In this document: piece by piece, positions 1 to 51,643 of the stretch
Layout: the number at the start of each line of letters is the position of its first letter
Numbering within the stretch: position 1 is the stretch's first letter
Translations under genes and position numbers: made by a program
Origin: Escherichia phage egaa
Length of the DNA: 51,643 bases
Sequence record: NC_049852.1
Direction: 5' to 3' (one strand)
The notes under the pieces: model-generated
Seen by the model: the letters and a program-made list of their open reading frames with translations, nothing else
Told to the model about the DNA's origin: nothing
The model's database searches: none

Positions 1-406
1 CAAGTGTTTCATATTCATCTGGCGAGTAGTTCGCTAGGTTTGGTGAGACCTTAAGCATCGACTCAGCAACCTGGCGTTTTGCTTTCGCTACAGCCTTCTC
101 AAGCGCGGCCTTGTTGTACACCCTGCGATTCGGCGCACTAACAATAGCCACATCAAAGTAATTTTCTCCGAAATATTCGCTATCAGGGCCGTAAGGTTTC
201 TTTGAGACTGAAACTCTCCCCTTCTCCGCCACTTCTGGAACGCGCCCCATAATCTGACGGATATATGATCCAGCATTGCTGGCTGACTTCTTGCCCTCCA
301 GGTGCTGCCTTACCCATCTTTCAGGTATCTGGATCGATTCGTGCAATCCAGATGCGAGCGCAATCGCAACCTTGCGAAGCTCATTTGTAAATACAGATTC
401 ACTCAT
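1..406 (-). CDS. hypothetical early protein, N-terminal part (ORF runs off window start; absent from ORF track)
   Basis: ATG at 406-404 preceded by AGGAGG (rc of 411-420); minus frame open to position 1 (about 135 codons, MSESVFTNELRKVAIALASGL...). In frame with the open reading frame at the window end if the sequence is circular. Confidence 0.55.
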   Translation of the reverse strand, partial: MSESVFTNELRKVAIALASGLHESIQIPERWVRQHLEGKKSASNAGSYIRQIMGRVPEVAEKGRVSVSKKPYGPDSEYFGENYFDVAIVSAPNRRVYNKAALEKAVAKAKRQVAESMLKVSPNLANYSPDEYETL

Positions 407-585
407 GCTTTATACCTCCTCGTGACTCAGTGACTGCATTATCATTTACCGCCACCTGGTGTGTCAACTGTTTTTTGTTGTTACTGGCGGTTTTCCGATG
501 TTATCTTTTCAGAACATAACAAGATTCGCGTTTTTTTTCTTATAAATCAATGTTGTTTTTGCGTGTTATCTAAAAAAGCGCGGAT

Positions 586-720
586 ACGCCCCCACCCCCA
601 TATACACACCAACCAATACACAACCACACACAACCACCAAAAATACATCAGACATCAATATGACCACATAACACACACAACAGATAGTAATTTATAGATA
701 CATATAAATAAATAATCCTT
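586..720. repeat. CA-rich, G-depleted low-complexity tract followed by AT-rich segment
   Basis: cccccaccccca...atacacaaccacacacaacc...; almost no G on plus strand; shares 13-mer atacacaaccaca with 22840-22852; approximate coordinates. Confidence 0.6.
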
Positions 721-729
721 ATTTTTTAG

Positions 730-820
730 TATGTTATATGGATTTCTCTTGTTATTTTTTGTTATGCGATTCCACGCCGGAATAACACGCATAACAGCGA
801 TAACAGAAGATAACAGTTGC
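730..820. promoter_or_regulatory. inverted iteron array: 3x TGTTAT then 4x (G)ATAACAG at 9-10 bp spacing
   Basis: tatgTTATatgg..cttgTTATttttttgTTATgcg ... aATAACAcgcATAACAGcgATAACAGaagATAACAGttg seen directly; helical-turn spacing typical of iterons or operators. Confidence 0.5.
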
Positions 821-1000
821 GCTCGCCAGGATTGCCGAAAAGGATGCGAGAGGATCGCGTTTCTCTATCCCCTCCACACAAAAAGTTAATCACTTGATTA
901 AAATTGATCAAACTCAAAGTCTCACAATCCAGGCGATCGCGAATGATTTATTCCTGTTATTCCTGATTAATGGAATAGGTGGAATAATAACCAGTAAGCA

Positions 1001-1045
1001 AATAGCACTTTTTGTTAAAACTGAATTGCCCTGATCGGGTACATT
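1001..1045 (+). promoter_or_regulatory. conserved 20-bp element AATAGCACTTTTTGTTAAAA + 21-nt spacer + TACATT (-10-like); putative early promoter
   Basis: exact 20-mer at 1001-1020; ATG of downstream gene at 1083; 11-bp inverted repeat ctgatcgggta/tacccatcag encloses the -10. Confidence 0.6.
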
Positions 1046-1082
1046 AGACACATCGAAACGAGATACCCATCAGGAGATAGCA

Positions 1083-1592
1083 ATGAACATCAGCAAAACC
1101 ACTTTCAACTTTGCAAAGCGTCACGGTCTGGATCTGACTGTTGAGGATTTTGGCGATGTTCTGCAACTCTGCATTTGGGAAGCGGATAACGATTGCGAGT
1201 GGCTTTGCTCTTATCGTATCAATTACGATTGCTTAACCTGGCACGACAATATCTATCTGCCGCAAGAAGTGAAAGAGGAATTGCCAGCAACCATCAACAA
1301 CGAAGTTTTTTTTGCGCAAAGTCCTGAAGTTTATTGCCGAGGAGATCAAGAAATGATTAGTGAAGTGGATTTTGAACTTGCAGAGGCCCAGGTAAGGGCC
1401 AAAAAGATGGGGTTGCGGATCTTGACGGAAACAGTCGAGTTCCCGTCGATGCCGTTCGCATCATTCCATAAAGTCACCGTATTAAGTCGCAAACGCGAGT
1501 GTAACGCTCTAATACCTGTCGGTGATGATAAACGCATGGCTAAATTCATTAACGAGTCATGTGATGTTCTGAAGGCTGTTAAACACGGTTAA
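1083..1592 (+). CDS. hypothetical early protein (169 aa)
   Basis: ORF track; RBS caGGAGatagcaATG; downstream of promoter element. Confidence 0.7.
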   Translation: MNISKTTFNFAKRHGLDLTVEDFGDVLQLCIWEADNDCEWLCSYRINYDCLTWHDNIYLPQEVKEELPATINNEVFFAQSPEVYCRGDQEMISEVDFELAEAQVRAKKMGLRILTETVEFPSMPFASFHKVTVLSRKRECNALIPVGDDKRMAKFINESCDVLKAVKHG

Positions 1593-1611
1593 CAACAAAG
1601 GGGAAATAAAG

Positions 1612-1878
1612 ATGGCGCGAATCAATGCACCTATTCCAGTTAAGCGCAAAGCACGTTTGCTCAATAACGGGTGTTACGCCCTGCGGCCTGCATTTAAGGA
1701 TCGCACCTTTCCGGTTATCGTTAACGTGTCGCACGTAAGCCGTAGCGGGAATCTGGCCTTTGTTAACGGTGAGGATCTGTCGGCGCTTGGATTCTATGGC
1801 GGTATTTACGGTGAGGCGCTTGGATTCTGGATTAAAGATCCGTTAACTGGCGAGCGCGAAATCGAATTCCTGGACTAA
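1612..1878 (+). CDS. hypothetical early protein (88 aa)
   Basis: ORF track; RBS gGGGAaataaagATG. Confidence 0.65.
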   Translation: MARINAPIPVKRKARLLNNGCYALRPAFKDRTFPVIVNVSHVSRSGNLAFVNGEDLSALGFYGGIYGEALGFWIKDPLTGEREIEFLD

Positions 1879-1922
1879 ATAGCACTTTTTGTTAAAACTC
1901 AATCCTCGCGATCCGATATATT
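1878..1922 (+). promoter_or_regulatory. conserved 20-bp element + 22-nt spacer + TATATT; putative early promoter
   Basis: aatagcactttttgttaaaa at 1878-1897, TATATT about 1917-1922; 9-bp inverted repeat aatcctcgc/gcgaggatt flanks -10 and overlaps RBS. Confidence 0.6.
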
Positions 1923-1955
1923 ACACACATCGACAACGAATGCGAGGATTTGAAA

Positions 1956-2108
1956 ATGGTTACTCTGATTACCTGGGAACACGAAAACAGCCAGCCGGAA
2001 GTGCGCGAATTTGAAACTGTAGCGGCATGTTATAACCTGGCGAAAAATGGCGGATTCTATAAGGCGCAAATTGTTAACGAATTTGGAGTTGTTGACTATG
2101 AGTTCTAA
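1956..2108 (+). CDS. small hypothetical protein (50 aa), not in ORF track
   Basis: ATG 1956 with RBS GAGGAtttgaaaATG, 58 nt after element; MVTLITWEHENSQPEVREFETVAACYNLAKNGGFYKAQIVNEFGVVDYEF; stop overlaps start of next gene. Confidence 0.5.
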   Translation: MVTLITWEHENSQPEVREFETVAACYNLAKNGGFYKAQIVNEFGVVDYEF

Positions 2109-2388
2109 GTTTTACAGCTATACCGATACAGTGGATTTTGAGGGGATACAATTGCCCCTCCCGAACATATACCGCTATATCACGCGTGACGAACGCGGAT
2201 TTATTGAAGCGTGGCGCTCAAAGCCTGTGCGTGATCTTGAGTTTGGCGGCTTCCGCTCTCTTGAGGGTGAGTTGCCGATCTGCTTCGGTCATCAAAGCGG
2301 TGAAAATCTTCCGGTTGTTGCGCGTCAGTATCGCAGACACAAGATCACAAGGGCACTTATCTCTTTAACTGGATCTGTTGTTGAATAG
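2098..2388 (+). CDS. hypothetical early protein (96 aa; internal ATG of track ORF 2047-2388)
   Basis: Track ORF start at 2047 lies inside upstream ORF; in-frame ATG at 2098 has GGAG 8 nt upstream; TAG stop lies inside next promoter element. Confidence 0.55.
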   Translation: MSSKFYSYTDTVDFEGIQLPLPNIYRYITRDERGFIEAWRSKPVRDLEFGGFRSLEGELPICFGHQSGENLPVVARQYRRHKITRALISLTGSVVE

Positions 2389-2428
2389 CACTTTTTGTTA
2401 AAAACGGTATGCGCCTGAATGGTATATT
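2384..2428 (+). promoter_or_regulatory. conserved 20-bp element + 22-nt spacer + TGgTATATT (extended -10-like)
   Basis: aatagcactttttgttaaaa 2384-2403 containing stop TAG 2386-2388; TATATT 2423-2428. Confidence 0.6.
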
Positions 2429-2459
2429 ACATCCATCGACAACGAACGAGGATTTAAAG

Positions 2460-2654
2460 ATGGAAAATCAAGTTGATGTTAAAGTTGTACAGCGTGAAAC
2501 CACTCACGAGAAAGGAATCTTTAAGAAAGGCGCTATCATCACCATTGATCTTGAGGATATGGTTGCGTATCACTCCGGCCTGACATGGAACGTTGTTAAA
2601 CATGGCAATGCTTTCAAACTGCGTGGATTCAATACTTTTATGGAGGTTGTGTAA
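2460..2654 (+). CDS. hypothetical early protein (64 aa)
   Basis: In-frame ATG (codon 18 of track ORF 2409-2654) with RBS GAGGAtttaaagATG; track start lies inside promoter element. Confidence 0.6.
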   Translation: MENQVDVKVVQRETTHEKGIFKKGAIITIDLEDMVAYHSGLTWNVVKHGNAFKLRGFNTFMEVV

Positions 2655-3037
2655 TGGCCTACACAAACAGCGATTTTAAAAACTCAACTGAAACAATCAA
2701 GGCACAACTCATTAAACAACGCGCTTATAGATTCTGGCTTGATTATCATGATCTAAGGAAAGAGATTGATAATATTATCAAGACTGGTAGCGCGTTCTGT
2801 TCTAACAGGACGGTTTGGCGCAATATGAATGCGCAGTACGGCCATGGAAAAATTCGTGTATTTGGTGAGGCTGTTGAAGCGTATGTGTTTAGCGCAACAA
2901 AAGCTGTAAGTTTTAACGTTGTTGGCATTAATCAGATGAGACTAATAATATTTCATAATTCCTGGATGATTCCCGTTTCTAATGATCATTATGGCGGAGA
3001 CGGAAAGCGAGCAAATCGCCATAGCTATTTCAACTGA
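2654..3037 (+). CDS. hypothetical early protein (127 aa)
   Basis: ORF track; start overlaps upstream stop (gtgtaATGg). Confidence 0.6.
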   Translation: MAYTNSDFKNSTETIKAQLIKQRAYRFWLDYHDLRKEIDNIIKTGSAFCSNRTVWRNMNAQYGHGKIRVFGEAVEAYVFSATKAVSFNVVGINQMRLIIFHNSWMIPVSNDHYGGDGKRANRHSYFN

Positions 3038-3079
3038 TAGCACAAATTGCTAAACAATATTTCTCAAACCTGATATAGT
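3037..3079 (+). promoter_or_regulatory. variant element ATAGCACAAATTGCTAAACA + 21-nt spacer + TATAGT
   Basis: variant of the 20-mer (GAATTG/AAATTG subfamily) directly after TGA stop 3035-3037; ATG of next gene at 3110. Confidence 0.5.
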
Positions 3080-3109
3080 TACCACACCAAATATAATGAG
3101 GATTGCATA

Positions 3110-3337
3110 ATGAAAGCCAAAATCACTAACATCATGCACACTGTTGATGCACATCACCGCGTCGCCATTAAGATGGATAAATCTTGCGGAATCAACCAGT
3201 TAACAATCACGAGCGGTAAAGGTGTGTTTGTTGTTGACTCGCATCCAGGTAGTAAAATCCGCAAATATACGCGCGAAGAATTGATTAAACTTCTTGAAGA
3301 GAACAGCATGTTCATTGAAAGTTGGAAGGCTATCTAA
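3110..3337 (+). CDS. hypothetical early protein (75 aa)
   Basis: ORF track; RBS aatGAGGAttgcataATG. Confidence 0.65.
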   Translation: MKAKITNIMHTVDAHHRVAIKMDKSCGINQLTITSGKGVFVVDSHPGSKIRKYTREELIKLLEENSMFIESWKAI

Positions 3338-3346
3338 TTAATAAAC

Positions 3347-3370
3347 GGGAGGTTTCGCCTCCCTTTAAAT
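3347..3370 (+). terminator. putative intrinsic terminator (GGGAGG-loop-CCTCCC + T/A tract)
   Basis: hairpin gggaggtttcgcctccc followed by tttaaat immediately after stop of 3110-3337. Confidence 0.45.
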
Positions 3371-3383
3371 AAAGGTGATAATA

Positions 3384-3497
3384 ATGACGAAATTTCTTGA
3401 TATTTTATTTGGTGTGATGATGAGCCTTGCTGGTCTTTTAGTTGTCACTGCTGTTATTGCTACTATTCTGATTGTTATCAAGGAGCTTATGAAATGA
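3384..3497 (+). CDS. small hydrophobic membrane peptide (37 aa), not in ORF track
   Basis: ATG 3384 after aaaGGtGAtaataATG; MTKFLDILFGVMMSLAGLLVVTAVIATILIVIKELMK; stop overlaps next start (ATGA). Confidence 0.5.
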   Translation: MTKFLDILFGVMMSLAGLLVVTAVIATILIVIKELMK

Positions 3498-3718
3498 GCC
3501 AGGACGGATTTTTTGAGCGACTGCAAAAAGCGGAAGATGCTGGGCTGAATAAAGAGGCTGCTCTTGAAGTTGCATATAAGATCAGGACACTTGATGATGC
3601 GTTGGGTGAAATGGATATGGAGCATGAATGCGGTGCTGCATTTGCAGATCCAACGATGATTGTTAATGATTGCGGCTGCAATTTTGATCCTAACTGTCCG
3701 CGATGCTTTCCGTTTTGA
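3494..3718 (+). CDS. hypothetical Cys-rich protein (74 aa)
   Basis: ORF track; RBS AGGAGcttatgaaATG; C-terminal CGCNFDPNCPRC. Confidence 0.65.
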   Translation: MSQDGFFERLQKAEDAGLNKEAALEVAYKIRTLDDALGEMDMEHECGAAFADPTMIVNDCGCNFDPNCPRCFPF

Positions 3719-3727
3719 GGTGATGAA

Positions 3728-4438
3728 ATGTATAAGGGTTTAATTTTCTCTTTGTTTGATGGATCTGGTAAAGCCGTTAAAGATTGGGCTGATGCTGGAT
3801 ATAAATGCATTTGCTTTAATTACGATGATGCTGATCACGGTGATTACCACTCAGTGCGCATAATCCATGACAATATCTTTTACGTTAACGCGTGGATTGA
3901 TGATCTATTCAAATATACCGCAAAACTTGAAAATTGGGGTAAGCCTGATTTTATTATGGCGTTCCCTCCATGCACTAACCTTGCAAATAGCGGATCTCGC
4001 CATTGGGCTAAAAAACGCATTGAGAATCCATCGTTCCAGGATGAAGCCGCCGACACTTGCAAAATAGCGGCGCAAATTGCTGATTATTTCGGTGTTCCGT
4101 ACATGATAGAGAATCCTGTAGGCAAGCTGTCAACGCTATGGCGCAAGCCTGATTATACGTTCCATCCGTGCGATTATGCTGGCTATCTGCCGGAAGATGA
4201 TAAACATCCCGACTTTCCTGATATTATTCCGGCACGGGATCGGTACTTTAAGAAAACATGCCTTTGGACTGGAAACGGATTTGTTATTCCTCCGCGCGCA
4301 ACAATCATCCCTAAAGATGGCGACAAGGATAATCCTGGTTGGGCCAAAACTGGCGGAAAATCGTCTCGCACAAAGATGATCCGCTCCCTCACACCGCGCG
4401 GTTTTGCTCGCGCCGTCTTTGAAGCAAACGCAAAATAG
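3728..4438 (+). CDS. putative DNA methyltransferase (cytosine-C5-like motifs)
   Basis: FSLFDGSG (FxGxG AdoMet motif), FPPC (Pro-Cys catalytic motif), MIENPVG (ENV-like); short for a C5-MTase, family call by motif only. Confidence 0.5.
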   Translation: MYKGLIFSLFDGSGKAVKDWADAGYKCICFNYDDADHGDYHSVRIIHDNIFYVNAWIDDLFKYTAKLENWGKPDFIMAFPPCTNLANSGSRHWAKKRIENPSFQDEAADTCKIAAQIADYFGVPYMIENPVGKLSTLWRKPDYTFHPCDYAGYLPEDDKHPDFPDIIPARDRYFKKTCLWTGNGFVIPPRATIIPKDGDKDNPGWAKTGGKSSRTKMIRSLTPRGFARAVFEANAK

Positions 4439-4478
4439 CACTTTTTGTTAAAAGCCAGGTGTAAAAGCCTGGCATAAT
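4434..4478 (+). promoter_or_regulatory. conserved 20-bp element + 22-nt spacer + CATAAT
   Basis: aatagcactttttgttaaaa 4434-4453 with TAG stop 4436-4438 inside; GC hairpin gccagg-tgtaaaa-cctggc in spacer. Confidence 0.6.
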
Positions 4479-4509
4479 CACTTCACCGAAACGAAAGGAG
4501 AAATAAACG

Positions 4510-4896
4510 ATGAAAGTTATCTGCAATAAAACCAACGTTTTGATGAGCGGTCGTTATAAAGCTGTATACGAAAAAATTGCTGGTAGCGATGATGTGATCG
4601 AGTTGGAACAATTCCAGGTAAAGAGCATTACAAAGGGTAGCAAGTGGCAAAACGCTGTTGAGTCTGACTATCGTCATATCAAGACAAAAACAATTAAATG
4701 CACATTTGTAGATCACAAGATCCCGTGCAAAAAGCATTTCAAAGAAGGAAAGCGCTACCAGATTGAGCAAGGGCGCGCGCTTGGTGCTGTTGCTGGTTAT
4801 GTTTTTGATGAAGCTGGCGACCGCTGGACGCTATACCGCGAAGAAGTAGGATTTTCCGCTGGTGGCTGTCATTTATTTGAGGCTATGTATAAGTGA
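4510..4896 (+). CDS. hypothetical early protein (128 aa)
   Basis: ORF track; RBS aaAGGAGaaataaacgATG. Confidence 0.7.
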   Translation: MKVICNKTNVLMSGRYKAVYEKIAGSDDVIELEQFQVKSITKGSKWQNAVESDYRHIKTKTIKCTFVDHKIPCKKHFKEGKRYQIEQGRALGAVAGYVFDEAGDRWTLYREEVGFSAGGCHLFEAMYK

Positions 4897-5114
4897 TCAA
4901 GGCTGAATATCGCTATAAGGTGACTCATTCAGCAACAAAAACCTTCAAGCATGGCGATATAGTCAGGCCAATAAAGAAAACGATGGTTGGATGGCTGATT
5001 GGTCTTTCTTACCACAAATCACTTTATTTTGATTTTGCTGATTCCGTAACCGCGCATTGCCATAGCGCAAGGGAACCAGAAAAAATCTTAGTTAGCATAG
5101 AGCGGATCAAATAG
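4893..5114 (+). CDS. hypothetical early protein (73 aa, GTG start overlapping upstream TGA)
   Basis: ORF track; GTGA overlap; TAG stop inside next element. Confidence 0.5.
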   Translation: MIKAEYRYKVTHSATKTFKHGDIVRPIKKTMVGWLIGLSYHKSLYFDFADSVTAHCHSAREPEKILVSIERIK

Positions 5115-5154
5115 CATTTTTTGTTAAATGCGGGTAGCATTGGTGCGGTATTAT
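5109..5154 (+). promoter_or_regulatory. element variant AATAGCATTTTTTGTTAAAT + 22-nt spacer + TATTAT
   Basis: 5109-5128; hairpin gcggtattattgccgc overlaps -10. Confidence 0.55.
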
Positions 5155-5183
5155 TGCCGCATCAAAAAAAGGAGTTATCATCA

Positions 5184-6767
5184 ATGAATTTTTCGTTTGA
5201 AACCAACAAACTAACACCAAAACAAATTATCGAATTAGCTGATGCACAAGGATTGTCTCCGGTGCGCGTGTCCATTCAGGCAAACGGATACCGTCAATCG
5301 TCCAGCTTTTGGGGTGAGGTTAATGATGTTAATAACGGAAATGATCGCTACCCTGTAATTTCTCTTGGCAATGATGTTGATGTTGTTGGTAAGTTGGCGC
5401 GCAACATTGCTCGCTCAGTTCAGTTCCCTGAATCATCGGCATATATGCATTTTATCGGCTGCGTGTCTGCTGCAATGCTTGGACGCTTCACGGTTGAGTA
5501 TCACGGAACGGATCAGCCGACCGCTCTTTATGTTGTCACAAGCCAGCCTCCTTCAACTGGTAAATCTGCCGTTAACAGCCTGGCACTTGCTCCAATGGTT
5601 GCAGAAGTGGAAAGAATTAACGATCAGCGAAAGAAGGAAAGAAAAAAGATTCAGGCAAAGTTGGCAGGTCTTGCAAAAGAGATGAAAAGCGAGCGCTCCG
5701 GCGCTGATATGGAATCTCTATACCAGGAGAAAGAAGATCTGGAAGAAAAACTGGAAAAGATGTGTGACATTGTTTTCCCTGTGTCCGACACCACGCCGGA
5801 AGGACTTGCAAGAATCAACAATCGCCAGGGTAACTTTGCTGTGATTTCAGACGAGGCAACGAGTATTAACAGCCTTTTAGGTCTGACATATGCTAATAGC
5901 GAACGTAAAACCAACAGCGAACTTGTGCTGAAAGCATGGGATCATGGTCATGTTTCTATAGCTCGTGCAAACGCTGACAACAATATGAGTTTTAAAGCTC
6001 TTGGCTGTATGGCGGTGATTGCCCAGGATGAAACAATCAATGCCATCATGGATGCAGGATCGCGCGGTATCGGTGTGAGTGAGCGTTATTTGCTTGTGCG
6101 TGAGGAATCATTTTTAGGTCGTCGAAAGTTTGTTGATGATAACGGTGATTCTACTTATGAGCCTGTTGATGGAGAACTGAAAAGTCAATATTTTAAGCTG
6201 ATCCATAACATCATGAGTGAATCAAACATCCAGCTTAAGATCAGTAAATCAGCAATGCGAGTTCTTAACATGGCTCGTCAGGAGATGGAGCCGCACCTTG
6301 CTGATGGCGGAAAGTATTCGCATACAATGCTGCGCGGTGCTCTTGGCAAAATGGATAAGCAGGTGATCAGGATTGCTTCGGTTTTGCACACTATCCGCAA
6401 CTGGTTTAATCCTGGTGGATACCCTCAGAAGTCGAAAGAGATTGAAGTTGAAACCGTTCAAGAAGCACTGCTGATGTTTAGCGAGTTGAGCAAAACATAC
6501 ATTAGCGCCGCCAACGCTTCTGGCTATGCTGGTGATGATGCTGAAATGGGTAAACTAATCGAGATTATCACTCGACACGGTAAGGCTAACAAGGGGATCT
6601 TGAATGTTCGCGCCATATATGAGGCTGCACGAAAAGTTAAGCCGTTTGTTGGCCAGGCTGGCGTAATGAAGCGTATGGAAACGCAACTGCTGCCGATGCT
6701 TGAAGAAAGAAATTATATTTGTGTGATTAATGGCGTTGTTTTTGTAAATCCAACATTGCTGGGGTAA
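5184..6767 (+). CDS. P-loop NTPase-like early protein (527 aa)
   Basis: In-frame ATG (codon 22 of track ORF) with RBS aaAGGAGttatcatcaATG; Walker-A-like QPPSTGKSA; coiled-coil KKERKKIQAKLAGLAKEMK; function unknown. Confidence 0.65.
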   Translation: MNFSFETNKLTPKQIIELADAQGLSPVRVSIQANGYRQSSSFWGEVNDVNNGNDRYPVISLGNDVDVVGKLARNIARSVQFPESSAYMHFIGCVSAAMLGRFTVEYHGTDQPTALYVVTSQPPSTGKSAVNSLALAPMVAEVERINDQRKKERKKIQAKLAGLAKEMKSERSGADMESLYQEKEDLEEKLEKMCDIVFPVSDTTPEGLARINNRQGNFAVISDEATSINSLLGLTYANSERKTNSELVLKAWDHGHVSIARANADNNMSFKALGCMAVIAQDETINAIMDAGSRGIGVSERYLLVREESFLGRRKFVDDNGDSTYEPVDGELKSQYFKLIHNIMSESNIQLKISKSAMRVLNMARQEMEPHLADGGKYSHTMLRGALGKMDKQVIRIASVLHTIRNWFNPGGYPQKSKEIEVETVQEALLMFSELSKTYISAANASGYAGDDAEMGKLIEIITRHGKANKGILNVRAIYEAARKVKPFVGQAGVMKRMETQLLPMLEERNYICVINGVVFVNPTLLG

Positions 6768-6769
6768 TT

Positions 6770-7162
6770 ATGTTTCTTCTGGATCTGTATCGCTGGTGTG
6801 AGTCATTCGAATGGTTTACGCGTCAACATATAGCAAAATTTATCTTTCAGCATAGAGAATGTGAGCGGCTCGCAAGGGCCGCAGGATTTACGCCGAGAAT
6901 GTTTGCTACTGCCGTTTCAAAAGAGTTTTGCGCAAGAATGATGACCGCTGGTTATCTTGATGGAGTTGGTGGAAAGTTCTGGTGTAAGAAAGGATCCGCA
7001 AATCGCCCTTTCTCGTTTGAACTTTACAGCCTGGAAGGTATGCAAAACGAATGGGTTAGGGATGTTTTACGGATCGGAGAAATGAGCGATGAAGAACTGT
7101 TTACGTCAAATGCTAATAGACAAAATATTGAAGTTCTGCGCCGTAAGTTCAATCTCACATGA
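6770..7162 (+). CDS. hypothetical early protein (130 aa)
   Basis: ORF track; start 3 nt after upstream stop. Confidence 0.6.
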   Translation: MFLLDLYRWCESFEWFTRQHIAKFIFQHRECERLARAAGFTPRMFATAVSKEFCARMMTAGYLDGVGGKFWCKKGSANRPFSFELYSLEGMQNEWVRDVLRIGEMSDEELFTSNANRQNIEVLRRKFNLT

Positions 7163-7283
7163 AGACTTCATGCACGCAATGTTAACGCTAATTCATTCTG
7201 ACATGCGAGCGTTTAACATATCAGAGCATAATTTGTGTGATGAGGACGGCGTTTTGTTGGTTACTGTAAAGCGTATCGAATAG
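7089..7283 (+). CDS. possible overlapping small ORF (64 aa) ending inside promoter element
   Basis: ORF track; overlaps 6770-7162 by 74 nt; GGAG 10 nt upstream; its TAG is the TAG of the next element; true start uncertain. Confidence 0.3.
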   Translation: MKNCLRQMLIDKILKFCAVSSISHEDFMHAMLTLIHSDMRAFNISEHNLCDEDGVLLVTVKRIE

Positions 7284-7323
7284 CACTTTTTGTTAAAACT
7301 CCCGATCTCGTATCGGGTATATT
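7279..7323 (+). promoter_or_regulatory. conserved 20-bp element + 22-nt spacer + TATATT
   Basis: aatagcactttttgttaaaa 7279-7298; hairpin cccgat-ctcgt-atcggg in spacer. Confidence 0.6.
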
Positions 7324-7356
7324 TGTTTCATCGGAACGAATATGAGGATTTTAAAA

Positions 7357-7578
7357 ATGGCTATCAAAGTAACAAAGAAAGAGACAAAAATCATCAATGT
7401 AACTTTTGATGTTTTCAACGACAAAGGAACTGCGACAAGAGAAGATGGCAGCACGTTTGAAATAAATCGTTACGAATACAATGAAATGTTATGGGATATA
7501 AAGAAGAAAGGTGCTTACATTCTTGTCGAGAATGATTATAGCGGAAACAGCTTTCAAGATTTGATGGATGCACTATAA
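7357..7578 (+). CDS. hypothetical early protein (73 aa)
   Basis: In-frame ATG (codon 6 of track ORF 7342-7578) with RBS GAGGAttttaaaaATG. Confidence 0.6.
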   Translation: MAIKVTKKETKIINVTFDVFNDKGTATREDGSTFEINRYEYNEMLWDIKKKGAYILVENDYSGNSFQDLMDAL

Positions 7579-7581
7579 AAC

Positions 7582-7608
7582 AAAGGAGGCGTTAAGCCTC
7601 CTTTTTGT
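7582..7608. terminator. bidirectional intrinsic terminator between convergent genes
   Basis: aaaggaggc-gttaa-gcctccttt followed by tttgttg (plus) and tttgtttt (minus); spanin stop codon lies in the loop. Confidence 0.65.
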
Positions 7609-7990
7609 TGCCTTTGCGGTAGGAAAAGTAAAGCATTGACAAAAGACCGCTAAAAATTGCAGCGCAATAGATTATGGGATCGTACCACTTCCTTTGCTCA
7701 CCCTGCACAACCTGGATTTTATCAGCCTTGATGGTATTGGCCTGAATGGTTGACGTAGTGAAATCCTTCTTGCTGGAAGTGTCCACCTTATCAACCGCAG
7801 ATTCCTTTATTGTAGTTTCCTGTTTTGTGCTGGTGTCCTGCTTTGCGGTAACGCCAACGGTCTGCTTTACGTTCTCCGCTCCTGCCTGTGCTGTGATTTC
7901 CGGCTTACTACCGATTAATCCGGTCAGTGGCGTAACGCTTGAACATCCAGACAAAATAACAGCGATAGCGATTATTGATAACTTTCGCAT
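7592..7990 (-). CDS. unimolecular spanin (u-spanin; outer-membrane lipoprotein with C-terminal transmembrane domain)
   Basis: N-terminal lipobox ...AVILSGCSS, Thr/Lys-rich periplasmic linker, C-terminal hydrophobic helix YCAAIFSGLLSMLYF; directly downstream of endolysin as in phage T1 gp11. Confidence 0.7.
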   Translation of the reverse strand: MRKLSIIAIAVILSGCSSVTPLTGLIGSKPEITAQAGAENVKQTVGVTAKQDTSTKQETTIKESAVDKVDTSSKKDFTTSTIQANTIKADKIQVVQGEQRKWYDPIIYCAAIFSGLLSMLYFSYRKGNKKEA

Positions 7991-7992
7991 AA

Positions 7993-8481
7993 TTACAGAT
8001 CCTTAATGCAATATTTAAATTCCACCGCGCGGCGGTTGCGCAGTCCTTTAGACGTTTCTTTCTTTCCTGTTTTTGGATTGGTGTATTTTGTCCATCTCCA
8101 TAACTGATCGCACGCTTCCATATAACGACCGTTATTAATCAGCTTAAGCATGGTTGAATTTCTAAAAGCTCCAGTTCCAGCATTGTATGTGAATGAATAC
8201 ATTGCTGCGCGCATTGTATCAGGAATGTCAACCTTTACACGCTTATCAACTTCATCCTTTGCGATTTTGATATGCTTCGCCAGTAGTGCATCGCACTCTC
8301 TTTGTGTGTACGTTTTGCCTTGTATTACGTCAGGGCCAGTTATTCCGGCGCAAACCGTCCATACCCCAGCAATATCTTTGTACGGCTTATGTTTTACTCC
8401 TTCTATTTCCTCCAGTAGCGGAGAAGTAAGGGCAAGAGCAACGCCAAAAGCCGCAGCGGTCACTCTTTGTTTTATACTCAT
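7993..8481 (-). CDS. endolysin, T4-lysozyme-like (GH24), probable SAR (signal-anchor-release) type
   Basis: Catalytic E-x8-D-x5-T triad ([16 protein letters not shown]); weakly hydrophobic Ala/Gly-rich N-terminus [18 protein letters not shown]. Confidence 0.8.
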
Positions 8482-8696
8482 TATTTACCTCTGATCTCAA
8501 TAGCTTTCTTAATATCACCGCATTCAAGCGCGTCACGTAGCGCCTTACTATCACGCCAGCGAAGATAAGCGCCCCACATACCAAATGCAGCCATCAAAAC
8601 GAAGCTGGCTATTGCAATAGTTGTTTGACCAGTTACCGCGCCAGTTATTGACGCGCCGCCAGTGCCGGAAGTTGCAGCGTTTAAAAAATCTTTCAT
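8481..8696 (-). CDS. holin (possibly pinholin)
   Basis: 71 aa, hydrophobic core [29 protein letters not shown], charged C-terminus; immediately upstream of endolysin; RBS cAGGAGatctaATG. Confidence 0.65.
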
Positions 8697-8769
8697 GATT
8701 AGATCTCCTGTAAATAAAAGTCAACAATTAATTGATTGTATCCTAACCATTGAACGCACAAAAAGGAAT

Positions 8770-8810
8770 AAAAAAAGGGCAAAGCAAAATGCCTCGCCCA
8801 ATTAAATTGA
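8770..8810 (-). terminator. possible terminator/attenuator upstream of lysis cassette
   Basis: minus strand gggcgaggc...gctttgccc imperfect hairpin followed by TTTTTTT; approximate. Confidence 0.35.
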
Positions 8811-8827
8811 TGATTTATATTGATATT

Positions 8828-9958
8828 TTAATAATTAAAAGTTCGATCTGCCATTTCTGGATAATGCATAAATCGCCCGACCTCGCCGTATTCTTTATCG
8901 TAAACAATAACAGCCGCACGGCGACGAGAACGCCATCCACCGCGCGCAGCATATGCATCTTTTGCCGCCATAGTGCTATGCACTTCAACAATGCCCAGGC
9001 TTGTTTCAGTTACTGTCTGATGATGCCAGTGCCCTACGTGAGCATACATCATTTTTGAATTGCCGAAATCTTCGCGCCAGTCTGCCGCGCACATCATGAG
9101 CAATGTTTCAGGTTTGCGGATAGTATGCCCGTGATGGTATGCCAGGAACGTTTTGCCATATTGTGTGTGATGAACTACTCGCGGAGACACATCAACATGC
9201 ACTCGCGGCTCATTCTCATATGCTGCCGCCATTGCTGCGCGCAACCAGATCATGCCGCTTTGGTCGTGGTTGCCTTCAATGATCTGAATCTCGACGTTTT
9301 TGTGTTTTGATAACAGCTTTGTGATTGCTCTACGCACTGACCGGATGGCAACATAAACAAGTTTTGCATATCGACTATCTTGGTCTAATACGTGACCGCT
9401 TGCAGGCGTTACCGCTTCCAGTCCGTCGCTGTGAAGCATATCACCACCAATCAGCAAAACAGCCTTCTCACTATCCGGCGCGCACTGGATGGAATAATCA
9501 ATGAAATTATTCATTACGCGCTCTGCTGTTGCTGTATCCCAATTCTCGCCGCATTCATGCTTATGCGCCATTGCGCCCAGGTGCATATCAAAGATCGGAT
9601 ACAGTGATAACGTCTCGCTATAATCCTTTTGTGATTCTGGTTGCGGATCAAGTCGCGGAACTTCTTCGCTAAATGCATCCATAGCGGCCTGCATTAATGC
9701 TTCTAACTGTTCGCGGTCCTTGCTTGTCTTAATCCATGTCATAACCACATTGCCATCTTGATCAATTAGCTTTGATTCTCCAGTAACACCAAAACCAGGT
9801 GATCCGATGGTTGTAACTTTACCTTGCTTTGCTAATCGTGCCGCGCGGCGCTCAATGCTGCGAACGTTCATACCATACTCATTAGCGATCTGCTTATATG
9901 TCTTTCCCTGCTTGCGCTCATTGATAAATTGTTCATCTGTGATTTTGATTTGATTCAT
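8828..9958 (-). CDS. HTH domain - calcineurin-like metallophosphoesterase fusion protein
   Basis: N-terminal helix-turn-helix (KTYKQIANEYGMNVRSIERRAARL); phosphoesterase motifs FDMHLG (DxH), GGDMLHSDG (GDxxH), GNHD; ATG at 9958 with AAGGAG upstream (track start is TTG at 9961). Confidence 0.6.
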   Translation of the reverse strand: MNQIKITDEQFINERKQGKTYKQIANEYGMNVRSIERRAARLAKQGKVTTIGSPGFGVTGESKLIDQDGNVVMTWIKTSKDREQLEALMQAAMDAFSEEVPRLDPQPESQKDYSETLSLYPIFDMHLGAMAHKHECGENWDTATAERVMNNFIDYSIQCAPDSEKAVLLIGGDMLHSDGLEAVTPASGHVLDQDSRYAKLVYVAIRSVRRAITKLLSKHKNVEIQIIEGNHDQSGMIWLRAAMAAAYENEPRVHVDVSPRVVHHTQYGKTFLAYHHGHTIRKPETLLMMCAADWREDFGNSKMMYAHVGHWHHQTVTETSLGIVEVHSTMAAKDAYAARGGWRSRRRAAVIVYDKEYGEVGRFMHYPEMADRTFNY

Positions 9959-10057
9959 CAAAAAATTCTCCTTATCTCATTATGACAACGTATACAATAG
10001 AGATCGCCATCATAACAGGTAATGGCAAAAGTAACAAACGCCACATGATAATAATCC

Positions 10058-10300
10058 TCATTTGTAGTATTTGCGCGGCTCGCGAATTTTCGCCATAGCC
10101 TCTTTGACATCAATTTTTGTTGGTATTGCTGGTACGCGATGCATCTTGCGCGGGCGTTCATTGAGAAATGTCATTTTGTCGCCGCTGATAATGCTTATGT
10201 CAGCAATATCAAAATATTTCGCTATCCTGGATATGTCTTCTGCGATCCCGCATTCCTTTGCGTGATCCCATACAGCCTGCCTACCTTGTTCAACCTTCAT
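10058..10300 (-). CDS. hypothetical protein (80 aa)
   Basis: In-frame ATG (codon 8 of track ORF 10058-10321, whose start is TTG); GGAGG 14 nt upstream; overlaps stop of upstream small ORF. Confidence 0.55.
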   Translation of the reverse strand: MKVEQGRQAVWDHAKECGIAEDISRIAKYFDIADISIISGDKMTFLNERPRKMHRVPAIPTKIDVKEAMAKIREPRKYYK

Positions 10301-10469
10301 GCTTATAATATGCCTCCGCAAATGCTAATGGGTAGTGACCATATGCTACGCGAAGTAGAATCATTGCAGCACCCCAATCAAGATGCATATTGTTTTTCGT
10401 TCCGCCTTTTACCGCCTCGCGTGCGGTTTGTTGTGCCTGATCAAATGCTTTTTTGCTGTATACTACCAT
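10290..10469 (-). CDS. small hypothetical protein (59 aa), not in ORF track
   Basis: ATG 10469 with RBS GAGGAaataaaaATG, 58 nt downstream of promoter element; MVVYSKKAFDQAQQTAREAVKGG... Confidence 0.5.
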   Translation of the reverse strand: MVVYSKKAFDQAQQTAREAVKGGTKNNMHLDWGAAMILLRVAYGHYPLAFAEAYYKHEG

Positions 10470-10500
10470 TTTTATTTCCTCATGTTCGTTTCGATAAAAT

Positions 10501-10546
10501 AATTATGCCCGACACAAGGCCGGGCGTTTTAACAAAAAGTGCTATT
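10501..10546 (-). promoter_or_regulatory. conserved 20-bp element (minus orientation) + 23-nt spacer + ATAATT
   Basis: rc of 10527-10546 = aatagcactttttgttaaaa; contains TAG stop of 10542-10781; hairpin gcccggc-cttgtgt-cgggc in spacer; leader CGAAACGAA...GAGGA. Confidence 0.6.
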
Positions 10547-10781
10547 TTGACGCGGATTCGTAAAACTCTTGCAAGTCTTTACCGATCTGCTCATGCCATT
10601 TTTCAAGCGGTAGTTTTCTTGTTTCCTCAAAGCTCATGTCAAGCGCGCTTGTAAACTCCCACGGATCGCAACCTAATAGCGGTTTTATGAACTCGTTTTT
10701 ATCAAGCGCCTCGCAAACCATAGCGCGAAATAACAACCACTCTCCAGTTTCATTTAAATAAACGCTTCTTTCTTTCTGCAT
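10542..10781 (-). CDS. hypothetical protein (79 aa)
   Basis: In-frame ATG (codon 117 of track ORF 10542-11129) with RBS AAGCGGAGttaatatcATG; longer track ORF overlaps dam. Confidence 0.55.
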   Translation of the reverse strand: MQKERSVYLNETGEWLLFRAMVCEALDKNEFIKPLLGCDPWEFTSALDMSFEETRKLPLEKWHEQIGKDLQEFYESASK

Positions 10782-10785
10782 GATA

Positions 10786-11487
10786 TTAACTCCGCTTTCT
10801 TGCTCGACGCTCTGCCACCGAAGGGCAAATGTCGCTGATTTTAACGTATCGCGTTTTCTGCTGCTCACCTTCTTTAAGTTCTCGCATGATGAAAATAACG
10901 CTGCCTTTGTTGTTGCCCTGCACTGGTTTACCTGTAAGCGCGGAAGTAAACGCCAGGCGTCCGGTGCGGGAATATTCTGTTCCGTCCTCCTGGTAAACTT
11001 CTCCAGTGATCCAGATGATTTCCGCTGCGCGCTGTTGCGCTTCATAAAACCATCCTGTTGATGTGTCGCAAGGTAACAGTATGTCGATCTGGTTGTTGTG
11101 CTCCATTTGCTCAATCGCCTTCTTAACAAATGGAGTAATATTGCTGTACGGTGGATTAAGCCAGATATGCTTATTACTACCCCACCAACGCTTTAAGCAA
11201 TTTGTTTCCTTGCTGTAGAATTTTTCACATACAGCATTTTCTTTGCTCGCCGCCGCGTCGATGTCATAATCACCGTATTCGCTTTCCATCCATTCGACAA
11301 GCTCAGACGGAGTAGACCACAAATCGCGCACAATGTCCGGCGTATTGCTGCCGTTATAGCGGTTGCCAGTCACTTTGAAATATTGATTTGGTTTAACAGC
11401 CTGGTAATGACCACCAGTAGCAAGAGCATTGCCAATGAATGTTTCGCGTTCTATTTGTTCAAATGTCACTTCGGTTTCTTTGCTCAT
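10786..11487 (-). CDS. dam: DNA N6-adenine methyltransferase (phage Dam-like)
   Basis: NPPY catalytic motif (WLNPPYSNITPF) of amino-MTases; position next to nuclease/helicase as in T1-like phages. Confidence 0.8.
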   Translation of the reverse strand: MSKETEVTFEQIERETFIGNALATGGHYQAVKPNQYFKVTGNRYNGSNTPDIVRDLWSTPSELVEWMESEYGDYDIDAAASKENAVCEKFYSKETNCLKRWWGSNKHIWLNPPYSNITPFVKKAIEQMEHNNQIDILLPCDTSTGWFYEAQQRAAEIIWITGEVYQEDGTEYSRTGRLAFTSALTGKPVQGNNKGSVIFIMRELKEGEQQKTRYVKISDICPSVAERRARKRS

Positions 11488-11520
11488 TTCTTAATTACCT
11501 GTTGCTTGTTGAACTGGTGT

Positions 11521-11566
11521 TATTATGGCGCAATCCTTCGCGCCTGTTTTAACAAAAAGTGCTATT
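11521..11566 (-). promoter_or_regulatory. conserved 20-bp element (minus) + 23-nt spacer + ATAATA
   Basis: rc of 11547-11566 exact 20-mer incl. TAG stop of VRR-NUC gene; hairpin ggcgc-gaaggatt-gcgcc; ATG of dam 60 nt downstream. Confidence 0.6.
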
Positions 11567-11981
11567 TCATCATGTATTCTACAGCGATCATGAATTGCTT
11601 ATATCCGTATGTTACTGCGGCGAATCCGCCAAGCTCACGCACACGGCGTAAGAAGGCTTTTTGCTCCTTGCTGACTGGTGAAGCCTTACCCTTGCCAGAC
11701 TTATTGACGCGCTTCATCTCAATAGCTGCGAAAGGGTAGCGGCCTTTTAATCCAATCAGGATGATAAAATCACTTACTCCCTTAACGAGTCCGGCTTGCT
11801 GATCCATCATTGCGGTGGCGATCCCCTTGTCGCCCTCGTTTTTCGTATGCCATGCCAGCAATTCAGGATGAGCATAAGTTAACCATTGAAACCCCCCGAT
11901 CTGGTGCGATTCCTCTTTCAGCGTATCTGTCGGATCTCTTTCGTAAAACTCCAGATAATCGCCTTTATCAGTCATTGCCAT
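11562..11981 (-). CDS. VRR-NUC domain nuclease (PD-(D/E)XK fold)
   Basis: SDFIILIG ... AAIEMKR (D ... E-x-K) motif arrangement; adjacent to helicase. Confidence 0.6.
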   Translation of the reverse strand: MAMTDKGDYLEFYERDPTDTLKEESHQIGGFQWLTYAHPELLAWHTKNEGDKGIATAMMDQQAGLVKGVSDFIILIGLKGRYPFAAIEMKRVNKSGKGKASPVSKEQKAFLRRVRELGGFAAVTYGYKQFMIAVEYMMK

Positions 11982-14007
11982 AATTAAATTCCTTCTTGTA
12001 CAAATTATCTTCTCCCTTGCTAGTCTTGCGGTGAGTCACGCGCGATGGTGGCATGATGTGATTCACATATTGCATTATTTTTCGTGCATTACGATAGCTC
12101 GCCACCATGCCAGCAACGCGGCGATCTGGTATGTGCTTAAGAGCAACGCCTCGCCATTTTGCGCGGCAAATTTGGCTTTCAGATTCAGGGAAAAATATCT
12201 CTCTCGCCCTAAAAGTGTCTGCGCCATCGTAAAGCTCATAATTAAATATTATCCCTTTCTGGTTTTTCGTCATGTCAACAGAGAAAGATTGCACCTTGAA
12301 CCAGTCGTTTTTTGTGTAGTGCTTTCCGCTCAACTTCTCGTTAGGGTCAATCAATGACATGTCGCAATGTCTGCATACCCTGGCCGCAATATCATTTTTC
12401 GTTCCACAACCGCGCTGAATAATCTTTTTAGTGCGCGGGTCAATCTGATCATCACATGTCCTGAATTTAAAGAACCACTCGCATCTGTTGCCGTTTTCGT
12501 CTACGTGCATACAACGACGAGCATAATAGCTATTAAGAGTTCCGCAAACAGGACAAGGCTTCGGATCTTTACCGTTCCTGAATCGCTTCTGATGTTGCGC
12601 CTGTTCCAGTATCGGATCAAAATAAAGCTCACCTAACTCGTCCATCGTTCCTGAAAAATCCATAACCAGGTGATCATCTTTCTTGAAGCCTTGTTCCTTA
12701 TGCCATTTCTTAAGAAGTCGCATTCCGCGTCCTAAAAGCTGAATCAGCAAAGTTAGCGATCCAATCTTACGCAGAATAACAGACGTATCCCAAAACGGCA
12801 CGTTAACGCCAGTAGTTAGCGCCTGAACCTGGAAGATGTACTTTACCTTCCCTTCGTATGCTTCCCTCAACCACTCCTTGCGCTGGTTGTCGCCAGTCTT
12901 ACCAGTAATGATCCTGTAAGTCGTTCCAGGTGGCAATGCCGCCGCTGCCTCTTTGCAATGCCTTTCTCCTGCACATGTCACAAGTACGCCGTTACGGTTT
13001 TTACAGATCTCGTGAACTTTCGCCATGATGCGCTTTGTCATGGTCGCTTCTTCATGAATTTTTTGTTCCATCCTGCGAAGCGTTTTAGCGTCAAAGTCTG
13101 CGACGCCATCCTCGCTGGATGCCTCAAACTCTGAAAGGTCATACCCTAGATCGCCAACGTCGCCAAAATTTGTTGGCACAACAGAACCGAATTTGATCAG
13201 GTAGTTGGTGTCAATATTAGTAACCTGTTCACGCCAGAATCCTTTCTGTTTTTTGTCTTCTACCAGGATCGGGACTACTCCGCGAAACTCCGAACCAGTC
13301 ATACCAAAGATGCGCAGTTCATGACCATATGCTTTCCTGCAACGTCGCATCATTTCCATGATAATAACAGTGTATTGCGTGCGGCCTGTTCCCTCCATTG
13401 GTAAGCCATCCTCACCAATCATGAACTCTTCGCATTCGTTATCGCTCGTTATGTCATAATATGGATTTGGTACTTTTTCGCCTTTCTTCGTTGTCATTTG
13501 TAAAAATGATTCGTCTTTCTCTATTGCGTCGGCAAGGTCTTCCCAATCCACCTGGTGACATTCATCAATCCCGATAACGTGAGGAACATAGTCGCCAAGC
13601 GCTTTAAACAGTCCATTAACTACAGTTCCCTCAGAACCAACAACGATCGGAAAGTATGCGCTTTTTGTCTTCAGTCCTGCACAATAGATGGAGTTCGGCA
13701 CACCAAGATTTGTTATCTCTTCAGAATCCTGATCCACAATCTCAGCCTGGCGAGCAAGGACCATCATTTTCAAGCCCATTTTACGGCACTGGTGAGCAAC
13801 CATTGCAAACATCAATGTTTTGCCAGCCGATACGGACGCTTTAACAAAGAATGGGTGCTCATAATTTTTCATACGCTTTGCGATCTCAGCGTATGCAACG
13901 CACTGGTAAGGGTAAGGCACAATCTCGCCAACAGTGAATCGCTCCTGAATGGATTTAATTACCGCTTCACCAAGTGCTGATATTTGTTTTTCAATGTTTG
14001 GAATCAT
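11968..14007 (-). CDS. SF2 DEAD/DExH-box helicase with C-terminal zinc ribbon
   Basis: Walker A SVSAGKTLM, DECH box (GIDECHQV), C-terminal CPVCG...CRHCD; start moved to in-frame ATG 14007 (codon 23; aaAGGttttagaATG) because track start is TTG inside the promoter element. Confidence 0.8.
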   Translation of the reverse strand: MIPNIEKQISALGEAVIKSIQERFTVGEIVPYPYQCVAYAEIAKRMKNYEHPFFVKASVSAGKTLMFAMVAHQCRKMGLKMMVLARQAEIVDQDSEEITNLGVPNSIYCAGLKTKSAYFPIVVGSEGTVVNGLFKALGDYVPHVIGIDECHQVDWEDLADAIEKDESFLQMTTKKGEKVPNPYYDITSDNECEEFMIGEDGLPMEGTGRTQYTVIIMEMMRRCRKAYGHELRIFGMTGSEFRGVVPILVEDKKQKGFWREQVTNIDTNYLIKFGSVVPTNFGDVGDLGYDLSEFEASSEDGVADFDAKTLRRMEQKIHEEATMTKRIMAKVHEICKNRNGVLVTCAGERHCKEAAAALPPGTTYRIITGKTGDNQRKEWLREAYEGKVKYIFQVQALTTGVNVPFWDTSVILRKIGSLTLLIQLLGRGMRLLKKWHKEQGFKKDDHLVMDFSGTMDELGELYFDPILEQAQHQKRFRNGKDPKPCPVCGTLNSYYARRCMHVDENGNRCEWFFKFRTCDDQIDPRTKKIIQRGCGTKNDIAARVCRHCDMSLIDPNEKLSGKHYTKNDWFKVQSFSVDMTKNQKGIIFNYELYDGADTFRAREIFFPESESQICRAKWRGVALKHIPDRRVAGMVASYRNARKIMQYVNHIMPPSRVTHRKTSKGEDNLYKKEFNYGND

Positions 14008-14040
14008 TCTAAAACCTTTGAGTAATGCCATTTGGCGTGT

Positions 14041-14084
14041 ATAATACACAATCATTAAATCATCGTTTAACAAAAAATGCTATT
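14041..14084 (-). promoter_or_regulatory. element variant (minus) AATAGCATTTTTTGTTAAA + 21-nt spacer + TATTAT; overlaps a plus-strand TATAAT
   Basis: rc of 14066-14084; minus -10 TATTAT = rc of 14041-14046, plus TATAAT at 14039-14044: back-to-back divergent promoters for helicase and 14097 gene. Confidence 0.5.
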
Positions 14085-14096
14085 GGAGAATGAATA

Positions 14097-14570
14097 ATGA
14101 AAGAGCAACGAATCGCAGTATCAACAGGCAAGATTGACAAGCGCACAATTAATGGCAATAACGGAACAAGACGAGGCAAGGATAAGAAGAAGCGCAAGCG
14201 ACCGACAGGTTATTATGTTCTAAAAGATGAGGTGCGTGCCGGGCTAAAAGCGCGACTTGATATCCTTATTGAGTATTACGGAAGTGTATCAGCAATGGCA
14301 AAACGTCTTAACGTTAGCCAGCAAACTGTAAATCAGTGGCGCGTTCGCGGTATGATTTCAGCCGCTGGCGCTCAAAAGGTGCATAACGATTACAAAAAAT
14401 ATGGCTGCCAAGGCTATCGCGCGTCATTCTGCCGTCCAGATCTGCGATTTGATTCCAATGGTAAACCTCTCACAAAGAGATGTGATAAGCGTGAAATGTT
14501 GCGAGTGGTAAGAATGTCAGATTATGAACCTGGCGGATTCCTGTATAAACCTGAAAGCACTAATTGCTAA
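14097..14570 (+). CDS. HTH DNA-binding protein (XRE/Cro-like helix-turn-helix)
   Basis: SVSAMAKRLNVSQQTVNQWRVRGMIS helix-turn-helix; basic N-terminus; RBS GGAGaatgaataATG. Confidence 0.6.
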   Translation: MKEQRIAVSTGKIDKRTINGNNGTRRGKDKKKRKRPTGYYVLKDEVRAGLKARLDILIEYYGSVSAMAKRLNVSQQTVNQWRVRGMISAAGAQKVHNDYKKYGCQGYRASFCRPDLRFDSNGKPLTKRCDKREMLRVVRMSDYEPGGFLYKPESTNC

Positions 14571-14624
14571 AAACAATGCCTGGCATGATGTTATCATCTG
14601 TCAGGCTTTTTGTTTGAGGTGTAT

Positions 14625-15557
14625 ATGAATAACGAAAACTTTATGGTTTATCAAAAGGAAGATGTTCTCCCATATATGCAAGGATTGTGGCGTGAGGCGC
14701 TACAAAGTATTTGCGGTCTTCCAAATGAAGTTTTTAACGGCAAGCATCAATCTTGCCCCCACTGCGGCGGAAAGGATCGCTTCAGATGGACGGATAAACT
14801 TGGCGATAAAAAAGGCGATGGCGGTGCGATCTGCAACGTGTGCGGTAATGATACCGGAATTGGTTGGATCATGAAGCTAACCGGAGAACCTTACAGCGAA
14901 GTGATCAATATTTTGGGCCGTTTTCTTGGAAAAGTTCCGCAGGACTATAGAATAAAGGCAAATAAGCGAGTATCTCGTGATTCTGGTTATTCGTTTGGGA
15001 AACAGGCAAGCCATGAATGCTGCGAGCGCGTTATGTCAAAAACACTAAAATTTGATCGCACGCCGTTAAGCACATATGAAGGAATATACCCGCCTGAAGA
15101 TGGTCATTATGATTGCGGCGTAAAAGATGGTCGATACATTCACGCGTTACCATGTTACCTTGTGCATTCAGATGATATTGATGATGAAATGTGCAATGTG
15201 CTTTTCATTGATGAAGAAGGTAAACAGTCTTTTCTAGCAAAGGACTACACGCGCGGGTCGATTGTGAGAACAGGAAGCACAGATAAGACGATCTATCTTT
15301 GCGTTGACTGGATTGATGCGCAACATATTCACCTTGCAACTGGACAAGAGGTTTGGGCCTGTTTTGATGCAACTAACATTGAGATTGTGGCTTACAGGTA
15401 TAAAGGCAACAGAAGAATGCGAGTTGTCTGTAAGAGCACAGATCGTGACGCTATCATAGCTGCCGAGGAAAGAGGTCTTGAAATTATGATTCCGATTAAT
15501 GATAATTACAGGAAAGGGATAGAGAGGAAGGTTTACAAACCTGAATCTCTTCTCTAA
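14625..15557 (+). CDS. DNA primase (T7 gp4-like zinc ribbon)
   Basis: CPHCGGKDRFRW...CNVCGND zinc ribbon typical of phage primase N-termini; in-frame ATG at codon 6 with GAGGTG upstream (track start TTG). Confidence 0.7.
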   Translation: MNNENFMVYQKEDVLPYMQGLWREALQSICGLPNEVFNGKHQSCPHCGGKDRFRWTDKLGDKKGDGGAICNVCGNDTGIGWIMKLTGEPYSEVINILGRFLGKVPQDYRIKANKRVSRDSGYSFGKQASHECCERVMSKTLKFDRTPLSTYEGIYPPEDGHYDCGVKDGRYIHALPCYLVHSDDIDDEMCNVLFIDEEGKQSFLAKDYTRGSIVRTGSTDKTIYLCVDWIDAQHIHLATGQEVWACFDATNIEIVAYRYKGNRRMRVVCKSTDRDAIIAAEERGLEIMIPINDNYRKGIERKVYKPESLL

Positions 15558-15575
15558 ATGTCACTGCTACTTTTA

Positions 15576-15599
15576 CCCCGCATTGCGGGGTTTTTTTTT
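15576..15599 (+). terminator. intrinsic terminator after primase
   Basis: ccccgc-att-gcgggg followed by T9. Confidence 0.8.
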
Positions 15600-15656
15600 G
15601 CCTTAGCAAATGCTATTATCTGCATTGACATTAACATGCAACATGGGAGAAAACGC

Positions 15657-17984
15657 ATGGCAATTTACAGAACCGGACAGGCGTCAATGGACGCTCAAGG
15701 TTATATAACTGGATACGAAACGAAATGGCGAGAGCAACTAACGCTCATTCGCCCTGGTGCAACAATCTTTTTCATTGATGCACCATTTCAAGCGGCTGTG
15801 ATCAGTGAAGTTATCAGCGATACACAAATCCGCGCCATCACAACTGGCGGCGCTGAAATTGGGCGAAGCAACTACATTATTTTGCTGCATGACTCAATCA
15901 CTGTTGACGGCTTGGCGCAAGATGTTGCTGAAACGCTGCGTTACTATCAAAGTAAGGAAACGCAGATAGAGGAAGCAATTGAATTTTTCAAGAACTTTGA
16001 TCTGCAAAAGCTGATTGATTTACGTGATGAAACAGTGAGGAATGCAGTATCAGCCGCACAAAGCGAGCAAAACGCATTGCAGCAAGCAAACCGAGCCGAA
16101 ACGGAGGCTGACAGAGCGCATCAAGCGGTTGTAGGTTATCAGGGCTGGAAATACGAAAGAACTGTAAACGCTCCAGTGGGTGCGGAAGATGCAAAGTATT
16201 ACCCTGTGATCTTCCAAGAAAAAAACGTGGGTGATATGTCTCATTTAGGCGTTTTCTTCCAGATCTCAACTAGAAATATAACTGGTAATCATCCTTATAA
16301 TTCAGCGTCATTTGCTGGCTATGCTCGTACTTCTGGATGGAGTGACGGCGTTGATAGCGTTTATGGTAATTTCACTATCTATCAGAAAGATGAAAGAACT
16401 ATTGATTCTATTTTGATGCCAGCGAAAGCAACAGAAAAGGCGTTTGCAGTTTACATTCGCGGCGGCGCATTTCCTGTGAGAATTCACTGTGAAAGCAATA
16501 TTGATGTTGTTGTTCCAACATCAGATTATGCTCCAGATGGTTTTGTTGAAAACGCAACAGTGTTTAAGTTTGGCGCGACAGATCCGGGCGCTGAATGTAC
16601 AGAAGTAAGGGCAATGGTTTTAACTAACACAGGATTCTATGCGATTAATGATTATGTTATCCGCGATATTCTTTTGTTTAGGGATGGTCTTGGATTGGGT
16701 GAGAGACAAATACCAAGATTTTCCGATCTAGATCTTGTTCATCAATATTCTGGAGCTGATGAGCTTAGTGGGATCTTGAATTTACACGCAAAGGGTGATG
16801 ATGGTGTTTCTCGCGGTTATTCTCGCGTGTATGCTGAAAAGCAAACTGGATTATGGAAAACAACAATACATACAGCAAACAATGAAGGAGATAAACACGC
16901 ATACCTGCAATTTGATGAAGACTCAAATTTATCAGGTCTAAATTATGTTGAAATCAATGGGGCTGGTGGGCTTTACTCTAACGGGTGGATTACTGCAAAA
17001 CAGGCAATGCGAGTTGGCTGCGGAACTGCCGACGGAGGTAATAAAGATATTTACCTGACAAACGCAGCAGGAGATGGAGGCGCTTGGGGTTGGGTTAACC
17101 TCCTACAAGGTAACTGGCACAGTGGTTACTGGCAATTAGGTGCTGTAAGTGGTGATGCTGCAAATATAGCCCATACAAAACTACTGATTAATAATCAAGG
17201 GACTGACGCTAAAGAGTTTAGATTCCACAATGATTACGGCGGCTACGTGACGGCGCAACGTGGCTTTAATGGTCAGTGCATACAAGGCTCATGGGGGCTT
17301 GAATGGGATTTTATGGGTTCTCCTTTTCATGCCAACTCAGTACAAAACAATGATGGTGGTTGGAGTCCTATTGTTTCTGGTGGCTCTGTATCAACTGGCG
17401 GTTATTCTATGCGAGCTGGTTTTGGTGTGATATCAAACGGTAATGCCGCGTGGCCTGATGTAACGATAAAGTTAAATGGTGATGGTCGTTATCATCGCGC
17501 ATATAATTTTAGTTATTCTGGTAGCATTTATTCTTGGGGTAATGATCCGTGGGGTGGAAATTATGACTTCGCAAGAAATCCAACATCCGATCGTGATTTG
17601 AAACACGACATTAAGTATACAGACGGAAAGGAAAGCTACGATCGCGTAATGCAATGGTTGCCTGCCATGTTTAAATATAACGGATCTGATGTTCAACGTT
17701 TTGGCCTGATAGCTCAAGATCTGTTAAAAATCGATCCACAATATGTGAAACTCGTTCCAGGCTCACCGGTATTTGAGGATGTGATTGGAGTTGACGAAAA
17801 TGGTGAGGAATACATTGATCGTCAGATTGAAACTGACAGAAATGATGATACATTGGCGCTTGATAGCAACGTTATGCTAACTGATATGGCTTGCGCTATG
17901 GTTTACATGGGAGGAATGATCGAAAAACAGCAAAAGGAGATAGACGAATTAAAGGCGGCTGTTGCTGCACTGCTCAATAAATAA
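15657..17984 (+). CDS. side tail fiber protein with C-terminal intramolecular chaperone (peptidase S74-like) domain
   Basis: 775 aa from ATG with RBS GGGAGaaaacgcATG (track start lies within terminator); Gly-rich beta-rich body; C-terminal NPTSDRDLKHDIKYT...FGLIAQDLLKIDPQYVKL matches the S-D-x-x-L-K autoproteolytic chaperone signature. Confidence 0.7.
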   Translation: MAIYRTGQASMDAQGYITGYETKWREQLTLIRPGATIFFIDAPFQAAVISEVISDTQIRAITTGGAEIGRSNYIILLHDSITVDGLAQDVAETLRYYQSKETQIEEAIEFFKNFDLQKLIDLRDETVRNAVSAAQSEQNALQQANRAETEADRAHQAVVGYQGWKYERTVNAPVGAEDAKYYPVIFQEKNVGDMSHLGVFFQISTRNITGNHPYNSASFAGYARTSGWSDGVDSVYGNFTIYQKDERTIDSILMPAKATEKAFAVYIRGGAFPVRIHCESNIDVVVPTSDYAPDGFVENATVFKFGATDPGAECTEVRAMVLTNTGFYAINDYVIRDILLFRDGLGLGERQIPRFSDLDLVHQYSGADELSGILNLHAKGDDGVSRGYSRVYAEKQTGLWKTTIHTANNEGDKHAYLQFDEDSNLSGLNYVEINGAGGLYSNGWITAKQAMRVGCGTADGGNKDIYLTNAAGDGGAWGWVNLLQGNWHSGYWQLGAVSGDAANIAHTKLLINNQGTDAKEFRFHNDYGGYVTAQRGFNGQCIQGSWGLEWDFMGSPFHANSVQNNDGGWSPIVSGGSVSTGGYSMRAGFGVISNGNAAWPDVTIKLNGDGRYHRAYNFSYSGSIYSWGNDPWGGNYDFARNPTSDRDLKHDIKYTDGKESYDRVMQWLPAMFKYNGSDVQRFGLIAQDLLKIDPQYVKLVPGSPVFEDVIGVDENGEEYIDRQIETDRNDDTLALDSNVMLTDMACAMVYMGGMIEKQQKEIDELKAAVAALLNK

Positions 17985-18000
17985 CAATCTTTTTAACTCA

Positions 18001-18027
18001 AGCGCGGCTCCGGCTGCGCTTTTTTTC
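18001..18027 (+). terminator. intrinsic terminator after tail fiber gene
   Basis: agcgcggc-tccg-gctgcgct hairpin followed by T7. Confidence 0.65.
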
Positions 18028-18161
18028 GTCTTTATGCCAGTTGCTTACATATCGTTGACAAATGTTTTATATCTATTCCTGACAGTTAGGCGCATACTCT
18101 TTGTCGTAACATAAATGTTGCAAACTTTTTTTGTTTTTTTAACGTCAAAGAGGAATTTACT

Positions 18162-18863
18162 ATGTCAGATATGACTTTACTCCCTACTGGTGGTGGTTTT
18201 GGTGGCGAAGCTGGCGCGGCTGGTCTTGGTGGTGCTGTTGGCGGCCTGATTGGGTCATGGTTTGGTAACGGCTTTAATGGTCGTGGTGGTTATGGTGGTG
18301 ATGGTGCTGCTGTTGCTGTCGGTGCTAACGCTGTTCTTGATGGTATTAATAACATCCAGACAGGAGTAAACAACCTGGGGCTGCAAACTCTGCAAGGTCA
18401 AAACTCCACAAACCTTGCCGTTGAGCGCTCATCCGCATCAACCTTTAACGGAATTACCAGCCAGAATACGCAAAACCTGCTTGCATCGGTGCAAGGTTTC
18501 GCCGGACTGAATACCGCGATTGTTAGCGGTACTAACCAGACAGTTGCTGCGATTAATGCTGCTGATGTTAATGCTCTTGAGCGTTCCTATCAGGCACAGA
18601 TTGCAGCGGAGAGATGTTGCTGTGAGACTAACCTGAACATTGAGCGACAAGGTAACGCAACGCGAGATCTGATTCGTCAACAGTTCGCTGACTCTCAGGC
18701 TGTTCTGATTTGCGATATGAAAGCTCAGTTGCAGGAAGCGCGCTTTGCTCTTTCTCAGGCAAACCAGACCGCCGCACTGAATTGCAAAATCAACCAGGTG
18801 GAGCAATTGGTAAACTTCAAGTTGCCTACTCCTCAGACTCCGCCTACTGGCTGTTGCGGATGA
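18162..18863 (+). CDS. glycine-rich protein with Cys cluster (function unknown)
   Basis: N-terminus GGGFGGEAGAAGLGGAVGGLIGSWFGNGFNGRGGYGGDG; central CCCE and C-terminal PTGCCG; RBS aAGAGGAatttactATG. Confidence 0.65.
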   Translation: MSDMTLLPTGGGFGGEAGAAGLGGAVGGLIGSWFGNGFNGRGGYGGDGAAVAVGANAVLDGINNIQTGVNNLGLQTLQGQNSTNLAVERSSASTFNGITSQNTQNLLASVQGFAGLNTAIVSGTNQTVAAINAADVNALERSYQAQIAAERCCCETNLNIERQGNATRDLIRQQFADSQAVLICDMKAQLQEARFALSQANQTAALNCKINQVEQLVNFKLPTPQTPPTGCCG

Positions 18864-18912
18864 TAATAAATCAAGCGCCTTTCGGGGCGCTTTTCATCAA
18901 GAGGGCGAGACA

Positions 18913-19236
18913 ATGAAGATCCGTTATGCTGGCTATAAAATACCGCGCATTCATTTGCCGCGAGTTTCAATCGGGAGTGATGATCATGATGATGATTATG
19001 AGCGAGATAGCAAACATGATTCAGTTATGGGAAGTGTTATGGAAAGAACTAAGCACTATTCTAAGACCTGGGACGCGCACATTGACAAGCCAGGCGGCTT
19101 AATGTCGATTGTAGAAATGGAATACAAAGAGCTAATAACCGAAAAGGCAGACGGCTCGCATCATGGCATAGAGAAAGAATTAACCGATCTTGCCGCCGCT
19201 TGTATCTGCGCATTGCGTAAAATGAAATCAATGTAA
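18913..19236 (+). CDS. hypothetical protein (107 aa); C-terminal part weakly MazG-like
   Basis: ORF track; EMEYKELITEK...IEKELTDLAAACICAL resembles NTP-pyrophosphohydrolase helix pair (weak); start uncertain. Confidence 0.45.
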   Translation: MKIRYAGYKIPRIHLPRVSIGSDDHDDDYERDSKHDSVMGSVMERTKHYSKTWDAHIDKPGGLMSIVEMEYKELITEKADGSHHGIEKELTDLAAACICALRKMKSM

Positions 19237-19250
19237 AAAGGTTAACCGAT

Positions 19251-19742
19251 ATGCAAAACATTAATCAAAATGGCGCTGGCGTGACTCAATTCAACGGGAT
19301 GAGGCCGAAACAAATCATTGAGATTGGCGGCGTTAAATGGTCGTTACGGCGTGATGCTACTGATTCATCAATGGCGTTTCCTCACCAGAAAGTAAACTGG
19401 CTTAACGCTGGATGTGATCCGCTTGATGGCAACATTCATTATTGTTGGATAATGGGCGTAATTGCGCCAAATATGGGAACTCTTGAGCGTCCTGCTAATG
19501 TGATGTATATCGGTTTTCACCAACAGAGGATCATGATCGCACCAAATAGCGTTACTGTTGCAGATCTAGACAGGATGCATGTTTATGTAAGCGATAGTTC
19601 AAATTTTGTTGGTGAGTTTGTAGGAAAGTTTTTAGGAATTGAACCTGAAAAGCCAGTAGCAGAAAGGGAATCAATTAGCCCGTGGCCTGTAATGCCAGAA
19701 CAGCAATCAACTCCTGAAGGAAAAGCAAATGACGAAAAGTGA
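19251..19742 (+). CDS. hypothetical protein (163 aa)
   Basis: ORF track. Confidence 0.6.
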   Translation: MQNINQNGAGVTQFNGMRPKQIIEIGGVKWSLRRDATDSSMAFPHQKVNWLNAGCDPLDGNIHYCWIMGVIAPNMGTLERPANVMYIGFHQQRIMIAPNSVTVADLDRMHVYVSDSSNFVGEFVGKFLGIEPEKPVAERESISPWPVMPEQQSTPEGKANDEK

Positions 19743-19986
19743 AGGAATTGATCGGGTAGTTAAAGACCTGTCAGAGAGAGCGCACACAATAGCTGATGAA
19801 GGTCACTCACCAATATCAATCATGAAATCGGCAATGTCAGATTTTAACGGGCTTGGAAGTATGAGCGGAATGTTGTCAATAATGACCACTGGAAAACTTA
19901 ACACTCATCAAACTGAACTTGCAAAGAGAATTGCTGTTAAGGTGATTGCCGTGCTTGGGATGGCTGAAAGTGAAAAAGGGGCGTAA
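19729..19986 (+). CDS. hypothetical protein (85 aa)
   Basis: ORF track; overlaps upstream gene end. Confidence 0.55.
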   Translation: MTKSEGIDRVVKDLSERAHTIADEGHSPISIMKSAMSDFNGLGSMSGMLSIMTTGKLNTHQTELAKRIAVKVIAVLGMAESEKGA

Positions 19987-19996
19987 TGCCCCTTTG
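19975..19996. terminator. bidirectional intrinsic terminator between convergent genes
   Basis: aaggggc-gtaat-gcccctt; T-run on minus side (tttttc); stop of 19729-19986 lies in the loop. Confidence 0.65.
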
Positions 19997-20000
19997 TTGA

Positions 20001-20453
20001 TCAGAAAGGAATGTCGTCGTCAAAGTCCATAGGAGGTTGATTGCTTTGTCTTGGCTGTTGCGGTTGTTGCGGTTGATTCTGTTGTTGTGGTTGGCCCCAT
20101 CCTCCTTGCGTTCGCTGCTGATATTGTTGCTGGCTTTCCCCGCGCTGACTGAAGATAAGATTTGCAAATCCTCCTGGCATTAAACTTGAATACATCTTTC
20201 CGTTATATTCGCGCGTTTCAATGCGCAGCGTGTCGCAAGATACAGAAATAACCTTGCCAACCTGGAATGCCTCATCATACCAAACCTTAAGACCTTCTGT
20301 TTTAGCATTAAAAAAGAAACTGTAGTTTGTATATTGCCAGTTTCCATCTTTATCTTTGTATCTCTCTGAAAGTTCAACTACATAAAGTGTGCTGCCGTTA
20401 GGCATTTGCTTTACTCGCGGCTCTTTTCGGATCTCACCAGTAATAATATGCAT
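20001..20453 (-). CDS. ssb: single-stranded DNA-binding protein
   Basis: OB-fold-like N-terminus, Gly/Gln-rich linker, acidic C-terminal tail DFDDDIPF identical to the E. coli SSB tip. Confidence 0.9.
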   Translation of the reverse strand: MHIITGEIRKEPRVKQMPNGSTLYVVELSERYKDKDGNWQYTNYSFFFNAKTEGLKVWYDEAFQVGKVISVSCDTLRIETREYNGKMYSSLMPGGFANLIFSQRGESQQQYQQRTQGGWGQPQQQNQPQQPQQPRQSNQPPMDFDDDIPF

Positions 20454-20469
20454 TATTTATTCTCCTGTA

Positions 20470-20494
20470 AGAAAGGGGCGCAAGCGCCCCATGT
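20470..20494 (-). terminator. hairpin (possible attenuator/terminator) between erf and ssb
   Basis: ggggcgc-aa-gcgcccc; weak T tract (tttctta) on minus strand directly before ssb RBS. Confidence 0.4.
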
Positions 20495-20497
20495 CAA

Positions 20498-21154
20498 TTA
20501 TTCAAAATCAGTGATACTTTGCGATTTTACTTGCTCGTCGTTTTTTGTGTCAACTTCTGGCGAGGCAAGATTTTGCTTTGGTTGCGCTGGATTAAATCCT
20601 CGTGCTTTGCCGATCTCAAGCTCTGCCTTGCGCTTCTCGTAATGCTCTTTAATTACCTGCTTGCTTGCCGGATCGCTTGCCTTCCATGCTGATTTAAGCA
20701 CTTCTTGCAATTCGTTTACGCTTTCGCATTTCTCAATGTCACGCTTCCAGTCGTTTGCAGATTTAACGGCAATCTGTGCGTCATCGTCTGCCTGGCTTAA
20801 GCCAAATGCTGCGGCGGCTGCATAACGACGCGCGTATGTGAATGCAGATCCGACACCTTGAGGATCGTTTTTAACGATTGGTAGCTCTGCGTAAAATTTC
20901 ACCCACTGACCGGAAACATGAAGAACGGTTGTCTCAACCTTGATGCGGTTAGGTTGTTCGCTTTCAATCATGTCCTGCATCAACATTAGCTCGTTATCAT
21001 TCAATGCCGGAGTGATTGCATCAAGAACTGCATCAAGCGTTGCGTAACGATTTTTAAGGTGAGTGTTTTGCTTGTCCTTTTTGACCTTCACAAACAAGCT
21101 GCGAGCCTTATGCAGCGCTGGTAAAACCTTGTCGAATTGCTCTGATAGTTTCAT
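20498..21154 (-). CDS. Erf-like single-strand annealing protein
   Basis: [13 protein letters not shown] ... [18 protein letters not shown] pattern as recalled for the ERF family; sits next to an exonuclease (recombination module). Confidence 0.7.
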
Positions 21155-21199
21155 GATTAATTCCCATAATTCATGGCGGCTTTCGCCGCCTTATTGCTG

Positions 21200-21481
21200 T
21201 TAATGCTTTGTTTCTTCTTTAGTGTGTAATTTAATCAGATTTTCCATCATGCGATCAGAAATTTCTTTTACCGCCTTGATTGCTTCCTCGTTGTCTTCGC
21301 TCATTGTTGCAACAAGTACGACGTTATCGACTGCATCCATTACCTTTCTGATGTACTGCATTTCTTCTTCGCCTGCTGTTGGGTCAAGCGGCGCTACAAA
21401 GTCACGAAGCAACGTAGCCATTCCAGTTGCAAAATTATTGATGTGAACTGCTACCGCTGATACTTGTTTATTGTTTTCCAT
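21200..21481 (-). CDS. hypothetical protein (93 aa)
   Basis: ORF track. Confidence 0.55.
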   Translation of the reverse strand: MENNKQVSAVAVHINNFATGMATLLRDFVAPLDPTAGEEEMQYIRKVMDAVDNVVLVATMSEDNEEAIKAVKEISDRMMENLIKLHTKEETKH

Positions 21482-21562
21482 ATTTATTTCCTCACGTTTA
21501 CTGTTAACTTGTGCGGTGAATTATAACACCGCATTTTTCATTTGTTTAGCTATTTGTGCTGT

Positions 21563-22624
21563 TTAAATAAGATATTGCTTAAACTGGCGGCGCACCCAAT
21601 CAGGAGTATCAAGACAAACCTCCGGCTCACCGTTTGAATACGAAGGCCAAACGTCATGTTGCTGGCACATGGCAAACTGGTTAATTACGCTCATGTACTG
21701 AATGCGCCCGATCTTCAATTGCTCGCTGTTCATGCGGAAAGCCAACGGCAAATAAGGCTCTTTCTTCTCTTGCGCTAACAGTCGCACAACTATAGGTCGC
21801 TTTTCTTCTGGATACGCTTTTCTGAATAAATCACATTGCAACGCCATTTTCAAATAATAGCCGTGATTGTAAGCCAGGCGCATAAACTCAGCCGGATTCG
21901 CGCTCATTGTAGTTTTGTAGTCTGTGATCACAATGGCCTCTGTATAAATAATATCGCGGCAAATCGGCTGGCCTTTTTCATCGTAACCATCAATCAGCGT
22001 TGCGGTGACGTTCTTTGTTACGTCAACGTGATCGCATCGCACTTTGACTTTTACGCCGTTAATTTCACCGAACAACGATAATTCACGCTGTGCCGTCTTG
22101 CTATTCATGCATGCGTTATGTTCCGGTATTGATTCCAGAACCTGGCGCATTGCCACGCACGAATCGTAATCTTTAGCCTCGATTAACTGAACCCCATCGG
22201 CCCTGGCCTGACTTTCTGCGATCATGTCGATTAACCACATGACGTTAAGGTCTTCTCCGCAGTCAACCATCATTTTTATAAGTTCGGGGTAAGTCTTTCC
22301 GGTTGTACCTTTCAGGCCAAATGATTTCAGCTTTGCAGCAAGCGCCGTTTGGCTGGTTATCAGATCCTTAAAGTCTTCTGGCGCTGGCGCACGGCGATAA
22401 GTTTTTTCGAAAAGCTCCTTGCTTTCAAAGTTGGTATGCGACTGCGTACCAAAAACTAGCGCCTTGCTCTTGTCGTCACGCGGCTTGAACTTCCACGCTG
22501 CCGGGCATGTGCTGTAAATCTCTGCCAGGCTTGAACCGCTAACATAATCAGCCGTCCACGCTTCTGGATCGTGATAAAGCTCGTTGCTCATTTCTTCGCT
22601 GGTGTACGCCATAAACTTATTCAT
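21563..22624 (-). CDS. RecE/YqaJ-like PD-(D/E)XK exonuclease
   Basis: YHDPEAWTADYVSGSSL N-terminal motif and E...VITDYKT (D-x-K) core; upstream of erf-like gene. Confidence 0.65.
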   Translation of the reverse strand: MNKFMAYTSEEMSNELYHDPEAWTADYVSGSSLAEIYSTCPAAWKFKPRDDKSKALVFGTQSHTNFESKELFEKTYRRAPAPEDFKDLITSQTALAAKLKSFGLKGTTGKTYPELIKMMVDCGEDLNVMWLIDMIAESQARADGVQLIEAKDYDSCVAMRQVLESIPEHNACMNSKTAQRELSLFGEINGVKVKVRCDHVDVTKNVTATLIDGYDEKGQPICRDIIYTEAIVITDYKTTMSANPAEFMRLAYNHGYYLKMALQCDLFRKAYPEEKRPIVVRLLAQEKKEPYLPLAFRMNSEQLKIGRIQYMSVINQFAMCQQHDVWPSYSNGEPEVCLDTPDWVRRQFKQYLI

Positions 22625-22779
22625 GATTTGCCCTCGTTTGTTGGTATGCCTGCATTTTAGCTATTTAATGCGTTTAGTCAACAGTTATTTTGTTTTTTCT
22701 GTTCTAACAACGTTCCAGACGAATCGGATAACAAAATTTACATGTAAGTGATTGATAAATATCTTTGTTGTCTTTTTGT

Positions 22780-22980
22780 TCTCTTGTTCCTCCATTTGCG
22801 CCGGATATAGATATATAGACACACACAAGCACTGACACATACACAACCACATAAAAATTACCAGACACACAAAATCACACAAAACATAGATAACAAGAAA
22901 AAACAAATATAAATATATATACTGCTAACTTATTGATTTATATATATGTATATATATTTATCTGTATTTATTACGCTCTA
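22780..22980. repeat. CA-rich G-depleted tract plus (TA)n-rich segment (second copy of element at 586-720)
   Basis: acacacaagcactgacacatacacaaccacataaaaa...tatatatatgtatatatattta; shares atacacaaccaca with 616-628. Confidence 0.6.
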
Positions 22981-23049
22981 TTGTTGCTCACTTTTTGCGC
23001 TAAATTTACGCCTCCGCAGATTTGAGAACGCAGGAAAACAAAAAGAACA

Positions 23050-23093
23050 GAATAGCACTTTTTGCTAAACGACCGCCGCAAGATCGTGTATAG
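23050..23093 (+). promoter_or_regulatory. element variant AATAGCACTTTTTGCTAAAC + 22-nt spacer + TATAGT
   Basis: 57 nt upstream of lipoprotein gene ATG. Confidence 0.55.
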
Positions 23094-23125
23094 TTGCAAC
23101 CAACAACAACTAAGGAGATACCAAG

Positions 23126-23353
23126 ATGAAAAAATTAATCGCCGTTTTGATTGCAGCCGCAACCCTGACTGGTTGCGCAAATATGCCTAAGCGTGAATGC
23201 ACGGCTATTTATGAAAATAGCGGTATGCAGTATTCAGTTGCTATTTTTGGAGTAAAACGAGTTGGCGACCGCACTCTTGTTAAGGCTGGCTATCCGTTTA
23301 ATTTTCAGTGGGTAAGTATTGATAACTTTAAAAACGCTGATTGCAGTATGTAA
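23126..23353 (+). CDS. Llp/Cor-like superinfection-exclusion lipoprotein (putative receptor blocker)
   Basis: Lipoprotein signal MKKLIAVLIAAATLTGC; mature part PKRECTAIYE...VKRVGDRTLV...C resembles, from memory, T5 Llp (FhuA-blocking); single plus gene with own promoter and terminator next to tail tip genes. Confidence 0.6.
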   Translation: MKKLIAVLIAAATLTGCANMPKRECTAIYENSGMQYSVAIFGVKRVGDRTLVKAGYPFNFQWVSIDNFKNADCSM

Positions 23354-23361
23354 ATAAAAAT

Positions 23362-23386
23362 AAAGGGGCGAAAGCCCCTTTTTCAT
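23362..23386. terminator. bidirectional intrinsic terminator
   Basis: aggggc-gaaa-gcccct followed by TTTT (plus) and preceded by A-run (minus). Confidence 0.65.
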
Positions 23387-24024
23387 TGGTCGTAAATATC
23401 AGTCCTTATTGCAATTATTGAATTTCCGTTATTTGTTATAGATCCTGTTCCTGGCGTTGTCCTTGCTGCACCTATCCTTGTGCTTGAACCATCATACCTG
23501 CATGATGTATATATGTCAGAAGCACCCATGCCTACAACCGCACCAAGCCTTGAAGGGCAAACGGCATAAGAACCAGATAACGTTTGATCTATATTCGTTC
23601 CACCTGAAGAACCAGGAGTACCAATTGTAACAAGATCTGTTAGTACCCTGCTTTCATTAGTTAAAACCAACTTGCCGCTTGCATCCCATATAGCCATACC
23701 ATATTTCGGTAGATTTTGAGGGAAGATGGCAAATATATAAACAGTCATTGTAAATGATTGCCCGTATGGATTGCCTCCGTTTACATAAATGTTGCCACCA
23801 TTCCTGTAAGCTATTAATGCAGTTGGCTGCTGTGTGTTTGTTGTTTTTATAAATGCCATACATGGATAAGATTGATTTAATGGTATATTTGCGCTTGCGC
23901 TATGATAGGCAGAAGTGCCAGAAGATGAATAAGTGTACTTGCCATATAAGCAAAATGGCGTTGATTTTGGTGTGATAAATGGATTACCATTTGATAAAGA
24001 TAACATTGCTCCATATTCAGCCAT
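23383..24024 (-). CDS. tail-distal protein encoded downstream of J (candidate receptor-binding module), paralog of 24026-24331
   Basis: In-frame ATG (codon 9 of track ORF) MAEYGAMLSLSNGNPF; internal repeat MAIWDASGK; Gly/Ser/Thr-rich. Confidence 0.5.
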   Translation of the reverse strand: MAEYGAMLSLSNGNPFITPKSTPFCLYGKYTYSSSGTSAYHSASANIPLNQSYPCMAFIKTTNTQQPTALIAYRNGGNIYVNGGNPYGQSFTMTVYIFAIFPQNLPKYGMAIWDASGKLVLTNESRVLTDLVTIGTPGSSGGTNIDQTLSGSYAVCPSRLGAVVGMGASDIYTSCRYDGSSTRIGAARTTPGTGSITNNGNSIIAIRTDIYDQ

Positions 24025-24025
24025 T

Positions 24026-24331
24026 TTAAGCCCTCTCAAGAAAAACAACTAACTCGCACTTTGAAGAAGAATACCTATTTGGACCAACTGACGATGTAGG
24101 ACTAATTCTTATTGTATTTCCAGATGCTACTATTTCCCTTCCAACCCCTCTAGCACCCTCATCAAGCGAAACAACATACCCAACCTTAAAACCACTTGGA
24201 ATGCTAAAGCTCCACGATCCGCTTGTCTGACCAGCCGCAAGGCTAATGACACCAACAACGGAAACTGGCTTGATTCCGTAGTTGTTATACTTCCCGTTAG
24301 CATCCCACGTTGAAACACCATATTCAGCCAT
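24026..24331 (-). CDS. small tail-distal protein (101 aa), paralogous N-terminus MAEYGVSTWDANGK
   Basis: In-frame ATG (codon 33 of track ORF 24026-24427) with RBS GGAGGtttaataATG; track ORF start overlaps J. Confidence 0.5.
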   Translation of the reverse strand: MAEYGVSTWDANGKYNNYGIKPVSVVGVISLAAGQTSGSWSFSIPSGFKVGYVVSLDEGARGVGREIVASGNTIRISPTSSVGPNRYSSSKCELVVFLERA

Positions 24332-24374
24332 TATTAAACCTCCATAAATGCGGGGCAAATGCCCCGCTTTGATT

Positions 24375-27300
24375 TTACCACGTACCAGTAAGCCTACCGA
24401 TCTGAACACGCAAAACGCCGTTTGCATCCCTAACGCTGATCGTTTCGTTTGTCATTTTCATGGCCCCCTCTCCAGGAGTAGAACCATAATTTTCAAACGT
24501 TCCGTTTTTATCCAGCCTCCATCCTGTTTGATTCCAAACGTAATTATTTGATTGGATGAAGTTACCGATCATGGCGTTTGTGATTGATCCGTTTTTCACT
24601 AACAGGCTGTTAATGAAAACTTGGTTATTTTCAACCACAAAAGGCAATGTATACGACCCTCCGGTCGAACTTGTCATGATAGCGAACCTGTTCGCATCAA
24701 ACAAAATCTGCGAAATAAGGCCGGATGAACCCTGCGAAAGCTGCATCACCATACCAGCACTGTACTTCTGACCGTTGTATGTCAATCCAAGTTTCATTGC
24801 GTACTGTGCGCCAACTCCATTAACGCCAGCCCATGAATCAAGTTTTTCCGTCAGCGCTGATTCAACATCTCCAAACTTCGCTGTTAATGCTGTGTCAGCA
24901 GAAACGCGCGCCTCTGTTTCGCTTGCAATCGCCTCCTCAACTCTCGTTAACTGCCCCTGAATATCATCTCCAATCTGTGATTTCAATTCCTCAATGGCTG
25001 TTGCTCTCGTTTCCGATTCTGTTGCAATTGCCTGATCAAGCCTCGTTACTTCGCTAGTTATTTCCTCGTCAAATTCAGCCTTGAGTTGCGTCATTGCGGT
25101 AACGCGCGCCTCAGTTTCATCTGCGATCAACTGTATTGATTGCCTGAATTCGGCTTTGCGTTTTCCGTTTTCCTTCCTCATAATCCTAACGTCTGCATCA
25201 TTCGCCAATGCGTTTTGAATGATGCTTTGCGCCTGATCCTTGATTTTGTTTGCGCTATCAATGGCATTCTCTTTCAGATCCTTCCCTGCTTCGGTATCAA
25301 AAATCTTATCAAGAATATTGCCTAAAACAGCCTCCACATCATCTGAAGCCATGCCTCTAACAAAATCAGTCCATCCGGAAACGTTGCCGATTCTGTCAAC
25401 ACTGCGGATTCTATACCATACAACATGACCAGCCGGAAGCGTACCGTGCCAGTATTCATATTGTGGATATGGGATCAGAGTTAACAGGCTTGAGTTTTCA
25501 GCCGTTCCATCCGGCGACTGATGAAGCTCAATGTATGCCGTGTCTCCGCTGCCTTCTGGCATCCCCCACTTAACACGAATGCCAAACACCTCATTGTCGG
25601 ATGCAGTTAAGTTAACTGGCGCGCCTGGCTCTCCTACCTTACCAGTCAGTGAAGCTGTTACAATTCTGGACCACGGCGACGTCGAACCTGAAGCAGAAAC
25701 AGATCTAACCCTTACCTGGTAGTTTCCTGAATAAATACCTTCAACCTCAATTTCTTTGTTTGCAGTCTGTGGTGTATTCAGCCAGTTGCCATCACCTTTT
25801 CGCCACTGCATTTCATACAGCGATGCGTAAGGTACTTTATCCCACGACACAACCATTGTTTCAACGCTTGCACCCTGGACAATTCGCGAGTAGGAGGATA
25901 TTTGCACATTTTCAGGCGCTGCCATTGTGTCAGGCTGGACAATTGAAGTTGGCCTGTCGTCAATGTTTACTCCATAATCAATCTCGTCGTATTTGTTCGG
26001 GTCATATTCAACAGCCGTGATGGAGTATGTAAATTCATCATCATCATCACCTTTGCCGATACTCGTTACAACGTATTGCTGCAATGCAATATCAGTGCGG
26101 TCGATTGCAAAAACCGTGTCAGGTTTAACCTCAAATCCAAACCCAATATTTAGCTCAATGGTTTTTCCGTCACCGCTTACTTTTGAGATTGTGCGCTTAA
26201 CTGGCTTCCCGTCTGGCTTGTTGATGATAATGAAATCACCTGGTCGCGCGTCAATCTTAAACGGAGCGAACACCTGCAAGCCTGAAACTTCCATCACGCG
26301 CCCTGATAGGTTTAACTTAAGGTTGCTGCTGTGAAAGTTGTCAGCAATAGCAATCACATCACCTATTGATGGGATCATGCCTTCCAGTCCAGTAGCAAAG
26401 TTTACCGTAGTGCTGCGCAAGTTAGTTTTTAGTATCCATCGACCGCGCCGATTAGCCTCACTCCTGCGTGTACATCCAATCGCTGTTATGCTTGTAGGAT
26501 TGTATCCAAATCGCAATGCTGCCTCGGTGTCGAATACGCCCTCTACGTCCTGTTGGTACATGTTTTGTTCGTCGTCGAACGTCACGTTGCACTGCGTGTA
26601 CATGCTCTTTTCGCTTGCTGTTGTGTACTGAAAATCACCATCAACAACGTTGTCATTGGTGAAGATGTACGACGGATCGCGCGGCTTATCAATGACGATT
26701 GACAAGCTCTCGCCATTCCAAAAGCTCATGCCTCGGAAGATTGAGCAAATATCACGAATAAGCTGATAAGCCTCAATCTGGCTTTGAATCACAACGTCGC
26801 ATAGATAACGCGGCTCTGTACCGCCTTTTCCATCCGGCACTTTCTGATCGCAGTATTGCGCCGCTTCGTAAAGACTCCATTTGTCAACCTGCACGCCAAG
26901 TTCTCGCTGATCTAATCCGTATCGCTGGTTTGTGATAATGTCATAAAGAACCCACGCCGGATTGTTCGACCACGCTTTCTTGAAAGTACCATCCCATGAA
27001 CCGTGATACTCTCGCATTACCGGATCGTAATTGCTCGGAACATTAATTAACTTCCATTTCTTCTTGATTGAAATGTTAGGGATCTGGTTAGGGAACAACT
27101 CACTGTCAAATTCAACGTATACAAGACCAGTCAGAGGATAACGGAATTTTGCATCAATAACCTCAGCGTAACTTTGTAGCTTAATCAGATCAGTAACGCG
27201 AGAGGATGCGCTGTCTGCCGTAACCCTTCTAACCCTAAGCAATACGCGATCATTAAATGCCGGAAGGTCAATCCTTCGGCTTCTGTCGTAACCGGAACGC

Positions 27301-27800
27301 GTTTTACCTTCGATGGTGTCTAGCAATACTTCTTTGTAAGAGTCTCCGTCAACAGCCATATCAACAGCATAAGTAACCTTAACGCCGACAAGATCGCCGT
27401 TATCCTCTTGCTTAATGCCTGTTGGCATTAGCATTTTGATTCTGATAGCCGATAATGTTTTGTTTGTTACAGAAATTACATAAGGATTTGATGTAGTAAT
27501 GTCACGCGCCAGCGTCACTTCGCTTGATGTGTCAGTAAATCCCTGGATGTAATCTTGCGTCTGCGTTCCAGGGCGAAATTCAGCTTTCACACCCTGGTAG
27601 TTAACAGTTCCGTCGTCTGCAATTACCGGAACATCATCAAGATACAGATCGCGAAGTGTAAAACTTGGATCGCACTCACCATCGGAAACGGCAAGAAGTA
27701 TTTTGATTTTGTTGATTGAGATCAGGTTATCTTCCATCTCTTTCGGAACATAAGGTTTTGATGATCCACCCTTACTGCCCGTTATCATATTTTCAGCCAT
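24375..27800 (-). CDS. central tail fiber / tail tip protein (lambda J-like host specificity protein)
   Basis: 1141 aa; position after I/K/L/M homologs; size and conserved gene order of lambda-like tail tip. Confidence 0.85.
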   Translation of the reverse strand: MAENMITGSKGGSSKPYVPKEMEDNLISINKIKILLAVSDGECDPSFTLRDLYLDDVPVIADDGTVNYQGVKAEFRPGTQTQDYIQGFTDTSSEVTLARDITTSNPYVISVTNKTLSAIRIKMLMPTGIKQEDNGDLVGVKVTYAVDMAVDGDSYKEVLLDTIEGKTRSGYDRSRRIDLPAFNDRVLLRVRRVTADSASSRVTDLIKLQSYAEVIDAKFRYPLTGLVYVEFDSELFPNQIPNISIKKKWKLINVPSNYDPVMREYHGSWDGTFKKAWSNNPAWVLYDIITNQRYGLDQRELGVQVDKWSLYEAAQYCDQKVPDGKGGTEPRYLCDVVIQSQIEAYQLIRDICSIFRGMSFWNGESLSIVIDKPRDPSYIFTNDNVVDGDFQYTTASEKSMYTQCNVTFDDEQNMYQQDVEGVFDTEAALRFGYNPTSITAIGCTRRSEANRRGRWILKTNLRSTTVNFATGLEGMIPSIGDVIAIADNFHSSNLKLNLSGRVMEVSGLQVFAPFKIDARPGDFIIINKPDGKPVKRTISKVSGDGKTIELNIGFGFEVKPDTVFAIDRTDIALQQYVVTSIGKGDDDDEFTYSITAVEYDPNKYDEIDYGVNIDDRPTSIVQPDTMAAPENVQISSYSRIVQGASVETMVVSWDKVPYASLYEMQWRKGDGNWLNTPQTANKEIEVEGIYSGNYQVRVRSVSASGSTSPWSRIVTASLTGKVGEPGAPVNLTASDNEVFGIRVKWGMPEGSGDTAYIELHQSPDGTAENSSLLTLIPYPQYEYWHGTLPAGHVVWYRIRSVDRIGNVSGWTDFVRGMASDDVEAVLGNILDKIFDTEAGKDLKENAIDSANKIKDQAQSIIQNALANDADVRIMRKENGKRKAEFRQSIQLIADETEARVTAMTQLKAEFDEEITSEVTRLDQAIATESETRATAIEELKSQIGDDIQGQLTRVEEAIASETEARVSADTALTAKFGDVESALTEKLDSWAGVNGVGAQYAMKLGLTYNGQKYSAGMVMQLSQGSSGLISQILFDANRFAIMTSSTGGSYTLPFVVENNQVFINSLLVKNGSITNAMIGNFIQSNNYVWNQTGWRLDKNGTFENYGSTPGEGAMKMTNETISVRDANGVLRVQIGRLTGTW

Positions 27801-27834
27801 GCTTTTTCACCTTTTGTGCTATTTGATTTGTTGA

Positions 27835-27868
27835 ATTATACGGGCAAAAAAAAAGCCGCGCAACGCGC
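27835..27868 (-). promoter_or_regulatory. terminator hairpin with T8 followed by TATAAT (putative promoter for J)
   Basis: minus strand cgcgcg-ttg-cgcggc + TTTTTTTT then TATAAT (rc of 27835-27840); approximate. Confidence 0.4.
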
Positions 27869-27880
27869 GACTCTTTTATA

Positions 27881-28477
27881 TTAAGCCTTATCTTCTGCAT
27901 AACTACCAGCCGACCAGATAGCTCCGCCGACGGTCCTTTGACCGTATGGCAATGGTATTGGGTATCCTGCCGCCGTTGTGTTAACTGCACCGCCAAAAGC
28001 GTAAGACGGCTTATTCTCTGCTGATTGGGATGATAACCGCGACCCGCCTTGCTGTGGTGAAATCATTTGCATTACGCCGCCAAGCACCATAGCACCACCC
28101 ATCATGAAAGCAGACGATGCAAAAGCACCCATCAACGCAAGTGAAGCGCCGCCAGTGAAAAATGCAGTCGCCATAATAACCGCCCCAAGAACAACCTGAA
28201 ACAACCCACCAGACTTTGAACCTGTTGGGATTGGAATAATCCTCACTTCCTTTGCGCATTGCCACGCTTTTTCATCGTGCTGTCCTACATTCTTACCGTC
28301 AACAAATACAGCGTAACGCATACGCGATCCTACTTCGCTTTGCATGTAGTCCTTGAATCCTTCCACCTGCGAAGATAGTGCGCGTATTGCTTCTGGGTAT
28401 GAATCAACAGCCAGCTTATGAAATACTCCAAATCTTCGGCCTAAAGATCCAGATAATTTAATTACCTTCAAAGTCAT
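27881..28477 (-). CDS. tail assembly protein (lambda gpI-like)
   Basis: 198 aa, hydrophobic Gly/Ala-rich C-terminal half; gene order M-L-K-I-J. Confidence 0.7.
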   Translation of the reverse strand: MTLKVIKLSGSLGRRFGVFHKLAVDSYPEAIRALSSQVEGFKDYMQSEVGSRMRYAVFVDGKNVGQHDEKAWQCAKEVRIIPIPTGSKSGGLFQVVLGAVIMATAFFTGGASLALMGAFASSAFMMGGAMVLGGVMQMISPQQGGSRLSSQSAENKPSYAFGGAVNTTAAGYPIPLPYGQRTVGGAIWSAGSYAEDKA

Positions 28478-29189
28478 ATTTTAGATCCTTATGTCTACAA
28501 ACCATTTTTGCATGTTCCTGATACCATCCAGAATACAAATCAACCCTTGACAACTTGCCAAAGGCATGATGGAGCAATTGGTTGTTGCCAAGATAAATAC
28601 CTGCATGATTCCACACTGGCGCGGAAAGCTGAAAGATAACCATATCACCAGGTTTTGGCGGCTCTCCTGTTTCAATAAATCCCTCTTTCAGATAATTTTC
28701 TTGATAAAGATTTTCACCGTGCTCAGGCTTCCACCATTCATATGGTTTCCTGAAGTCATTCAGGATAACGCCATGTTGCTTATGCCATGCCATAATAAGC
28801 CCCCAGCAATCATACGCCCCAAGCGACCACGGGCGACCAATCAGAGGACGAGATTCAGGCTCAATGATTCTCATATCACCTTCGGGCCATGACACAATAA
28901 CCCATGAAACACCCATTTCATCACACATGCATGTATCATGGGCGCTTGGAATTGTACTTGCCCCGTCTCCAGTGTGGCTATGCACAACAGCAATAAGCTC
29001 GCCACTTTCACACGCCTCAACGTATTCAATTGCGTCCATCTCAAAATGGTTTTCAGGATCATCATGCACGTTGGTTATGCGGTGGTATTTTTGCACGCGT
29101 GATTTTTGAGTGATAACACCGCACGCCTCGCGCGGGTATTCATCTTTTACGTGCTGCATTATTTCAAGTTTTATTTTTGCACTAATCAT
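28458..29189 (-). CDS. tail assembly protein (lambda gpK-like; JAMM/MPN + NlpC/P60 domains)
   Basis: JAMM motif HSHTGDGASTIPSAHD (HxHx7Sx2D); C-terminal DCWGLI...H of NlpC/P60; ATG 29189 overlaps L stop (ATGA); track start is GTG at 29192. Confidence 0.85.
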   Translation of the reverse strand: MISAKIKLEIMQHVKDEYPREACGVITQKSRVQKYHRITNVHDDPENHFEMDAIEYVEACESGELIAVVHSHTGDGASTIPSAHDTCMCDEMGVSWVIVSWPEGDMRIIEPESRPLIGRPWSLGAYDCWGLIMAWHKQHGVILNDFRKPYEWWKPEHGENLYQENYLKEGFIETGEPPKPGDMVIFQLSAPVWNHAGIYLGNNQLLHHAFGKLSRVDLYSGWYQEHAKMVCRHKDLKYDFEGN

Positions 29190-29950
29190 CACTGATTTCT
29201 CCTTAACAGGCTTGCTACTGGTGCACCGCCAAAATCAAGCTGCTGATCTGCACCAAAACGAAGTTTGCACGCTGTTACAGTTCCTGCGCAAAAGTCTTGA
29301 GATGGATCTGTCACAGGATTATTGTCTTTGTCAAACATTCGCGATCCATTGTATCCGCAACCTTTTCCGCTGCGATACCATCCACGCTGCGCCCAATAAC
29401 AAACGCTTTGAGTTATTCGCGGAGGAATCATTATTCCATCCATATCATAAGGCGATGTCAGGTCAAATTTCGCCATCATTCTATTGTAATGGCTTGGGCG
29501 CTCAATGTAGTAAACCAGCTTTCTTGAGGCTCCATCTTTAATGCTGCCATCTTTCCCCATTAATTCCGCTGGCGTGATCCAGATTGTAACCTTAGCTTGC
29601 ATCATGCCGTTAAAGTTGCGAATCATCGCGCTCACCTGGCTGTCAAGGTTTGATAGTATCAATTGTGGCTTATCAGCCTTTCCGTTGCTTGTGAAGTTGA
29701 TTCCAGATATTCCGAATGGTCGCGCGCCGTAAACCTCACCACGGAATGTAATCTCTTTCGGCGGAAGAACTCCAGTTTCCCGCGCCTGCAATAATTCTTC
29801 CGCAGTGTATGAGATGTTCTCATTGTGTATGCGGTAAATGTTTGCGCCAAACTTTGTGCCGTCAATCTCAATTAGCGTGATAATCTCGCCAGGGTAAAGG
29901 CTTTGCAGACAATTTTCAAGATCCGCGCGACCTGTTGTTTCATTAGCCAT
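29189..29950 (-). CDS. minor tail protein (lambda gpL-like)
   Basis: In-frame ATG at codon 12 with RBS aAAGGAGGtgcaattATG; gene order. Confidence 0.75.
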   Translation of the reverse strand: MANETTGRADLENCLQSLYPGEIITLIEIDGTKFGANIYRIHNENISYTAEELLQARETGVLPPKEITFRGEVYGARPFGISGINFTSNGKADKPQLILSNLDSQVSAMIRNFNGMMQAKVTIWITPAELMGKDGSIKDGASRKLVYYIERPSHYNRMMAKFDLTSPYDMDGIMIPPRITQSVCYWAQRGWYRSGKGCGYNGSRMFDKDNNPVTDPSQDFCAGTVTACKLRFGADQQLDFGGAPVASLLRRNQ

Positions 29951-29986
29951 AATTGCACCTCCTTTCGTGCATTGTATCATCAATAA

Positions 29987-30008
29987 AAAAGCCGCACAAA
30001 GGCGGCTT
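29987..30008 (-). terminator. hairpin + T-run between M and L (attenuator-like)
   Basis: minus strand agccgc-ctttgt-gcggct followed by TTTTTTATT. Confidence 0.45.
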
Positions 30009-30011
30009 GAA

Positions 30012-30368
30012 TTATTGCATTGATGTAAATTGCTCAGTAAATGTTGCTTTCACTTCCTGAACGGTTGCTGATATTGGAGTTAATCCAACGCTACCAGATT
30101 TTACCCTGAATAGACCAGGTTGACCGTCAGGCATAAACCATAAAAACGGCTTCAGCCTGTGTCCATTCAGGAAGTCAACAACGTCTCTGTAATCCTTGCC
30201 AACATAGACAATGGAAAACTCCCTGCGTACCGTGTTAAACCCTCCTGAAGCAACCTGCGTGTAACCATTACCAAATGAGATTTCCCTGTCGTTATTTGAT
30301 GTGGTCATAGTGCCGCCGCCTCCTTGCGTTTGCGTGCACCATTTGAATTGCTCAAGTTTCACTATCAC
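30012..30368 (-). CDS. minor tail protein (lambda gpM-like)
   Basis: 118 aa; GTG start overlapping tape-measure stop (GTGA); gene order. Confidence 0.65.
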
Positions 30369-33037
30369 CCCCGCTTAGACATAACAAATTCGTAAACTTC
30401 CCCACCCTGCGTACAGGAACGCTTAATCATATCAGTGAAAATCATTTTTACGCCAGTCTCTAACCCCTTCGGATCGTTTCCGTTATTAATATCAACGCTA
30501 ATCCCACCAATATTAAGGTTTGTTGCTCCTGATGAAACGCCGCCGCCAGTGTATGAAGTGCCGCCAACAACGCCGCCATTTGCATAACCGCGCATCATTT
30601 TGTAAAGGTTTCCAACTCCGATCCGCTTCGTGGCCTCCTTCGTCATGACAAACTCGCCTTTATGAACAACACCTGCTGGCTCATACTTCCCGCCGTCGCC
30701 AGTGTATCCACCAGTTGCAAATCCAACATTTTTAAGAAGGCTTCCAATCGTCCAAGTGTCACCGCCAATCGCACCGGATATGGCATTAAAGATAACCATC
30801 TTTGTGATCATCTGGATAATCATTTGGATGATTGACGTTGCGAAGCTCTTAAAGTTTGCCTTGCCTGTTGCAAGGAATGTAGCCATTTGGTTGGTTAGAC
30901 CGTTGAGCGCCTCGCTTGCAATATCTTGCACGTTGCCGTACATATCCATTGCATCTTGTCCGTAAACCTCCCATGCGTTTTTCGCTCCTGCAATCCAGTT
31001 ACTTCTAAGCTGATCTTCAGTGTCGTAATACTCCTTCAGCTTTGCTTCCATCTGCTGATAAATTTCATCGTCGATACTACCGCCGCCAGCAACATAATCA
31101 GTTCGCAACTTCTTCAACTCAAGCTCTCGCTGGATTTGCAGATCTGTAGCTCCAGACTGTCGCAAGTTCATAGCGTCAATAGCATCTGATGTTTGCTGAA
31201 TGAATTTAAGCCCTTCCTGGTATTGCTTGTTCTTTCTTTGTTGTAAAACAATCTGATCGCCTATCTCGGCCTTTTCTTTTGCCATAGCAATAACTGCTTT
31301 TTGCTCGTTTAGTAACGCCTGTTCAGCCTTTGTCAGCTTGCGTTTGCTTTGCGCTTCCTCCAGGATCTGGATCTGCTTTTCAATGCTCCACAAAGATTGC
31401 CTCTGGCGTGAAATAACATCATTTACAGTTCGGTGCTCTTTCAGCGTTTCAAGTTGCGCCTTGAGAACATATAGCTCCTTATCAAGCTGCTCTGTTGGTG
31501 CTTTTACAACTCCACCAACTTTTTCCTTTTGCTGCTGCGCCTTCTTCGCCTCTTCAAGCTCTTTTCGCCTGAACTCCACGTTCTCAGCCGCTCGCTTTTT
31601 CAACTCTTCGTCTGCTGTCCTTGCTACGTTCTTCTGATCCTCTATGGCTTTGTTTAAAGCCTCTTGCGCCGCTCGAACTCTGTTTAAGGAAAGGTTTTCT
31701 CTGTCGATGCGTGCTGCTCGTTCCGCCATATCCTTATTCGCATCTTTTACAATCTTTCCTATATCCTCATAGGTGTTCTTCGCAAATTGCAGCATTGGAT
31801 TCACATAACCAAGCTCTTTCCCCAGCAGCCCGCCGGACGGTGAAGCATAATCACGTTTTGCTTTTAAGACCGCATACCATGAATCGCCAAGCTCAAGAAC
31901 TTTGTTTTTGTGATCAGCAATTTCATTGTTAAGACTTACAAAACTTGATGCGTTTTTGTATTCGTTTACTTTTGCCTTTGCTTCGTCATAGGTAAATCCA
32001 ACATCGACGAGTTTTTGTATAGCCTCGCTTGCTCCATCCTTAGTGCTTATGTAAGCCTTTGCGATATTGTCTGCGCTCTCTCCTGTCTTGTCAGATAGCG
32101 CCTGGATTCCAGTTGCGATCCGCTCTGCAAACTCACCGGAAAGACCTGTTGCATCCTGAACGGTTTTTGTGATCTCCTTCAGTTGTGCGTTGGCTTTGTA
32201 AGCGTTATATGCTGCATACCCAAGAGCACCAGTCAGCGCCGTCATTCCAACACTTAGCGGCGTGACAAATGTCATTAGCGCTTTAAAAGTATTAGCAACA
32301 CCGCCGAATGAGTCCTTGATTTGCCCACCCTGCTGGATTGCGATCATCCATACTGGCATACCTGAAGCAAGAGAAGTAACAACGTCAGTGATCTGCATTG
32401 GCAATTGCGCCATTGCTTGCTTGTACTGCCCCATAGAAACGCCAAGTTTTGAGGCTTGTTTTTCCTGCTCCTTCATTTTTGCAATAAATGGCGCTGCCTC
32501 TGCACTAACTCCAAGTTGTGCGGCTCTCATTTCGACAAGCTCTGATTTTGTTTTTTCCGCTGCGTCAGCTTGCGCCTGCAATGCCGCAATAAACTTTCTT
32601 GCCTCAGACTCTGCCCTTGCCTTGTTTTTTGCTTCCTCAAGCGCCGCGCGGCCTTCTTCAGTTAGCGCCTTTTTAGTTGCGATCAGTTTGTTTTGCTGCG
32701 TCTCAAGAATTGATCCTAACTCAAAGAATGTATCATCCGGCACAATTCCTTTTTTCCAAAGCGCATCAAGCTGTGTTGCTGCCTGGCGCAACTTATCCAT
32801 TTTGCTTGCTGTCGGATCTATTGCCGACTGAATTGCTTTAAATTCTTGCTTCTGCTTTGCCAATTCCTCAGCCAGTTGTTTGGCTCTTTGTCTTGCAACA
32901 ACCTCTGAATCAACAAAACTCTCAACGCTTCCCTTTGCGTCGTCGTTTGCCTTCTTGAATTGCTGCAAAGACTTTACAGCATTGTTGAGTTGAGAAACAT
33001 CAACCCCAAGCGTCAAGCCTGCGTATTGTTCTGACAT
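30365..33037 (-). CDS. tail tape measure protein
   Basis: 890 aa, long Ala/Gln/Lys-rich coiled coils, Gly-rich C-terminus; between G/GT chaperone and M; RBS tGGAGGattaataATG. Confidence 0.9.
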
Positions 33038-33076
33038 TATTAATCCTCCAGGTAATAAAAAAGCGCCCGTAGGCGC

Positions 33077-33397
33077 TTATTTTGAATGCATCATTTCAAG
33101 TGCTTTTTGCTCCATGATTCGCAAGTCGTTTAGCGCCATCTCGCGATCCTCAACCTTGTAAATCTCAAAAAGCATAGGCAAGACATTATAATCAAATCCG
33201 TAAGCGCCACCGCCAGAACATCTCCATTGCGTTTGCATTGCGCAAAATATATCCCATGATTGCATCATGCTTTCATCAAATATAACCTCTGGCGGATCTT
33301 CTCCTTCATAGTCTGCCCTTGTAAGGCCAACGGCCTCAAGCTCTGCATCTGTCGGCGGTTTCTGATAAAACAGGTAAACCGCCCTTTTTAGTTTTTT
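33077..33397 (-). CDS. T-extension of tail assembly chaperone, expressed as G-T fusion by programmed -1 ribosomal frameshift
   Basis: -1 frame is open from slippery heptamer A_AAA_AAC (33391-33397) to stop at 33077 and contains track ORF 33077-33268; G frame stops 1 codon after the heptamer. Confidence 0.75.
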   Translation of the reverse strand, partial: KKLKRAVYLFYQKPPTDAELEAVGLTRADYEGEDPPEVIFDESMMQSWDIFCAMQTQWRCSGGGAYGFDYNVLPMLFEIYKVEDREMALNDLRIMEQKALEMMHSK

Positions 33398-33705
33398 ACT
33401 CGCTGCCCCGCAAGCGCTTTCATGTATGCGCTAGTTAATCCGATTGCTGTTGCTGGGTAGTAATCAAGAAGCTGTTTAATATTTTCTTCGTTAAATTCAT
33501 CATCAAGATTCCAACCGGAAGCAAGGAAGGTGATCATTTCAACATCGCTCATTGGGGTATCTGACGTGTATCGCTCGTGAATCTCACTTGTTTTGCGGTG
33601 GCGAACTGTGAAGATAATTGTTTGATCTTCTCCGTTAGGCATTGCAAATTTTACTGGTAATTTAAAGTCAGGAAGCGGCCCAATCGTCAATTTCATTTTT
33701 GACAT
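33388..33705 (-). CDS. tail assembly chaperone (lambda gpG-like)
   Basis: 105 aa between major tail protein and tape measure; ends ...GQRVKN with slippery site at its last codons; RBS cAAGGAGaaagaaATG. Confidence 0.8.
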   Translation of the reverse strand: MSKMKLTIGPLPDFKLPVKFAMPNGEDQTIIFTVRHRKTSEIHERYTSDTPMSDVEMITFLASGWNLDDEFNEENIKQLLDYYPATAIGLTSAYMKALAGQRVKN

Positions 33706-33718
33706 TTCTTTCTCCTTG

Positions 33719-33737
33719 ATAGCACTTTTTGTTAAAA
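33719..33737 (+). promoter_or_regulatory. copy of conserved element (ATAGCACTTTTTGTTAAAA) in inverted orientation relative to surrounding late genes
   Basis: plus-strand copy inside minus-strand late operon, 14-32 nt upstream of the G gene start on the opposite strand. Confidence 0.4.
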
Positions 33738-33775
33738 GAATTGATTATGAATCGTGTAGCATGATTGTACAGTAA

Positions 33776-33800
33776 CAAAAAAAGGGGCGCAACGCCCCTT
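33776..33800 (-). terminator. intrinsic terminator after major tail protein gene
   Basis: minus strand ggggcg-ttg-cgcccc followed by TTTTTTTG. Confidence 0.75.
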
Positions 33801-33804
33801 GTGA

Positions 33805-34467
33805 TTATGCTACTTGAGAAGGTAGGAAGGTGAATCGACCTTTCAGTGATACAGACAGGGAAACAGTTTCCATTTCGTTAACTGTGGTCTGTGGGATTTC
33901 GTTAAACGAAAGGACACCAGCCCAGCAACGCATCTCTTTCGCTTTCGGTACATACATGCGAAGCGCTGTCACTTCACCGGATTCGTCTGCTGCACGAAGT
34001 AACGGATAGATCGCGTTATCGTATTCGTGCGCAAAAGTGTATGTCAGAGAAACGGCGCTCTTATAGGTAGGTAACTGCTGTTCCTGGTCGTCTGCCAAAC
34101 ACTGATAAGTATAGTACTGCTGTTCGCCGCCGTCCTGCGACAAATCTTGAACGCAAGGGATCTCAGTCCATGCATCAATTTTGGCAAAAGATGCAGTACC
34201 GCCAGACGGGAAAACGTTCTGATCAGTAGTATCTACACCTTCAAGAGTCACGCTTGTTTCTTCACCGTTAGCCTTTACACGCATAACACGATCAATCAGC
34301 TTGCCCCAAGAAGACGCAGTGATGATCACATAATCACCTTTCTTATACGCAGTGCCGCCAGATGCAACAGTGAAAACAGGATCTTTGGCGTTTGACACTG
34401 CTGTTGCTTGGATTTCGCCGCCTCGATTGCTCTCAACGAAAATTTGAGATCCATTTGGTAAATGCAT
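33805..34467 (-). CDS. major tail (tube) protein
   Basis: 220 aa directly upstream of G/GT chaperone pair; strong terminator downstream; RBS cAAAGGAGtaaaaattATG. Confidence 0.75.
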   Translation of the reverse strand: MHLPNGSQIFVESNRGGEIQATAVSNAKDPVFTVASGGTAYKKGDYVIITASSWGKLIDRVMRVKANGEETSVTLEGVDTTDQNVFPSGGTASFAKIDAWTEIPCVQDLSQDGGEQQYYTYQCLADDQEQQLPTYKSAVSLTYTFAHEYDNAIYPLLRAADESGEVTALRMYVPKAKEMRCWAGVLSFNEIPQTTVNEMETVSLSVSLKGRFTFLPSQVA

Positions 34468-34472
34468 AATTT

Positions 34473-34871
34473 TTACTCCTTTGTTTCAATTCGAACATAA
34501 AATCTTATTGGGAGAAGCCAGCCACTTTCACTCTTGAGCGGCTTGTGAACTCTTGCACCCTCATATATATAACCATTCTCCAGCATTTTACCATCGTAAA
34601 AGAATTGCGCAATCTCTTTAGCTAGAACGCGCGGCCTGTCAGTTCCGCAACCTGGTGGAAACACAATGCCAACCTGAATCATTCCGATATAAGAAACGCA
34701 TTTGCGATCCAATGACAAGTATTCTGTGTCAACTTCGGTATAGTCAAACTTCAACCACGGCGATCCGTCACCAGGTGGCGTAAACTCTACGTTTTCATAA
34801 GCGATCATGAATCTGCTCTCGTATTCAGTCGCCAGCGCCTTACGCGCCGATAGCATTAATTCATAGTGCAT
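34473..34871 (-). CDS. tail terminator-like protein (gpU-like position)
   Basis: 132 aa immediately upstream of major tail gene; positional inference. Confidence 0.5.
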   Translation of the reverse strand: MHYELMLSARKALATEYESRFMIAYENVEFTPPGDGSPWLKFDYTEVDTEYLSLDRKCVSYIGMIQVGIVFPPGCGTDRPRVLAKEIAQFFYDGKMLENGYIYEGARVHKPLKSESGWLLPIRFYVRIETKE

Positions 34872-35304
34872 TTTTAGCCCTCGACTCTTTTATTGCTTCA
34901 GCCATATATGAACGCAACTTAACGGCAACAATCCCAAGTACACCCGCTGGCGCTTGTTTTGAATGACCGTACTCAAGCGCGTTAGCATAAATAAGCATGT
35001 TAGAAAAATAAATGGCTCTTACTGCGCCACCACCTCGTAAAATCGCGTATATGGCGCGCTTTCCTTCCGCGATCGTTTTGTCTCCGTGCTTATCGTACTG
35101 GTTAAGCGCATACAATGGCGGCTTGTTTGCTGTTACCTGCCAGTTCGCACGGTAACGCCCAGTATCAACCGGAGAACGCTTAACAAGATCTGTATGCACT
35201 TTTTCGGCGAACAACTCAACGCAATCTTTCAGGCCATTATCAACGGCGTTTATCCACGCATCAATGTTGCCGTGAAATTCCCTTATCGTGTAGTTTTTAG
35301 CCAT
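34861..35304 (-). CDS. HK97 gp10-like neck/tail completion protein
   Basis: DTGRYRANWQV resembles the recalled HK97 gp10-family signature (D-T-G-x-L/Y-R-x-S/N-W); position in head-tail joining module. Confidence 0.55.
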   Translation of the reverse strand: MAKNYTIREFHGNIDAWINAVDNGLKDCVELFAEKVHTDLVKRSPVDTGRYRANWQVTANKPPLYALNQYDKHGDKTIAEGKRAIYAILRGGGAVRAIYFSNMLIYANALEYGHSKQAPAGVLGIVAVKLRSYMAEAIKESRAKNAL

Positions 35305-35668
35305 GTACAGAAATCCTTCTCAAAATAGGCCGATAAGCAACAGTGACATTGGTTTGTTTGATTGGTCTTGCTTCAACTACAACATATAATTCACCATCAA
35401 CATCAATATGATACCCGTTCTTAATTTCAACTTTATTGTTAAAAACTCCCAACTTATCGGTTACTCGTATTGTCTCGCCGTCAACCTCTCGAACTTTTGG
35501 GGATCGAATTAAACCCTTAATCATTACACTAATCTCTGGCTTTTCTACTTCTTCGCCTCCGATGATTTCAACGCTTCCACGCTGCGTTATGCACTTAAAC
35601 TCACCGTTGCCATCACTAAAGAAGTTAATTCCTTCGGTTGCCATTCTTGCGATCTCGTTATAGTTCAT
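35297..35668 (-). CDS. head-tail joining / head closure protein
   Basis: 123 aa; position; RBS tcGGAGGcgctgcaaATG; ATGA overlap with upstream gene. Confidence 0.5.
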
Positions 35669-36081
35669 TTGCAGCGCCTCCGAAATCCAGTCACAAGGCC
35701 AAATCCACCGCCTTTTTTTCTATTTAAAGTCTCATACATTTTGCCCCACGGAGTTTGTCTAATCTCTTTTCCGCTTGAATCTCCGGACACGCGATCAAAT
35801 GTCTGGCTAAATTCACCAGTCAGGGAAAATGACGCCACGCGCCGTGAGTAACTCTCTACGCTTTCCCCTTCTTGCTTCATAGCTCCATCAAGCGTCATAA
35901 GGTGCAAAGTATAAAGGGCAACCGCTTTTGGATATGATTCTTTAAACCGCTTCTTGCAAACAAACTCCTTTGCAAGCTCAATCCATGCCACCATTAAATC
36001 TGGATCAATCTGCTTCATCGGTGGCGCTAATTTCACGATTTGCTGCGTGATTTCTGCGTCAGTGAAAAATTCATCAACCAT
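35665..36081 (-). CDS. head-tail connector (adaptor) protein
   Basis: 138 aa; first gene of neck module; RBS tGGAGGaaacacaATG. Confidence 0.5.
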
Positions 36082-36128
36082 TGTGTTTCCTCCAGATATG
36101 ACAAAGGGCGCTTATAGCGCCCTCTTTA

Positions 36129-36401
36129 TTAATAGATGCCGCCGTCTTCAAGTTCGGCTTTGCTCTTGCCCTCTCGTGGGTCTTTTTTACGTTTGCTTGC
36201 TGCGCTCTGTTTGATTTCTTCGTTCAATGCGGAGTTATCTTTAACCTCCAGATCGCCTTTTGCAATTAGATATTCAAACGCGCTTGTTTTCAATTTTGAT
36301 TCTTCTACGTCAAACTCTTTGCCTGGATGATAATGCTCACCATCAACAATAATAAGGCATACGCCGGAAACCTTTAGCGTTACAGTTTTTTCTTTAGCCA
36401 T
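36129..36401 (-). CDS. hypothetical protein downstream of major capsid gene (90 aa)
   Basis: ORF track; RBS tGGAGGttatgaaATG right after capsid-gene terminator. Confidence 0.6.
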   Translation of the reverse strand: MAKEKTVTLKVSGVCLIIVDGEHYHPGKEFDVEESKLKTSAFEYLIAKGDLEVKDNSALNEEIKQSAASKRKKDPREGKSKAELEDGGIY

Positions 36402-36408
36402 TTCATAA

Positions 36409-36437
36409 CCTCCAATAAAAAAGGGAATCCAGTTAAG
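36409..36437 (-). terminator. intrinsic terminator after major capsid protein gene
   Basis: minus strand gggaatcc-ttaact-ggattccc followed by TTTTTTATT. Confidence 0.8.
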
Positions 36438-36457
36438 GATTCCCCAATGTTATACGA

Positions 36458-37432
36458 TTAACTTGATTTTTTCAAGCCAGTAATAAGCACTAGCGTAAAC
36501 GGACGGTAAATCGTCAGGCCAGTACATTTTGAAGTGCACGGAACTTTGAAATGCAGATCTTTTGGTTGCGCCGGAAGCATGTTAAATGCTTCTGGAATTT
36601 CGATCGACATATTCATTGGGTCTTTCTCATATACCAGGCAACCTTTAGTTCCAGTGCCATCAATATCCTCAAGCTCTGCGATTGAGTCGATGGTGATTCC
36701 GCTGTTTTGTTTCTGGAAGTATTCCAGATAACTTTCAGTGGTGTTTTCCATTCGAACGGAAAGAACCTTGCGCATAGACGGCGGAATCAAGATATTTGTT
36801 GCGCGGTGCTGACCATTGGTGATGGTCTGAATGGTTTCAATAGCCTTTTCCAGTTCATCAGATGCAGCCTGCGGGAACTTAGTGTTTTCATCATTACTTA
36901 ACCAGCCAGAAGACACGATCTTTGTCAGGTTAGGATGTTCGAACACCGAAAGAATCTTATGCGGCTTTGAACCCTTAAACACCAGGCGGTTAACTTCCTG
37001 ATCGTGAGCGTTTTGCGCTGCGTTTGCCTTGCGAGTGGAAAGGCTCTTACCAGTGCGCTGACCAGCCTTGATTTCGTCGATGGAGATCAAGAACGCGTTA
37101 CCCAAGCGGAACACTTTACCAAATTCGCTGGACATCAGTGCGTCAACGGTCGGCAGGTCGTCGGTATAATCAGCGATAATTTTTGCGTAACCAACCTTGT
37201 CAAACATCTGATATTCAAAAGTCTTATCAGTATCAGAAAGCTCATTAGTTACAGGGAATACACGAAGCGCTGAACCTGCCGGATATTCTTTCTCGTAAGC
37301 AGTTGAGCGGATCTTGTGAAGCTCTTGCGCCGTCCAGATACCCATATCGGACGCATCACCTTTAACGCCGCTAGTAGCCAGATAGCTAGAAACAATATCC
37401 GCATCTAGCTGATCAAATTTTTCTTTTTCCAT
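36458..37432 (-). CDS. major capsid protein (HK97-fold expected)
   Basis: 324 aa from ATG with RBS atatGGAGGaagaaaATG (track start is GTG 42 nt upstream); downstream of scaffold, followed by strong terminator. Confidence 0.75.
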   Translation of the reverse strand: MEKEKFDQLDADIVSSYLATSGVKGDASDMGIWTAQELHKIRSTAYEKEYPAGSALRVFPVTNELSDTDKTFEYQMFDKVGYAKIIADYTDDLPTVDALMSSEFGKVFRLGNAFLISIDEIKAGQRTGKSLSTRKANAAQNAHDQEVNRLVFKGSKPHKILSVFEHPNLTKIVSSGWLSNDENTKFPQAASDELEKAIETIQTITNGQHRATNILIPPSMRKVLSVRMENTTESYLEYFQKQNSGITIDSIAELEDIDGTGTKGCLVYEKDPMNMSIEIPEAFNMLPAQPKDLHFKVPCTSKCTGLTIYRPFTLVLITGLKKSS

Positions 37433-37477
37433 TTTCTTCCTCCATATATAAAGGCTGTTAGTATGTAACGCCACAAT

Positions 37478-37496
37478 GATAGCATTTTTTGTTAAA
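37478..37496 (+). promoter_or_regulatory. copy of conserved element (ATAGCATTTTTTGTTAAA) in inverted orientation, in leader region of major capsid gene
   Basis: plus-strand copy about 50 nt upstream (opposite strand) of capsid ATG. Confidence 0.4.
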
Positions 37497-37515
37497 CGTG
37501 CAACATAATTTTGTG

Positions 37516-37950
37516 TTATGCGCTAATGCTCACCCCGACAATATATGAATCATGATCAACCTTTACATGTTCGCCAGTAAAGATCCAACCGCTCAGTAAA
37601 TCGCCTTCACTGTATGCCGCATCTCCATCTTGCGTTACAAATACTTTATCTCCATATTCTGGCGCTTCGCTCTCAGAAGTTAAGCACCACACACTACCTA
37701 TACTAACCACATTAACGGGATCACCCTCCTCATATATGCACGAGTCCGGCGGCCTTACTGCCACGCCAATAACAAGACCCCCATTAACACTGGCTATTTT
37801 GTATCCATTTGTTGTATGTGATAGTCGCACAATCTTACCTGGCGCAATAAATTCATCTCCGCACACGAAAGATCCGTTAATCACCATTATTGAAGAATCG
37901 ACCATGCACCCTGGCGACTCAACGCCAACAATGACTGAATAATCACTCAT
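37516..37950 (-). CDS. putative capsid-associated/decoration protein (paralog of 37997-38509)
   Basis: 144 aa from ATG with GGAG upstream (track start TTG); Gly/Val-rich beta protein between scaffold and capsid genes. Confidence 0.45.
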   Translation of the reverse strand: MSDYSVIVGVESPGCMVDSSIMVINGSFVCGDEFIAPGKIVRLSHTTNGYKIASVNGGLVIGVAVRPPDSCIYEEGDPVNVVSIGSVWCLTSESEAPEYGDKVFVTQDGDAAYSEGDLLSGWIFTGEHVKVDHDSYIVGVSISA

Positions 37951-37977
37951 GAGAAACTCCAAATATAAAAAAGGCGC

Positions 37978-38000
37978 TCAGTGAGCGCCATATTTATTAA
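37978..38000 (-). terminator. intrinsic terminator
   Basis: minus strand ggcgctc-act-gagcgcc followed by TTTTTTATATTT. Confidence 0.7.
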
Positions 38001-38509
38001 ACTGATGAAACTGCAGGAACTTTTTGCACCTGAACCTCTACCAGATTCAAGTCTTGAAACTTGGTGAAATCACCAGTCGCGATCCAGTTTGTTTCGATAG
38101 TGCCAGGCCCGGTATCAACCTGACCATCCTCAGACAGTTTGATTGTAGCGCCGAACTCTGGCGCGGTGGCGTCTTTAGCCAACATCCAAACACGCCCTTC
38201 AGTCATTACGTTGATTCCGCCGCCAGATTCATAAATCATTCGACCGTCAGCCGAAGTTGTCTGGAAGTGAGATCGAATTGCAACGCCGTAAGCCTTGCCG
38301 CTTGCCGCCATCGGCTTAATTAGCTTATTGCCCATAGCATCAACGCCGCCATGCTGGACAGCCACACCAACAAAAACAGACTTATTCTGATTTCCTGCTG
38401 CATTCTCAAGAACACAAGCGCCATCAATATTATAAGCTGAAGTGTCAGAAACCTGACCAGGTAACGCACGAGACATTACAGCAAAATAACTTGCTCCAAT
38501 TGTAGCCAT
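37997..38509 (-). CDS. putative capsid-associated/decoration protein
   Basis: 170 aa; RBS GGAGaaataaacATG; followed by terminator; position between scaffold and capsid. Confidence 0.45.
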   Translation of the reverse strand: MATIGASYFAVMSRALPGQVSDTSAYNIDGACVLENAAGNQNKSVFVGVAVQHGGVDAMGNKLIKPMAASGKAYGVAIRSHFQTTSADGRMIYESGGGINVMTEGRVWMLAKDATAPEFGATIKLSEDGQVDTGPGTIETNWIATGDFTKFQDLNLVEVQVQKVPAVSSV

Positions 38510-38521
38510 GTTTATTTCTCC

Positions 38522-39634
38522 TTATTTAAGTTTTTTCAAACGCGCAGTCGGATCAAGGGAGTCGGTTTTTTCACTCTTGCCAGATTCGAAAGAATCGCCC
38601 TTAACAGATTTACGCTGCGCCGCCATTTTATCAGACTGCTTCGCAAGGTCAAAAGCTGTTTCAATATATGCATCGGCTTTTTCTGAAATATCAGCGCCAG
38701 TGACTTCTTTGACGTAAGCAACTTTGATCGCTTTAGCGTCCAGGCCGTCACACTTGATGCCAATTTCAGTTGCATCTGCAACCAGCTTGGCGTGTTCTTC
38801 TGCGTCAGTCTTTGCCTTCTTAACAGCTTCTGCAATCTGCGTCGGAATGCCATCGACTTTAGTTTTCAGGGCGTCGCGCTCGGCCTCAAGGCCATCAGCT
38901 TTTTCGGTTGCAGCTTTTGCATCTGCCTTTAACGCCTCAATATGATCAGCAACGGCCTTTGGAACATCAAATTCTACCGCGCCATCAAGTTTAATTTTTA
39001 CTGTCATTTCCTCATCTCCTTTGTCATTTAGAACCTCGTCACTATACGGAAAATCCTGTTCACTATCAAGATTTAATTTGGCAATTCCAGCACGACCACG
39101 AAAGACGAGCGCAATGTGATTAACACGGATATTCGTCTGAATGGCGTCAAATTTAACCCAATCAGGGGAATCAGGCTTCCAGTCTTCCTTTAGGTCTTCC
39201 TCAAACAAGTAATCACCTGTTTTATTATTACCCCAACCTGGCTTGTCAATATCAACCGATGTGTAACCAACTGAAATTTCCGCCGTGTCTTTCTTTTTTG
39301 CGCTCTCAATTGCTCGCTTTGAATAAATGCTTAACGGAACTTCAACGCCAATCCCATTTGGAACACCAGCGCCAGCGCATGAGCCAACAACAACCTGATC
39401 CGCATTATCTGGCGTCACTGTGACGTGACCGATAGTGATCGGCTTGCCTGCGAACGTAGCAAGCGAATCAGCCTTAAACACCTCTGACGCTGGTCGGAAC
39501 TCTCGTCTGATTCCATACGGTGTGCGGTACTCCTGCAAACCAATTCGCGCCACAATTGGGCGATCCACTAAAAAGCCATTATCATCAAAATGCGCCTTAA
39601 CCTGGACGCTATCAAATCTTTGTTTTGCCTTCAT
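38522..39634 (-). CDS. head scaffolding protein, possibly with N-terminal prohead-protease-like domain
   Basis: 370 aa; C-terminal half is Ala/Lys/Asp/Glu-rich coiled coil (KADAKAATEKADGLEAERDALKTKVDG...); position between head-morphogenesis and capsid genes. Confidence 0.6.
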   Translation of the reverse strand: MKAKQRFDSVQVKAHFDDNGFLVDRPIVARIGLQEYRTPYGIRREFRPASEVFKADSLATFAGKPITIGHVTVTPDNADQVVVGSCAGAGVPNGIGVEVPLSIYSKRAIESAKKKDTAEISVGYTSVDIDKPGWGNNKTGDYLFEEDLKEDWKPDSPDWVKFDAIQTNIRVNHIALVFRGRAGIAKLNLDSEQDFPYSDEVLNDKGDEEMTVKIKLDGAVEFDVPKAVADHIEALKADAKAATEKADGLEAERDALKTKVDGIPTQIAEAVKKAKTDAEEHAKLVADATEIGIKCDGLDAKAIKVAYVKEVTGADISEKADAYIETAFDLAKQSDKMAAQRKSVKGDSFESGKSEKTDSLDPTARLKKLK

Positions 39635-39637
39635 TAA

Positions 39638-40402
39638 TTATTCTCCTTTACTATTCCAATCTGGAATCGCCCAGCAACGGCAACCCCACGGCTCACCAGG
39701 GAAATCATGAATTGCATCAAGCGCTATTCTTTTTCCTTCCCATAATACATGCTGCAAACGCTCTCTATCATCTAACATTCCATGCCAGAAATAATGAGTC
39801 ACCTTAGCATCATAAAGGCGCTGGCGCATCAGGCGACTATTCCACGCGCCGATAATGTTTTCTGATCTAGTTTTACCCCAGGAGCTATAAACAGCAAATC
39901 TCTTTTCTGCAAGATCATTAACCTGTTTATCATTGCTTCCGCGAAAGTTTGCATTGCGAATGTTTGTTGACCAGTCAGACACAATATTTGTGAATAACTT
40001 CCTTAGCGATGATTCTGTAAGGCCGTGCCATTGACCGTAAAGCGTCTGATACCAATCCTCGTTAGCGTTAGCGCCGACCGCAATCAAAACAATTACCGCC
40101 GTATTATCCTTTCCGCCAGTTGACTTGGCAACATTGATAAACTGCTTCGCATTGAATTTATAAATTGTCAACGCGATTGCGGGAAGAGTTGAAACAATGC
40201 CAGCTATAAGGTCAGTTGCCAGGCTGTTAATTTCATCTTCTGCGCTGTTGATCTCATTATCTGTTGCGTCAAACTTCATCGCTTTTGTTCGCTTGCGCAT
40301 GAGAACTACAAGATCTCTAATTGCCTCCTGAATTGAGCGGCTAAATTGCCGCTCGCTTGCTTCAGGAAAGCGCCATTGTTTAACGACGCCCTTCACTTTC
40401 AT
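39638..40402 (-). CDS. head morphogenesis protein (SPP1 gp7 / Mu F-like)
   Basis: C-terminal GEPWGCRCWAIP matches the conserved x-N/G-C-R-C motif of the Mu F/SPP1 gp7 family; directly after portal. Confidence 0.8.
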   Translation of the reverse strand: MKVKGVVKQWRFPEASERQFSRSIQEAIRDLVVLMRKRTKAMKFDATDNEINSAEDEINSLATDLIAGIVSTLPAIALTIYKFNAKQFINVAKSTGGKDNTAVIVLIAVGANANEDWYQTLYGQWHGLTESSLRKLFTNIVSDWSTNIRNANFRGSNDKQVNDLAEKRFAVYSSWGKTRSENIIGAWNSRLMRQRLYDAKVTHYFWHGMLDDRERLQHVLWEGKRIALDAIHDFPGEPWGCRCWAIPDWNSKGE

Positions 40403-41682
40403 TACTCATTCCCCTGTGTGCCTGGCTCCGGCTCAGTTGGCTCCGGCAGCTTGATTTTATTGGTGTCCTTTAGTTTAACGCTTGGTGCGATTGCTCGCAA
40501 CGTGTCGCGCGCTTCTTCAACATCAAGGAACTGACCATCAATAGCCTTGCTGATTGAGTCGATATTCTTATTCAGAATTTCAGCCTGATCTTTATCGCTA
40601 GGTACGCTCAAAGGTGAAAACTCAATGCTCCATTCCTGCTCACTAATGATGAACGGTAATAGAAATTCAAGGATAGGCTTGTAATCCTCAATGCGCTTTC
40701 GTTCAATCAGTTTATAGAATGTTTCAAGCGCCGTGTTTTGGCTTGCGCTAACGCCGCCAACGTTTTTATTTTTCAGGATGATTTCATGAATACCTGAAAG
40801 GGAAACGATGCGATCCATTTTCTTTTCCAGAAAAGAATCAACGCCGCTAATATCAGAGTTAAGAACATCATATTCCTCATCCTCAGCATCAATACCAATG
40901 GCCTTGCCTACTCCACCCTCATCGTCAACCTGCGCAAGTCTCAGGCGTGCCGCGCTAACTCCCTCCTCATCATCGCACAAGTCAGCGAGTCCTTTAGCTT
41001 TCCATACTGCCTGTTGCTTCCGCCGCAATAATTGCGTTGCCAATGTTTCACAATAGTTATAATCAACAATGGCCTCAACAAGTCTCTTGTTAAGAACTGA
41101 CTCACCCCATCCATCATTGCTGCGTCGCTTTGCGTTAGGTATCCGCTCACCGTCGATAATGCAAACACGCGTGTAGTGTACCTGGTATTCCGGCAAATCT
41201 CCGCCTGGCGTTACAGTGTAAAGCACTGGCTCACCATAGCGAACCTTGCGGGGATTAGTTTCGCGCGCTTCAACGCGAATCTGATAACGATCATAAACGC
41301 GCACATCTTCCAGAATAGCTCCAGGCTTTACAGGTGATTTGAGCGCTCGCCCATCCTGAACAAGAGCAATGATTGCAGATCCGCCAAACAAACGCGACCA
41401 GCAAAGCGCATCAATGATTTTTGCATTCAATCGCTTCTCATCCCACAAAGAACGGAATGCCGCCTCGTCTGCCACGCCGTCAACAGTAAAGCCAGGGGAA
41501 ACCATTTCCTCTGGTACTACGTCAATAATCCTTTTTGCCAAGCCATCTTTTTCGTAAAAGTCAGCAAGTGTCTTGTATGGCATTGATTGCATGTAGAATG
41601 GTTGCTCTACTCGCGATTTGCAATTCTCGCCTTTAAAGATCTCGTTATAGCCGTCAGCCTTAACGATTCGTGATTTACTCAT
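40402..41682 (-). CDS. portal protein
   Basis: 426 aa directly downstream of terL and upstream of Mu F-like gene; RBS tGGAGGaaagataATG. Confidence 0.8.
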   Translation of the reverse strand: MSKSRIVKADGYNEIFKGENCKSRVEQPFYMQSMPYKTLADFYEKDGLAKRIIDVVPEEMVSPGFTVDGVADEAAFRSLWDEKRLNAKIIDALCWSRLFGGSAIIALVQDGRALKSPVKPGAILEDVRVYDRYQIRVEARETNPRKVRYGEPVLYTVTPGGDLPEYQVHYTRVCIIDGERIPNAKRRSNDGWGESVLNKRLVEAIVDYNYCETLATQLLRRKQQAVWKAKGLADLCDDEEGVSAARLRLAQVDDEGGVGKAIGIDAEDEEYDVLNSDISGVDSFLEKKMDRIVSLSGIHEIILKNKNVGGVSASQNTALETFYKLIERKRIEDYKPILEFLLPFIISEQEWSIEFSPLSVPSDKDQAEILNKNIDSISKAIDGQFLDVEEARDTLRAIAPSVKLKDTNKIKLPEPTEPEPGTQGNE

Positions 41683-41698
41683 TATCTTTCCTCCAATA

Positions 41699-41723
41699 AA
41701 AAAGGCTGGATTTACCAGCCTTT
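41699..41723 (-). terminator. hairpin + T-run between terL and portal
   Basis: minus strand aggctgg-taaat-ccagcct followed by TTTTTTATT. Confidence 0.6.
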
Positions 41724-41750
41724 GATTATATATTGGTTTGTCGATTCGTG

Positions 41751-43319
41751 CTATTTGTTCCGCAAACCTGCCAATTTTTTCATTCTTCCTACCGGATCAT
41801 CTGCCATGTTCATTTCAATGTTAACAGCATCAATGATGTTATCAACAATATCATCATGAGGATGCGAATCATCGAATGTAAACGCCGCAACTTCAGCCAG
41901 TATCTCAGCCAGCATAGGGTGGGATTCTGGAAGTGCTACGCGTCCGGCGCGCATTACTGGCGCTGCGTCCATTGCACGAGTAACCTTGTCTTTATCGCGC
42001 TGAACAGGATTGATCTTGATCATGATTTTTTTCGCTGCGCTCTGAATCAAGCCAGTGCCAGACGATTTATCTTCAACATGAATCCTTCTCAACGTTCCGC
42101 ATTCTTTATTGCGCTTCCAGCACTGATTAACGAACGCAACAAAATTAGTCTCAAGGTCTGGCGCTTCCCATTTTCCGCGAACACCATCAATGAAGTAAAC
42201 GCGATCTTTATACATCCCCCAATAACAGATCACGGAGTAGTCGTTAAGCTCCCCTGTTTTCTGCGCGGTATCAACCGTGATAAATGTATATTCAAAGCGA
42301 TCCGGTTTTGGTAGCGTGCATTTCTCGCTGCTTCCGTAATACTGAAACCACTCTGTTTTAAACACGTTGCCGCCAAGCGCAACAGGCTGTTGCTGATACT
42401 GACTAGCAAACGTGTACGGATCAGCATTTCGAAGTGCAAGTAATTCCTCCGCGCTTTCCTTAGCAGGCCAGAATGAATAATGAGCAACACCATCAATCAT
42501 TACTGGCTTACTGGACAAAACATCGCGATCAAACTCAGGCTTTAACCAATCAGGAAGCGTTTCGCGATATTCCTTAGTAACGAGCGCCGGAATACTGACC
42601 ACCTTAAACTGGATGCCGCCCATGCCGCCGTTTGTCATGAACCATGTTGAATCATTGACGTGTAGCCGTTGCTGGACCATTACGATTGGCGTGGTGTCCT
42701 TCATTCGACGTGATCGCACCGTGTTCTTTAGGCGCATGTGTCCGGCTTCGCGCTTCACCTTAGAAAGCATATCATCCGGCTTGTCTGGATCGTCAAGAAC
42801 CAGCATACCAGTAAATCCATCATCCATGTAGCCGCCACGCAGACCAGTAACCTGACCACCGATAGAACGCGAGTTGACTTGTAATTTAACCTTGCCGCCA
42901 TCTGTTACAATCAAATCCTTTGCACTAGCCTTTGCCAGCTTTCCAGGCCATAGCTCCTGCCATTCTGGAGAACCAATAATCTCTTTGATGCGGTTGCTAT
43001 TCTGCTGGACAAGGCCATCACTAAACGAAAGATTAAGATTTCGCACCTTCTTACTTTTCAATGACGCATAAGGTGACATGTGGATCGAGAATATCTCTGT
43101 TTTACCACTACCTGGCGTTATGTTGAAAATTACATTCTGTGACTCGCCTTTGATGATTTTTTCAACTTCGCTGCATAGGTAACTGAAATGCCAGTTTCCC
43201 AAGAACCTTTGCCCCTGGAGAAGTTGAAACCAAATGCGGATCATCTTTTCGAATGAATATTCGCTCATTTCCTTAACGGCGCGTTTTTGCGCCGCTGTTA
43301 AGTCTTCCCAAATCAGCAT
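41751..43319 (-). CDS. terL: terminase large subunit
   Basis: 522 aa; Walker A ITPGSGKTE; C-terminal nuclease-like region; start overlaps terS stop (TAATG). Confidence 0.85.
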   Translation of the reverse strand: MLIWEDLTAAQKRAVKEMSEYSFEKMIRIWFQLLQGQRFLGNWHFSYLCSEVEKIIKGESQNVIFNITPGSGKTEIFSIHMSPYASLKSKKVRNLNLSFSDGLVQQNSNRIKEIIGSPEWQELWPGKLAKASAKDLIVTDGGKVKLQVNSRSIGGQVTGLRGGYMDDGFTGMLVLDDPDKPDDMLSKVKREAGHMRLKNTVRSRRMKDTTPIVMVQQRLHVNDSTWFMTNGGMGGIQFKVVSIPALVTKEYRETLPDWLKPEFDRDVLSSKPVMIDGVAHYSFWPAKESAEELLALRNADPYTFASQYQQQPVALGGNVFKTEWFQYYGSSEKCTLPKPDRFEYTFITVDTAQKTGELNDYSVICYWGMYKDRVYFIDGVRGKWEAPDLETNFVAFVNQCWKRNKECGTLRRIHVEDKSSGTGLIQSAAKKIMIKINPVQRDKDKVTRAMDAAPVMRAGRVALPESHPMLAEILAEVAAFTFDDSHPHDDIVDNIIDAVNIEMNMADDPVGRMKKLAGLRNK

Positions 43320-43840
43320 TATATCTTCTCCAGAATGTCAATTACCGCCTCTTTGACTTCCTCCGCCGTTACAGCGTCAACGCTGGCGCTTGTGTTATTC
43401 TCAATGGTAACGGTGGCTGGCTTTTCAATGCCGATCTCCTTACCGATGAATCCGGCGTTAACAATATTGTTTGCGGCAAGCTGGAATTTTTGCTCGTAAA
43501 CAACGCCGTCGATAAAGTCCATAACCTCGCTGAATCCTGGCTCACGTCGCCATTTTTCAAGTACGGAAGCAGAAAGGCCAGCGAATAATCGGAATCCGTT
43601 TAAGGTGAACACTCGCGGCTTGTGAATCTTGCTTTCGTATACGTCACCCTGAAAGGATGCCGTTTCCGCAGCCTGTATATGGTTTTCCTCCGCCCACGTA
43701 AAGTAACGTACAGCCAGATCAAATACCTGTTCCGGCGTGTACTTGTGCGCCTTTGTCATTTTTGCAATATCGCCATATTGCTTATTATATAGTTTTTTAA
43801 AGTTGCAAGCCTTTACTGCTGGCTCAACGTTTTTAGCCAT
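43319..43840 (-). CDS. terS: terminase small subunit
   Basis: 173 aa from ATG with RBS aAAGGAGGgcgcattATG (codon 58 of track ORF); immediately upstream of terL. Confidence 0.6.
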   Translation of the reverse strand: MAKNVEPAVKACNFKKLYNKQYGDIAKMTKAHKYTPEQVFDLAVRYFTWAEENHIQAAETASFQGDVYESKIHKPRVFTLNGFRLFAGLSASVLEKWRREPGFSEVMDFIDGVVYEQKFQLAANNIVNAGFIGKEIGIEKPATVTIENNTSASVDAVTAEEVKEAVIDILEKI

Positions 43841-43859
43841 AATGCGCCCTCCTTTATAA

Positions 43860-43913
43860 CAAAGACTCATTATAGACAAATTGCAGGCAATAAAAAACCC
43901 GCCATTTGGCGGG
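43860..43913 (-). promoter_or_regulatory. terminator hairpin (cccgcc/ggcggg + T-run) followed by TATAAT: putative packaging-operon promoter
   Basis: minus strand cccgcc-aaat-ggcggg + TTTTTATT then tgtcTATAAT about 25 nt before terS RBS. Confidence 0.45.
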
Positions 43914-43920
43914 TAGTTGT

Positions 43921-44160
43921 TCAATACTTGTATTTTACTTTTTCTGGATTTGTCTTCATAGTGCTGTGAATCCTGCCACCGATTGATAAGTAGTGACCGC
44001 GAACCTGCCAAACTTTCTGATCTTCATCCCAAAACGCTAAAGCAAACTCACCCTTTTTTGACTTATAGCGAACACCAACAGCCACCACGAAAGATACAGC
44101 AACAAAGCCGATTAGAACACCAATGATTAAAGCAACAAAACCAATAATTACAGAACTCAT
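43921..44160 (-). CDS. small membrane protein (79 aa)
   Basis: N-terminal transmembrane helix IIGFVALIIGVLIGFVAVSFVVAV; ATGA overlap with upstream gene. Confidence 0.6.
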   Translation of the reverse strand: MSSVIIGFVALIIGVLIGFVAVSFVVAVGVRYKSKKGEFALAFWDEDQKVWQVRGHYLSIGGRIHSTMKTNPEKVKYKY

Positions 44161-44342
44161 GATATTTTCCTTACAAGATCTATTGAAAACTGGTGAGTGT
44201 CTTGATTAGCGCCGGACAACTCTTTTGCTCTTGCTGCTGCCTCAAGCTCTCCGCGCGCTTCAACCTCACATTCAAAACTTTGTTTGCATGACGAGCAATT
44301 ACGCCCCATCCGTCTGATCGTCAACCTTACCTTGTACATCAT
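44157..44342 (-). CDS. hypothetical Cys-containing protein (61 aa)
   Basis: ORF track; weak RBS. Confidence 0.45.
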   Translation of the reverse strand: MMYKVRLTIRRMGRNCSSCKQSFECEVEARGELEAAARAKELSGANQDTHQFSIDLVRKIS

Positions 44343-44532
44343 CTTTTACGATCTCGCGCTTGATGCAATTGATATTGTGCACTGGGTAAAAGCATTCACC
44401 AATTCGAATGAATTTGCCATCATCACCAATGTCGTCCTCGGATACAGTTACGGTAAAACTGTTGCAGTGGCAGCCATTGAAAGGATGAAAAACAAGACCG
44501 CCAAAAAGAATTGTTAATTTGTACTTTTCCAT
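44299..44532 (-). CDS. hypothetical protein (77 aa)
   Basis: In-frame ATG (codon 27 of track ORF 44299-44610) with RBS tAGGTGAatatATG. Confidence 0.5.
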   Translation of the reverse strand: MEKYKLTILFGGLVFHPFNGCHCNSFTVTVSEDDIGDDGKFIRIGECFYPVHNINCIKREIVKDDVQGKVDDQTDGA

Positions 44533-44678
44533 ATATTCACCTATAAAAAAGGCGATACGTCTTACGGTAAAAACCTGCATATCGCCGTTGTTGCGTGGCA
44601 ACCGCGCCACCCGTTCGGCACTAATGCCGCTCTTATGTAAACGCTGAATATGCTAACCAATCAGGAAATCGTTGTCAA
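44533..44678 (-). promoter_or_regulatory. non-coding region with sigma70-like promoter (TTGACA-17-TAGCAT) followed by hairpin + T6
   Basis: minus strand gaTTGACAacgatttcctgattggtTAGCATattc ... ggcgata-(22 nt)-tatcgcc TTTTTT just before RBS of 44299-44532. Confidence 0.4.
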
Positions 44679-44909
44679 TCATTCGCGGTCAAATGCGTTT
44701 CCCCATCTACCACGAAGATAACCACACAACCAGATGAATTTGGTAATTGTCAGCATTGGCGCAACTGGCTGATAATGTTCGGCAATAATGCCCTTCATGA
44801 CTTCATCAACATACTTCCCGCGCTTTTCAACATCCGCCTTCATTGCCTCGCCGCACTTCTTAGCCTGGCGTTTTGCAGCGTTGAATTGCGCCTCATTCAT
44901 TCCAAACAT
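44679..44909 (-). CDS. hypothetical protein (76 aa)
   Basis: ORF track. Confidence 0.55.
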   Translation of the reverse strand: MFGMNEAQFNAAKRQAKKCGEAMKADVEKRGKYVDEVMKGIIAEHYQPVAPMLTITKFIWLCGYLRGRWGNAFDRE

Positions 44910-45037
44910 TACAGACCTCTACCCTTCCACAAGTTGTACATTTCGAAATAGTGAATTGCTGTTTCAGTATCGCCGCGCTCTAATGCTTCCTCTTGCTTCT
45001 GTGCGCACCACTGCGACGGTTTTATGTAGCTATCCAT
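44909..45037 (-). CDS. small hypothetical protein (42 aa), not in ORF track
   Basis: ATG 45037 with RBS tAAGGTGAttcaATG; stop overlaps next start (TAATG); MDSYIKPSQWCAQKQEEALERGDTETAIHYFEMYNLWKGRGL. Confidence 0.35.
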   Translation of the reverse strand: MDSYIKPSQWCAQKQEEALERGDTETAIHYFEMYNLWKGRGL

Positions 45038-45049
45038 TGAATCACCTTA

Positions 45050-45092
45050 CCTAAAAAAAATGCCTCGTCAAAATGCGTCCTATTCGCTGTAT
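45050..45092 (-). terminator. intrinsic terminator closing the leftward early operon
   Basis: minus strand atgcctca-(22 nt)-gacgaggcat followed by TTTTTTTT. Confidence 0.55.
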
Positions 45093-45109
45093 GAGGCATT
45101 CAATTTTAA

Positions 45110-45424
45110 TTAAAAATCGTCGAGCAACTCACGAAAGTTGTTAAGCGTTGCAACCTTAGCGCAATCCCACTCCGTCGATCCAGCTTCTTCCCACGGAGAA
45201 CCAGGCCCGTGATTTGTCATGTCGTCGATTAGTGATGAAATTTCATCAACAACAATCTCTTTCAAATGCTCTCTGTGCTCTATGTCTTCCACTGGCTCAA
45301 AAGCCTGAATAACACCGCCTAAAACCTGTTGCTGGGCTTTTGCCTTGTCAAAATCATCATGAATGAAACGATGCTCTTTCTTGTTCTCGTTTGTCCCTAT
45401 CTGGTAGTAGTGAATGTAAATCAT
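45110..45424 (-). CDS. hypothetical acidic protein (104 aa)
   Basis: ORF track; ATGA overlap with upstream gene. Confidence 0.6.
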   Translation of the reverse strand: MIYIHYYQIGTNENKKEHRFIHDDFDKAKAQQQVLGGVIQAFEPVEDIEHREHLKEIVVDEISSLIDDMTNHGPGSPWEEAGSTEWDCAKVATLNNFRELLDDF

Positions 45425-45654
45425 AATCCTGCATCCTCCGCAGTCTCGTTTTTGCGCTTCCAGTCTTCAATAGCTTTCTGAATGTATCCTGCCTCGTTAC
45501 GCCAGGCGGCAGTTTCTGCCGCTCGCGTTGGTGCTGGTGTGAGTTGACGACAAATCTGATCCGCAACCTCACCCATAGCGCCTTCCATACCAAAGCCAGA
45601 AATGTAGCACATAACTTGATATGCTTGCTTCTCTGAAAGGTTAATCGTGATCAT
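45421..45654 (-). CDS. hypothetical protein (77 aa)
   Basis: In-frame ATG (codon 7 of track ORF 45421-45672) overlapping upstream stop (ATGA). Confidence 0.55.
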   Translation of the reverse strand: MITINLSEKQAYQVMCYISGFGMEGAMGEVADQICRQLTPAPTRAAETAAWRNEAGYIQKAIEDWKRKNETAEDAGL

Positions 45655-45863
45655 TCTTCTACTACCTCGCATTCGTCATGGTTTACGCCGATGTTATCAC
45701 CGATTCGAATTTCTTCTGTGTTGCGGATTGCTAACACGCAGTAAGAACCATCGCGAAAGAATCCGTCAACCTCTACAATGTCACCAACTTTGAACCCGCA
45801 TTGTTCAAGGGTAATGCTTCCGTCGTTGCGGTCAATGTCAACCCTGGTAATTCGAATTTTCAC
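45651..45863 (-). CDS. hypothetical protein (70 aa, GTG start)
   Basis: ORF track; RBS aGAGGAaataaaaGTG; 58 nt downstream of promoter element. Confidence 0.55.
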   Translation of the reverse strand: MKIRITRVDIDRNDGSITLEQCGFKVGDIVEVDGFFRDGSYCVLAIRNTEEIRIGDNIGVNHDECEVVEE

Positions 45864-45894
45864 TTTTATTTCCTCTGTTTCGCTTCAATGAGGA

Positions 45895-45940
45895 CACTTT
45901 AACAAATGCCCTCGCGGAAGTTTTAACAAAAAGTGCTATT
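45895..45940 (-). promoter_or_regulatory. conserved 20-bp element (minus orientation); -10 not clearly assignable
   Basis: rc of 45921-45940 = aatagcactttttgttaaaa overlapping the stop of 45939-46226. Confidence 0.5.
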
Positions 45941-46226
45941 AGCTCATGTAATAGATTTCATCGCGCACAAAATCGTCAAAATCAGATTGCGTTAATGGTC
46001 GATCCTCTAATGCTGCCTGCTCAATCATTTCAACCAGGGCGCAATCCATATCAAGGTAATGCGCATCAAGATCATACCATGAAGCCATTTCACGCGCCCA
46101 GGAGCGGCAATTCTTGAATCCGTAACGGCGGATACAGTTTGCTGTGTGAAATGAGTCATTCCAGCCACGCTCAAGCGCTGCCTTTTCGAATGCGTTAATC
46201 AACATTTTACGATTGCTTTTAGCCAT
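45939..46226 (-). CDS. hypothetical protein (95 aa)
   Basis: In-frame ATG (codon 9 of track ORF) with RBS aAAGGAGGaaacaaaATG. Confidence 0.6.
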   Translation of the reverse strand: MAKSNRKMLINAFEKAALERGWNDSFHTANCIRRYGFKNCRSWAREMASWYDLDAHYLDMDCALVEMIEQAALEDRPLTQSDFDDFVRDEIYYMS

Positions 46227-46269
46227 TTTGTTTCCTCCTTTTAGCGCCACCTGAGCGGCGCGGTTAACA

Positions 46270-46449
46270 TTACTTCTTTTTTCCGGTCAGCATGTAACGC
46301 TTTCCGTTTTCGAATCCATCACAATAGCCAGCATACCCGCCAGCCATGAAGATAATCAACCCGCCGATTGACTCAACAATGCCGCTATAATTATATGCCA
46401 GGTAGCAACCAGCGATAAGGGCAATAAAAATGATAATTACTCTTTTCAT
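46270..46449 (-). CDS. small membrane protein (59 aa)
   Basis: In-frame ATG (codon 8) overlapping upstream stop (ATGA); hydrophobic VIIIFIALIAGCYLAY and GGLIIFMAGGYAGY segments. Confidence 0.55.
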   Translation of the reverse strand: MKRVIIIFIALIAGCYLAYNYSGIVESIGGLIIFMAGGYAGYCDGFENGKRYMLTGKKK

Positions 46450-46709
46450 TCGTGATCCCACACATCGCATTTTTTGACAACCAGCAAACGCAGCTTGTAA
46501 GGTCTGAACTTGTGCAACTTTTTAGCGTACTCACGCGCTTCGCTGTAGCTATTGAACTCCATAGCCCAAAAGCCGAAAGCATCATCCGTCAGATATTCCC
46601 AATCCCCACTAATAACGCGGCGGCGTTGCAGGTAATAAATCTTACATTCTGTGCAAGCAACGATCCGGTATTCAGGTTTAAAGATTCGTTTTAGTGCATT
46701 AAAAACCAT
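46446..46709 (-). CDS. hypothetical protein (87 aa)
   Basis: ORF track; RBS GTGAGGGccgcaatATG. Confidence 0.55.
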   Translation of the reverse strand: MVFNALKRIFKPEYRIVACTECKIYYLQRRRVISGDWEYLTDDAFGFWAMEFNSYSEAREYAKKLHKFRPYKLRLLVVKKCDVWDHE

Positions 46710-46822
46710 ATTGCGGCCCTCACTGAATAAACAACTAAGAGAATCAAGAATAACACAATCATTATTTCATGAAAATCAAATGGCGGCTTTGGATTGGTTG
46801 CGTTGTTGTTATTTCCCAGCAT
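46691..46822 (-). CDS. possible small membrane protein (43 aa)
   Basis: In-frame ATG (codon 32) of track ORF 46691-46915, chosen to avoid overlap with 46809-47210; hydrophobic C-terminus IMIVLFLILLVVYSV; weak RBS. Confidence 0.3.
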   Translation of the reverse strand: MLGNNNNATNPKPPFDFHEIMIVLFLILLVVYSVRAAIWFLMH

Positions 46823-47210
46823 TTCGCGCAATCCCTTTGTACATTCTGTAAAAATTACTGCCAGGCTTTTTGAACTTGATCGCATTTCGAGCAAGTCGGC
46901 GCATACGTCGCGCATCGTATCGCGCTCGCTGAAATGGTGTTTTCATTGTCTTAACATGACAGCCGCGATGATCGCTGATTCGCTCAAGCTCAATCAAAAC
47001 TCCTTGAGTTGCCACTACGCAATAATAATCAAATCCAAGACGGCGAGTTATTATATAGCCATTCTTGATGCGTGGGCGGCGAAAGTCTTTGCTGTACCCG
47101 CGATAAATACTATCCACCGTAACAACCTGACCCTTGCTAACTCCGCAATATTTATCTGCCCAGGTTACGCGAAATTTTGTTCCAACGCGAATGTCGTTAA
47201 GTTCTAACAT
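46809..47210 (-). CDS. hypothetical basic protein (133 aa), possibly nucleic-acid binding
   Basis: ORF track; RBS GAGAGGActtgaaacATG; Arg/Lys-rich C-terminus RRMRRLARNAIKFKK. Confidence 0.6.
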   Translation of the reverse strand: MLELNDIRVGTKFRVTWADKYCGVSKGQVVTVDSIYRGYSKDFRRPRIKNGYIITRRLGFDYYCVVATQGVLIELERISDHRGCHVKTMKTPFQRARYDARRMRRLARNAIKFKKPGSNFYRMYKGIARNAGK

Positions 47211-47241
47211 GTTTCAAGTCCTCTCGTTGATTGGTGTTTGC

Positions 47242-47286
47242 ATTATAGCGAGGCATTGCGCCCCGCTTTTAGCAATTCGTGCTATT
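47242..47286 (-). promoter_or_regulatory. variant element AATAGCACGAATTGCTAAAA + hairpin + TATAAT
   Basis: rc of 47267-47286 incl. TAG stop of kinase gene; TATAAT = rc of 47242-47247; ATG of 46809-47210 57 nt downstream. Confidence 0.55.
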
Positions 47287-47872
47287 CAATCTTTGTGTGT
47301 TTCCACTGCACCGATTTGATGATCTCGTCAACAGTCTTTTCTGGCTCGCCATCAATCATTGTGAAGTCGTAATGCTTGACTCGTTGATGGTATCCGCTCA
47401 GGTCAATATAGTTTCGCGAATCTCCATCAAACGTGAATCCCTCGCGATGCAGTCGGCAAATGTGAACTTCATGGCCTGCCTTAACGAGCGGCTTGATTTC
47501 TTCAGGGAATCCGCCATCACTAATTACAACAGCCAAATCTCTGTACATCTCGTGTACTTGCTCAACCATGCGATTCCCAAAATATTGATCGCCAAAAGCT
47601 GGCTTCATAACTTCTTCGCTAATCCAGATCATGAATTGTCGCGGAGACTTGCCTTGCAAGATTGCTTGAGGCTTTTCTTTCTGCTCGCGGTCGTTATACA
47701 GATCAATGAACTCGTCATATCTGTAAACGCCAAGCATGGAGAATGCAATATCAAACATCGGCTGTTTAAACGACGCTTCAACCGCTGCGTAACGATGGCC
47801 CGTTAAGTATGCGGCAAGCGTATCTTTGCCAACTCCTGGCGGTCCGTTAAGGATGATAATGTCTCGTTTCAT
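47282..47872 (-). CDS. deoxynucleoside monophosphate kinase-like P-loop kinase
   Basis: Walker A ILNGPPGVGKDT; overall resemblance (recalled) to T4 gp1 dNMP kinase; in-frame ATG at codon 6 with GGAG upstream. Confidence 0.6.
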   Translation of the reverse strand: MKRDIIILNGPPGVGKDTLAAYLTGHRYAAVEASFKQPMFDIAFSMLGVYRYDEFIDLYNDREQKEKPQAILQGKSPRQFMIWISEEVMKPAFGDQYFGNRMVEQVHEMYRDLAVVISDGGFPEEIKPLVKAGHEVHICRLHREGFTFDGDSRNYIDLSGYHQRVKHYDFTMIDGEPEKTVDEIIKSVQWKHTKIE

Positions 47873-47873
47873 A

Positions 47874-48011
47874 TTAGTTGTCTCCATATCGGCTTGAATG
47901 TTTACCTGGGCGCTGTCGCTTTTTGCGATAGCGTTGATTCATCTCTTGGCGCTCGTGGTAGCTGTATCGCTTCTTTTTGGATACGATTTTTTCGAAGTTT
48001 CGCATCTTCAT
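47874..48011 (-). CDS. small highly basic protein (45 aa), not in ORF track
   Basis: Translated directly: MKMRNFEKIVSKKKRYSYHERQEMNQRYRKKRQRPGKHSSRYGDN; stop TAA abuts kinase ATG; weak RBS. Confidence 0.3.
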   Translation of the reverse strand: MKMRNFEKIVSKKKRYSYHERQEMNQRYRKKRQRPGKHSSRYGDN

Positions 48012-48066
48012 GATCTCATGTTGTTATCTCAACATAGCGCACTGCATGAATGCGCTATAGTAAGAG

Positions 48067-48252
48067 TCACCACTTAAAGCCGCTTTCATCCCGTACAATC
48101 TGGTAAAGCGCCACCCAAAACCACACAAACCAGAACATCAGAACAAGAGGCTGATCTTTATCAGTGCAATCACACTCTTTAACCAATGCGCGGAAGATGA
48201 ATAAACCTGAAATATAAAAGAAAACCACTAAAAATACAAGTAACCAAATCAT
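48067..48252 (-). CDS. small membrane protein (61 aa)
   Basis: Two hydrophobic helices (IWLLVFLVVFFYISGLFIF; LVLMFWFVWFWVALY); RBS AAGGAGtcaacaaATG; ATGA overlap. Confidence 0.6.
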   Translation of the reverse strand: MIWLLVFLVVFFYISGLFIFRALVKECDCTDKDQPLVLMFWFVWFWVALYQIVRDESGFKW

Positions 48253-48512
48253 TTGTTGACTCCTTCAATTACCAGCGTGTAAAGCAGAACTGGATTTTGC
48301 ATGTCGCTTCGGCGCGGCTCTCGTGGCGAATCTGGCCATGCGCATTTCCCGTTTGCCACAATATAACCCACCAGATCACTAAGTTTTGATATACCGTCTC
48401 GACTAATCACGTTGTATGCAACGTCTTCGCCGTCAATGGAATGGATAGCAAAGAAACTTGGCGCGCCGTCAATCTTGCCTACCGCTTTGAAAAACTCAAC
48501 TTTATTAACCAT
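48249..48512 (-). CDS. hypothetical protein (87 aa)
   Basis: ORF track; RBS aacGAGGAttaaatcATG, 57 nt downstream of element variant. Confidence 0.6.
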   Translation of the reverse strand: MVNKVEFFKAVGKIDGAPSFFAIHSIDGEDVAYNVISRDGISKLSDLVGYIVANGKCAWPDSPREPRRSDMQNPVLLYTLVIEGVNK

Positions 48513-48543
48513 GATTTAATCCTCGTTTGTTGTCGATGGGCTT

Positions 48544-48588
48544 ACTATACCGCAAGCCCGATAATCTGTTTTTGCAAAAAGTGCTACT
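48544..48588 (-). promoter_or_regulatory. variant element AGTAGCACTTTTTGCAAAAA + 22-nt spacer + TATAGT
   Basis: rc of 48569-48588 incl. TAG stop of small ORF; leader CATCGACAACAAACGAGGA conserved. Confidence 0.55.
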
Positions 48589-48745
48589 TACGAACGCAGA
48601 ATACTTCAACTTCTTTATCGTTATCTGACATATGCAAAATTACTTGCTCTCTCGCGGCCTGACATCTTGATTCACCGTGGAACTCGCGAGACTCAATTGC
48701 GGCTGAATTGTAGCTTGTGATAATCACAAATAGAATCCAGGTCAT
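48584..48745 (-). CDS. small protein (53 aa) with hydrophobic N-terminus, not in ORF track
   Basis: ATG 48745 overlapping upstream stop (ATGA) with RBS GGAGGAattgaaATG; MTWILFVIITSYNSAAIESREFHGESRCQAAREQVILHMSDNDKEVEVFCVRK. Confidence 0.5.
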   Translation of the reverse strand: MTWILFVIITSYNSAAIESREFHGESRCQAAREQVILHMSDNDKEVEVFCVRK

Positions 48746-49281
48746 TTCAATTCCTCCACGCCATGCGATTGGATATGATTATGTGGCTTGTCGTATTCCG
48801 TGACCTGATAGGTTGTGATTCCCAGGCTGCGGAAGTGATTAACCACGTTCGGCGAATCATCAAAAGCGCACACGATGTTTTCTAGGCCGATAGCGCGCAA
48901 GACTTCTTCTTTGATGATCGTGTCTTTTCGGTTGTCTTCCTTGCGTCGCATGATTAACGCGTCGTACTTGATGCCGTTTTCGTTAAGCCATTTGCAGGTG
49001 TCCTCAATCACTTCATCGCTACGTCCGGTCAGGATAACGATGGCAAATCCTGACATCCACAATCCGTTAACCACTGCAACCGTGCTCTTAATCGGCGAAT
49101 CTCCAACAGCCGCTTTGTTGAACTCAGACCAGCTTTCTGTAAGGTGTAAATCTTCTGTCGGCAGCAGATGCAAGCGATGAGTCCCATCGGATAACGTGCC
49201 GTCAAGGTCAACGACAACAATCGGCTTGCTCGTGGAAAAATGGTATTTGCTTCCCCAAAGTTCAAATTCGTATTTTTTCAT
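48742..49281 (-). CDS. HAD-family phosphatase resembling the 3'-phosphatase domain of T4 polynucleotide kinase
   Basis: VVVDLDGTL (DxDGT), ILTGRSDEV, MRRKEDNRKDTIIKEEVL, AFDDSPNVVNHF align to recalled T4 Pnk phosphatase motifs; in-frame ATG at codon 6 (track start TTG). Confidence 0.7.
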   Translation of the reverse strand: MKKYEFELWGSKYHFSTSKPIVVVDLDGTLSDGTHRLHLLPTEDLHLTESWSEFNKAAVGDSPIKSTVAVVNGLWMSGFAIVILTGRSDEVIEDTCKWLNENGIKYDALIMRRKEDNRKDTIIKEEVLRAIGLENIVCAFDDSPNVVNHFRSLGITTYQVTEYDKPHNHIQSHGVEELK

Positions 49282-49292
49282 TATCAAACCTA

Positions 49293-49514
49293 TCAATTAA
49301 AATGGATTTGCTTGTATTCGATTTCATCTGCCAGATCATTTAACTTATCCGCCAGCTTGCGCACCTGGTCAGCGGTGAGTATCGACCTAAAATCCGGTCT
49401 GCGACCACCTTCAAACGTGCCATCAATAAACACTCTATCGCCGAACTTATATACTTCAAGTGCATCGCCATGATTATCAATAAACTTGTGCTTAACGCGC
49501 TTATTTGTTTCCAT
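49293..49514 (-). CDS. hypothetical protein (73 aa)
   Basis: ORF track; RBS aaGAGGTGAaagATG. Confidence 0.6.
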   Translation of the reverse strand: METNKRVKHKFIDNHGDALEVYKFGDRVFIDGTFEGGRRPDFRSILTADQVRKLADKLNDLADEIEYKQIHFN

Positions 49515-49731
49515 CTTTCACCTCTTCAAATTCAGCAATTACCATAGCGTGCGCCATAACCTTAGTGCCTTCGCCACCGTTCAGGAACATGCGATGCCCT
49601 TTACTATTGCTCACGTAAAAAGATCCGGTTGATGATTTCAACTTTTGCGCCATATAGATTTCGCCAGGCTTGAACATGCCAGAGCAACCATAGTTAACGG
49701 AAATGCATTTCATCTTCTTGTTAATGTACAT
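49501..49731 (-). CDS. hypothetical Cys-containing protein (76 aa)
   Basis: In-frame ATG (codon 22 of track ORF 49501-49794) with RBS cgAAGGAGataaaacgATG; track start lies inside promoter element. Confidence 0.55.
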   Translation of the reverse strand: MYINKKMKCISVNYGCSGMFKPGEIYMAQKLKSSTGSFYVSNSKGHRMFLNGGEGTKVMAHAMVIAEFEEVKDGNK

Positions 49732-49760
49732 CGTTTTATCTCCTTCGTTGAAAGTGAGGC

Positions 49761-49804
49761 CATTATACTTGGCCCCACATTTGAGTTTTAACAATTCGTG
49801 CTAT
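49761..49804 (-). promoter_or_regulatory. variant element AATAGCACGAATTGTTAAAA + spacer + TATAAT
   Basis: rc of 49785-49804; TATAAT = rc of 49761-49766. Confidence 0.55.
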
Positions 49805-49872
49805 TTAATAATGCATTAGGATGTATAAAAACAGTCCTATCCAGCCTGCAATGTGCATCAACGTGTAAATGC

Positions 49873-50760
49873 TCATGCTCTAACCTTCCACTTAACCATC
49901 GTTCCGCGCTTGATGCTAATCTCACCAGCAACTGTACGGTTTTTTGCGCTACCGTAATGAAGCAGAAGAATAACAACATCATCATGAATCTCGATCGTCT
50001 TTGGTTTTGCCGTTACTTCAAACCACATACCATCATCAAGCTGAACTCCTTTTAGCGTGGCGGCAACTGGCATGTCTTCAATTGCGCCCTGCGTTACGAT
50101 TTCTTGATTTGCAAAGGCGCTCTTATCAATACGCCAGCCTCCAGGCGCTTTCATTTCAACGGCTGCCTTGTGGATCTCCTCGCCAATGATTTTTTGAATT
50201 GACGTCTTTCCGCCGCCGAATGGTGTTTCTCCAAACAAGTGTTTTGTAATGTCTTCCACGTAGTACACCTTATCTTTTTCATTGTGCGGATTGAATTTGT
50301 TGTGACCATTAACAAAGAAATCAACTTTCAACTCTGATTTCTGACCATCGCTATAAACGCCATTGTCGCGCGATGTGAACCTGATTGTTGAACCGCCACA
50401 ATGAAAAACAATCGGATACTTGATATTGTCCACACTTAAGCACCACAATTTTTTGTAGTCGCAGGTTTTCATATCTACCGTATGAATCTCTGCGCGTTCA
50501 GGCGAGCGCGCTGGTAACACCTGGCCTTTATATGGCTTGTAGTGAAAACATGTGTATCCTGGCATTGCGTAACCGTAGTCTCTGAGTGAGTTGTAGTGTT
50601 TATTGTGCGCTTCAATGAAGTGTTCAATCTCCATTGTTGAAGCGTTTGGACTTCCGTATTCGTTAAACTTAGTGCATGTCTTCTCGTCGGTAAACATGAA
50701 ATGACCAACGCCGCGAGATTCGAAGGTGATCGGGAATTTAATGTTAGCAAGTTTTAACAT
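49873..50760 (-). CDS. hypothetical early protein (295 aa)
   Basis: ORF track; RBS AAGGAGaaagtaccATG; contains FGGGKTS (not a canonical Walker A); no confident family assignment. Confidence 0.7.
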   Translation of the reverse strand: MLKLANIKFPITFESRGVGHFMFTDEKTCTKFNEYGSPNASTMEIEHFIEAHNKHYNSLRDYGYAMPGYTCFHYKPYKGQVLPARSPERAEIHTVDMKTCDYKKLWCLSVDNIKYPIVFHCGGSTIRFTSRDNGVYSDGQKSELKVDFFVNGHNKFNPHNEKDKVYYVEDITKHLFGETPFGGGKTSIQKIIGEEIHKAAVEMKAPGGWRIDKSAFANQEIVTQGAIEDMPVAATLKGVQLDDGMWFEVTAKPKTIEIHDDVVILLLHYGSAKNRTVAGEISIKRGTMVKWKVRA

Positions 50761-50814
50761 GGTACTTTCTCCTTATTGGTTTAACTGGGCGACGCCGTGC
50801 CGCCCTATGTGATT

Positions 50815-50860
50815 TATTATGCCTGGTTATCGTTTTTGAGTTTTAACAAAAAGTGCTATT
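50815..50860 (-). promoter_or_regulatory. conserved 20-bp element (minus) + 23-nt spacer + ATAATA
   Basis: rc of 50841-50860 overlapping TAA stop of 50860-51045; hairpin gggcggc-acggcgt-cgccc in leader. Confidence 0.55.
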
Positions 50861-51045
50861 TAGAATTTTACCTCTTCCACAAGCTCGACCATTTTATAAC
50901 CAAGACGATAAGAGTCACCGAACAACAAGATCCCCATAAATTCATCGTGGCTTATTGACTCTTTGCCAACCGTTCTAAGCTCGCCGTTGTGAATCACAGT
51001 ATCGCCGATCTTGATTTCTGATTTATGGACTAATTTCGTTTTCAT
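50860..51045 (-). CDS. hypothetical protein (61 aa)
   Basis: ORF track; RBS gcAGGTGAataaATG. Confidence 0.55.
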   Translation of the reverse strand: MKTKLVHKSEIKIGDTVIHNGELRTVGKESISHDEFMGILLFGDSYRLGYKMVELVEEVKF

Positions 51046-51060
51046 TTATTCACCTGCTAA

Positions 51061-51246
51061 TTAAAAGAAAGCCACATAGTTTGCAATGCCTTTTGCGTCG
51101 TCGTTTGGCATTGCTTTTACAGCCATGTCATAACCTGCCTCTACCTTCTGCTTTGCTGCTTCTTCGTTGTATCCCCAGATAACCAGGATTTTAACTACGT
51201 TTTCTTTGTTCAGGACTTTAAGGTCTTTGGTGATGCGACGTGCCAT
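51061..51246 (-). CDS. hypothetical protein (61 aa)
   Basis: ORF track; RBS ttGAGGAaacaaaaATG; 58 nt downstream of element. Confidence 0.6.
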   Translation of the reverse strand: MARRITKDLKVLNKENVVKILVIWGYNEEAAKQKVEAGYDMAVKAMPNDDAKGIANYVAFF

Positions 51247-51277
51247 TTTTGTTTCCTCAATCTCGTTTCGATGAGGC

Positions 51278-51323
51278 TATTATGCCAGGTTTTGCGCCTG
51301 GCGTTTTAACAAAAAGTGCTATT
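51278..51323 (-). promoter_or_regulatory. conserved 20-bp element (minus) + hairpin spacer + ATAATA
   Basis: rc of 51304-51323 exact 20-mer; hairpin gccagg-cgcaaaa-cctggc; leader CATCGAAACGAGA...GAGGA. Confidence 0.6.
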
Positions 51324-51328
51324 TCCGC

Positions 51329-51577
51329 TCAGAGTCCGACATTCTCCTCATCGAATGCAGCCACAAGCCTTGCAAATACCGGATCTCTAGGCATTTCAAT
51401 TTCAATGACTTTGATTTCTCTTCCGCATAGGCTTGTGTAAATCTCGCTCGCATCAGATAGCATGTCGCTAAACTCCTGCGCGGTGATTTCACATGCGGTC
51501 AAGTGGAAATCAACCAGTTTGTTAAAGCCAATTTCATCAATTTTTTCCATCAGTTCATCAAGAGTAAGTTTGCTCAT
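51329..51577 (-). CDS. hypothetical acidic protein (82 aa)
   Basis: In-frame ATG (codon 6 of track ORF) with RBS atGAGGAGtaataaaATG. Confidence 0.55.
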   Translation of the reverse strand: MSKLTLDELMEKIDEIGFNKLVDFHLTACEITAQEFSDMLSDASEIYTSLCGREIKVIEIEMPRDPVFARLVAAFDEENVGL

Positions 51578-51581
51578 TTTA

Positions 51582-51643
51582 TTACTCCTCATCGGTAAGA
51601 TATGTTTCTTTAATGATCGCGTGAAAGTCTGCGATCGCCTTAG
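51582..51643 (-). CDS. C-terminal fragment of a gene entering from beyond the window end (probable continuation of the 1-406 ORF across a circular junction)
   Basis: Frame starting at 51641 reads KAIADFHAIIKETYLTDEE-stop, TAA at 51582-51584 overlapping the RBS of the next gene; this frame joins in phase with the 1-406 ORF. Confidence 0.4.
   Translation of the reverse strand, partial: KAIADFHAIIKETYLTDEE

Follow-up and report, generated by a model that had tools for sequence, protein, structure and literature searches.

Reversed copies of a T1-family repeat at late promoters of Escherichia phage egaa

A dispersed 19-mer and its two reversed copies

In Escherichia phage egaa, the genes for the tail assembly (tape-measure) chaperone and the major capsid protein lie among the minus-strand late genes, and each is preceded by an intergenic copy of a 19-mer repeat (33718–33736 and 37478–37496) on the plus strand, opposite to the flanking genes. 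The window—the whole stretch of 51,643 nt that was analysed (NC_049852.1)—is a Hanrivervirus genome (T1-like, Drexlerviridae) and harbors 18 full copies of this AATAGCAY-N3-TTGYTAAA element. A search allowing up to three mismatches recovered 15 copies against 0.10 expected by chance, and three extra copies carry other central triplets (3036, plus strand; 47268 and 49787, minus strand). Sixteen of the 18 copies are co-directional with their downstream gene and share one layout, namely element, 19–20 nt, TAnnnT, leader, ribosome binding site, and ATG; the genes downstream of these ordinary copies are early and replication genes. Each reversed copy matches the window consensus at 18 of 19 positions and starts with a G, as does the copy at 3036, while most co-directional copies start with an A.

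The repeat family has been known since 2024, when a study of phage TLS described a 21-nt direct repeat, aaATAGCACnnnTTGnTAAAA, in about 18 intergenic copies per genome, reported it for T1, Rtp, and Rogue1 as well, and posed its function as an open question (PMC11447400). It is the same element, as both reversed copies of egaa match the consensus aaATAGCACnnnTTGnTAAAA. According to the text of that paper, every copy follows the direction of transcription about 76 nt before a start codon; its supplementary table has DR7, uncommented, on the strand opposite to the capsid gene that it precedes, and neither late promoters nor a binding protein are brought into connection with the repeat (PMC11447400). 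The two reversed copies depart from the published rule and correct the statement that all copies follow transcription. New here is where the repeat sits, within late promoters, although regulation of this kind is familiar. T1-like phages are common and notorious laboratory contaminants, are present in phage therapy collections, and time their early and late genes with the host polymerase alone; the reversed copies suggest how one repeat may control both gene sets.

The original prediction that two inverted copies lie inside the late structural operon proved right, except that the first starts at 33718, one base from where it had been placed. Absence from close relatives had been named as the outcome that would speak against the copies, but both are found there: the capsid copy in 74 of 75 related loci having upstream DNA, the chaperone copy in 16 distinct sequence contexts, and both in T1. 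This conservation indicates that the reversed copies are functional sites rather than chance matches.

The core of the 19-mer is a near-palindrome, TAGCA-N5-TGYTA. The TAGCA-N5-TGTTA form is imperfect; TAGCAcgaatTGCTA (GAA class) is a perfect palindrome, present at 47268 and also in TLS, T1, and Webervirus-like phages. Conserved arms around a variable centre fit recognition by a dimer.

A late promoter built around the element at the capsid gene

The features at the capsid gene are as follows.

36458–37432, minus strand: major capsid protein gene
37453–37472, minus strand: leader hairpin followed by a T-run, starting 2–4 nt after the capsid -10
37476–37484, minus strand: extended -10, TGcTATCAT (TG at 37484–37483, hexamer at 37481–37476)
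37478–37496, plus strand: reversed element copy 2, GATAGCATTTTTTGTTAAA, dyad centre at about -18
37498–37503, minus strand: -35, TTGCAC, one base upstream of the reversed element

Copy 2 lies 45 nt upstream of the capsid ATG (37432). The gene strand carries a canonical sigma-70 promoter, TTGCAC-N16-TGcTATCAT, with an A-tract (ACACAAAA) further upstream of the -35 and a predicted transcription start at about 37469. Read on the minus strand, the element accounts for 15 bases of the 16-nt spacer and runs four bases into the -10. That the reversed copies could not act as sense promoters, as had been claimed, is thus wrong for the capsid copy, whose reverse complement forms a sigma-70 promoter with the flanking TTGCAC.

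All four hallmarks of an extended -10 sigma-70 promoter (TTGNNN, a 16–18-nt spacer, TGn, and TAnnnT) were present in 39 of 39 distinct contexts, where the hexamer reads TATCAT, TATATT, TATTCT, or TATTAT—always TAnnnT. Counted by locus, the promoter is intact (-35, 16-nt spacer, TG, and TAnnnT) in 72 of 75 relatives; conservation of the site reaches down to about 53% capsid protein identity, and the GenBank record of T1 annotates the orthologous stretch as a promoter. In lineages L019 and L025, a 1-nt insertion breaks the element and the capsid promoter is kept. In relatives, the leader hairpin has eight pairs, five of them with compensatory changes, and is a terminator that stops transcription reading through from the decoration gene; it carries the annotation of a terminator in T1 and, in TLS, the label T35. 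In the window, this fold is weak or degenerate and no better than shuffled controls.

An antisense promoter at the capsid copy was rejected. A2 and T6 of a hexamer at 20 nt coincide in only 2 of 43 contexts, and the apparent TA beside the copy belongs to the decoration gene upstream, as part of its stop codon.

Back-to-back promoters at the tail chaperone gene

Around the second site, the arrangement is different.

33388–33705, minus strand: tail assembly (tape-measure) chaperone gene (Pfam Phage_TAC_4, E=3.5e-30)
33718–33736, plus strand: reversed element copy 1, GATAGCACTTTTTGTTAAA, covering about +22 to +40 of the transcript made from the chaperone sense promoter
33757–33762, plus strand: antisense -10, TAGCAT, exactly 20 nt after the element, as at the ordinary copies
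33764–33769, minus strand: chaperone sense -10, TACAAT, always 27 nt from the reversed element
33782–33800, minus strand: intrinsic terminator after the major tail protein gene
33787–33792, minus strand: sense -35, TTGCGC, in the loop and descending arm of that terminator, 17 nt from the -10

Copy 1 lies 12 nt upstream of the ATG (33705) of the chaperone, a protein 57% identical to the T1 tape measure chaperone. On the sense strand, the -10 reads TA(A/G/C)AAT in all 16 contexts and is preceded at 17 nt by TTGCNN in 15 of them; the resulting promoter, TTGCGC-N17-TACAAT, is predicted to start at about 33757 and to restart transcription past the major-tail terminator. On the opposite strand, every one of the 16 distinct contexts has TAnnnT at 20 nt, through 11 different hexamers and mostly with TGn before it, and transcription would initiate at about 33769. 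For the Drexlerviridae, no transcriptome or start-site data were found in the literature, the RNA of one candidate paper being from a T5-like phage only.

The spacings of 20, 27, and 17 nt are near invariant, while the sequences of the 20-nt and 27-nt spacers diverge. The distance from copy 1 to the ribosome binding site, in contrast, varies from 1 to 12 nt among relatives, arguing that promoter geometry, rather than the mRNA, is what is constrained. The whole family keeps the sense promoter, with or without the element; since TLS-like and Webervirus-like phages keep it and miss the tail copy, this copy is dispensable. Webervirus-like matches at about +3140 were discarded, as they carry two mismatches and fall where the coding sequence of the major tail gene begins (MHLPNGAK).

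The variable distance also bears on an action in RNA, in which the reverse complement of the element, close to ribosome binding sites, would enhance translation or bind a protein. In the window, UUUAACAAAAAGUGCUAU does lie 1–2 nt from the Shine-Dalgarno sequence of both the chaperone and the regulator gene (see below). However, among relatives this distance spans 1–12 nt, no fold of the chaperone leader beat shuffled controls, and the capsid element is mostly upstream of the predicted start, hence largely untranscribed. We consider such an RNA-level role barely credible.

The antisense promoter raises the possibility that the reversed copies produce transcripts that pair with late mRNAs or collide with their synthesis head-on. 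Indeed, the tail copy retains element, 20 nt, and TGnTAnnnT in 16 of 16 lineages; from about 33769, the predicted transcript would cross the terminator and enter the major tail gene in antisense, and the reverse hairpin folds well. The earlier suggestion of short antisense transcripts fits the tail copy only, with its TAnnnT at 20 nt in 16 lineages, and not the capsid copy, where a conserved antisense -10 is missing (2 of 43 contexts). Furthermore, the predicted transcript would not overlap the adjoining chaperone mRNA, and the T-run after the reverse hairpin is not conserved, so that a defined small RNA is not to be expected. No antisense ORF is conserved—a protein-coding gene was rejected, as ORF length, frame, and start differ in every lineage—and no Rfam family was matched; a search of 33000–38200 for known RNA families gave no credible match. 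Control by antisense RNA thus seems unlikely.

The same spacings weigh on the view that the reversed copies are now-neutral leftovers of mobile promoter cassettes, inserted or recombined the wrong way round. Such an origin would recall the gene-shuffling promoter/stem-loop cassettes of T4-type phages, and many dispersed identical 19-mers are good recombination substrates; the tail copy has a patchy distribution and looks like a module of about 46 bp inserted into a leader that TLS-like and Webervirus-like phages have without it. Yet both -10 hexamers keep a fixed distance from the element through diverging spacers, the antisense -10 holds its T, A, and final T through 11 different hexamers, and the capsid copy is family-wide and built base-for-base into a promoter. 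Leftover cassettes are, accordingly, very unlikely, and the proposal of recombination footprints falls short of explaining positions and promoter geometry that are base-exact while the flanks diverge.

One candidate operator in several geometries

At the ordinary copies, no -35 is found at usable spacing and most lack an extended -10. The TTGYTA of the element was rejected as a -35 because its spacer to the -10 would be 22 nt; the reverse complements of these copies were likewise rejected as promoters, having no -35 and a TATTnn -10 that mostly lacks the final T. At a 20-nt spacing, the dyad centre falls at -42, and with a poor or absent -35 the ordinary copies conform to the class II layout. 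The 16 ordinary copies have their centre at about -42, the capsid promoter has it at -18, and the chaperone leader at about +31. Four further features are relevant to these sites.

14018–14084, no strand assigned: regulator/helicase control region
14097–14570, plus strand: candidate element-binding regulator of 157 aa, with a Cro-like helix-turn-helix at residues about 54–91
27805–27823, minus strand: half copy AATAGCACAAAAGGTGAAA, co-directional, in the tail-fibre (J-like) leader at about +6 to +24
41737–41755, minus strand: degenerate copy AATAGCACGAATCGACAAA, co-directional, 6 nt upstream of TATAAT

The 157-aa protein scored 29.8 bits against the YdaS/P22_Cro models, just under the Pfam cut-off of 30, matches Cro proteins of PDB entries 5w8y (E=2e-5) and 3bd1 (E=3e-4), and was found in 841 phage records, nearly all at 55% identity or more. 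Its gene has a sigma-70 promoter on the plus strand (TTGAGT-N16-TATAAT, 14018–14045), which the minus-strand helicase -10 (TATTAT, 14046–14041) overlaps. The element at 14066–14084 (minus strand) has its centre at about -42 relative to the helicase promoter and covers about +15 to +33 of the regulator leader; in egaa and T1 alike, the regulator leader thus carries it in the chaperone-gene geometry. The half copy follows a terminator-embedded promoter (TTGCGC-N17-TATAAT, 27863–27835) and has orthologous sites in T1 and in DR8 of TLS. The degenerate copy, with its dyad centre at about -28, lies at the terminase/portal junction, where the copy is complete in many relatives. The tail-fibre and portal sites are thus two more late promoters that carry the element, at about +6 and about -28.

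The sequence itself shows that the copies exist and are conserved, that both genes have a sense promoter, and that the tail copy has the architecture of an antisense one; from this we infer protein binding, the binder's identity, the direction of regulation, and its timing. We tentatively propose, as a reading that falls just short of an even call, that the 19-mer is the operator of a dimeric DNA-binding protein which activates from -42 and blocks late promoters. The most likely binder would be the conserved phage Cro-like helix-turn-helix protein (14097–14570), although homologues of T1 gp70 and gp73 (6770–7162 and 4510–4896), in which no Pfam DNA-binding domain was found, or a host protein could serve instead. 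At the ordinary copies, with a -10 and no usable -35, the protein would recruit RNA polymerase from a class II activator position. The reversed copies would place it where it interferes with host-type (sigma-70) late promoters. At the capsid gene, occupancy would exclude polymerase, since both the spacer and the -10 of TTGCAC-N16-TGcTATCAT are taken up by the site. At the chaperone gene, a whole element-dependent promoter module would aim antisense; its -10 lies one base from the sense -10, so both open complexes could not form together, and bound protein would in addition sit at about +31 in the sense leader. An orientation-independent binding site for a regulator, one of the readings first suggested, best covers both reversed copies, as the core is near-palindromic.

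Repressing the most-needed late protein would be odd for a fast lytic phage, and the operator model leaves the late lifting of repression unaccounted for.

A host protein might read the element instead: as phage DNA replication multiplies the sites, a fixed pool would be titrated out, switching off the element-dependent promoters and releasing the late ones. The element hardly varies between genera with only about 50% capsid protein identity, as would suit a conserved host partner, and in an informal comparison of our own its dyad arms agree with the E. coli Lrp consensus YAGHAWATTWTDCTR (a string confirmed in the literature) at 11–12 of 15 positions. However, Lrp normally uses clusters of phased sites and the element sites are single, the centre is unlike the AT-rich Lrp centre, and the conserved asymmetric flanks (AA..C, AAAA) lie outside the Lrp consensus. 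Moreover, the phage regulator is equally conserved and has the element in the geometry expected of autoregulation, making a host binder, to our minds, quite improbable.

Conserved copies in the core of the capsid promoter and opposing the chaperone promoter pose a concrete problem of one protein, one site, and three geometries. Extending the operator proposal, one protein and one 19-bp site might run the whole T1-like temporal programme, activating from about -42, occluding at -18 or -28, and blocking from +6 to +31 or through an opposed decoy promoter, with titration of the protein over roughly 20 sites per genome as replication multiplies them acting as the late switch. We hold this extension to be doubtful; if true, it would answer the published question of what the T1-family repeat does.

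Each component has precedents. Lambda CI, P22 C2, and Cro bind dyad sites as helix-turn-helix dimers, activating near -42 (as CI does for PRM from OR2) and repressing over core promoters. The egaa element shares the dyad symmetry and would place the regulator gene itself under a site, and the candidate protein is of the Cro type by sequence; unlike lambda and P22, egaa is strictly lytic and has about 20 dispersed single predicted sites rather than clustered tripartite operators. Mor and C of phage Mu are small dimers that activate middle and late promoters with a -10 and no -35 from an imperfect dyad upstream. The element is likewise an imperfect dyad, placed immediately before the -35 position where promoters have only a -10; the 157-aa protein, however, matches Cro/YdaS-type models and not the Mor family, and Mu is not known to have such sites inside sigma-70 core promoters. 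The phi29 protein p4 activates late and represses early host-polymerase promoters according to site position, from sites clustered in one control region, and so sets the early/late programme; the scheme proposed for egaa would also use one dual-role protein, with opposite polarity.

The stoperators of mycobacteriophage L5 are asymmetric sites that can block transcription, act in one orientation relative to it, and are read by the immunity repressor of a temperate phage. Like them, the element is a short site in many dispersed copies, some in transcribed leaders; unlike them, it is near-palindromic, its copies in the chaperone and tail-fibre leaders face opposite ways, and the majority of copies precede a -10. 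The comparison with stoperators had been proposed in the TLS paper (PMC11447400).

The back-to-back starts have a parallel of their own. The chaperone and antisense starts are predicted 12 bp apart and those of regulator and helicase 18 bp apart. Bidirectional bacterial promoters, reportedly described by Warman and colleagues in 2021, are said to have divergent starts 12–18 bp apart and -10 hexamers that adjoin or overlap on opposite strands. Unlike in such promoters, one partner here would depend on an upstream element that lies in the transcribed leader of the other.

The element and its ordinary promoters

Allowing three mismatches or fewer, we found 15 occurrences of the repeated 19-mer in the window against 0.10 expected, together with three further copies carrying another central triplet (3036, plus strand; 47268 and 49787, minus strand). 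Sixteen of these 18 copies are co-directional with the next gene and share a common layout—element, 19–20 nt, a TAnnnT hexamer (TATATT, CATAAT or similar), leader, ribosome binding site and ATG. The core of the element is near-palindromic (TAGCA-N5-TG(T/C)TA), and the GAA-class copy TAGCAcgaatTGCTA, found at 47268 in the window and also in TLS, T1 and Webervirus-like phages, is a perfect palindrome. Its arms are invariant while the centre varies (TTT, GAA, AAA), as expected if the predicted binder is a dimeric helix-turn-helix protein. A host protein, Lrp foremost, would be a less likely candidate for this role; the arms fit the Lrp consensus (the string itself taken from the literature) at 11–12 of 15 positions by direct comparison.

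At 20-nt spacing, ordinary copies have their dyad centre at −42. TTGYTA is their sole −35-like hexamer but lies 22 nt from the −10, too far to serve as one, and TGn is absent from most of them. Promoters lacking a usable −35 normally need an activator at about −41.5 (class II; CRP/FNR-type or lambda CI-type). An element-binding protein would activate the 16 ordinary promoters from −42.

The leaders of ordinary copies often hold CATCGAAACGA; this motif or CATCGACAACGA lies between −10 and ribosome binding site, in most ordinary copies ~8 nt past the −10 (e.g., 1053–1063, 1930–1940, 7331–7341), and is found in T1 too. Many ordinary element promoters also carry a GC-rich inverted repeat, both in the window (4435–4480, 7280–7325, 10482–10546, 11502–11566, 47222–47286, 51259–51323) and in T1 (1450–1500, 2269–2320, 3535–3585, 4344–4395, 4864–4915, 47565–47633). 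In some promoters it sits entirely within the 20-nt spacer; elsewhere, especially in T1, its loop holds the −10 hexamer (e.g., GGGGTA..TATAGT TACCCC). The arms vary between copies yet remain complementary, with no T-run after them. At the extreme left end of T1, an element copy (103–120, minus strand) is directed off the end of the linear map, and would drive minus-strand genes of the right arm only by way of the terminal redundancy or a concatemer junction.

Two predicted late promoters at the reversed copies

Only the full copies at 33718–33736 and 37478–37496 oppose their neighbouring genes. Both lie on the plus strand among minus-strand genes, bearing out the original prediction of two copies inverted within the late operon; its position for the second was exact and for the first one base off (33719–33737). 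Synteny with the aaroes and T1 annotations places the genes for terminase, portal, head, capsid, tail, tape measure and tail fibre, in that order, on the minus strand from ~45000 down to ~24000. Around the reversed copies, a 5-kb stretch is 96–97% identical to Escherichia phages KarlJaspers, aaroes and vojen and Shigella phage pSf-1, all of the genus Hanrivervirus (subfamily Tempevirinae, family Drexlerviridae; T1-like phages).

Predicted features at the reversed copies (coordinates, strand, feature)
33718–33736, plus: tail copy, GATAGCACTTTTTGTTAAA, sequence match in the window
33757–33762, plus: antisense −10 TAGCAT, exactly 20 nt past the tail copy
33769–33764, minus: chaperone sense −10 TACAAT, 17 nt past the −35
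33792–33787, minus: chaperone sense −35 TTGCGC, in terminator loop and descending arm
33800–33782, minus: major-tail terminator, upstream of the chaperone promoter −10
37478–37496, plus: capsid copy, GATAGCATTTTTTGTTAAA, sequence match in the window
37481–37476, minus: capsid −10 TATCAT, with TG at 37484–37483 forming an extended −10 conserved across lineages
37503–37498, minus: capsid −35 TTGCAC, N16 spacer to the −10

The comparison covered the T1 genome and 77 viral contigs that were anchored by their capsid gene (capsid protein identity 52–98%). Absence of the copies from close relatives, an outcome that would have counted against the original prediction, was not what we observed: the capsid copy is kept in 74 of 75 loci with upstream DNA and in T1, and the tail copy occurs in 16 distinct sequence contexts from T1 (a different subfamily), Hanrivervirus and several other genera. 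It is missing from TLS-like and Webervirus-like phages; apparent "tail" matches in the latter group are not elements, being 2-mismatch matches within the start of the major tail gene. Judged from sequence, this comparison shows two conserved, predicted sigma-70 promoters in sense orientation; the core of one contains the element, and the leader of the other holds an entire element-dependent promoter facing the opposite way.

The copy at 37478–37496 adjoins the gene for the major capsid protein. In every lineage the minus strand here reads A-tract, TTGNNN, one base, TTTA(A/G)CAA...(A/G)TGCTAT, two bases, T, which is the pattern of a putative −35 hexamer, 16-nt spacer, TGn and −10 hexamer. Across 39 distinct contexts, the −35 is TTGCAC (20), TTGAAC (8), TTGACC (6), TTGACG (3), TTGCTG (1) or TTGCGC (1), the −10 is TATCAT (22), TATATT (10), TATTCT (5) or TATTAT (2), and the TG is present in all 39. 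All features are intact in 72 of 75 loci, and the other three retain the promoter with a 15- or 17-nt spacer after a 1-nt indel. In the T1 GenBank record, a predicted promoter is annotated over exactly the orthologous stretch (15062–15089), and a terminator comes after it (15095–15121).

We also considered the capsid copy as an antisense promoter, and found no conserved −10 on its own strand: at the 20-nt distance, A at hexamer position 2 and T at position 6 occur together in 2 of 43 contexts, and the recurrent TA comes from the stop codon that ends the cement/decoration gene upstream (Pfam XM1_gp53, Phage_cement). Because the element strand lacks a −10 and the gene strand conserves −35, spacer, TGn and −10, we assign the copy not to an antisense promoter but to the core of a predicted sense capsid promoter, with its dyad centre at about −18. 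The earlier view that the reversed copies cannot be sense promoters for minus-strand genes therefore fails here. An element-binding protein at −18 would shut polymerase out.

Directly past the capsid −10, relatives carry a hairpin with a T-run (eight pairs, five with compensatory changes) that corresponds to terminator T35 of TLS (PMC11447400, supplementary table); the window version folds weakly. The inferred start site (~37469, minus strand) falls within the 5′ arm, so upstream read-through would terminate at the hairpin and transcripts from the capsid promoter would lack its full length. In two relatives (L019 and L025), a 1-nt insertion (GTGCTTATCAT) ~70 nt upstream of the capsid gene disrupts the left arm of the element and leaves a TTGCAC-N17-TATCAT promoter, making them natural variants with the predicted promoter retained and the putative operator lost.

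The copy at 33718–33736 adjoins a tail assembly chaperone gene (Phage_TAC_4, E=3.5e-30; 57% identity with the tape measure chaperone of T1). On the gene strand, the terminator with its embedded TTGCGC is followed by 17 nt, TACAAT, 27 nt, the element in reverse complement, and then ribosome binding site and ATG. Of 16 distinct contexts, 15 have TTGCNN at 17 nt as the −35, and all 16 have TAAAAT, TAGAAT or TACAAT as the −10. Lineages without the element retain this terminator-embedded promoter (TTGCGT-N17-TAATAT, TLS-like; TTGTGC-N16-CATAAT, Webervirus-like), arguing that the predicted sense promoter is independent of the element and family-wide. The gap of 27 nt from −10 to element is invariant in length and variable in sequence in the 16 contexts, and element plus spacer look like a module of ~46 bp lodged in the leader.

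On the element strand, a TAnnnT hexamer lies at exactly 20 nt in 16 of 16 tail contexts. It takes 11 different forms (TAGCAT in the window; TAGAGT, TAGGAT, TACAGT, TAAGAT and others), mostly after TGn, with positions 1, 2 and 6 fixed and 4 and 5 free, matching the ordinary copies—the signature of a putative −10 under selection. The sense and antisense hexamers are one base apart on opposite strands (33764–33769 and 33757–33762). Since the inferred starts (~33757, minus; ~33769, plus) are divergent and 12 bp apart with overlapping melted regions, open complexes at the two predicted promoters could not form simultaneously. At the chaperone gene, the element-binding protein, placed at about +31, would also pull polymerase into antisense orientation.

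Control by an antisense RNA would fit the tail copy only, having no counterpart at the capsid copy, and for the tail transcript we found no conserved ORF across lineages, no Rfam match and no conserved T-run past the reversed hairpin on the antisense strand. A role of the element at the RNA level is contradicted by its varying distance to the ribosome binding site: the 1 to 12 nt between element and Shine-Dalgarno at the chaperone gene place the constraint on promoter geometry rather than mRNA. Base-exact conservation of spacing likewise contradicts the reversed copies being neutral remnants of mobile promoter cassettes.

Two further late promoters carry partial copies. At the terminase/portal junction, a degenerate, co-directional copy (41737–41755, minus strand; AATAGCACGAATCGACAAA) lies 6 nt before TATAAT with its dyad centre at about −28, and many relatives have a full copy there. 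In the tail-fibre leader, a co-directional half copy (27805–27823, minus strand; AATAGCACAAAAGGTGAAA), conserved in T1 and TLS (DR8), spans about +6 to +24 and contains the ribosome binding site. Neither position allows activation.

Late promoters on the minus strand overlap terminators (33764–33800, 27835–27870, 37453–37481, 41701–41730) in two recurring designs. In the first (chaperone, tail-fibre), the −35 TTGCGC lies in the terminator loop and the −10 after the T-run, 17 nt on; in the second (capsid, portal), the −10 immediately precedes the hairpin, which puts the start site in its 5′ arm.

A candidate regulator and a proposed operator model

The gene at 14097–14570 encodes a 157-aa protein whose helix-turn-helix is Cro-type: it scores narrowly under the cut-off for Pfam YdaS and P22_Cro, falls in PHROG 2856 ("transcriptional regulator") and matches the Cro proteins of PDB entries 5w8y and 3bd1. 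T1 gp56 shares 60% identity with it, and it occurs in 841 phage records, at ≥55% identity in nearly all, a conservation equal to that of the element. With a sigma-70 promoter of its own (TTGAGT-N16-TATAAT; 14018–14045, plus strand), the gene would need no activator. An element (14066–14084, minus strand) occupies about +15 to +33 of its leader, adjoining the ribosome binding site, a layout shared with the chaperone gene; relative to the divergent helicase promoter, this copy also sits at about −42. The helicase −10 TATTAT (minus strand) overlaps the regulator TATAAT (plus strand) with a one-base offset, the inferred starts being ~18 bp apart (14034–14052). T1 has the same arrangement, one typical of regulators that control their own gene, as the putative binder would here. 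The window also encodes homologues of two other T1 proteins that are HTH-like by HHpred; neither has a Pfam DNA-binding domain.

The proposed regulation, the likeliest of the mechanisms considered, is of a familiar kind, similar in logic to lambda CI/Cro operators and to the dual control exerted by Mu Mor/C and phi29 p4. Two hallmarks of a Cro-type operator, dyad symmetry and a Cro-like phage protein as candidate binder, are present. The reversed copies fall outside the definition of stoperators. Titration of the element-binding protein by replicating phage DNA might release the late promoters.

The same element was described in a 2024 re-annotation of TLS (PMC11447400) as a 21-nt direct repeat (aaATAGCACnnnTTGnTAAAA), with 18 intergenic copies ~76 nt ahead of start codons, pointing the same way as transcription, and further ones in T1, Rtp and Rogue1. 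Its authors suggested stoperators, enhancer sites or UP elements and left the function as an open question. The reversed copies match the T1-family repeat in sequence but not in this defining orientation. The supplementary table of that paper lists DR7 (atatagcattttttgttaaac), without comment, on the negative strand immediately ahead of the capsid gene, within a late region that is on the positive strand; DR7 is the orthologue of the 37478 copy. A literature search found no further publications on the element, and for Drexlerviridae phages it turned up neither start-site nor RNA-seq data. Earlier records cover the element family and the predicted T1 capsid promoter; new here are the link between the two, their conservation throughout the family, the tail-site promoter that opposes the sense one, and a unified operator model, which makes the published question of repeat function testable.

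About 20 GenBank records titled "Campylobacter phage" (MG065638, MG065679, MG065681 and others) encode capsid and regulator proteins 97–100% identical to those of egaa, and are probably T1-like contaminants or host misattributions. In the annotation of aaroes and close relatives, the equivalents of 35297–35668 and 37997–38509, small head/tail proteins, are named "ribonucleoside-triphosphate reductase" and "zonula occludens toxin", labels that look like inherited misannotations.

Follow-up and report, generated by a model that had tools for sequence, protein, structure and literature searches.

Comparative sequence evidence for a conserved, structured promoter-proximal leader RNA at the early-to-late boundary of T1-like phages

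Comparison across T1-like phages indicates that positions 44533–44678 of the Escherichia phage egaa sequence (NC_049852.1; the 51,643-nt stretch analyzed here, hereafter "the window") are the Hanrivervirus version of a structured leader RNA that lies close to its promoter and is conserved in this phage group. Egaa is a T1-like phage (Drexlerviridae, Hanrivervirus), and the window contains one copy of the leader, located at the boundary between the block of small (early) genes and the genes leading into the terminase. T1 is a classical coliphage, and its relatives have been sequenced by the hundreds, including therapy candidates and fermentation contaminants; the leader may bear on how such phages time late expression with unmodified host RNA polymerase. 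All features described below are on the minus strand, where the order is promoter, 14-nt box, two short hairpins, distal hairpin, T6, ribosome-binding site (RBS), and ATG (44532). The initial annotation had described the region as a promoter, a spacer, and a hairpin. These parts are present, but the intervening 65 nt are not a plain spacer: they hold a conserved box and two conserved hairpins.

Upstream of the leader lies a gene for a 76-aa protein (phrog_303; 44679–44909, stop codon TGA at 44681–44679), which served as the synteny anchor for the leader element; it occurs in 835 phage records, some of which label it "inducer of pleiotropic effects." The first downstream gene encodes 77 aa from ATG 44532 and, together with its RBS (AGGTGA, 44542–44537), spans 44299–44542. 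It is followed by the gene for a 61-aa basic protein (phrog_2919; 44157–44342), which is the first or among the next genes 3' of the leader in all tested lineages except Rtp, where no match was found in the fetched locus. The 61-aa protein, a folded beta-beta-alpha-beta domain whose fold is not diagnostic, is only a candidate partner of the leader. Among the six neighboring proteins, no known antiterminator family was recognized and there was no Pfam or PHROG functional match; homologue searches returned 3 and 7 proteins, all from close relatives. A second, canonical terminator (ACCCGCC-AAAT-GGCGGGT followed by T6; 43897–43914) is located 57 nt ahead of the start of the small terminase gene (ATG 43840). 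Its counterpart is annotated in G29-2, and it corresponds to T28 in TLS. The leader is about 0.7 kb upstream of the terminase genes.

The minus-strand promoter proposed in the initial annotation, TTGACA-17-TAGCAT, was upheld by comparison with related phages. Its –35 hexamer (TTGACA, 44673–44678) overlaps the end of the upstream 76-aa gene, and a 17-nt spacer separates it from the –10 hexamer (TAGCAT, 44650–44655); the pair scores 10/12 against the consensus, with both hexamers and a spacing within the 16–18 nt of sigma70-type promoters. As a bare consensus match, the promoter has no significance (10 promoter-like sites in 9 kb, versus 16.5 expected), and it is conservation that raises both the promoter and the hairpin above chance. 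The hexamers and their spacing recur in 67 distinct copies: a TAnnnT –10 element stands in the same place in 67/67, the spacer is 17 nt (55 copies) or 18 nt (12 copies), and TTGAC is kept throughout. This set was retrieved partly with a pattern requiring TTGAC; the same pentamer is found in all copies that were obtained without that pattern, and copies obtained by protein homology or BLAST agree. Just 5' of the –10 hexamer, the promoter spacer contains the motif CTGATTGG (44657–44664; family consensus CTGANNGG), which was invariant in one alignment of copies and has the variants CTGACCGG in Webervirus and CTGAGCGG in T1, with variable positions flanking it. The entire 146-nt spacer between the two genes is retained in 129 phage records. 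By these comparisons, a sigma70-type promoter directly 3' of the 76-aa gene is conserved, and transcription would start at G 44642, given the preference for a pyrimidine at –1 and a purine at +1.

At or adjoining this putative +1 lies the 14-nt 5' box, CGUUUACAUAAGAG (44630–44643; consensus CGUNNACANANGAG), at a distance from the –10 hexamer of 6 nt in 62 copies and 5 nt in 5 copies. This fixed distance, together with the conserved spacer motif, suggests a function tied to initiation or early elongation. No more than 3 consecutive nt of the box are invariant, and variable positions occur every 2–3 nt, so that its conservation looks like the contact pattern of a protein or polymerase rather than a base-pairing seed. 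Hairpin 1 (CGGCA-UUAG-UGCCG, 44616–44629; computed –7.0 kcal/mol) has a stem that covaries family-wide (CGGC, CAGC, GCUC, GCGC, GCCAC, GCCC, GCGG) and a loop that is variable in both sequence and length. The linker AACGG (44615–44611) leads to hairpin 2 (GUGGC-GCGGUU-GCCAC, 44595–44610; computed –8.7 kcal/mol, pair probability 0.94), whose loop is conserved as RCGNWW. The distal hairpin (36 nt, 44551–44586; computed –13.4 kcal/mol) starts 63 nt past the –10 hexamer. Its lower stem of 9 bp, GGCGAUAUG/CGUAUCGCC, includes the arms GGCGATA (44586–44580) and TATCGCC (44557–44551) and is topped by an internal loop (CA / GUAAGA), GG/CC pairs, and a U-rich apex, which in relatives takes a 17-nt insertion that forms a hairpin of its own. 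The distal hairpin also contains the invariant CCGUAAGACG at 44567–44558. Directly 3' of it is the U-tract (T6, 44545–44550), the predicted 3' end, and the region should thus yield an RNA of roughly 98 nt (~44642 to ~44545) plus read-through mRNA.

The folded structure is strongly reflected in the pattern of substitutions. In an unbiased MAFFT alignment of 17 copies, on which the structure was also run in RNAalifold, 96.8% of cells were paired, compared with 26–52% when the partners were slid; 13 pairs had changed on both sides, and the covariation score was reached by 0/500 shuffles. For the family-wide core in 32 copies, 97.8% of cells were paired (versus 18–49%), with a covariation score of 0.719 versus 0.235. 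All cells of hairpin 2 (100%) were paired, and four of its five pairs had changed on both sides in the 17-copy and 32-copy alignments alike. In the distal hairpin, both partners had changed in six of the nine lower-stem pairs. A conserved U-G pair there identifies the strand that is transcribed; this and the other conserved G-U pairs fit an RNA of the minus strand, not a DNA element. The hairpin ggcgata...tatcgcc with T6, noted earlier in front of the RBS of the 44299–44532 gene, is thus confirmed and has a covarying stem. An alternative, antiterminator-type fold, pairing the 5' box with the 3' interior of the hairpin, was rejected: its covariation score (0.022) equaled that of shuffles, and it was the minimum-energy structure for one choice of ends but not when the RNA starts at +1. 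Since no alternative pairing covaries, a classical two-conformation attenuator is unsupported. The initial annotation had suggested an attenuator, and the anatomy fits this suggestion; the lack of a covarying alternative pairing and a U-tract restricted to some lineages do not.

The same comparisons show a leader region that does not code for protein, is specific to the transcribed strand, and is under strong selection for structure. A 103-aa ORF starting at GTG 44610 is open in the window and annotated in SFP17 and G29-2, which could be read as an N-terminal extension of the downstream protein. However, a 17-nt insertion and a 2-nt deletion in relatives fall inside the supposed extension, the frame is closed in grams 39 nt 5' of the ATG with no in-frame start and is closed in BabyEgg too, a good RBS precedes ATG 44532, and the substitutions track base-pairing rather than codon patterns. 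These two indels exclude the extended ORF, the reality of which we regard as next to impossible, and the earlier description of 44533–44678 as non-coding holds. A leader peptide with the conserved UAA of CCGUAA as its stop codon was likewise discarded because the 17-nt insertion shifts its frame.

Homologous copies were located 3' of the same 76-aa gene in the T1, TLS, Rtp, Henu7, and Webervirus lineages, and BLAST searches identified about 620 GenBank phage records carrying the leader; matches to the leader region were in Drexlerviridae only. A covariance model detected the one window copy at 116 bits and the T1- and TLS-type copies at 33–43 bits. It found no second copy in the genome, where motif searches gave chance matches only. 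The leader is kept across genera in which the flanking protein is only 35–54% identical. The U-tract is T5 to T9 in close relatives (U6–U9 in Hanrivervirus and Warwickvirus), is degenerate (ATTTACA) in most Webervirus copies, and is absent from the T1, TLS, Rtp, and LF82-11 copies. In the T1 and TLS types, the last hairpin is followed by an RBS, and in Rtp and LF82-11 by a tRNA gene; the sequence A(U/C)UCA is conserved between the hairpin and the RBS or tRNA in all four types. The downstream cargo varies by lineage and consists of different first genes, or of tRNA-Arg or tRNA-Ser, which argues for an effect on transcription and not on the translation of one gene. Because the U-tract is lineage-specific, the shared function would be that of a promoter-proximal leader, and because the T1- and TLS-type copies lack a terminator, neither termination nor a stand-alone small RNA (sRNA) can be the ancestral or common function. 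The initial annotation had also raised the possibility of a non-coding RNA of 90–100 nt; the anatomy in egaa agrees with it (~98 nt predicted), but these terminator-less copies do not.

Rfam 15 gave no match in the window at the gathering threshold, and nothing relevant was obtained for the leader region at E-values up to 10 or for six divergent copies (T1, Rtp, TLS, Webervirus, Henu7, and LF82-11); near the small terminase gene, there were only sub-threshold, terminator-like matches (isrK, Trp_leader, and similar). ARAGORN detected neither tRNA nor tmRNA genes, whether in the window or at 15 related loci, and the tRNAs of Rtp and LF82-11 sit 3' of the leader element, not within it. Our literature searches returned no description of the leader RNA, and the 2024 re-annotation of TLS includes neither this promoter nor any feature within the equivalent gap (7765–7948). 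No other structured RNA conserved across the family was found where early genes give way to late ones, and this one is absent from Rfam.

The distal hairpin has the makings of an intrinsic terminator, a GC-rich stem directly followed by U6. It is not a compact, short-loop hairpin, as it spans 36 nt with an internal loop, and it is absent from our terminator scan list (loop ≤8 nt) and from the ARNold terminators in G29-2. Terminator-like sites were enriched (35 versus 19 expected in one scan and 33 versus 20 in another). In the late block, the RBS and ATG of the following gene come within 15–23 nt after the terminators at 41723, 37989, 36445, and 33078, and the same is true in TLS. This leaves no room for a promoter, so the late genes appear to depend on read-through. 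Early promoters of the repeat type abound 5' of the leader, whereas the late block has almost none. A terminator directly adjoining the following gene is also seen in the recombination operon (20490; 31210 and 32250 in G29-2), which has no leader copy, and read-through there therefore needs no leader element. Promoter-like sequences were observed 3' of some terminators (33800 to 33771 and 23381 to 23354), and a perfect TATAAT occurs 3' of the 43914 terminator.

The explanation that we prefer, which we hold tentatively and with rather less than even confidence, is that the leader acts as a checkpoint on transcription elongation, whether by attenuation or by antitermination. Host RNA polymerase would start at ~44642, and the nascent RNA would present the box and fold into hairpin 1, hairpin 2, and the distal hairpin. 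Part of the polymerases would terminate at the U-tract (~44545) and release the ~98-nt RNA; the others would read through the three small genes, past the 43914–43897 terminator, and into the small and large terminase and structural genes. Transcripts from the upstream early promoters would reach the same leader terminator, and the checkpoint would set the amount of transcription entering the late block. The conserved unpaired segments (5' box, AAC linker, hairpin 2 loop, and GUAAGA loop) may be contacts for RNA polymerase or for a protein, for which the small basic protein encoded just downstream is the best candidate. Along the lines of lambda PR'/6S RNA/tR', nut, or put, such contact would alter how often polymerase stops at the terminator within the leader, and perhaps at terminators farther on. 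A more specific proposal, possible but doubtful, is that T1-like phages have a hitherto unknown system of processive antitermination that loads at the leader, with the nascent RNA working either alone (put-like) or together with the 61-aa protein (nut/N-like). If so, host polymerase that started at the leader promoter would read through the terminator of the leader and roughly ten intrinsic terminators of the terminase-to-tail operon, which would explain late expression in a phage without a polymerase, sigma factor, or known antiterminator of its own.

One close likeness is to the late module of lambda (PR'/qut/6S/tR'/Q), in which an intrinsic terminator lies ~100–200 nt past a constitutive-looking sigma70 promoter and precedes the packaging and structural genes, and a short RNA results unless the polymerase is made terminator-resistant. 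Conserved elements at fixed positions relative to the promoter are common to both, including a spacer motif where the Q-binding elements lie. In contrast to lambda, no Q homologue occurs among the six proteins neighboring the leader, and the leader terminator is missing in several lineages. The leader box is also not a –10-like pause element: its positions 3–8 read TTTACA, TAGACA, TAAACA, or TGAACA, and A2 and T6 are not kept. Furthermore, covarying RNA hairpins are central in the leader but have no role in qut.

HK022 putL and putR resemble the leader in being cis-acting structured RNAs, with two stem-loops immediately past the promoter at the head of a terminator-containing operon, and as with put, the anatomy strictly requires no dedicated protein. 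Put suppresses terminators located farther along without any added factor, by way of the beta' zinc-binding domain of the polymerase. PutL starts at about +2, and put is a roughly 70-nt V-shape with two long stems and a triplex (PMC9378689). The leader differs in having stems of 4–5 bp plus a third, long hairpin, in lacking sequence similarity to put, and in occurring once per genome versus twice. Lambda nut/N shares with the leader a conserved linear box followed by a hairpin in the nascent RNA and a small basic protein encoded just downstream. Moreover, the box is conserved across genera and hairpin 1 varies, as expected if a host factor bound the box and a phage protein the hairpin. However, boxA is CGCUCUUA, to which the leader box CGUNNACANANGAG is dissimilar; the hairpin 1 loop has no conserved GNRA-like or purine-rich pentaloop; the 61-aa protein is a folded domain and not an arginine-rich disordered peptide like N; and nut is not fixed relative to the start site. 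Two further resemblances were set aside. A boxA-like CAACAAC after hairpin 2 is too weak a match and is not kept in T1. GGCGATATGCAG agrees by eye with about 7/10 specified positions of the RfaH ops consensus, but the key G5 is missing and neither Henu7- nor T1-type copies conserve the match; we note it as a lead only. Riboswitch and attenuator leaders, finally, also have covarying stems framing conserved junction and loop nucleotides 5' of an operon, with a terminator as the 3' module, as here. Unlike them, the leader shows no Rfam aptamer match, no conserved alternative pairing, no P1-type closing helix, and no leader peptide that survives the indels.

A serious rival, to which we give about one chance in four, is a stand-alone sRNA that acts in trans by binding or sequestering a host or phage protein or by pairing with mRNA, its position as a leader being incidental; it would be released by the terminator in egaa, by RNase P where a tRNA follows, and by processing elsewhere. 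Its own promoter, the structured body, and the U6–U9 terminator in Hanrivervirus and Warwickvirus are consistent with this, as are conserved loops and junctions framed by covarying stems, which fit a protein-binding RNA. In Rtp and LF82-11, the tRNA gene comes right after the last hairpin, so that RNase P cleavage would free the RNA. DapZ and MicL are enterobacterial sRNAs with their own promoter and a terminator shared with the upstream mRNA, and the leader has this architecture: a promoter at the end of the upstream gene, a conserved 5' end, a structured body, and a shared intrinsic terminator. Unlike these sRNAs, it has no contiguous seed of the sort expected in an Hfq-type trans-acting sRNA, as the box varies every 2–3 nt, and in many lineages it lacks the terminator and continues into mRNA or tRNA; T1- and TLS-type copies run into the RBS, and most Webervirus U-tracts are degenerate. 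A seed-target search within the phage gave 10 matches versus 4.3 expected, with the best inside a gene, and the best complementary sites, all within genes, look chance-like. The fixed promoter spacing would not be needed for a trans-acting RNA. Less probable, and in our view an outside chance, is a 5'-UTR element that would govern RNA processing, RNA stability, or ribosome loading post-transcriptionally, for example as a defined entry point for RNase E or RNase P or as a standby site. It would account for a position always directly 5' of an RBS or tRNA, for the A(U/C)UCA conserved there in the T1, TLS, Rtp, and LF82-11 types, and for the interchangeable cargo. On the other hand, RNase E decay is 5'-end-dependent, and 14 unpaired nt at the 5' end are just the reverse of a protective 5' hairpin; the fixed –10 distance and the promoter-spacer motif are left unexplained, and in egaa the U-tract terminator separates the element from its cargo.

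Two readings that dispense with a dedicated RNA are both very unlikely. An early-operon terminator and the promoter of the next unit might simply share the spacer, as T1-like genomes are terminator-dense, with enriched terminator-like sites, and early transcripts from the upstream repeat-type promoters need an end point. The order is wrong for this, however, with the promoter 5' of the terminator; across the intervening 65 nt, different genera preserve two hairpins that covary as well as unpaired blocks that do not vary, and the RNA is also kept in lineages without the U-tract. Slighter still is the chance of a DNA-level signal, such as a packaging site, replication origin, or operator array, although a location some 0.7 kb before the terminase genes and a conserved motif in the promoter spacer would suit one. 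Conservation of G-U pairs on one strand only, and helices in which substitutions obey Watson-Crick and wobble pairing, with freely varying loops, argue against it. Furthermore, the TLS pac site has been placed at the start of the record (PMC11447400), ~7.7 kb upstream of the leader spacer.

The leader offers a concrete, mutable handle of ~100 nt for testing attenuation against antitermination, with clear designs for compensatory mutations, and if it acts in trans, it would be a new phage small RNA in >600 sequenced phages. For annotation, the GTG-extended ORF should be dropped and a non-coding RNA or regulatory feature added: in the records examined, the leader is unannotated or mis-annotated as protein, with 5 of the fetched loci bearing the GTG-extended CDS and the others left blank.

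The 1.7 kb around the element shared 96% identity with Escherichia phage phiE31-2 and 90–94% identity with pSf-1, haarsle, grams, and G29-2, placing its closest relatives in Drexlerviridae, Tempevirinae, Hanrivervirus. All features treated around the element lie on the minus strand, where a block of small genes is followed by a 76-aa gene (44909–44679; labeled “inducer of pleiotropic effects” in some records), a 146-nt spacer carrying the element, a 77-aa gene (ATG at 44532), a 61-aa gene, and a gene for a 79-aa membrane protein (DUF7299). A canonical terminator (43914–43897) stands between the last of these and the small terminase gene (ATG at 43840), after which come the large terminase, portal, head, and tail genes. 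About 20 records named “UNVERIFIED Campylobacter phage” (MG0656xx) are also Hanriverviruses, with 92–95% identity to the egaa region; probably, the Campylobacter host was assigned wrongly, or the phages came in as contaminants or by carry-over.

The initial annotation had described a sigma70-like promoter and a terminator-like hairpin in this spacer, and both were found: TTGACA (44678–44673) and TAGCAT (44655–44650) are separated by 17 nt, and the hairpin arms GGCGATA (44586–44580) and TATCGCC (44557–44551) are followed by T6 (44550–44545), the ribosome-binding site (RBS) AGGTGA, and the ATG at 44532. Judged by its consensus alone, the promoter does not exceed chance expectation (10 sites versus 16.5 expected in 9 kb), and the distal hairpin, which is too irregular, was not called by the terminator scan; both are taken as real because they are conserved. 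Over its 36 nt, the hairpin rises from a 9-bp lower stem through an internal loop (CA / GUAAGA) and a set of GG/CC pairs to an apex that varies. When ten relatives were aligned, the entire spacer, including the motif CTGANNGG within the promoter spacer, was kept while the downstream gene varied, and the region proved larger and more organized than first described, with three more elements between the promoter and the distal hairpin. A 14-nt box, CGTTTACATAAGAG (44643–44630), begins exactly 6 nt past the −10, and is followed by hairpin 1 (CGGCA-UUAG-UGCCG, 44629–44616) and hairpin 2 (GUGGC-GCGGUU-GCCAC, 44610–44595). Among 67 distinct copies, the 6-nt gap between the −10 and the box was kept in 62, and the invariant positions of the box alternated with free ones.

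A 103-aa ORF with a GTG start is annotated across the element in SFP17 and G29-2, but in relatives the loop of hairpin 1 has lost 2 nt, and the distal hairpin has gained at its apex a 17-nt insertion that folds as its own small hairpin. Because neither length is divisible by three and the frame upstream of the ATG closes after 39 nt in grams, this ORF was ruled out as a gene. From its GTG start, this annotation of the first downstream gene covers both hairpin 2 and the terminator hairpin (SFP17_055, fetched locus 2000–2311; G29-2 gp23, 1990–2292; window 44533–44610), and, judging from the indels in other relatives, the N-terminal extension from the GTG is spurious.

RNAalifold, applied to a MAFFT alignment of 17 distinct copies, all with the terminator, independently predicted hairpin 2 and the distal hairpin, with compensatory changes in 12 of 16 pairs. 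With hairpin 1 added to the structure by hand, 96.8% of cells were paired (26–52% when partners were slid by 1–3 columns), both sides had changed in 13 of 21 pairs, and the covariation score was 0.468 versus 0.208 in shuffled alignments, a value reached by none of 500 shuffles. One pair was U-G in 13 of the 17 sequences and C-G in the remainder, and several others used G-U, which fits an RNA of the element's strand, not duplex DNA. Searched with a covariance model of this alignment, the window yielded one copy only (116 bits, E 2e−26). In a family-wide alignment of 32 copies, which was fitted to the model and whose pair counts are therefore biased towards the structure, hairpins 1 and 2 were 97.8% paired (18–49% with slid partners), and there were double changes in 79 cells and a covariation score of 0.719 versus 0.235. 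The minimum-energy structure of the RNA from the inferred +1 (G 44642) was the conserved one (−33.6 kcal/mol), with computed helix energies of −7.0, −8.7, and −13.4 kcal/mol for hairpin 1, hairpin 2, and the distal hairpin. Slightly different RNA ends gave another minimum-energy fold, in which the 5′ box pairs with the 3′ interior of the distal hairpin; it was rejected, with a covariation (0.022) equal to that of its own shuffles.

The 76-aa protein, found in 835 phage records, was used to fetch loci of other genera independently of the RNA. The same element occurred downstream of its gene in Henu7, Stevie and LL5 (Tlsvirus), T1, Rtp, and two Weberviruses, each with a TTGAC promoter, the box 6 nt past the −10, hairpin 1, an AAC/AAG linker, hairpin 2 with the loop RCGNWW, and a last hairpin with CCGUAA. 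A pattern scan of IMG/VR gave further variants, which, together with the other fetched loci and after chance matches were taken out, amounted to 82 loci and 67 distinct copies. Since this pattern demanded TTGAC and the box, finding them invariant in that subset is in part circular; the true test came from the loci fetched independently, which agreed with it, one deviation being BabyEgg, with ACG for ACA. BLAST searches with the four main subtypes matched 129, 74, 68, and 348 phage records, and no Rfam family matched any subtype. For the region in the window, BLAST showed no sequence similarity beyond Drexlerviridae. In the 2024 re-annotation of TLS, the equivalent gap is empty and the promoter of the element is not listed (PMC11447400).

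Copies of Hanrivervirus, Warwickvirus, and the Henu7 type, and some of Webervirus, carry a U-tract (T5–T9 or TTTTAAC) after their last hairpin. At that point, T1, TLS, and related types have a short conserved stretch and an RBS, without a U-tract, whereas a tRNA gene follows in Rtp (tRNA-Arg(tct), fetched locus 1295–1371) and LF82-11 (tRNA-Ser, beginning 8 nt past the hairpin, fetched locus 751–838). The presence of tRNA genes directly after the leader in two separate lineages suggests strong transcription of this site and release of the leader by RNase P at these junctions. In Webervirus, the element is reduced to the promoter, the box, hairpin 1, the AAG linker, and a hairpin resembling a terminator. 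Because the U-tract, the RBS or tRNA, and the first downstream gene vary, the last even between close relatives, the constant features are the promoter, the box at the transcript 5′ end, and the hairpins. The window's terminator looks like a version of this conserved last hairpin elaborated in particular lineages, since CCGUAA(G) is shared at the 3′ side of the loop.

The promoter of the element differs in type from the probable early promoters marked by a 21-nt direct repeat, ATAGCACnnnTTGnTAAAA, which has been described for phage TLS (PMC11447400) and occurs 23 times in the window (3.1 expected). Perfect copies cluster in two small-gene blocks and are oriented with transcription, one block lying upstream of the element in the same direction; the repeat is nearly absent from the late block. 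Among the copies are those at 45921–45939, 47267–47285, 49786–49804, 50841–50859, and 51304–51322 (minus) and at 1002–1020, 1879–1897, 2385–2403, 4435–4453, and 7280–7298 (plus). Because its 3′ end, TTGTTAAAA, can be read as a −35, and TATAAT follows some 18 nt further on (e.g., 49791–49762), the repeat is probably the UP-like and −35 part of early promoters.

Comparative analysis shows a conserved promoter that would drive a conserved, structured, non-coding RNA beginning with the box. The covariation, the strand-specific wobble pairs, and the indels speak against each of three other readings: chance juxtaposition, a DNA signal, and protein coding. The fixed distance from the −10 to the box, the conserved promoter-spacer motif, and the alternating box positions point to early-elongation contacts with RNA polymerase or a protein, rather than base-pairing with a target, and the fact that the cargo is interchangeable suggests that transcription is affected, rather than the translation of one gene. 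Tentatively, the leader may act as a checkpoint on promoter-proximal elongation where early genes give way to late ones, in the form of an attenuator or of a loading site for antitermination. In egaa, a fraction of transcripts would stop at the U-tract, yielding an RNA of ~98 nt, while the remainder, and any early transcripts that pass, would continue into the small genes and terminase. A stand-alone small RNA is a less likely but serious alternative: the terminator of the egaa lineage and the tRNA junctions elsewhere would release it, but some lineages have neither, and it has no seed. A post-transcriptional 5′-UTR module is less probable still, as it leaves both the promoter coupling and the single-stranded 5′ end unexplained. 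The promoter and hairpin first described were confirmed and extended, and the original suggestion of an attenuator or short non-coding RNA was supported in part: the U-tract proved lineage-specific, and the alternative fold lacked covariation.

In layout, the leader is closest to lambda PR′/6S RNA/tR′; it shares a linear box plus hairpin and a downstream gene for a small basic protein with lambda nut, and a structured RNA from +1 with putL. However, its box is neither a −10-like pause element, as in the PR′ type, nor similar to boxA, and put stems are much longer (PMC9378689), so the leader is not a member of any of the three. No Q or N homologue was found among the neighboring proteins (Pfam, PHROGs). 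We rate it as a promoter-proximal regulatory leader representing a new RNA family. It is a clean case of an unannotated structured RNA that is conserved widely and sits at a regulatory boundary in a classical phage family, and its function is so far only proposed.

Canonical terminators punctuate the late block, and terminator-like sites were more numerous than expected (35 versus 19). At 41723, 37989, 36445, and 33078 (minus), only 15–23 nt separate the U-tract from the RBS and ATG of the next gene, leaving no room for a promoter; likewise, TLS terminators T30 to T36B stop 9–17 nt before the next start codon. From this arrangement, late-gene expression must apparently proceed by terminator read-through. 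Against a link between read-through and the leader, the recombination/SSB operon is arranged alike (20490 in the window; 31210 and 32250 in G29-2) without a leader copy, and promoter-like sequences follow some terminators. Also counting against such a link, a perfect TATAAT without a recognizable −35 (43872–43877, minus) lies 20 nt past the hairpin of the 43914 terminator and 14 nt past its U-tract, which occupies the positions 17 nt upstream; located before the ATG at 43840, it could be a weak or factor-dependent terminase promoter. The hairpins at 37973–37989 and 33061–33078, inside the minus-strand late block, were called as terminators on both strands. The terminator region before the small terminase gene matched Rfam isrK below its gathering score of 50, with 29.5 bits in a Webervirus (fetched locus 1475–1540) and 14.9 bits in the window (43892–43954, minus), probably a mere resemblance between terminator hairpins.

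Follow-up and report, generated by a model that had tools for sequence, protein, structure and literature searches.

What does the 20-base repeat that recurs upstream of the leftward genes of Escherichia phage egaa do? The window analyzed here, the whole 51,643-nt sequence of record NC_049852.1, is a complete, circularly permuted genome of a virulent T1-like phage (Drexlerviridae, Hanrivervirus); the four reference genomes with full annotation showed neither an integrase nor an immunity repressor. In phage TLS, a 21-nt direct repeat that lies between genes and has subgroups A, T and G has been described, and it also occurs in T1, Rtp and Rogue1; its function was posed as an open question, with a stoperator, an enhancer site or an UP element as proposals (PMC11447400). 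The egaa box is this same element in a sister genus and agrees with the TLS repeat in sequence (aaATAGCACnnnTTGnTAAAA), orientation with transcription, distance to start codons and division into A, T and G subgroups.

The repeat is real. Its minus-strand copies share the consensus AATAGCAC-N3-TTG-N-TAAAA (n=6), and the pattern AATAGCAC-N7-TAAAA with up to two mismatches is matched 25 times in the window, compared with 2.96 +/- 1.71 times in dinucleotide shuffles, none of which (0/100) reached 25. The original prediction listed six minus-strand copies 53-81 nt upstream of minus-strand start codons. All six are present, five at the positions given and one, placed at 49785-49804, a base away at 49805-49786; the start codons follow the box ends after 57, 80, 54, 56, 56 and 57 nt, in order from the copy at 51323 to that at 45940, a range of 54-80 nt. 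As was also predicted, this is the element of the rightward cluster, co-oriented with the genes and heading successive leftward gene groups, and it has a variant subfamily, with GAATTG at 47267 and 49786 and AAATTG at 3036-3055.

The outer halves of the box had been proposed as its recognition determinants. ATAGCA and TAAAA are indeed invariant, but C8 and the TTG at positions 12-14 are equally so. Variation is confined to positions 9-11 and 15, which change together: across the boxes of five genomes, a central TTT pairs with T at position 15 (32 vs 11), and GAA, TAA or AAA with C (29 vs 5; Fisher p = 2e-7). The variant class is family-wide. The box contains an imperfect dyad, TAGCA-N5-TG(C/T)TA.

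The box is also tied to a -10 element, a link that the original prediction lacked. Among 85 boxes in four genomes (the window, T1, TLS and Rtp), an xAxxxT hexamer lies exactly 19 nt past the box in 65, compared with 0-13 at other offsets; the spacer is rarely 18 or 20 nt. The -10 consensus of these 65 units is TATaaT, G occupies -14 in 54 of them (83%), and 56 have an A at +1, with a C just before it in 41. The order past the box is spacer, (T)G-n-TATAAT extended -10, 6 nt, A(+1)TCGAAACGA, Shine-Dalgarno sequence and start codon, and the same box/-10 build is found in Klebsiella phage 1513 and phage Vc1. A canonical -35 hexamer is absent at the normal distance from the -10 of the box units, and canonical -35/-10 pairs between 43000 and 51643 are not above chance (11 vs 16.0 +/- 3.9 expected). 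Given the predicted +1, we infer that the box covers -51 to -32 with its dyad centered at -42. Because its distance to the -10 is fixed at 19 nt, the box is part of a promoter and not a free-standing repeat, and it appears to form the upstream half of special promoters, one at the head of each small early gene cassette. The TLS report treats the repeat as free-standing and includes neither the 19-nt link to a -10 nor the +1 leader (PMC11447400); these two are novel here, whereas the feature itself is known.

The six leftward units, all on the minus strand, follow this build. Unit 1 (51247..51323) carries a T-type box at 51323-51304 (AATAGCACTTTTTGTTAAAA), a GCCAGG/CCTGGC hairpin at 51302-51284 (-10.8 kcal/mol, z -2.0) and a CATAAT -10 at 51284-51279, with a predicted +1 A at 51272 (ATCGAAACGA) and an ATG at 51246. 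Unit 2 (50761..50860) has the same T-type box at 50860-50841, a CATAAT at 50821-50816, a predicted +1 near 50809 and, after the 80-nt gap, an ATG at 50760; no hairpin lies within its promoter. Its leader contains a GC-rich inverted repeat (GGGCGGCACGGCGTCGCCC), spotted by eye only. Unit 3 (49732..49805) combines a GAATTGT variant box (49805-49786, AATAGCACGAATTGTTAAAA), an 18-nt spacer, a TATAAT at 49767-49762 that is straddled by a hairpin at 49778-49754 (-15.5 kcal/mol, z -4.7), a predicted +1 at 49755 and an ATG at 49731. In unit 4 (48513..48588) the box (48588-48569, AGTAGCACTTTTTGCAAAAA; AGTAGCAC..TTGCAAAAA) is degenerate, with three mismatches to the consensus; the TATAGT at 48549-48544 lies within a hairpin at 48559-48538 (-14.9 kcal/mol, z -4.2), and a predicted +1 at 48537 (ATCGACAAC) and an ATG at 48512 follow. 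Unit 5 (47211..47286) has a GAATTGC variant box with a perfect dyad, TAGCA-N5-TGCTA (47286-47267, AATAGCACGAATTGCTAAAA), a hairpin in the spacer (47266-47248, -13.1 kcal/mol, z -2.6), a TATAAT at 47247-47242, a predicted +1 at 47235 and an ATG at 47210. Unit 6 (45864..45940) consists of a consensus T-type box at 45940-45921, a TGt TAAAGT extended -10 at 45901-45896, straddled by a hairpin at 45913-45890 (-16.8 kcal/mol, z -4.3), a predicted +1 at 45889 and a GTG at 45863; a TLS copy at 6477 is identical to it in box, spacer and -10.

Seven units of the same build make up the rightward arm (1001..7323, plus strand; boxes at 1001, 1878, 2384, 3036, 4434, 5110 and 7279), each with a -10 at 18-19 nt past the box (7/7) and that at 3036 being an AAATTGC variant. 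The element was described as punctuating the early operons, and it does head the leftward groups, but it also serves replication and recombination genes and stands inverted by two late genes. Three minus-strand units belong to replication genes (10502..14084; boxes 10546-10527, 11566-11547 and, for the helicase, 14084-14065). In the plus-strand primase unit (14553..14597, box GAAAGCACTAATTGCTAAAA), the stems GCCTGGCA/TGTCAGGC enclose the -10, TATCAT, as a hairpin loop, and TTTTT follows. We read this hairpin as a putative terminator for the regulator gene; in the T1 record, a terminator is annotated at the corresponding position. Further units lie downstream of recE (21520..21563, minus strand; box AACAGCACAAATAGCTAAAC, 18-nt spacer, TATAAT) and ahead of a 75-aa ORF at 23126 (23051..23094, plus strand; box AATAGCACTTTTTGCTAAAC, -10 TATAGT). 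The inverted copies are plus-strand boxes at minus-strand late genes. One (33718..33737), at the tail-chaperone gene, abuts the ribosome-binding site, has a plus-strand TAGCAT hexamer 19 nt downstream and has a T1 counterpart at the same place (18851-18832); the other (37478..37497) precedes the major capsid ATG (37431) by 47 nt, with copies at the same place in T1 (15068) and TLS (15024).

The symmetry predicted for the two early operons did not hold: the rightward arm opens directly with the box at 1001, whereas the leftward arm opens with a canonical sigma-70 promoter (438..467, minus strand; TTGACA-18-GATAAT). Under its control stands a 155-aa DUF7174 gene that spans the window junction (406..1 and on through 51643..51582); an 87-aa gene comes next, and only past both does the first leftward box (51323) appear. 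Good canonical promoters also precede recE (22654..22681, minus strand; sigma-70-like, TTGACT-16-TAAAAT) and a helix-turn-helix regulator gene (14018..14045, plus strand; TTGAGT-16-TATAAT). The three match P01, P51 and P57, respectively, the only sigma-70 promoters listed for TLS.

This regulator (14097..14570, plus strand; T1 gp23 / TLS gp57 / Rtp52 family) is the sole recognized DNA-binding protein among 46 ORFs common to five genomes and is present in 841 phage records. Its predicted structure (pLDDT 85) is a Cro-type domain, and the best matches of the model are Xfaso-1 Cro, N15 Cro on its operator and C.BclI. An inverted box lies 9-12 nt upstream of its ATG in five of five genomes; as a caveat, a gene divergent to any box promoter gets an upstream box by default. 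The regulator -10 overlaps, on opposite strands, the -10 of the box-dependent helicase promoter, and the transcript from 14018..14045 crosses the inverted box at 14065-14084.

What reads the box? We hypothesize, at about even confidence, that T1-like phages (Drexlerviridae) have a promoter class of their own, that host sigma-70 polymerase uses it, and that the box forms its upstream recognition half, where a bound sequence-specific protein would recruit or stabilize the polymerase; the prime candidate for this protein is the Cro-like helix-turn-helix regulator. Lambda cI at OR2, class II CRP and C proteins bind dyad sites near -42 as helix-turn-helix dimers, at promoters with a weak or absent -35. 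The protein at the box would act in the same manner at -42, and C and Cro proteins are fold neighbors of the candidate. Divergent or overlapping promoters that are switched by occupancy are a further feature of those systems, and one predicted here: because the canonical regulator promoter and the box-dependent helicase promoter overlap and face each other, a protein on the box would move polymerase from the former to the latter. Unlike those systems, with one control region each, the phage has about 20 boxes per genome, and it is virulent. In T4 middle promoters (MotA box, AsiA), too, a phage-specific box stands in for the -35, its distance to a normal sigma-70 -10 is constant, and the many promoters that carry it form a temporal class scattered across the genome. 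The MotA box is centered at -30, about 12 bp from the -10, whereas the egaa box is centered at -42, and no MotA or AsiA homologue was seen among the proteins tested.

The regulator is unproven as the reader because the box is unchanged across six genera while the recognition helix varies (QQTVNQW, NQTVQGW, LKTVWGW, PQAVEEW, IQVVQQW, CRLTNAY), and no protein/site co-variation links the two. A reader as conserved as polymerase would fit a box that stays constant in phages of different hosts. Host polymerase may thus read the box directly, without an extra factor, at plain strong early promoters, which we regard as unlikely although it fares best among the alternatives. TTG(C/T)TA plus TAAAA would then be a displaced -35-like element, the T5/AATT tract near -41 a proximal UP subsite for the alpha C-terminal domain, and the extended -10 would do the rest. 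An A/T tract at -43 to -39 is kept in every central variant, the G at -14 in 83% of units would make a -35 dispensable, and UP elements are among the possibilities that the TLS authors named. UP elements, likewise rich in A/T and located upstream of the core promoter, increase its activity, as is predicted for the box. However, they lie at -59 to -38 and not at -51 to -32, and the invariant G5, C6 and C8 and the dyad symmetry are foreign to them. Moreover, TTGYTA sits 22 bp from the -10, about 5 bp beyond the reach of sigma region 4, the roughly 30 conserved bits exceed known alpha or sigma contacts, and the confinement of canonical promoters to particular genes suggests two promoter classes with different requirements.

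Less probable still is that the box is an operator for repression, at which a phage protein, likeliest the Cro-like regulator, shuts early promoters later or blocks elongation as at stoperators. The nearest structural relatives of the regulator, namely Cro, antitoxins and C proteins, are mostly repressors; a protein bound to the inverted boxes in the regulator, tail-chaperone and capsid leaders could only hinder transcription, and stoperators were mentioned by the TLS authors. Mycobacteriophage L5 stoperators are also many short copies, mostly intergenic and in one orientation to transcription, but the protein that binds them is a temperate phage's immunity repressor and they require no promoter register, whereas the box has a fixed register in a virulent phage without a recognized integrase or immunity repressor in the reference genomes. 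An operator has no need of the base-pair-exact -10 spacing seen in 76% of copies, and without the box these promoters would have no upstream element. Furthermore, lambda cI activates at one promoter and represses at another, so repression by the same protein would be compatible with activation.

A host transcription factor such as Lrp is an improbable reader. The box core TAGCAC-TTT-TTGCTA agrees with yAGhAwATTwTdCTr, the E. coli Lrp consensus (PMC5554404), at 13 of 15 positions. In our own tally, 12-13 positions match in the T variants, 12 in the A variants and 11 in the G variants; a host protein near-identical across Enterobacteriaceae would explain an unvarying box, and a tandem box pair occurs outside any phage, on IncF plasmids. 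However, the invariant C8 mismatches the consensus, as does the whole center of the GAA variants, and the degenerate Lrp motif is much less specific than the box. In 5426 genomes, matches fell in 26 scattered chromosomal places, and a conserved site like the box was not found on the E. coli chromosome; Lrp is also scarce in rich medium, in which T1 grows well.

Hairpins are nested in most box units, in the spacer or around the -10, with no fixed register to the box; the mean best stem is 7.44 bp vs 5.13 +/- 0.12 in shuffles, and five of the six leftward units fold (-10.8 to -16.8 kcal/mol). As to RNA-level vs DNA-level pairing, two tests disagree: with G.U pairs allowed, sense stems are longer than antisense ones (7.44 vs 6.41 bp, p = 2e-4), whereas a second wobble test shows no strand bias (111 G.T vs 108 A.C). 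It is very improbable that the unit acts mainly as RNA in read-through transcripts, as a processing, stabilizing or termination signal likened to the RNase III sites of T7 early mRNA and with an incidental TATAAT-like hexamer. The hairpin enrichment, the longer sense stems and the annotation of several unit hairpins as terminators in the T1 and TLS records speak for it. Against it, the hexamer stays at a constant distance from the box whereas the hairpin shifts, and promoters are marked by just such features as the invariant A2 and T6, the G at -14 and the C-A start. In addition, conserved inverted copies favor recognition of double-stranded DNA, the second wobble test found no bias, and there was no Rfam match.

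Taken together, the best reading is probably a composite terminator-promoter cassette in which the box is read at -42, probably by the Cro-like regulator, and in which the hairpin probably ends or stabilizes the upstream transcript. Composite terminator/promoter cassettes are known as PeSLs in T4-like phages (PMC2839356, PMC4122927). PeSLs and box units are both short conserved units that combine a stem-loop with an early promoter between small variable early genes, and in both the borders of insertions, deletions and replacements among close relatives coincide with the units. In comparisons with five relatives, homology breakpoints lie within 2 nt of the 5' edge of the boxes at 48588, 49805 and 51323 and also at the ATG end of two units, and in phage damhaus 48510-48589 is an isolated 80-nt island of homology. 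The sequences are unrelated to PeSLs and belong to a different phage family; the box-unit stem-loop is nested inside the promoter whereas that of PeSLs stands in front, and a specific 20-bp box takes the place of a normal -35. Neither the overlap with the regulator promoter, nor nested hairpins as a class, nor the coincidence with recombination joints is part of the TLS report (PMC11447400).

The whole unit probably also serves as the conserved joint at which related phages exchange early cassettes. If the rightward arm needs a regulator encoded 13 kb away, its genes would be delayed-early and not immediate-early.

Our data indicate that the 20-base box of the leftward arm is one half of a larger unit with a fixed promoter-like architecture. 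The original prediction placed six minus-strand copies there, and all six were found, every one on the coding strand. Five lie as predicted (45921-45940, 47267-47286, 48569-48588, 50841-50860 and 51304-51323), and the sixth, at 49786-49805, is shifted by one base. The copy at 48569-48588 is degenerate (AGTAGCACTTTTTGCAAAAA). The gap between box end and start codon, expected to be 53-81 nt, is 54-57 nt in five of the six and 80 nt in one; counted from box start, the distances are 74-77 nt in five copies and 100 nt in the other. In five of the six, the preceding gene ends at the box, its stop codon touching or overlapping the first box bases. The GAATTG copies (47267 and 49786) and the AAATTG copy (3036) were also borne out. 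Over the whole window, AATAGCAC-N7-TAAAA has 12 exact matches, and with up to two mismatches the outer-halves pattern occurs 25 times, compared with 2.96 +/- 1.71 in shuffled sequences.

This element is a re-discovery of a described repeat, and the observation behind it was correct. The 2024 re-annotation of phage TLS reported a 21-nt direct repeat with the consensus aaATAGCACnnnTTGnTAAAA, which is intergenic, follows the direction of transcription, lies about 76 nt before the start codon and falls into subgroups A, T and G (central AAA, TTT and GAA); T1, Rtp and Rogue1 were said to have similar repeats (PMC11447400). The box agrees with it in consensus, in intergenic placement and orientation, in the A/T/G subgroups and in the T1-like host genome. 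Stoperators, enhancer-binding sites or UP elements were proposed as its role, and its function was listed among four open questions for T1-like phages (PMC11447400). In the literature we found no later paper that settles this function, and the box sequence itself, used as a query, returned nothing relevant. What is new with respect to the TLS study is the 19-nt register of the -10 hexamer, the +1 leader, the overlap with the regulator promoter, the hairpins as a class and the recombination joints.

The outer halves had been proposed as the recognition determinants, and per-position counts modify this view. Positions 2-8 (ATAGCAC), 12-14 (TTG) and 16-19 (TAAA) are nearly invariant, and variation is confined to positions 9-11 and 15. 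These co-vary, TTT occurring with T15 and GAA, TAA or AAA with C15 (Fisher p = 2e-7). Because the variable positions are linked and the central TTG is nearly invariant, the outer halves are not the sole determinants. All four central triplets (TTT, GAA, AAA and TAA) occur in the window, T1, TLS, Rtp and Klebsiella phage 1513, and the C15 forms contain the perfect dyad TAGCA-N5-TGCTA. The geometry of the box is the one expected of an operator to which a helix-turn-helix dimer binds.

To define the unit, every box copy of four genomes (the window, T1, TLS and Rtp; n = 85) was aligned, anchored on the box. In 65 of the 85, a hexamer of the form xAxxxT lies exactly 19 nt past the box, as against 0-13 boxes at the other offsets (-3 to +3). 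Across these 65 units the hexamer consensus is TATaaT, with G at -14 in 54 and T at -15 in 30; the predicted +1, seven bases past the hexamer, is A in 56; C stands before it in 41, and tcGAAAcga follows. Judged from this sequence register, the unit is very probably a promoter, and its layout, predicted start site included, resembles that of the extended -10 sigma-70 class. Given that +1, the box would span -51 to -32, and the centre of the TAGCA-N5-TGCTA dyad, box position 10, would fall at -42. The same box/-10 layout is present in phage 1513 (Webervirus) and in phage Vc1 (Jhansiroadvirus), and is therefore a property of the family. By the inferred +1, the box resembles the sites of class II activator promoters (CRP at -41.5, lambda cI at -42) in being dyad-symmetric over the -35 region with its centre near -42.

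Several other identities were considered for the box. It matches the Lrp consensus yAGhAwATTwTdCTr (PMC5554404) at 11-13 of 15 positions by manual count, with the (nearly) invariant C8 mismatched. An UP element would be A/T-rich, lie at -59 to -38 and lack invariant G or C; the box would occupy -51 to -32, and its G5, C6 and G14 are invariant or nearly so, as nearly is C8. The stoperators of L5-type phages, which bind a temperate-phage immunity repressor, have no fixed promoter register, whereas the box keeps a fixed 19-nt register to the -10; no integrase or repressor module was found in the annotated relatives. A canonical sigma-70 -35 (TTGACA-like, 17 +/- 1 bp from the -10) fails on distance, as the only TTG hexamer in the box is 22 bp from the -10, which is too far. 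Compared by eye with the box, the consensus sequences of sigma-54, sigma-32 and sigma-28 promoters and the IHF, CRP, FNR, ArcA, OmpR and GAD-box sites all misfit in half-site spacing or invariant bases.

Recurrent words also appear in the leaders. At 1052, 10495, 51272 and others, a conserved word, ATCGAAACGA or ATCGACAACGA, opens the inferred transcript. Also recurrent is CCAATCAGGAG, a leader motif that takes in the ribosome-binding site (as in CCCATCAGGAG at 1066); a related word, AACCAATCAG, is the commonest 10-mer of phage Vc1 (9 copies).

A consensus scan of 43000-51643 found canonical sigma-70 promoters no more often than by chance. Good ones are few in the window and stand at particular places: 467..438 (minus strand; TTGACA-18-GATAAT) before the first leftward gene, 22681..22654 (minus strand) before recE, and 14018..14045 (plus strand) before the regulator gene at 14097-14570. 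Canonical-type promoters can be read at equivalent positions in T1, TLS, Rtp and 1513 for the first leftward gene and the regulator gene. The only sigma-70 promoters that the TLS authors could find are P01, P51 and P57 (PMC11447400), which are the same three sites.

These promoters bear on the layout of the two arms. The stretch 45800-51643 is 92-96% identical to the Hanrivervirus phages (Drexlerviridae) vojen, pSf-1 and JakobBernoulli, and the gene order of the window is that of T1, TLS and Rtp. A 155-aa ORF runs uninterrupted from 406 down to 1 and on from 51643 down to 51582; the window is thus the whole genome, opened at an arbitrary point, and the leftward operon connects to the divergent region near 407 via the window junction. 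The two early operons had been expected to diverge symmetrically. They do not: in the leftward arm a host-type promoter and two genes come ahead of the first box, but a box opens the rightward one. The divergent region (430-1000) is low in G+C (37.5% vs 44.1%), contains 13 GTTAT/ATAAC pentamers (22.8 per kb vs 3.3 per kb genome-wide) and includes a CA-rich tract near 590-690; the T1 record begins, with a terminal repeat, in its equivalent. These features may be packaging or replication sites.

We consider it fairly probable that a specific protein, and not polymerase alone, reads the box. The candidate is a 157-aa Cro-like helix-turn-helix protein, the regulator encoded at 14097-14570. It belongs to the family of T1 gp23, TLS gp57 and Rtp52, found in 841 phage records, and is the sole recognised DNA-binding protein of the 46 ORFs common to five genomes. 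In Pfam it matches YdaS and P22 Cro below threshold, and its PHROG match is named 'transcriptional regulator'. Its AlphaFold model (mean pLDDT 85) contains a four-helix Cro-type domain, and the best solved-structure matches of the model are Xfaso-1 Cro, operator-bound N15 Cro and restriction-modification controller proteins. An inverted box lies 9-12 nt before its start codon in five of five genomes. The canonical -10 of the regulator (TATAAT, plus strand) and the -10 of the box promoter of the opposing helicase gene (TATTAT, minus strand) overlap at 14040-14046, with 5 of 6 bp in common, and opposed, overlapping -10s are also found in T1, TLS, Rtp and 1513. A protein bound to this box could turn the helicase promoter on and the regulator's own promoter off.

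Other results temper this assignment. The recognition helix of the regulator differs markedly among phages with an identical box, and a test for co-variation between regulator and box gave no signal, phage Vc1 pairing a divergent recognition helix with the same box. The most conserved part of the protein is its disordered basic N-terminal arm. We therefore hold the promoter reading with high confidence, a dedicated reading protein with less, and the regulator as that protein only tentatively, at somewhat below even chances; the evidence suggests, and does not prove, that it reads the box. The DUF7174 protein, product of the first leftward gene, was rejected as a reader: phage 1513 has the box without DUF7174, and the T1 match is sub-threshold only. 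We also observed that twenty records (MG0656xx) that carry the name 'Campylobacter phage', with Campylobacter jejuni as host, are T1-like coliphages by sequence, and that in two of these phages, A15a and A113, the regulator is 100% identical to that of the window; their labels or hosts are probably wrong.

Hairpins are nested within the units. The longest uninterrupted stem between box and +1 averages 7.44 bp, compared with 5.13 +/- 0.12 bp after shuffling (z about 19), and the folding energies of five of the six local units are -10.8 to -16.8 kcal/mol (z -2.0 to -4.7). Their placement is mixed, some lying in the spacer and ending at the -10 and others surrounding the -10 with TGnTAT in the loop, and a search across the units revealed no single consensus register. 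Hairpins without a fixed register are unlikely to be part of polymerase recognition. The T1 and TLS records annotate several of them as terminators. A few are terminator-like, with a G+C-rich stem-loop and a T run (for example 7301-7317, and the hairpin at the primase -10 with TTTTT); in most, the -10 or ATCGAAACGA follows the stem. Most likely, they terminate or protect the transcript arriving from upstream. Strand tests of pairing at the RNA or the DNA level gave conflicting answers, and no Rfam covariance model reached its gathering score anywhere in the window.

The units also mark places where genomes differ. When the region was compared as homology blocks with five Hanrivervirus relatives, 10 of 20 upstream-side block ends, at three distinct sites, fell within 2 nt of the 5' edge of boxes 48588, 49805 and 51323, and further blocks start at the start-codon end of units 45869 and 48510. 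Phage damhaus retains an 80-nt conserved island (48510-48589) between non-homologous flanks, which is exactly one unit, from box to ATG. The block ends at box edges and this island therefore indicate that the units are also joints for early-gene swaps. For the most part, genes that follow the local boxes are not common to different genera. Just upstream of box 48588, a 53-aa ORF (48584-48745, minus strand) has no DNA counterpart in three of the five relatives and a weak one (79% identity) in two; it resembles a cassette that arose by insertion or replacement at a box joint. Like the PeSL cassettes of T4-like phages (PMC2839356, PMC4122927), box units combine a stem-loop and an early promoter between small variable early genes and coincide with indel or replacement borders between close relatives; the order of the parts, however, differs. 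Taken together, the box is most likely the specific upstream half of about 20 promoters, joined with a hairpin into a mobile terminator-promoter cassette.

Boxes and box-like sites also occur elsewhere. Inverted boxes on the plus strand lie in the leaders of two late genes of the minus strand, at 33718-33737 for the tail chaperone (with a copy at the same place in T1) and at 37478-37497 for the major capsid protein (copies at the same place in T1 and TLS). At 33757-33769, plus-strand TAGCAT, 19 nt past the box, abuts minus-strand TACAAT, and the two may thus be a pair of opposed promoters. In the Rogue1 record, the major tail gene and the tape-measure chaperone gene have an annotated 'extended -10' promoter between them. 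A box-like sequence, AATAGCACAAAAGGTGAAAA, at 27804-27823 (minus strand) stops 3 nt short of the ATG or other start of the large tail gene (24375..27800); it is without a -10 partner, its AAGG could act as a ribosome-binding site, and it is kept in T1 (25020) and TLS (24907, DR8 there). Directly behind box 2384, the gene at 2409-2654 (plus strand) encodes an 81-aa product matching Pfam PF25180, 'phage antiviral trigger protein Gp54' (E = 1e-36). Among the viral contigs in the matches listed, multi-copy box loci are mainly on contigs of about 46-53 kb, like T1-like genomes, and native E. coli chromosomal sites were scattered hits only, probably due to chance.

IncF-type plasmids carry a tandem box pair, at 362 plasmid places among 5426 E. 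coli genomes. On p2EC1-3 (NZ_CP047574.1, about 47312-47428) it reads AATAGCACTTTTTGTATTCTCG-TATAGCACTAATTGCTAAAA-cgggg-TATATT-tgcgt-CATCGG; the -10 lies 5 nt past the box, not 19 nt, which puts the pair outside the phage register. BLAST of the locus against phage records matched only the ~24-bp box. About 60 nt downstream is a 162-aa ORF, with a hydrophobic N-terminus by eye, that lacks a homologue in phages and matches nothing in Pfam or PADLOC. Next to it lie a DUF3800 gene and either an OLD/ABC-type ATPase (PADLOC HEC-04, PtuA-like) or ccdAB. In a far-reaching scenario, to which we give very little credence, the box would be the DNA address of a family-wide takeover of sigma-70: the Cro-like protein, whose basic N-terminal arm is invariant, would occupy position -42 at about 20 promoters without a -35, flip opposed, overlapping promoters, at least at the regulator/helicase locus and possibly in two late-gene leaders, and so time early versus late expression, with the IncF box pairs ahead of a membrane protein listening in. 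If this were true, the plasmid pair could serve to detect the phage factor in an infected cell, or to titrate it.

T1 belongs to the seven classical coliphages. Box, 19 nt and -10 together provide an annotation rule for transcription-unit starts in more than 800 sequenced relatives, and the fixed architecture brings the function of the repeat within reach of simple tests on one promoter fragment, one candidate protein and a few point mutations. Behind the boxes of both arms stand the variable early cassettes, the expected place for host-takeover and anti-defence genes; one account of archaeal viruses indicates that regulatory motifs there served to find anti-defence genes (PMC11065993). Finally, box edges and homology breakpoints coincide, which suggests how T1-like phages swap their early genes.

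Follow-up and report, generated by a model that had tools for sequence, protein, structure and literature searches.

The record of Escherichia phage egaa (NC_049852.1) is a linear sequence of 51,643 nucleotides, all of which was analysed here and is referred to below as the window, and at each of its two ends an open reading frame on the minus strand runs off the sequence. Are these frames the two parts of one gene and, if so, what does a gene that is cut by the ends of a record say about the completeness of the genome and about the packaging of its DNA? We conclude, with a probability of roughly 95 per cent, that the window holds the entire genome of a T1-like Hanrivervirus siphovirus (about 51.6 kb), that this genome was turned into a linear record by an arbitrary opening inside one gene, and that the break is a by-product of assembly. 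The features needed to read the two ends are the following (vojen, haarsle and damhaus are related phages).

1..406, minus strand: 5' part of the spanning gene, with codons 1-135 and base 1 of codon 136; its orthologues include vojen_5, haarsle_1 and damhaus_51.
51582..51643, minus strand: 3' part of the spanning gene, which comprises the remaining two bases of codon 136, then codons 137-155 and the TAA stop codon at 51584..51582.
415..421, minus strand: Shine-Dalgarno sequence of the spanning gene (GAGGAGG), read directly, 8 nt before the ATG at 406.
51329..51577, minus strand: next gene of the operon (82 aa, PHROG 31863), with its ATG at 51577; 249-nt orthologues are annotated in vojen, haarsle and others.

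Read directly from the minus strand, the ATG at 406..404 opens a frame without a stop codon down to base 1, a stretch of 406 nt that amounts to 135 codons and one further base (G). The other end, from 51643 to 51582, reads CT followed by KAIADFHAIIKETYLTDEE and TAA. Joining base 51643 to base 1 by script brings the G and the CT together as one alanine codon (Ala136) and yields a single open reading frame of 155 aa, which terminates at the TAA at 51584..51582 and whose product reads MSESVF...YETLAKAIADFHAIIKETYLTDEE. Its final two sense codons, GAG GAG (51590..51585), double as the Shine-Dalgarno sequence for the gene that follows (GAGGAG TAA TAA A ATG). The first-pass annotation had proposed a minus-strand frame open from 406 to position 1, a GCT codon that bridges the ends in phase to give a protein of roughly 155 aa, and a TAA that overlaps the ribosome-binding site of the next gene; direct reading confirmed all three, with the length of the joined frame being exactly 155 aa. 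The start of the next gene in the list of open reading frames (51592, for 51329-51592 on the minus strand) is too far upstream, and both the annotation of relatives and the coverage of the PHROG profile point to the ATG at 51577 (82 aa).

Agreement in phase is expected by chance one time in three, and a second minus-strand frame is also open over the join, for 115 aa. Both observations would be compatible with the window being an incomplete contig, in which the fragments at the ends come from different genes, or from one gene whose middle is missing, and meet in phase by coincidence. We therefore tested the join by homology, searching the terminal 1 kb at either end of the window separately by megablast against related genomes, a comparison that the first-pass annotation had proposed as a check. 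In six Hanrivervirus relatives, the two ends of the window fall on neighbouring bases, with zero bases between them, at the following positions.

vojen: 2158 and 2157.
EC147: 41396 and 41395.
damhaus: 35812 and 35811.
ESh4: 44632 and 44633.
pSf-1: 17380 and 17379.
haarsle: 875 and 874.

When the joined sequence was searched as 1,200 bp, it matched 16 phage records (coverage 81-100 per cent, identity 93-98 per cent), in one piece in all but one of them. An exact 30-mer over the join is found in the IMG/VR contig IMGVR_UViG_2974510867_000001 (48,613 bp), which is probably the same genome as haarsle. Alignments of the spanning gene with seven relatives contain 0 gaps, and the join thus neither loses nor duplicates a base.

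In vojen, haarsle, EC147, damhaus and ESh4, the annotation of the orthologue is one coding sequence of 471 nt for a hypothetical protein, and in seven of nine relatives translation gives an intact orthologue of 155-159 aa. The other two carry disrupted copies.

pSf-1 (KC710998.1), 16975-17444: orthologue annotated as two coding sequences, gp33 and gp34.
2019SD1 (NC_049820.1), ~42745-43206: orthologue with a 1-nt and a 2-nt deletion, which jointly restore the frame and leave about 75 codons scrambled.

A homologue in which the two fragments belong to separate genes had been named in the first-pass annotation as grounds for refuting a spanning gene. The two coding sequences of pSf-1 do not provide one: they stem from a 1-nt deletion (GAGAAGGCT changed to GAGAA-GCT) at a good distance upstream of the junction, which itself falls within gp34. 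The deletions in pSf-1 and 2019SD1 may be sequencing errors, or the gene may be dispensable.

Among the eight intact sequences, most substitutions are synonymous, pN/pS ranges from 0 to 0.29 in all 28 pairs, and variable sites are distributed over codon positions 1, 2 and 3 as 10, 3 and 29. These patterns indicate that the joined frame is under purifying selection. The product belongs to the Pfam family DUF7174 (PF23796), with residues 2-149 aligned to positions 3-148 of the 153-position model (95 bits against a cut-off of 27; E-value 4.7e-27), and PHROG 4841 matches residues 1-149; the single-domain Pfam model covers the join. A profile search recovered 27 clusters of homologues, all 150-159 aa long and all with PF23796; an exhaustive search recovered 43 representatives, nearly all of 147-171 aa and matched from end to end. 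The most conserved block of the family alignment, SPNLANYxPEEYATxAK, straddles residue 136 and hence the junction. Judged by this alignment, the cut between the ends of the window falls in the middle of the best-conserved motif of a protein that has a single domain.

The closest counterparts, vojen_5 (QHR65326.1), haarsle_1, damhaus_51 and URC25769.1 of EC147, are likewise DUF7174 and PHROG 4841 proteins of 155-156 aa, with 96-99 per cent identity to the spanning protein. The vojen_5 group is also placed in the same way, being first after a large intergenic region and followed by the same 82-aa gene. The copy in the window differs in being one codon shorter (it ends in LTDEE, whereas the vojen_5 group ends in LNDEEQ), and in the window only is the gene split over the ends of the record.

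Does the remainder of the sequence behave as a complete genome? A BLAST comparison of the whole window with the full vojen genome (50,709 bp) gave a single cyclic series of blocks in reverse orientation: window 1..1893 corresponds to vojen 2157..1, the window from 2386 onward to vojen from 50709 downward, and window 51643 to vojen 2158. The blocks cover 48,756 of the 51,643 window bases and 48,666 of the 50,709 vojen bases. The ends of vojen's own record fall at about window 1893-2386, a segment that aligns only in part. From this cyclic colinearity it follows that the window contains a full genome and that its record is a rotated one, and the earlier proposal that a gene spans the ends of a full genome thereby holds in both of its parts. 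The coverage of 96 per cent of vojen and a length of 51.6 kb, inside the 46-53 kb range of the relatives, also argue against an incomplete contig, a reading that we rejected on the zero bases between the ends in six relatives, the ungapped gene alignments, the Pfam model over the join and the colinearity with vojen, and to which we assign a negligible probability. The gene runs on uninterrupted, and the record is a complete genome in rotated form.

A nucleotide similarity of about 70 per cent or more over the whole genome is the ICTV criterion for a genus. With 94 per cent of the window aligning to vojen, in large blocks of ~91-96 per cent identity, the window belongs to Hanrivervirus (Drexlerviridae, Tempevirinae), to which the taxonomy of the matching records also assigns it. 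At 99 per cent or more, the window itself is not represented in the phage collection. Over the structural half, herni is the nearest relative, with a 24-kb region that is 97.6 per cent identical. Members of one species share at least 95 per cent intergenomic similarity (identity times coverage); the value for the window and vojen, the sole whole-genome comparison made at species level, is approximately 0.94 x 0.95, or ~0.9, and is under this threshold. Several segments of the window, among them 1940-2385, 2594-3108, 16004-17366 and 45350-45621, are without a vojen counterpart and look like mosaic replacements of a few genes. Segment 16004-17366 lies inside a large gene (15558..17984) that corresponds to vojen_59, annotated as 'tail fiber protein'. 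About 20 records named 'Campylobacter phage' (MG065640, MG065641, MG065679, MG065687 and others) are 94-97 per cent identical to coliphage Hanriverviruses and are classified as Hanrivervirus. They give C. jejuni as the host and are UNVERIFIED and unannotated, and their host attribution looks doubtful.

If the ends of the record are not the ends of the genome map, are they nonetheless the ends of the virion DNA? In principle, a linear record can reflect determined termini, either cos ends or short exact terminal repeats, in which case the gene would become whole only after circularization or concatemerization in the cell. Nothing specific favours such fixed ends here, apart from the fact that the records of some relatives start near this gene (that of haarsle, for example, 468 bp upstream of it). 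A comparison of the two ends detected no terminal direct repeat of at least 10 nt in the window, and the records of relatives break at many places, none of them at the position of the window's break. The terminase genes bear on the same question.

43319..43840, minus strand: small terminase subunit (173 aa, P22 gp3 family), with the start chosen after the annotation of vojen_27.
41751..43319, minus strand: large terminase subunit (522 aa), with a Pfam Terminase_6C nuclease domain, PHROG 38 (E-value 2.4e-106) and TIGR01630.

The small terminase matches PF16677 (GP3_package) with 36.3 bits against a cut-off of 29.4, PHROG 606 with an E-value of 5.9e-53, and the structure of P22 gp3 (PDB 3P9A) with an E-value of 3.4e-15; a PDB sequence search with the large terminase returned no match. 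The start of the small subunit in the list of open reading frames (TTG at 44011, for 43319-44011 on the minus strand) is too far upstream, and the annotation of relatives and PHROG coverage support the ATG at 43840. The window therefore encodes a small terminase of the P22 gp3 pac type, and its assembly closes on itself without a fixed terminal repeat, as the adjoining ends in relatives and the colinearity with vojen demonstrate.

Two published analyses concern the packaging of relatives, and a literature search on Hanrivervirus termini yielded nothing beyond these two. In phage TLS, restriction analysis demonstrated headful packaging from a pac site: the pac fragment was submolar, the DNA was terminally redundant, and the genome occurred in three to four variants that were partly permuted (PMC11447400). 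For the Hanrivervirus vB_EcoS-149_4M, PhageTermVirome called 'Headful (pac)' (PMC13507304). The window resembles the pac-type headful phages P22, T1 and TLS in its small terminase of the P22 gp3 family, its Terminase_6C large terminase and its circle-closing assembly without terminal repeats. Packaging of this type gives virion DNA that is terminally redundant and partly circularly permuted. The window differs from these phages in that the P22 pac consensus is absent from the region in which pac would be expected. Based on the terminase type and the relatives, we infer that the virion DNA of this phage is terminally redundant and partly permuted.

On this model, the P22-gp3-like small terminase would recognize pac on concatemers, and the large terminase would cut there and fill each head with a little more than a genome length. 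Successive headfuls would start at shifted positions and give rise to a terminally redundant, partly circularly permuted population of virion chromosomes, the shotgun reads of which would assemble to a circle that software then opens at an arbitrary coordinate. Bases 51643 and 1 are neighbours on replicating and concatemeric DNA and probably on most virion molecules.

The location of pac in TLS is informative in this respect. Position 1 of the TLS record is the assigned pac sequence AGATTT (PMC11447400), and the sole HindIII site in the first 7 kb of that record is at 5876, in agreement with the ~5,882 bp reported in the same study (PMC11447400). The TLS gene gp01 (589..1038) encodes a DUF7174 homologue, and the assigned pac is 588 bp upstream of it. 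The product of gp01 (YP_001285490.1) shares ~30 per cent identity with the spanning protein over residues 6-147 (Foldseek against BFVD, E-value 1e-8), and gp01 likewise opens the same early block, after a non-coding region of ~590 bp. TLS differs from the window in belonging to another genus (Tlsvirus), in having a dissimilar upstream region, and in having a record that starts at the experimentally mapped pac end, which leaves gp01 whole. Since the pac end of TLS is upstream of the homologous gene and not within it, pac is by synteny predicted to lie not at the ends of the window but in the following region.

407..1082, no strand assigned: intergenic region of 676 bp, rich in ATAACA/TGTTAT, that separates the leftward block from the rightward one (start at 1083).

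Packaging would then probably run towards base 1 and over the join, and chromosomes from the first headful would carry the spanning gene whole, close to their left end. Together with the small terminase type and the headful call for a Hanrivervirus, the position of the TLS pac end makes it very improbable that the ends of the window are fixed virion termini. The first-pass annotation had also called for a terminase-based prediction of the pac site. A P22 gp3-type small terminase was indeed found, but pac was placed by synteny only and was not located by sequence: AGATTT is absent from 407-1082, near-matches to the P22 pac 12-mer (at most two mismatches) occur only outside 407-1082 and look like chance, and a comparison of window 407-1082 with TLS 1-600 revealed no meaningful sequence similarity.

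The predicted pac region has a distinctive composition. ATAACA/TGTTAT words occur 12 times in 407-1082, where ~0.6 would be expected, which is ~20 times their density in the genome. Four ATAACA repeats, at 782, 791, 800 and 810 (within 782-815), follow one another in phase at intervals of 9-10 nt. Their spacing resembles that of iterons or of binding boxes for a terminase or regulator. The same intergenic region contains, at ~590-680 on the plus strand, a C/A-rich tract nearly without G (CCCCCACCCCCATATACACACCAACCAATACACAACCACACACAACCACC...), with strong strand asymmetry.

A map that closes to a circle could also belong to a truly circular replicon, such as a plasmid-like element or the episomal form of a prophage, in place of the linear genome of a headful-packaged phage, and two relatives were deposited as 'circular'. 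In phage records, this label commonly describes the topology of the assembly only. The window has a full module of virion and terminase genes, and its family consists of virulent T1-like phages with DNA that was shown experimentally to be linear and terminally redundant (PMC11447400). We consider a circular replicon very unlikely, about as improbable as fixed virion ends, and retain the reading of the window as an arbitrarily opened record of a headful-packaged genome.

The first-pass annotation had further described a leftward operon that continues over the junction with its 'element promoters'. The block does continue: beyond the join it takes in the small early genes and the terminase genes and, by colinearity with vojen genes 5-54, the structural genes. 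The spanning gene itself, in contrast, is preceded by a sigma-70-type promoter and has no such element before it.

438..467, minus strand: predicted promoter TTGACA-18 nt-GATAAT, with 11 of 12 consensus matches, 32 nt upstream of the ATG; predicted by consensus match only.

With this near-consensus promoter just upstream, the spanning gene comes first in the leftward block; the repeated elements begin only downstream in the operon, at 51322..51304 and 50859..50841. The elements in question correspond to the T1/TLS-type repeat, for which the consensus aaATAGCACnnnTTGnTAAAA was reported and whose function the authors of the TLS study regard as an open question (PMC11447400). In the window, the element ATAGCACnnnTTGnTAAAA is present in 16 copies, against 0.01 expected.

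Plus strand: copies of the element at 1002, 1879, 2385, 3037, 4435, 7280, 14554, 23052 and 33719.
Minus strand: copies of the element at 10545, 11565, 45939, 47285, 49804, 50859 and 51322.
51304..51322, minus strand: copy of ATAGCACnnnTTGnTAAAA in the leftward block, with the -10-like hexamer CATAAT 19 nt downstream, 76 nt upstream of the next gene start (51246).
50841..50859, minus strand: second copy of ATAGCACnnnTTGnTAAAA in the leftward block.

Most copies are co-oriented with their flanking genes, and every copy is followed, 19-20 nt on, by a -10-like hexamer (TATAAT, CATAAT, TATATT, TATAGT or similar) and then by a gene start. We considered the TTGnTA within the 21-nt element as a -35 hexamer for the downstream -10 and set this candidate aside, because a spacing of 22-23 nt is too far for a canonical sigma-70 -35. 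A hairpin common to all intervals between element and -10 was also rejected: strong G+C hairpins are found in only 7 of the 16 spacers, and these seven differ in sequence (dG between -7.5 and -14.5, with z at or below -3).

What might the spanning protein do? An AlphaFold2 model of the 98 per cent identical vojen_5 (mean pLDDT of 83) consists of a compact N-terminal alpha/beta domain with the order H-E-H-H-H-E-E (residues 3-89, pLDDT ~90) and two long C-terminal helices. A Foldseek search of the PDB with this model returned nothing significant, a PDB sequence search with the spanning protein returned no match, and NCBIfam has no model for it; a structure search of BFVD retrieved uncharacterized family members from T1-like phages only. 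Our best guess, and a weak one, is that it is an early protein that binds nucleic acid, with a winged-helix-like N-terminal domain and a helical hairpin. That DUF7174 proteins are sequence-specific DNA-binding early proteins that act on the phased ATAACA/TGTTAT repeats, with the hairpin possibly mediating dimerization, is a bolder suggestion that we regard as unlikely.

For packaging biology, the split gene contributes nothing new. Headful phages routinely assemble as arbitrarily opened circles, and the split is an ordinary, already explained outcome of linearizing such an assembly; the main value of the finding is practical and concerns annotation. Both end fragments should be annotated as one coding sequence on the complementary strand, joining 51582..51643 with 1..406, and not as two truncated genes, and the intergenic region 407-1082 would be a preferable place to open the record, as in TLS and haarsle. 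In practice, the window can be used as a complete Hanrivervirus genome.

The more interesting by-products are the 21-nt elements at a fixed distance from -10 hexamers and the ATAACA-repeat region, which touch on the open questions of the TLS authors. If DUF7174 binds within 407-1082, which corresponds by synteny to the TLS pac locus and which forms the switch between divergent early blocks, it could be a regulator or an accessory factor in packaging or replication of T1-like phages. In that case, the different repeat word upstream of the 30 per cent identical TLS gp01 (GAACA, not ATAACA) would represent co-variation of a protein and its site.
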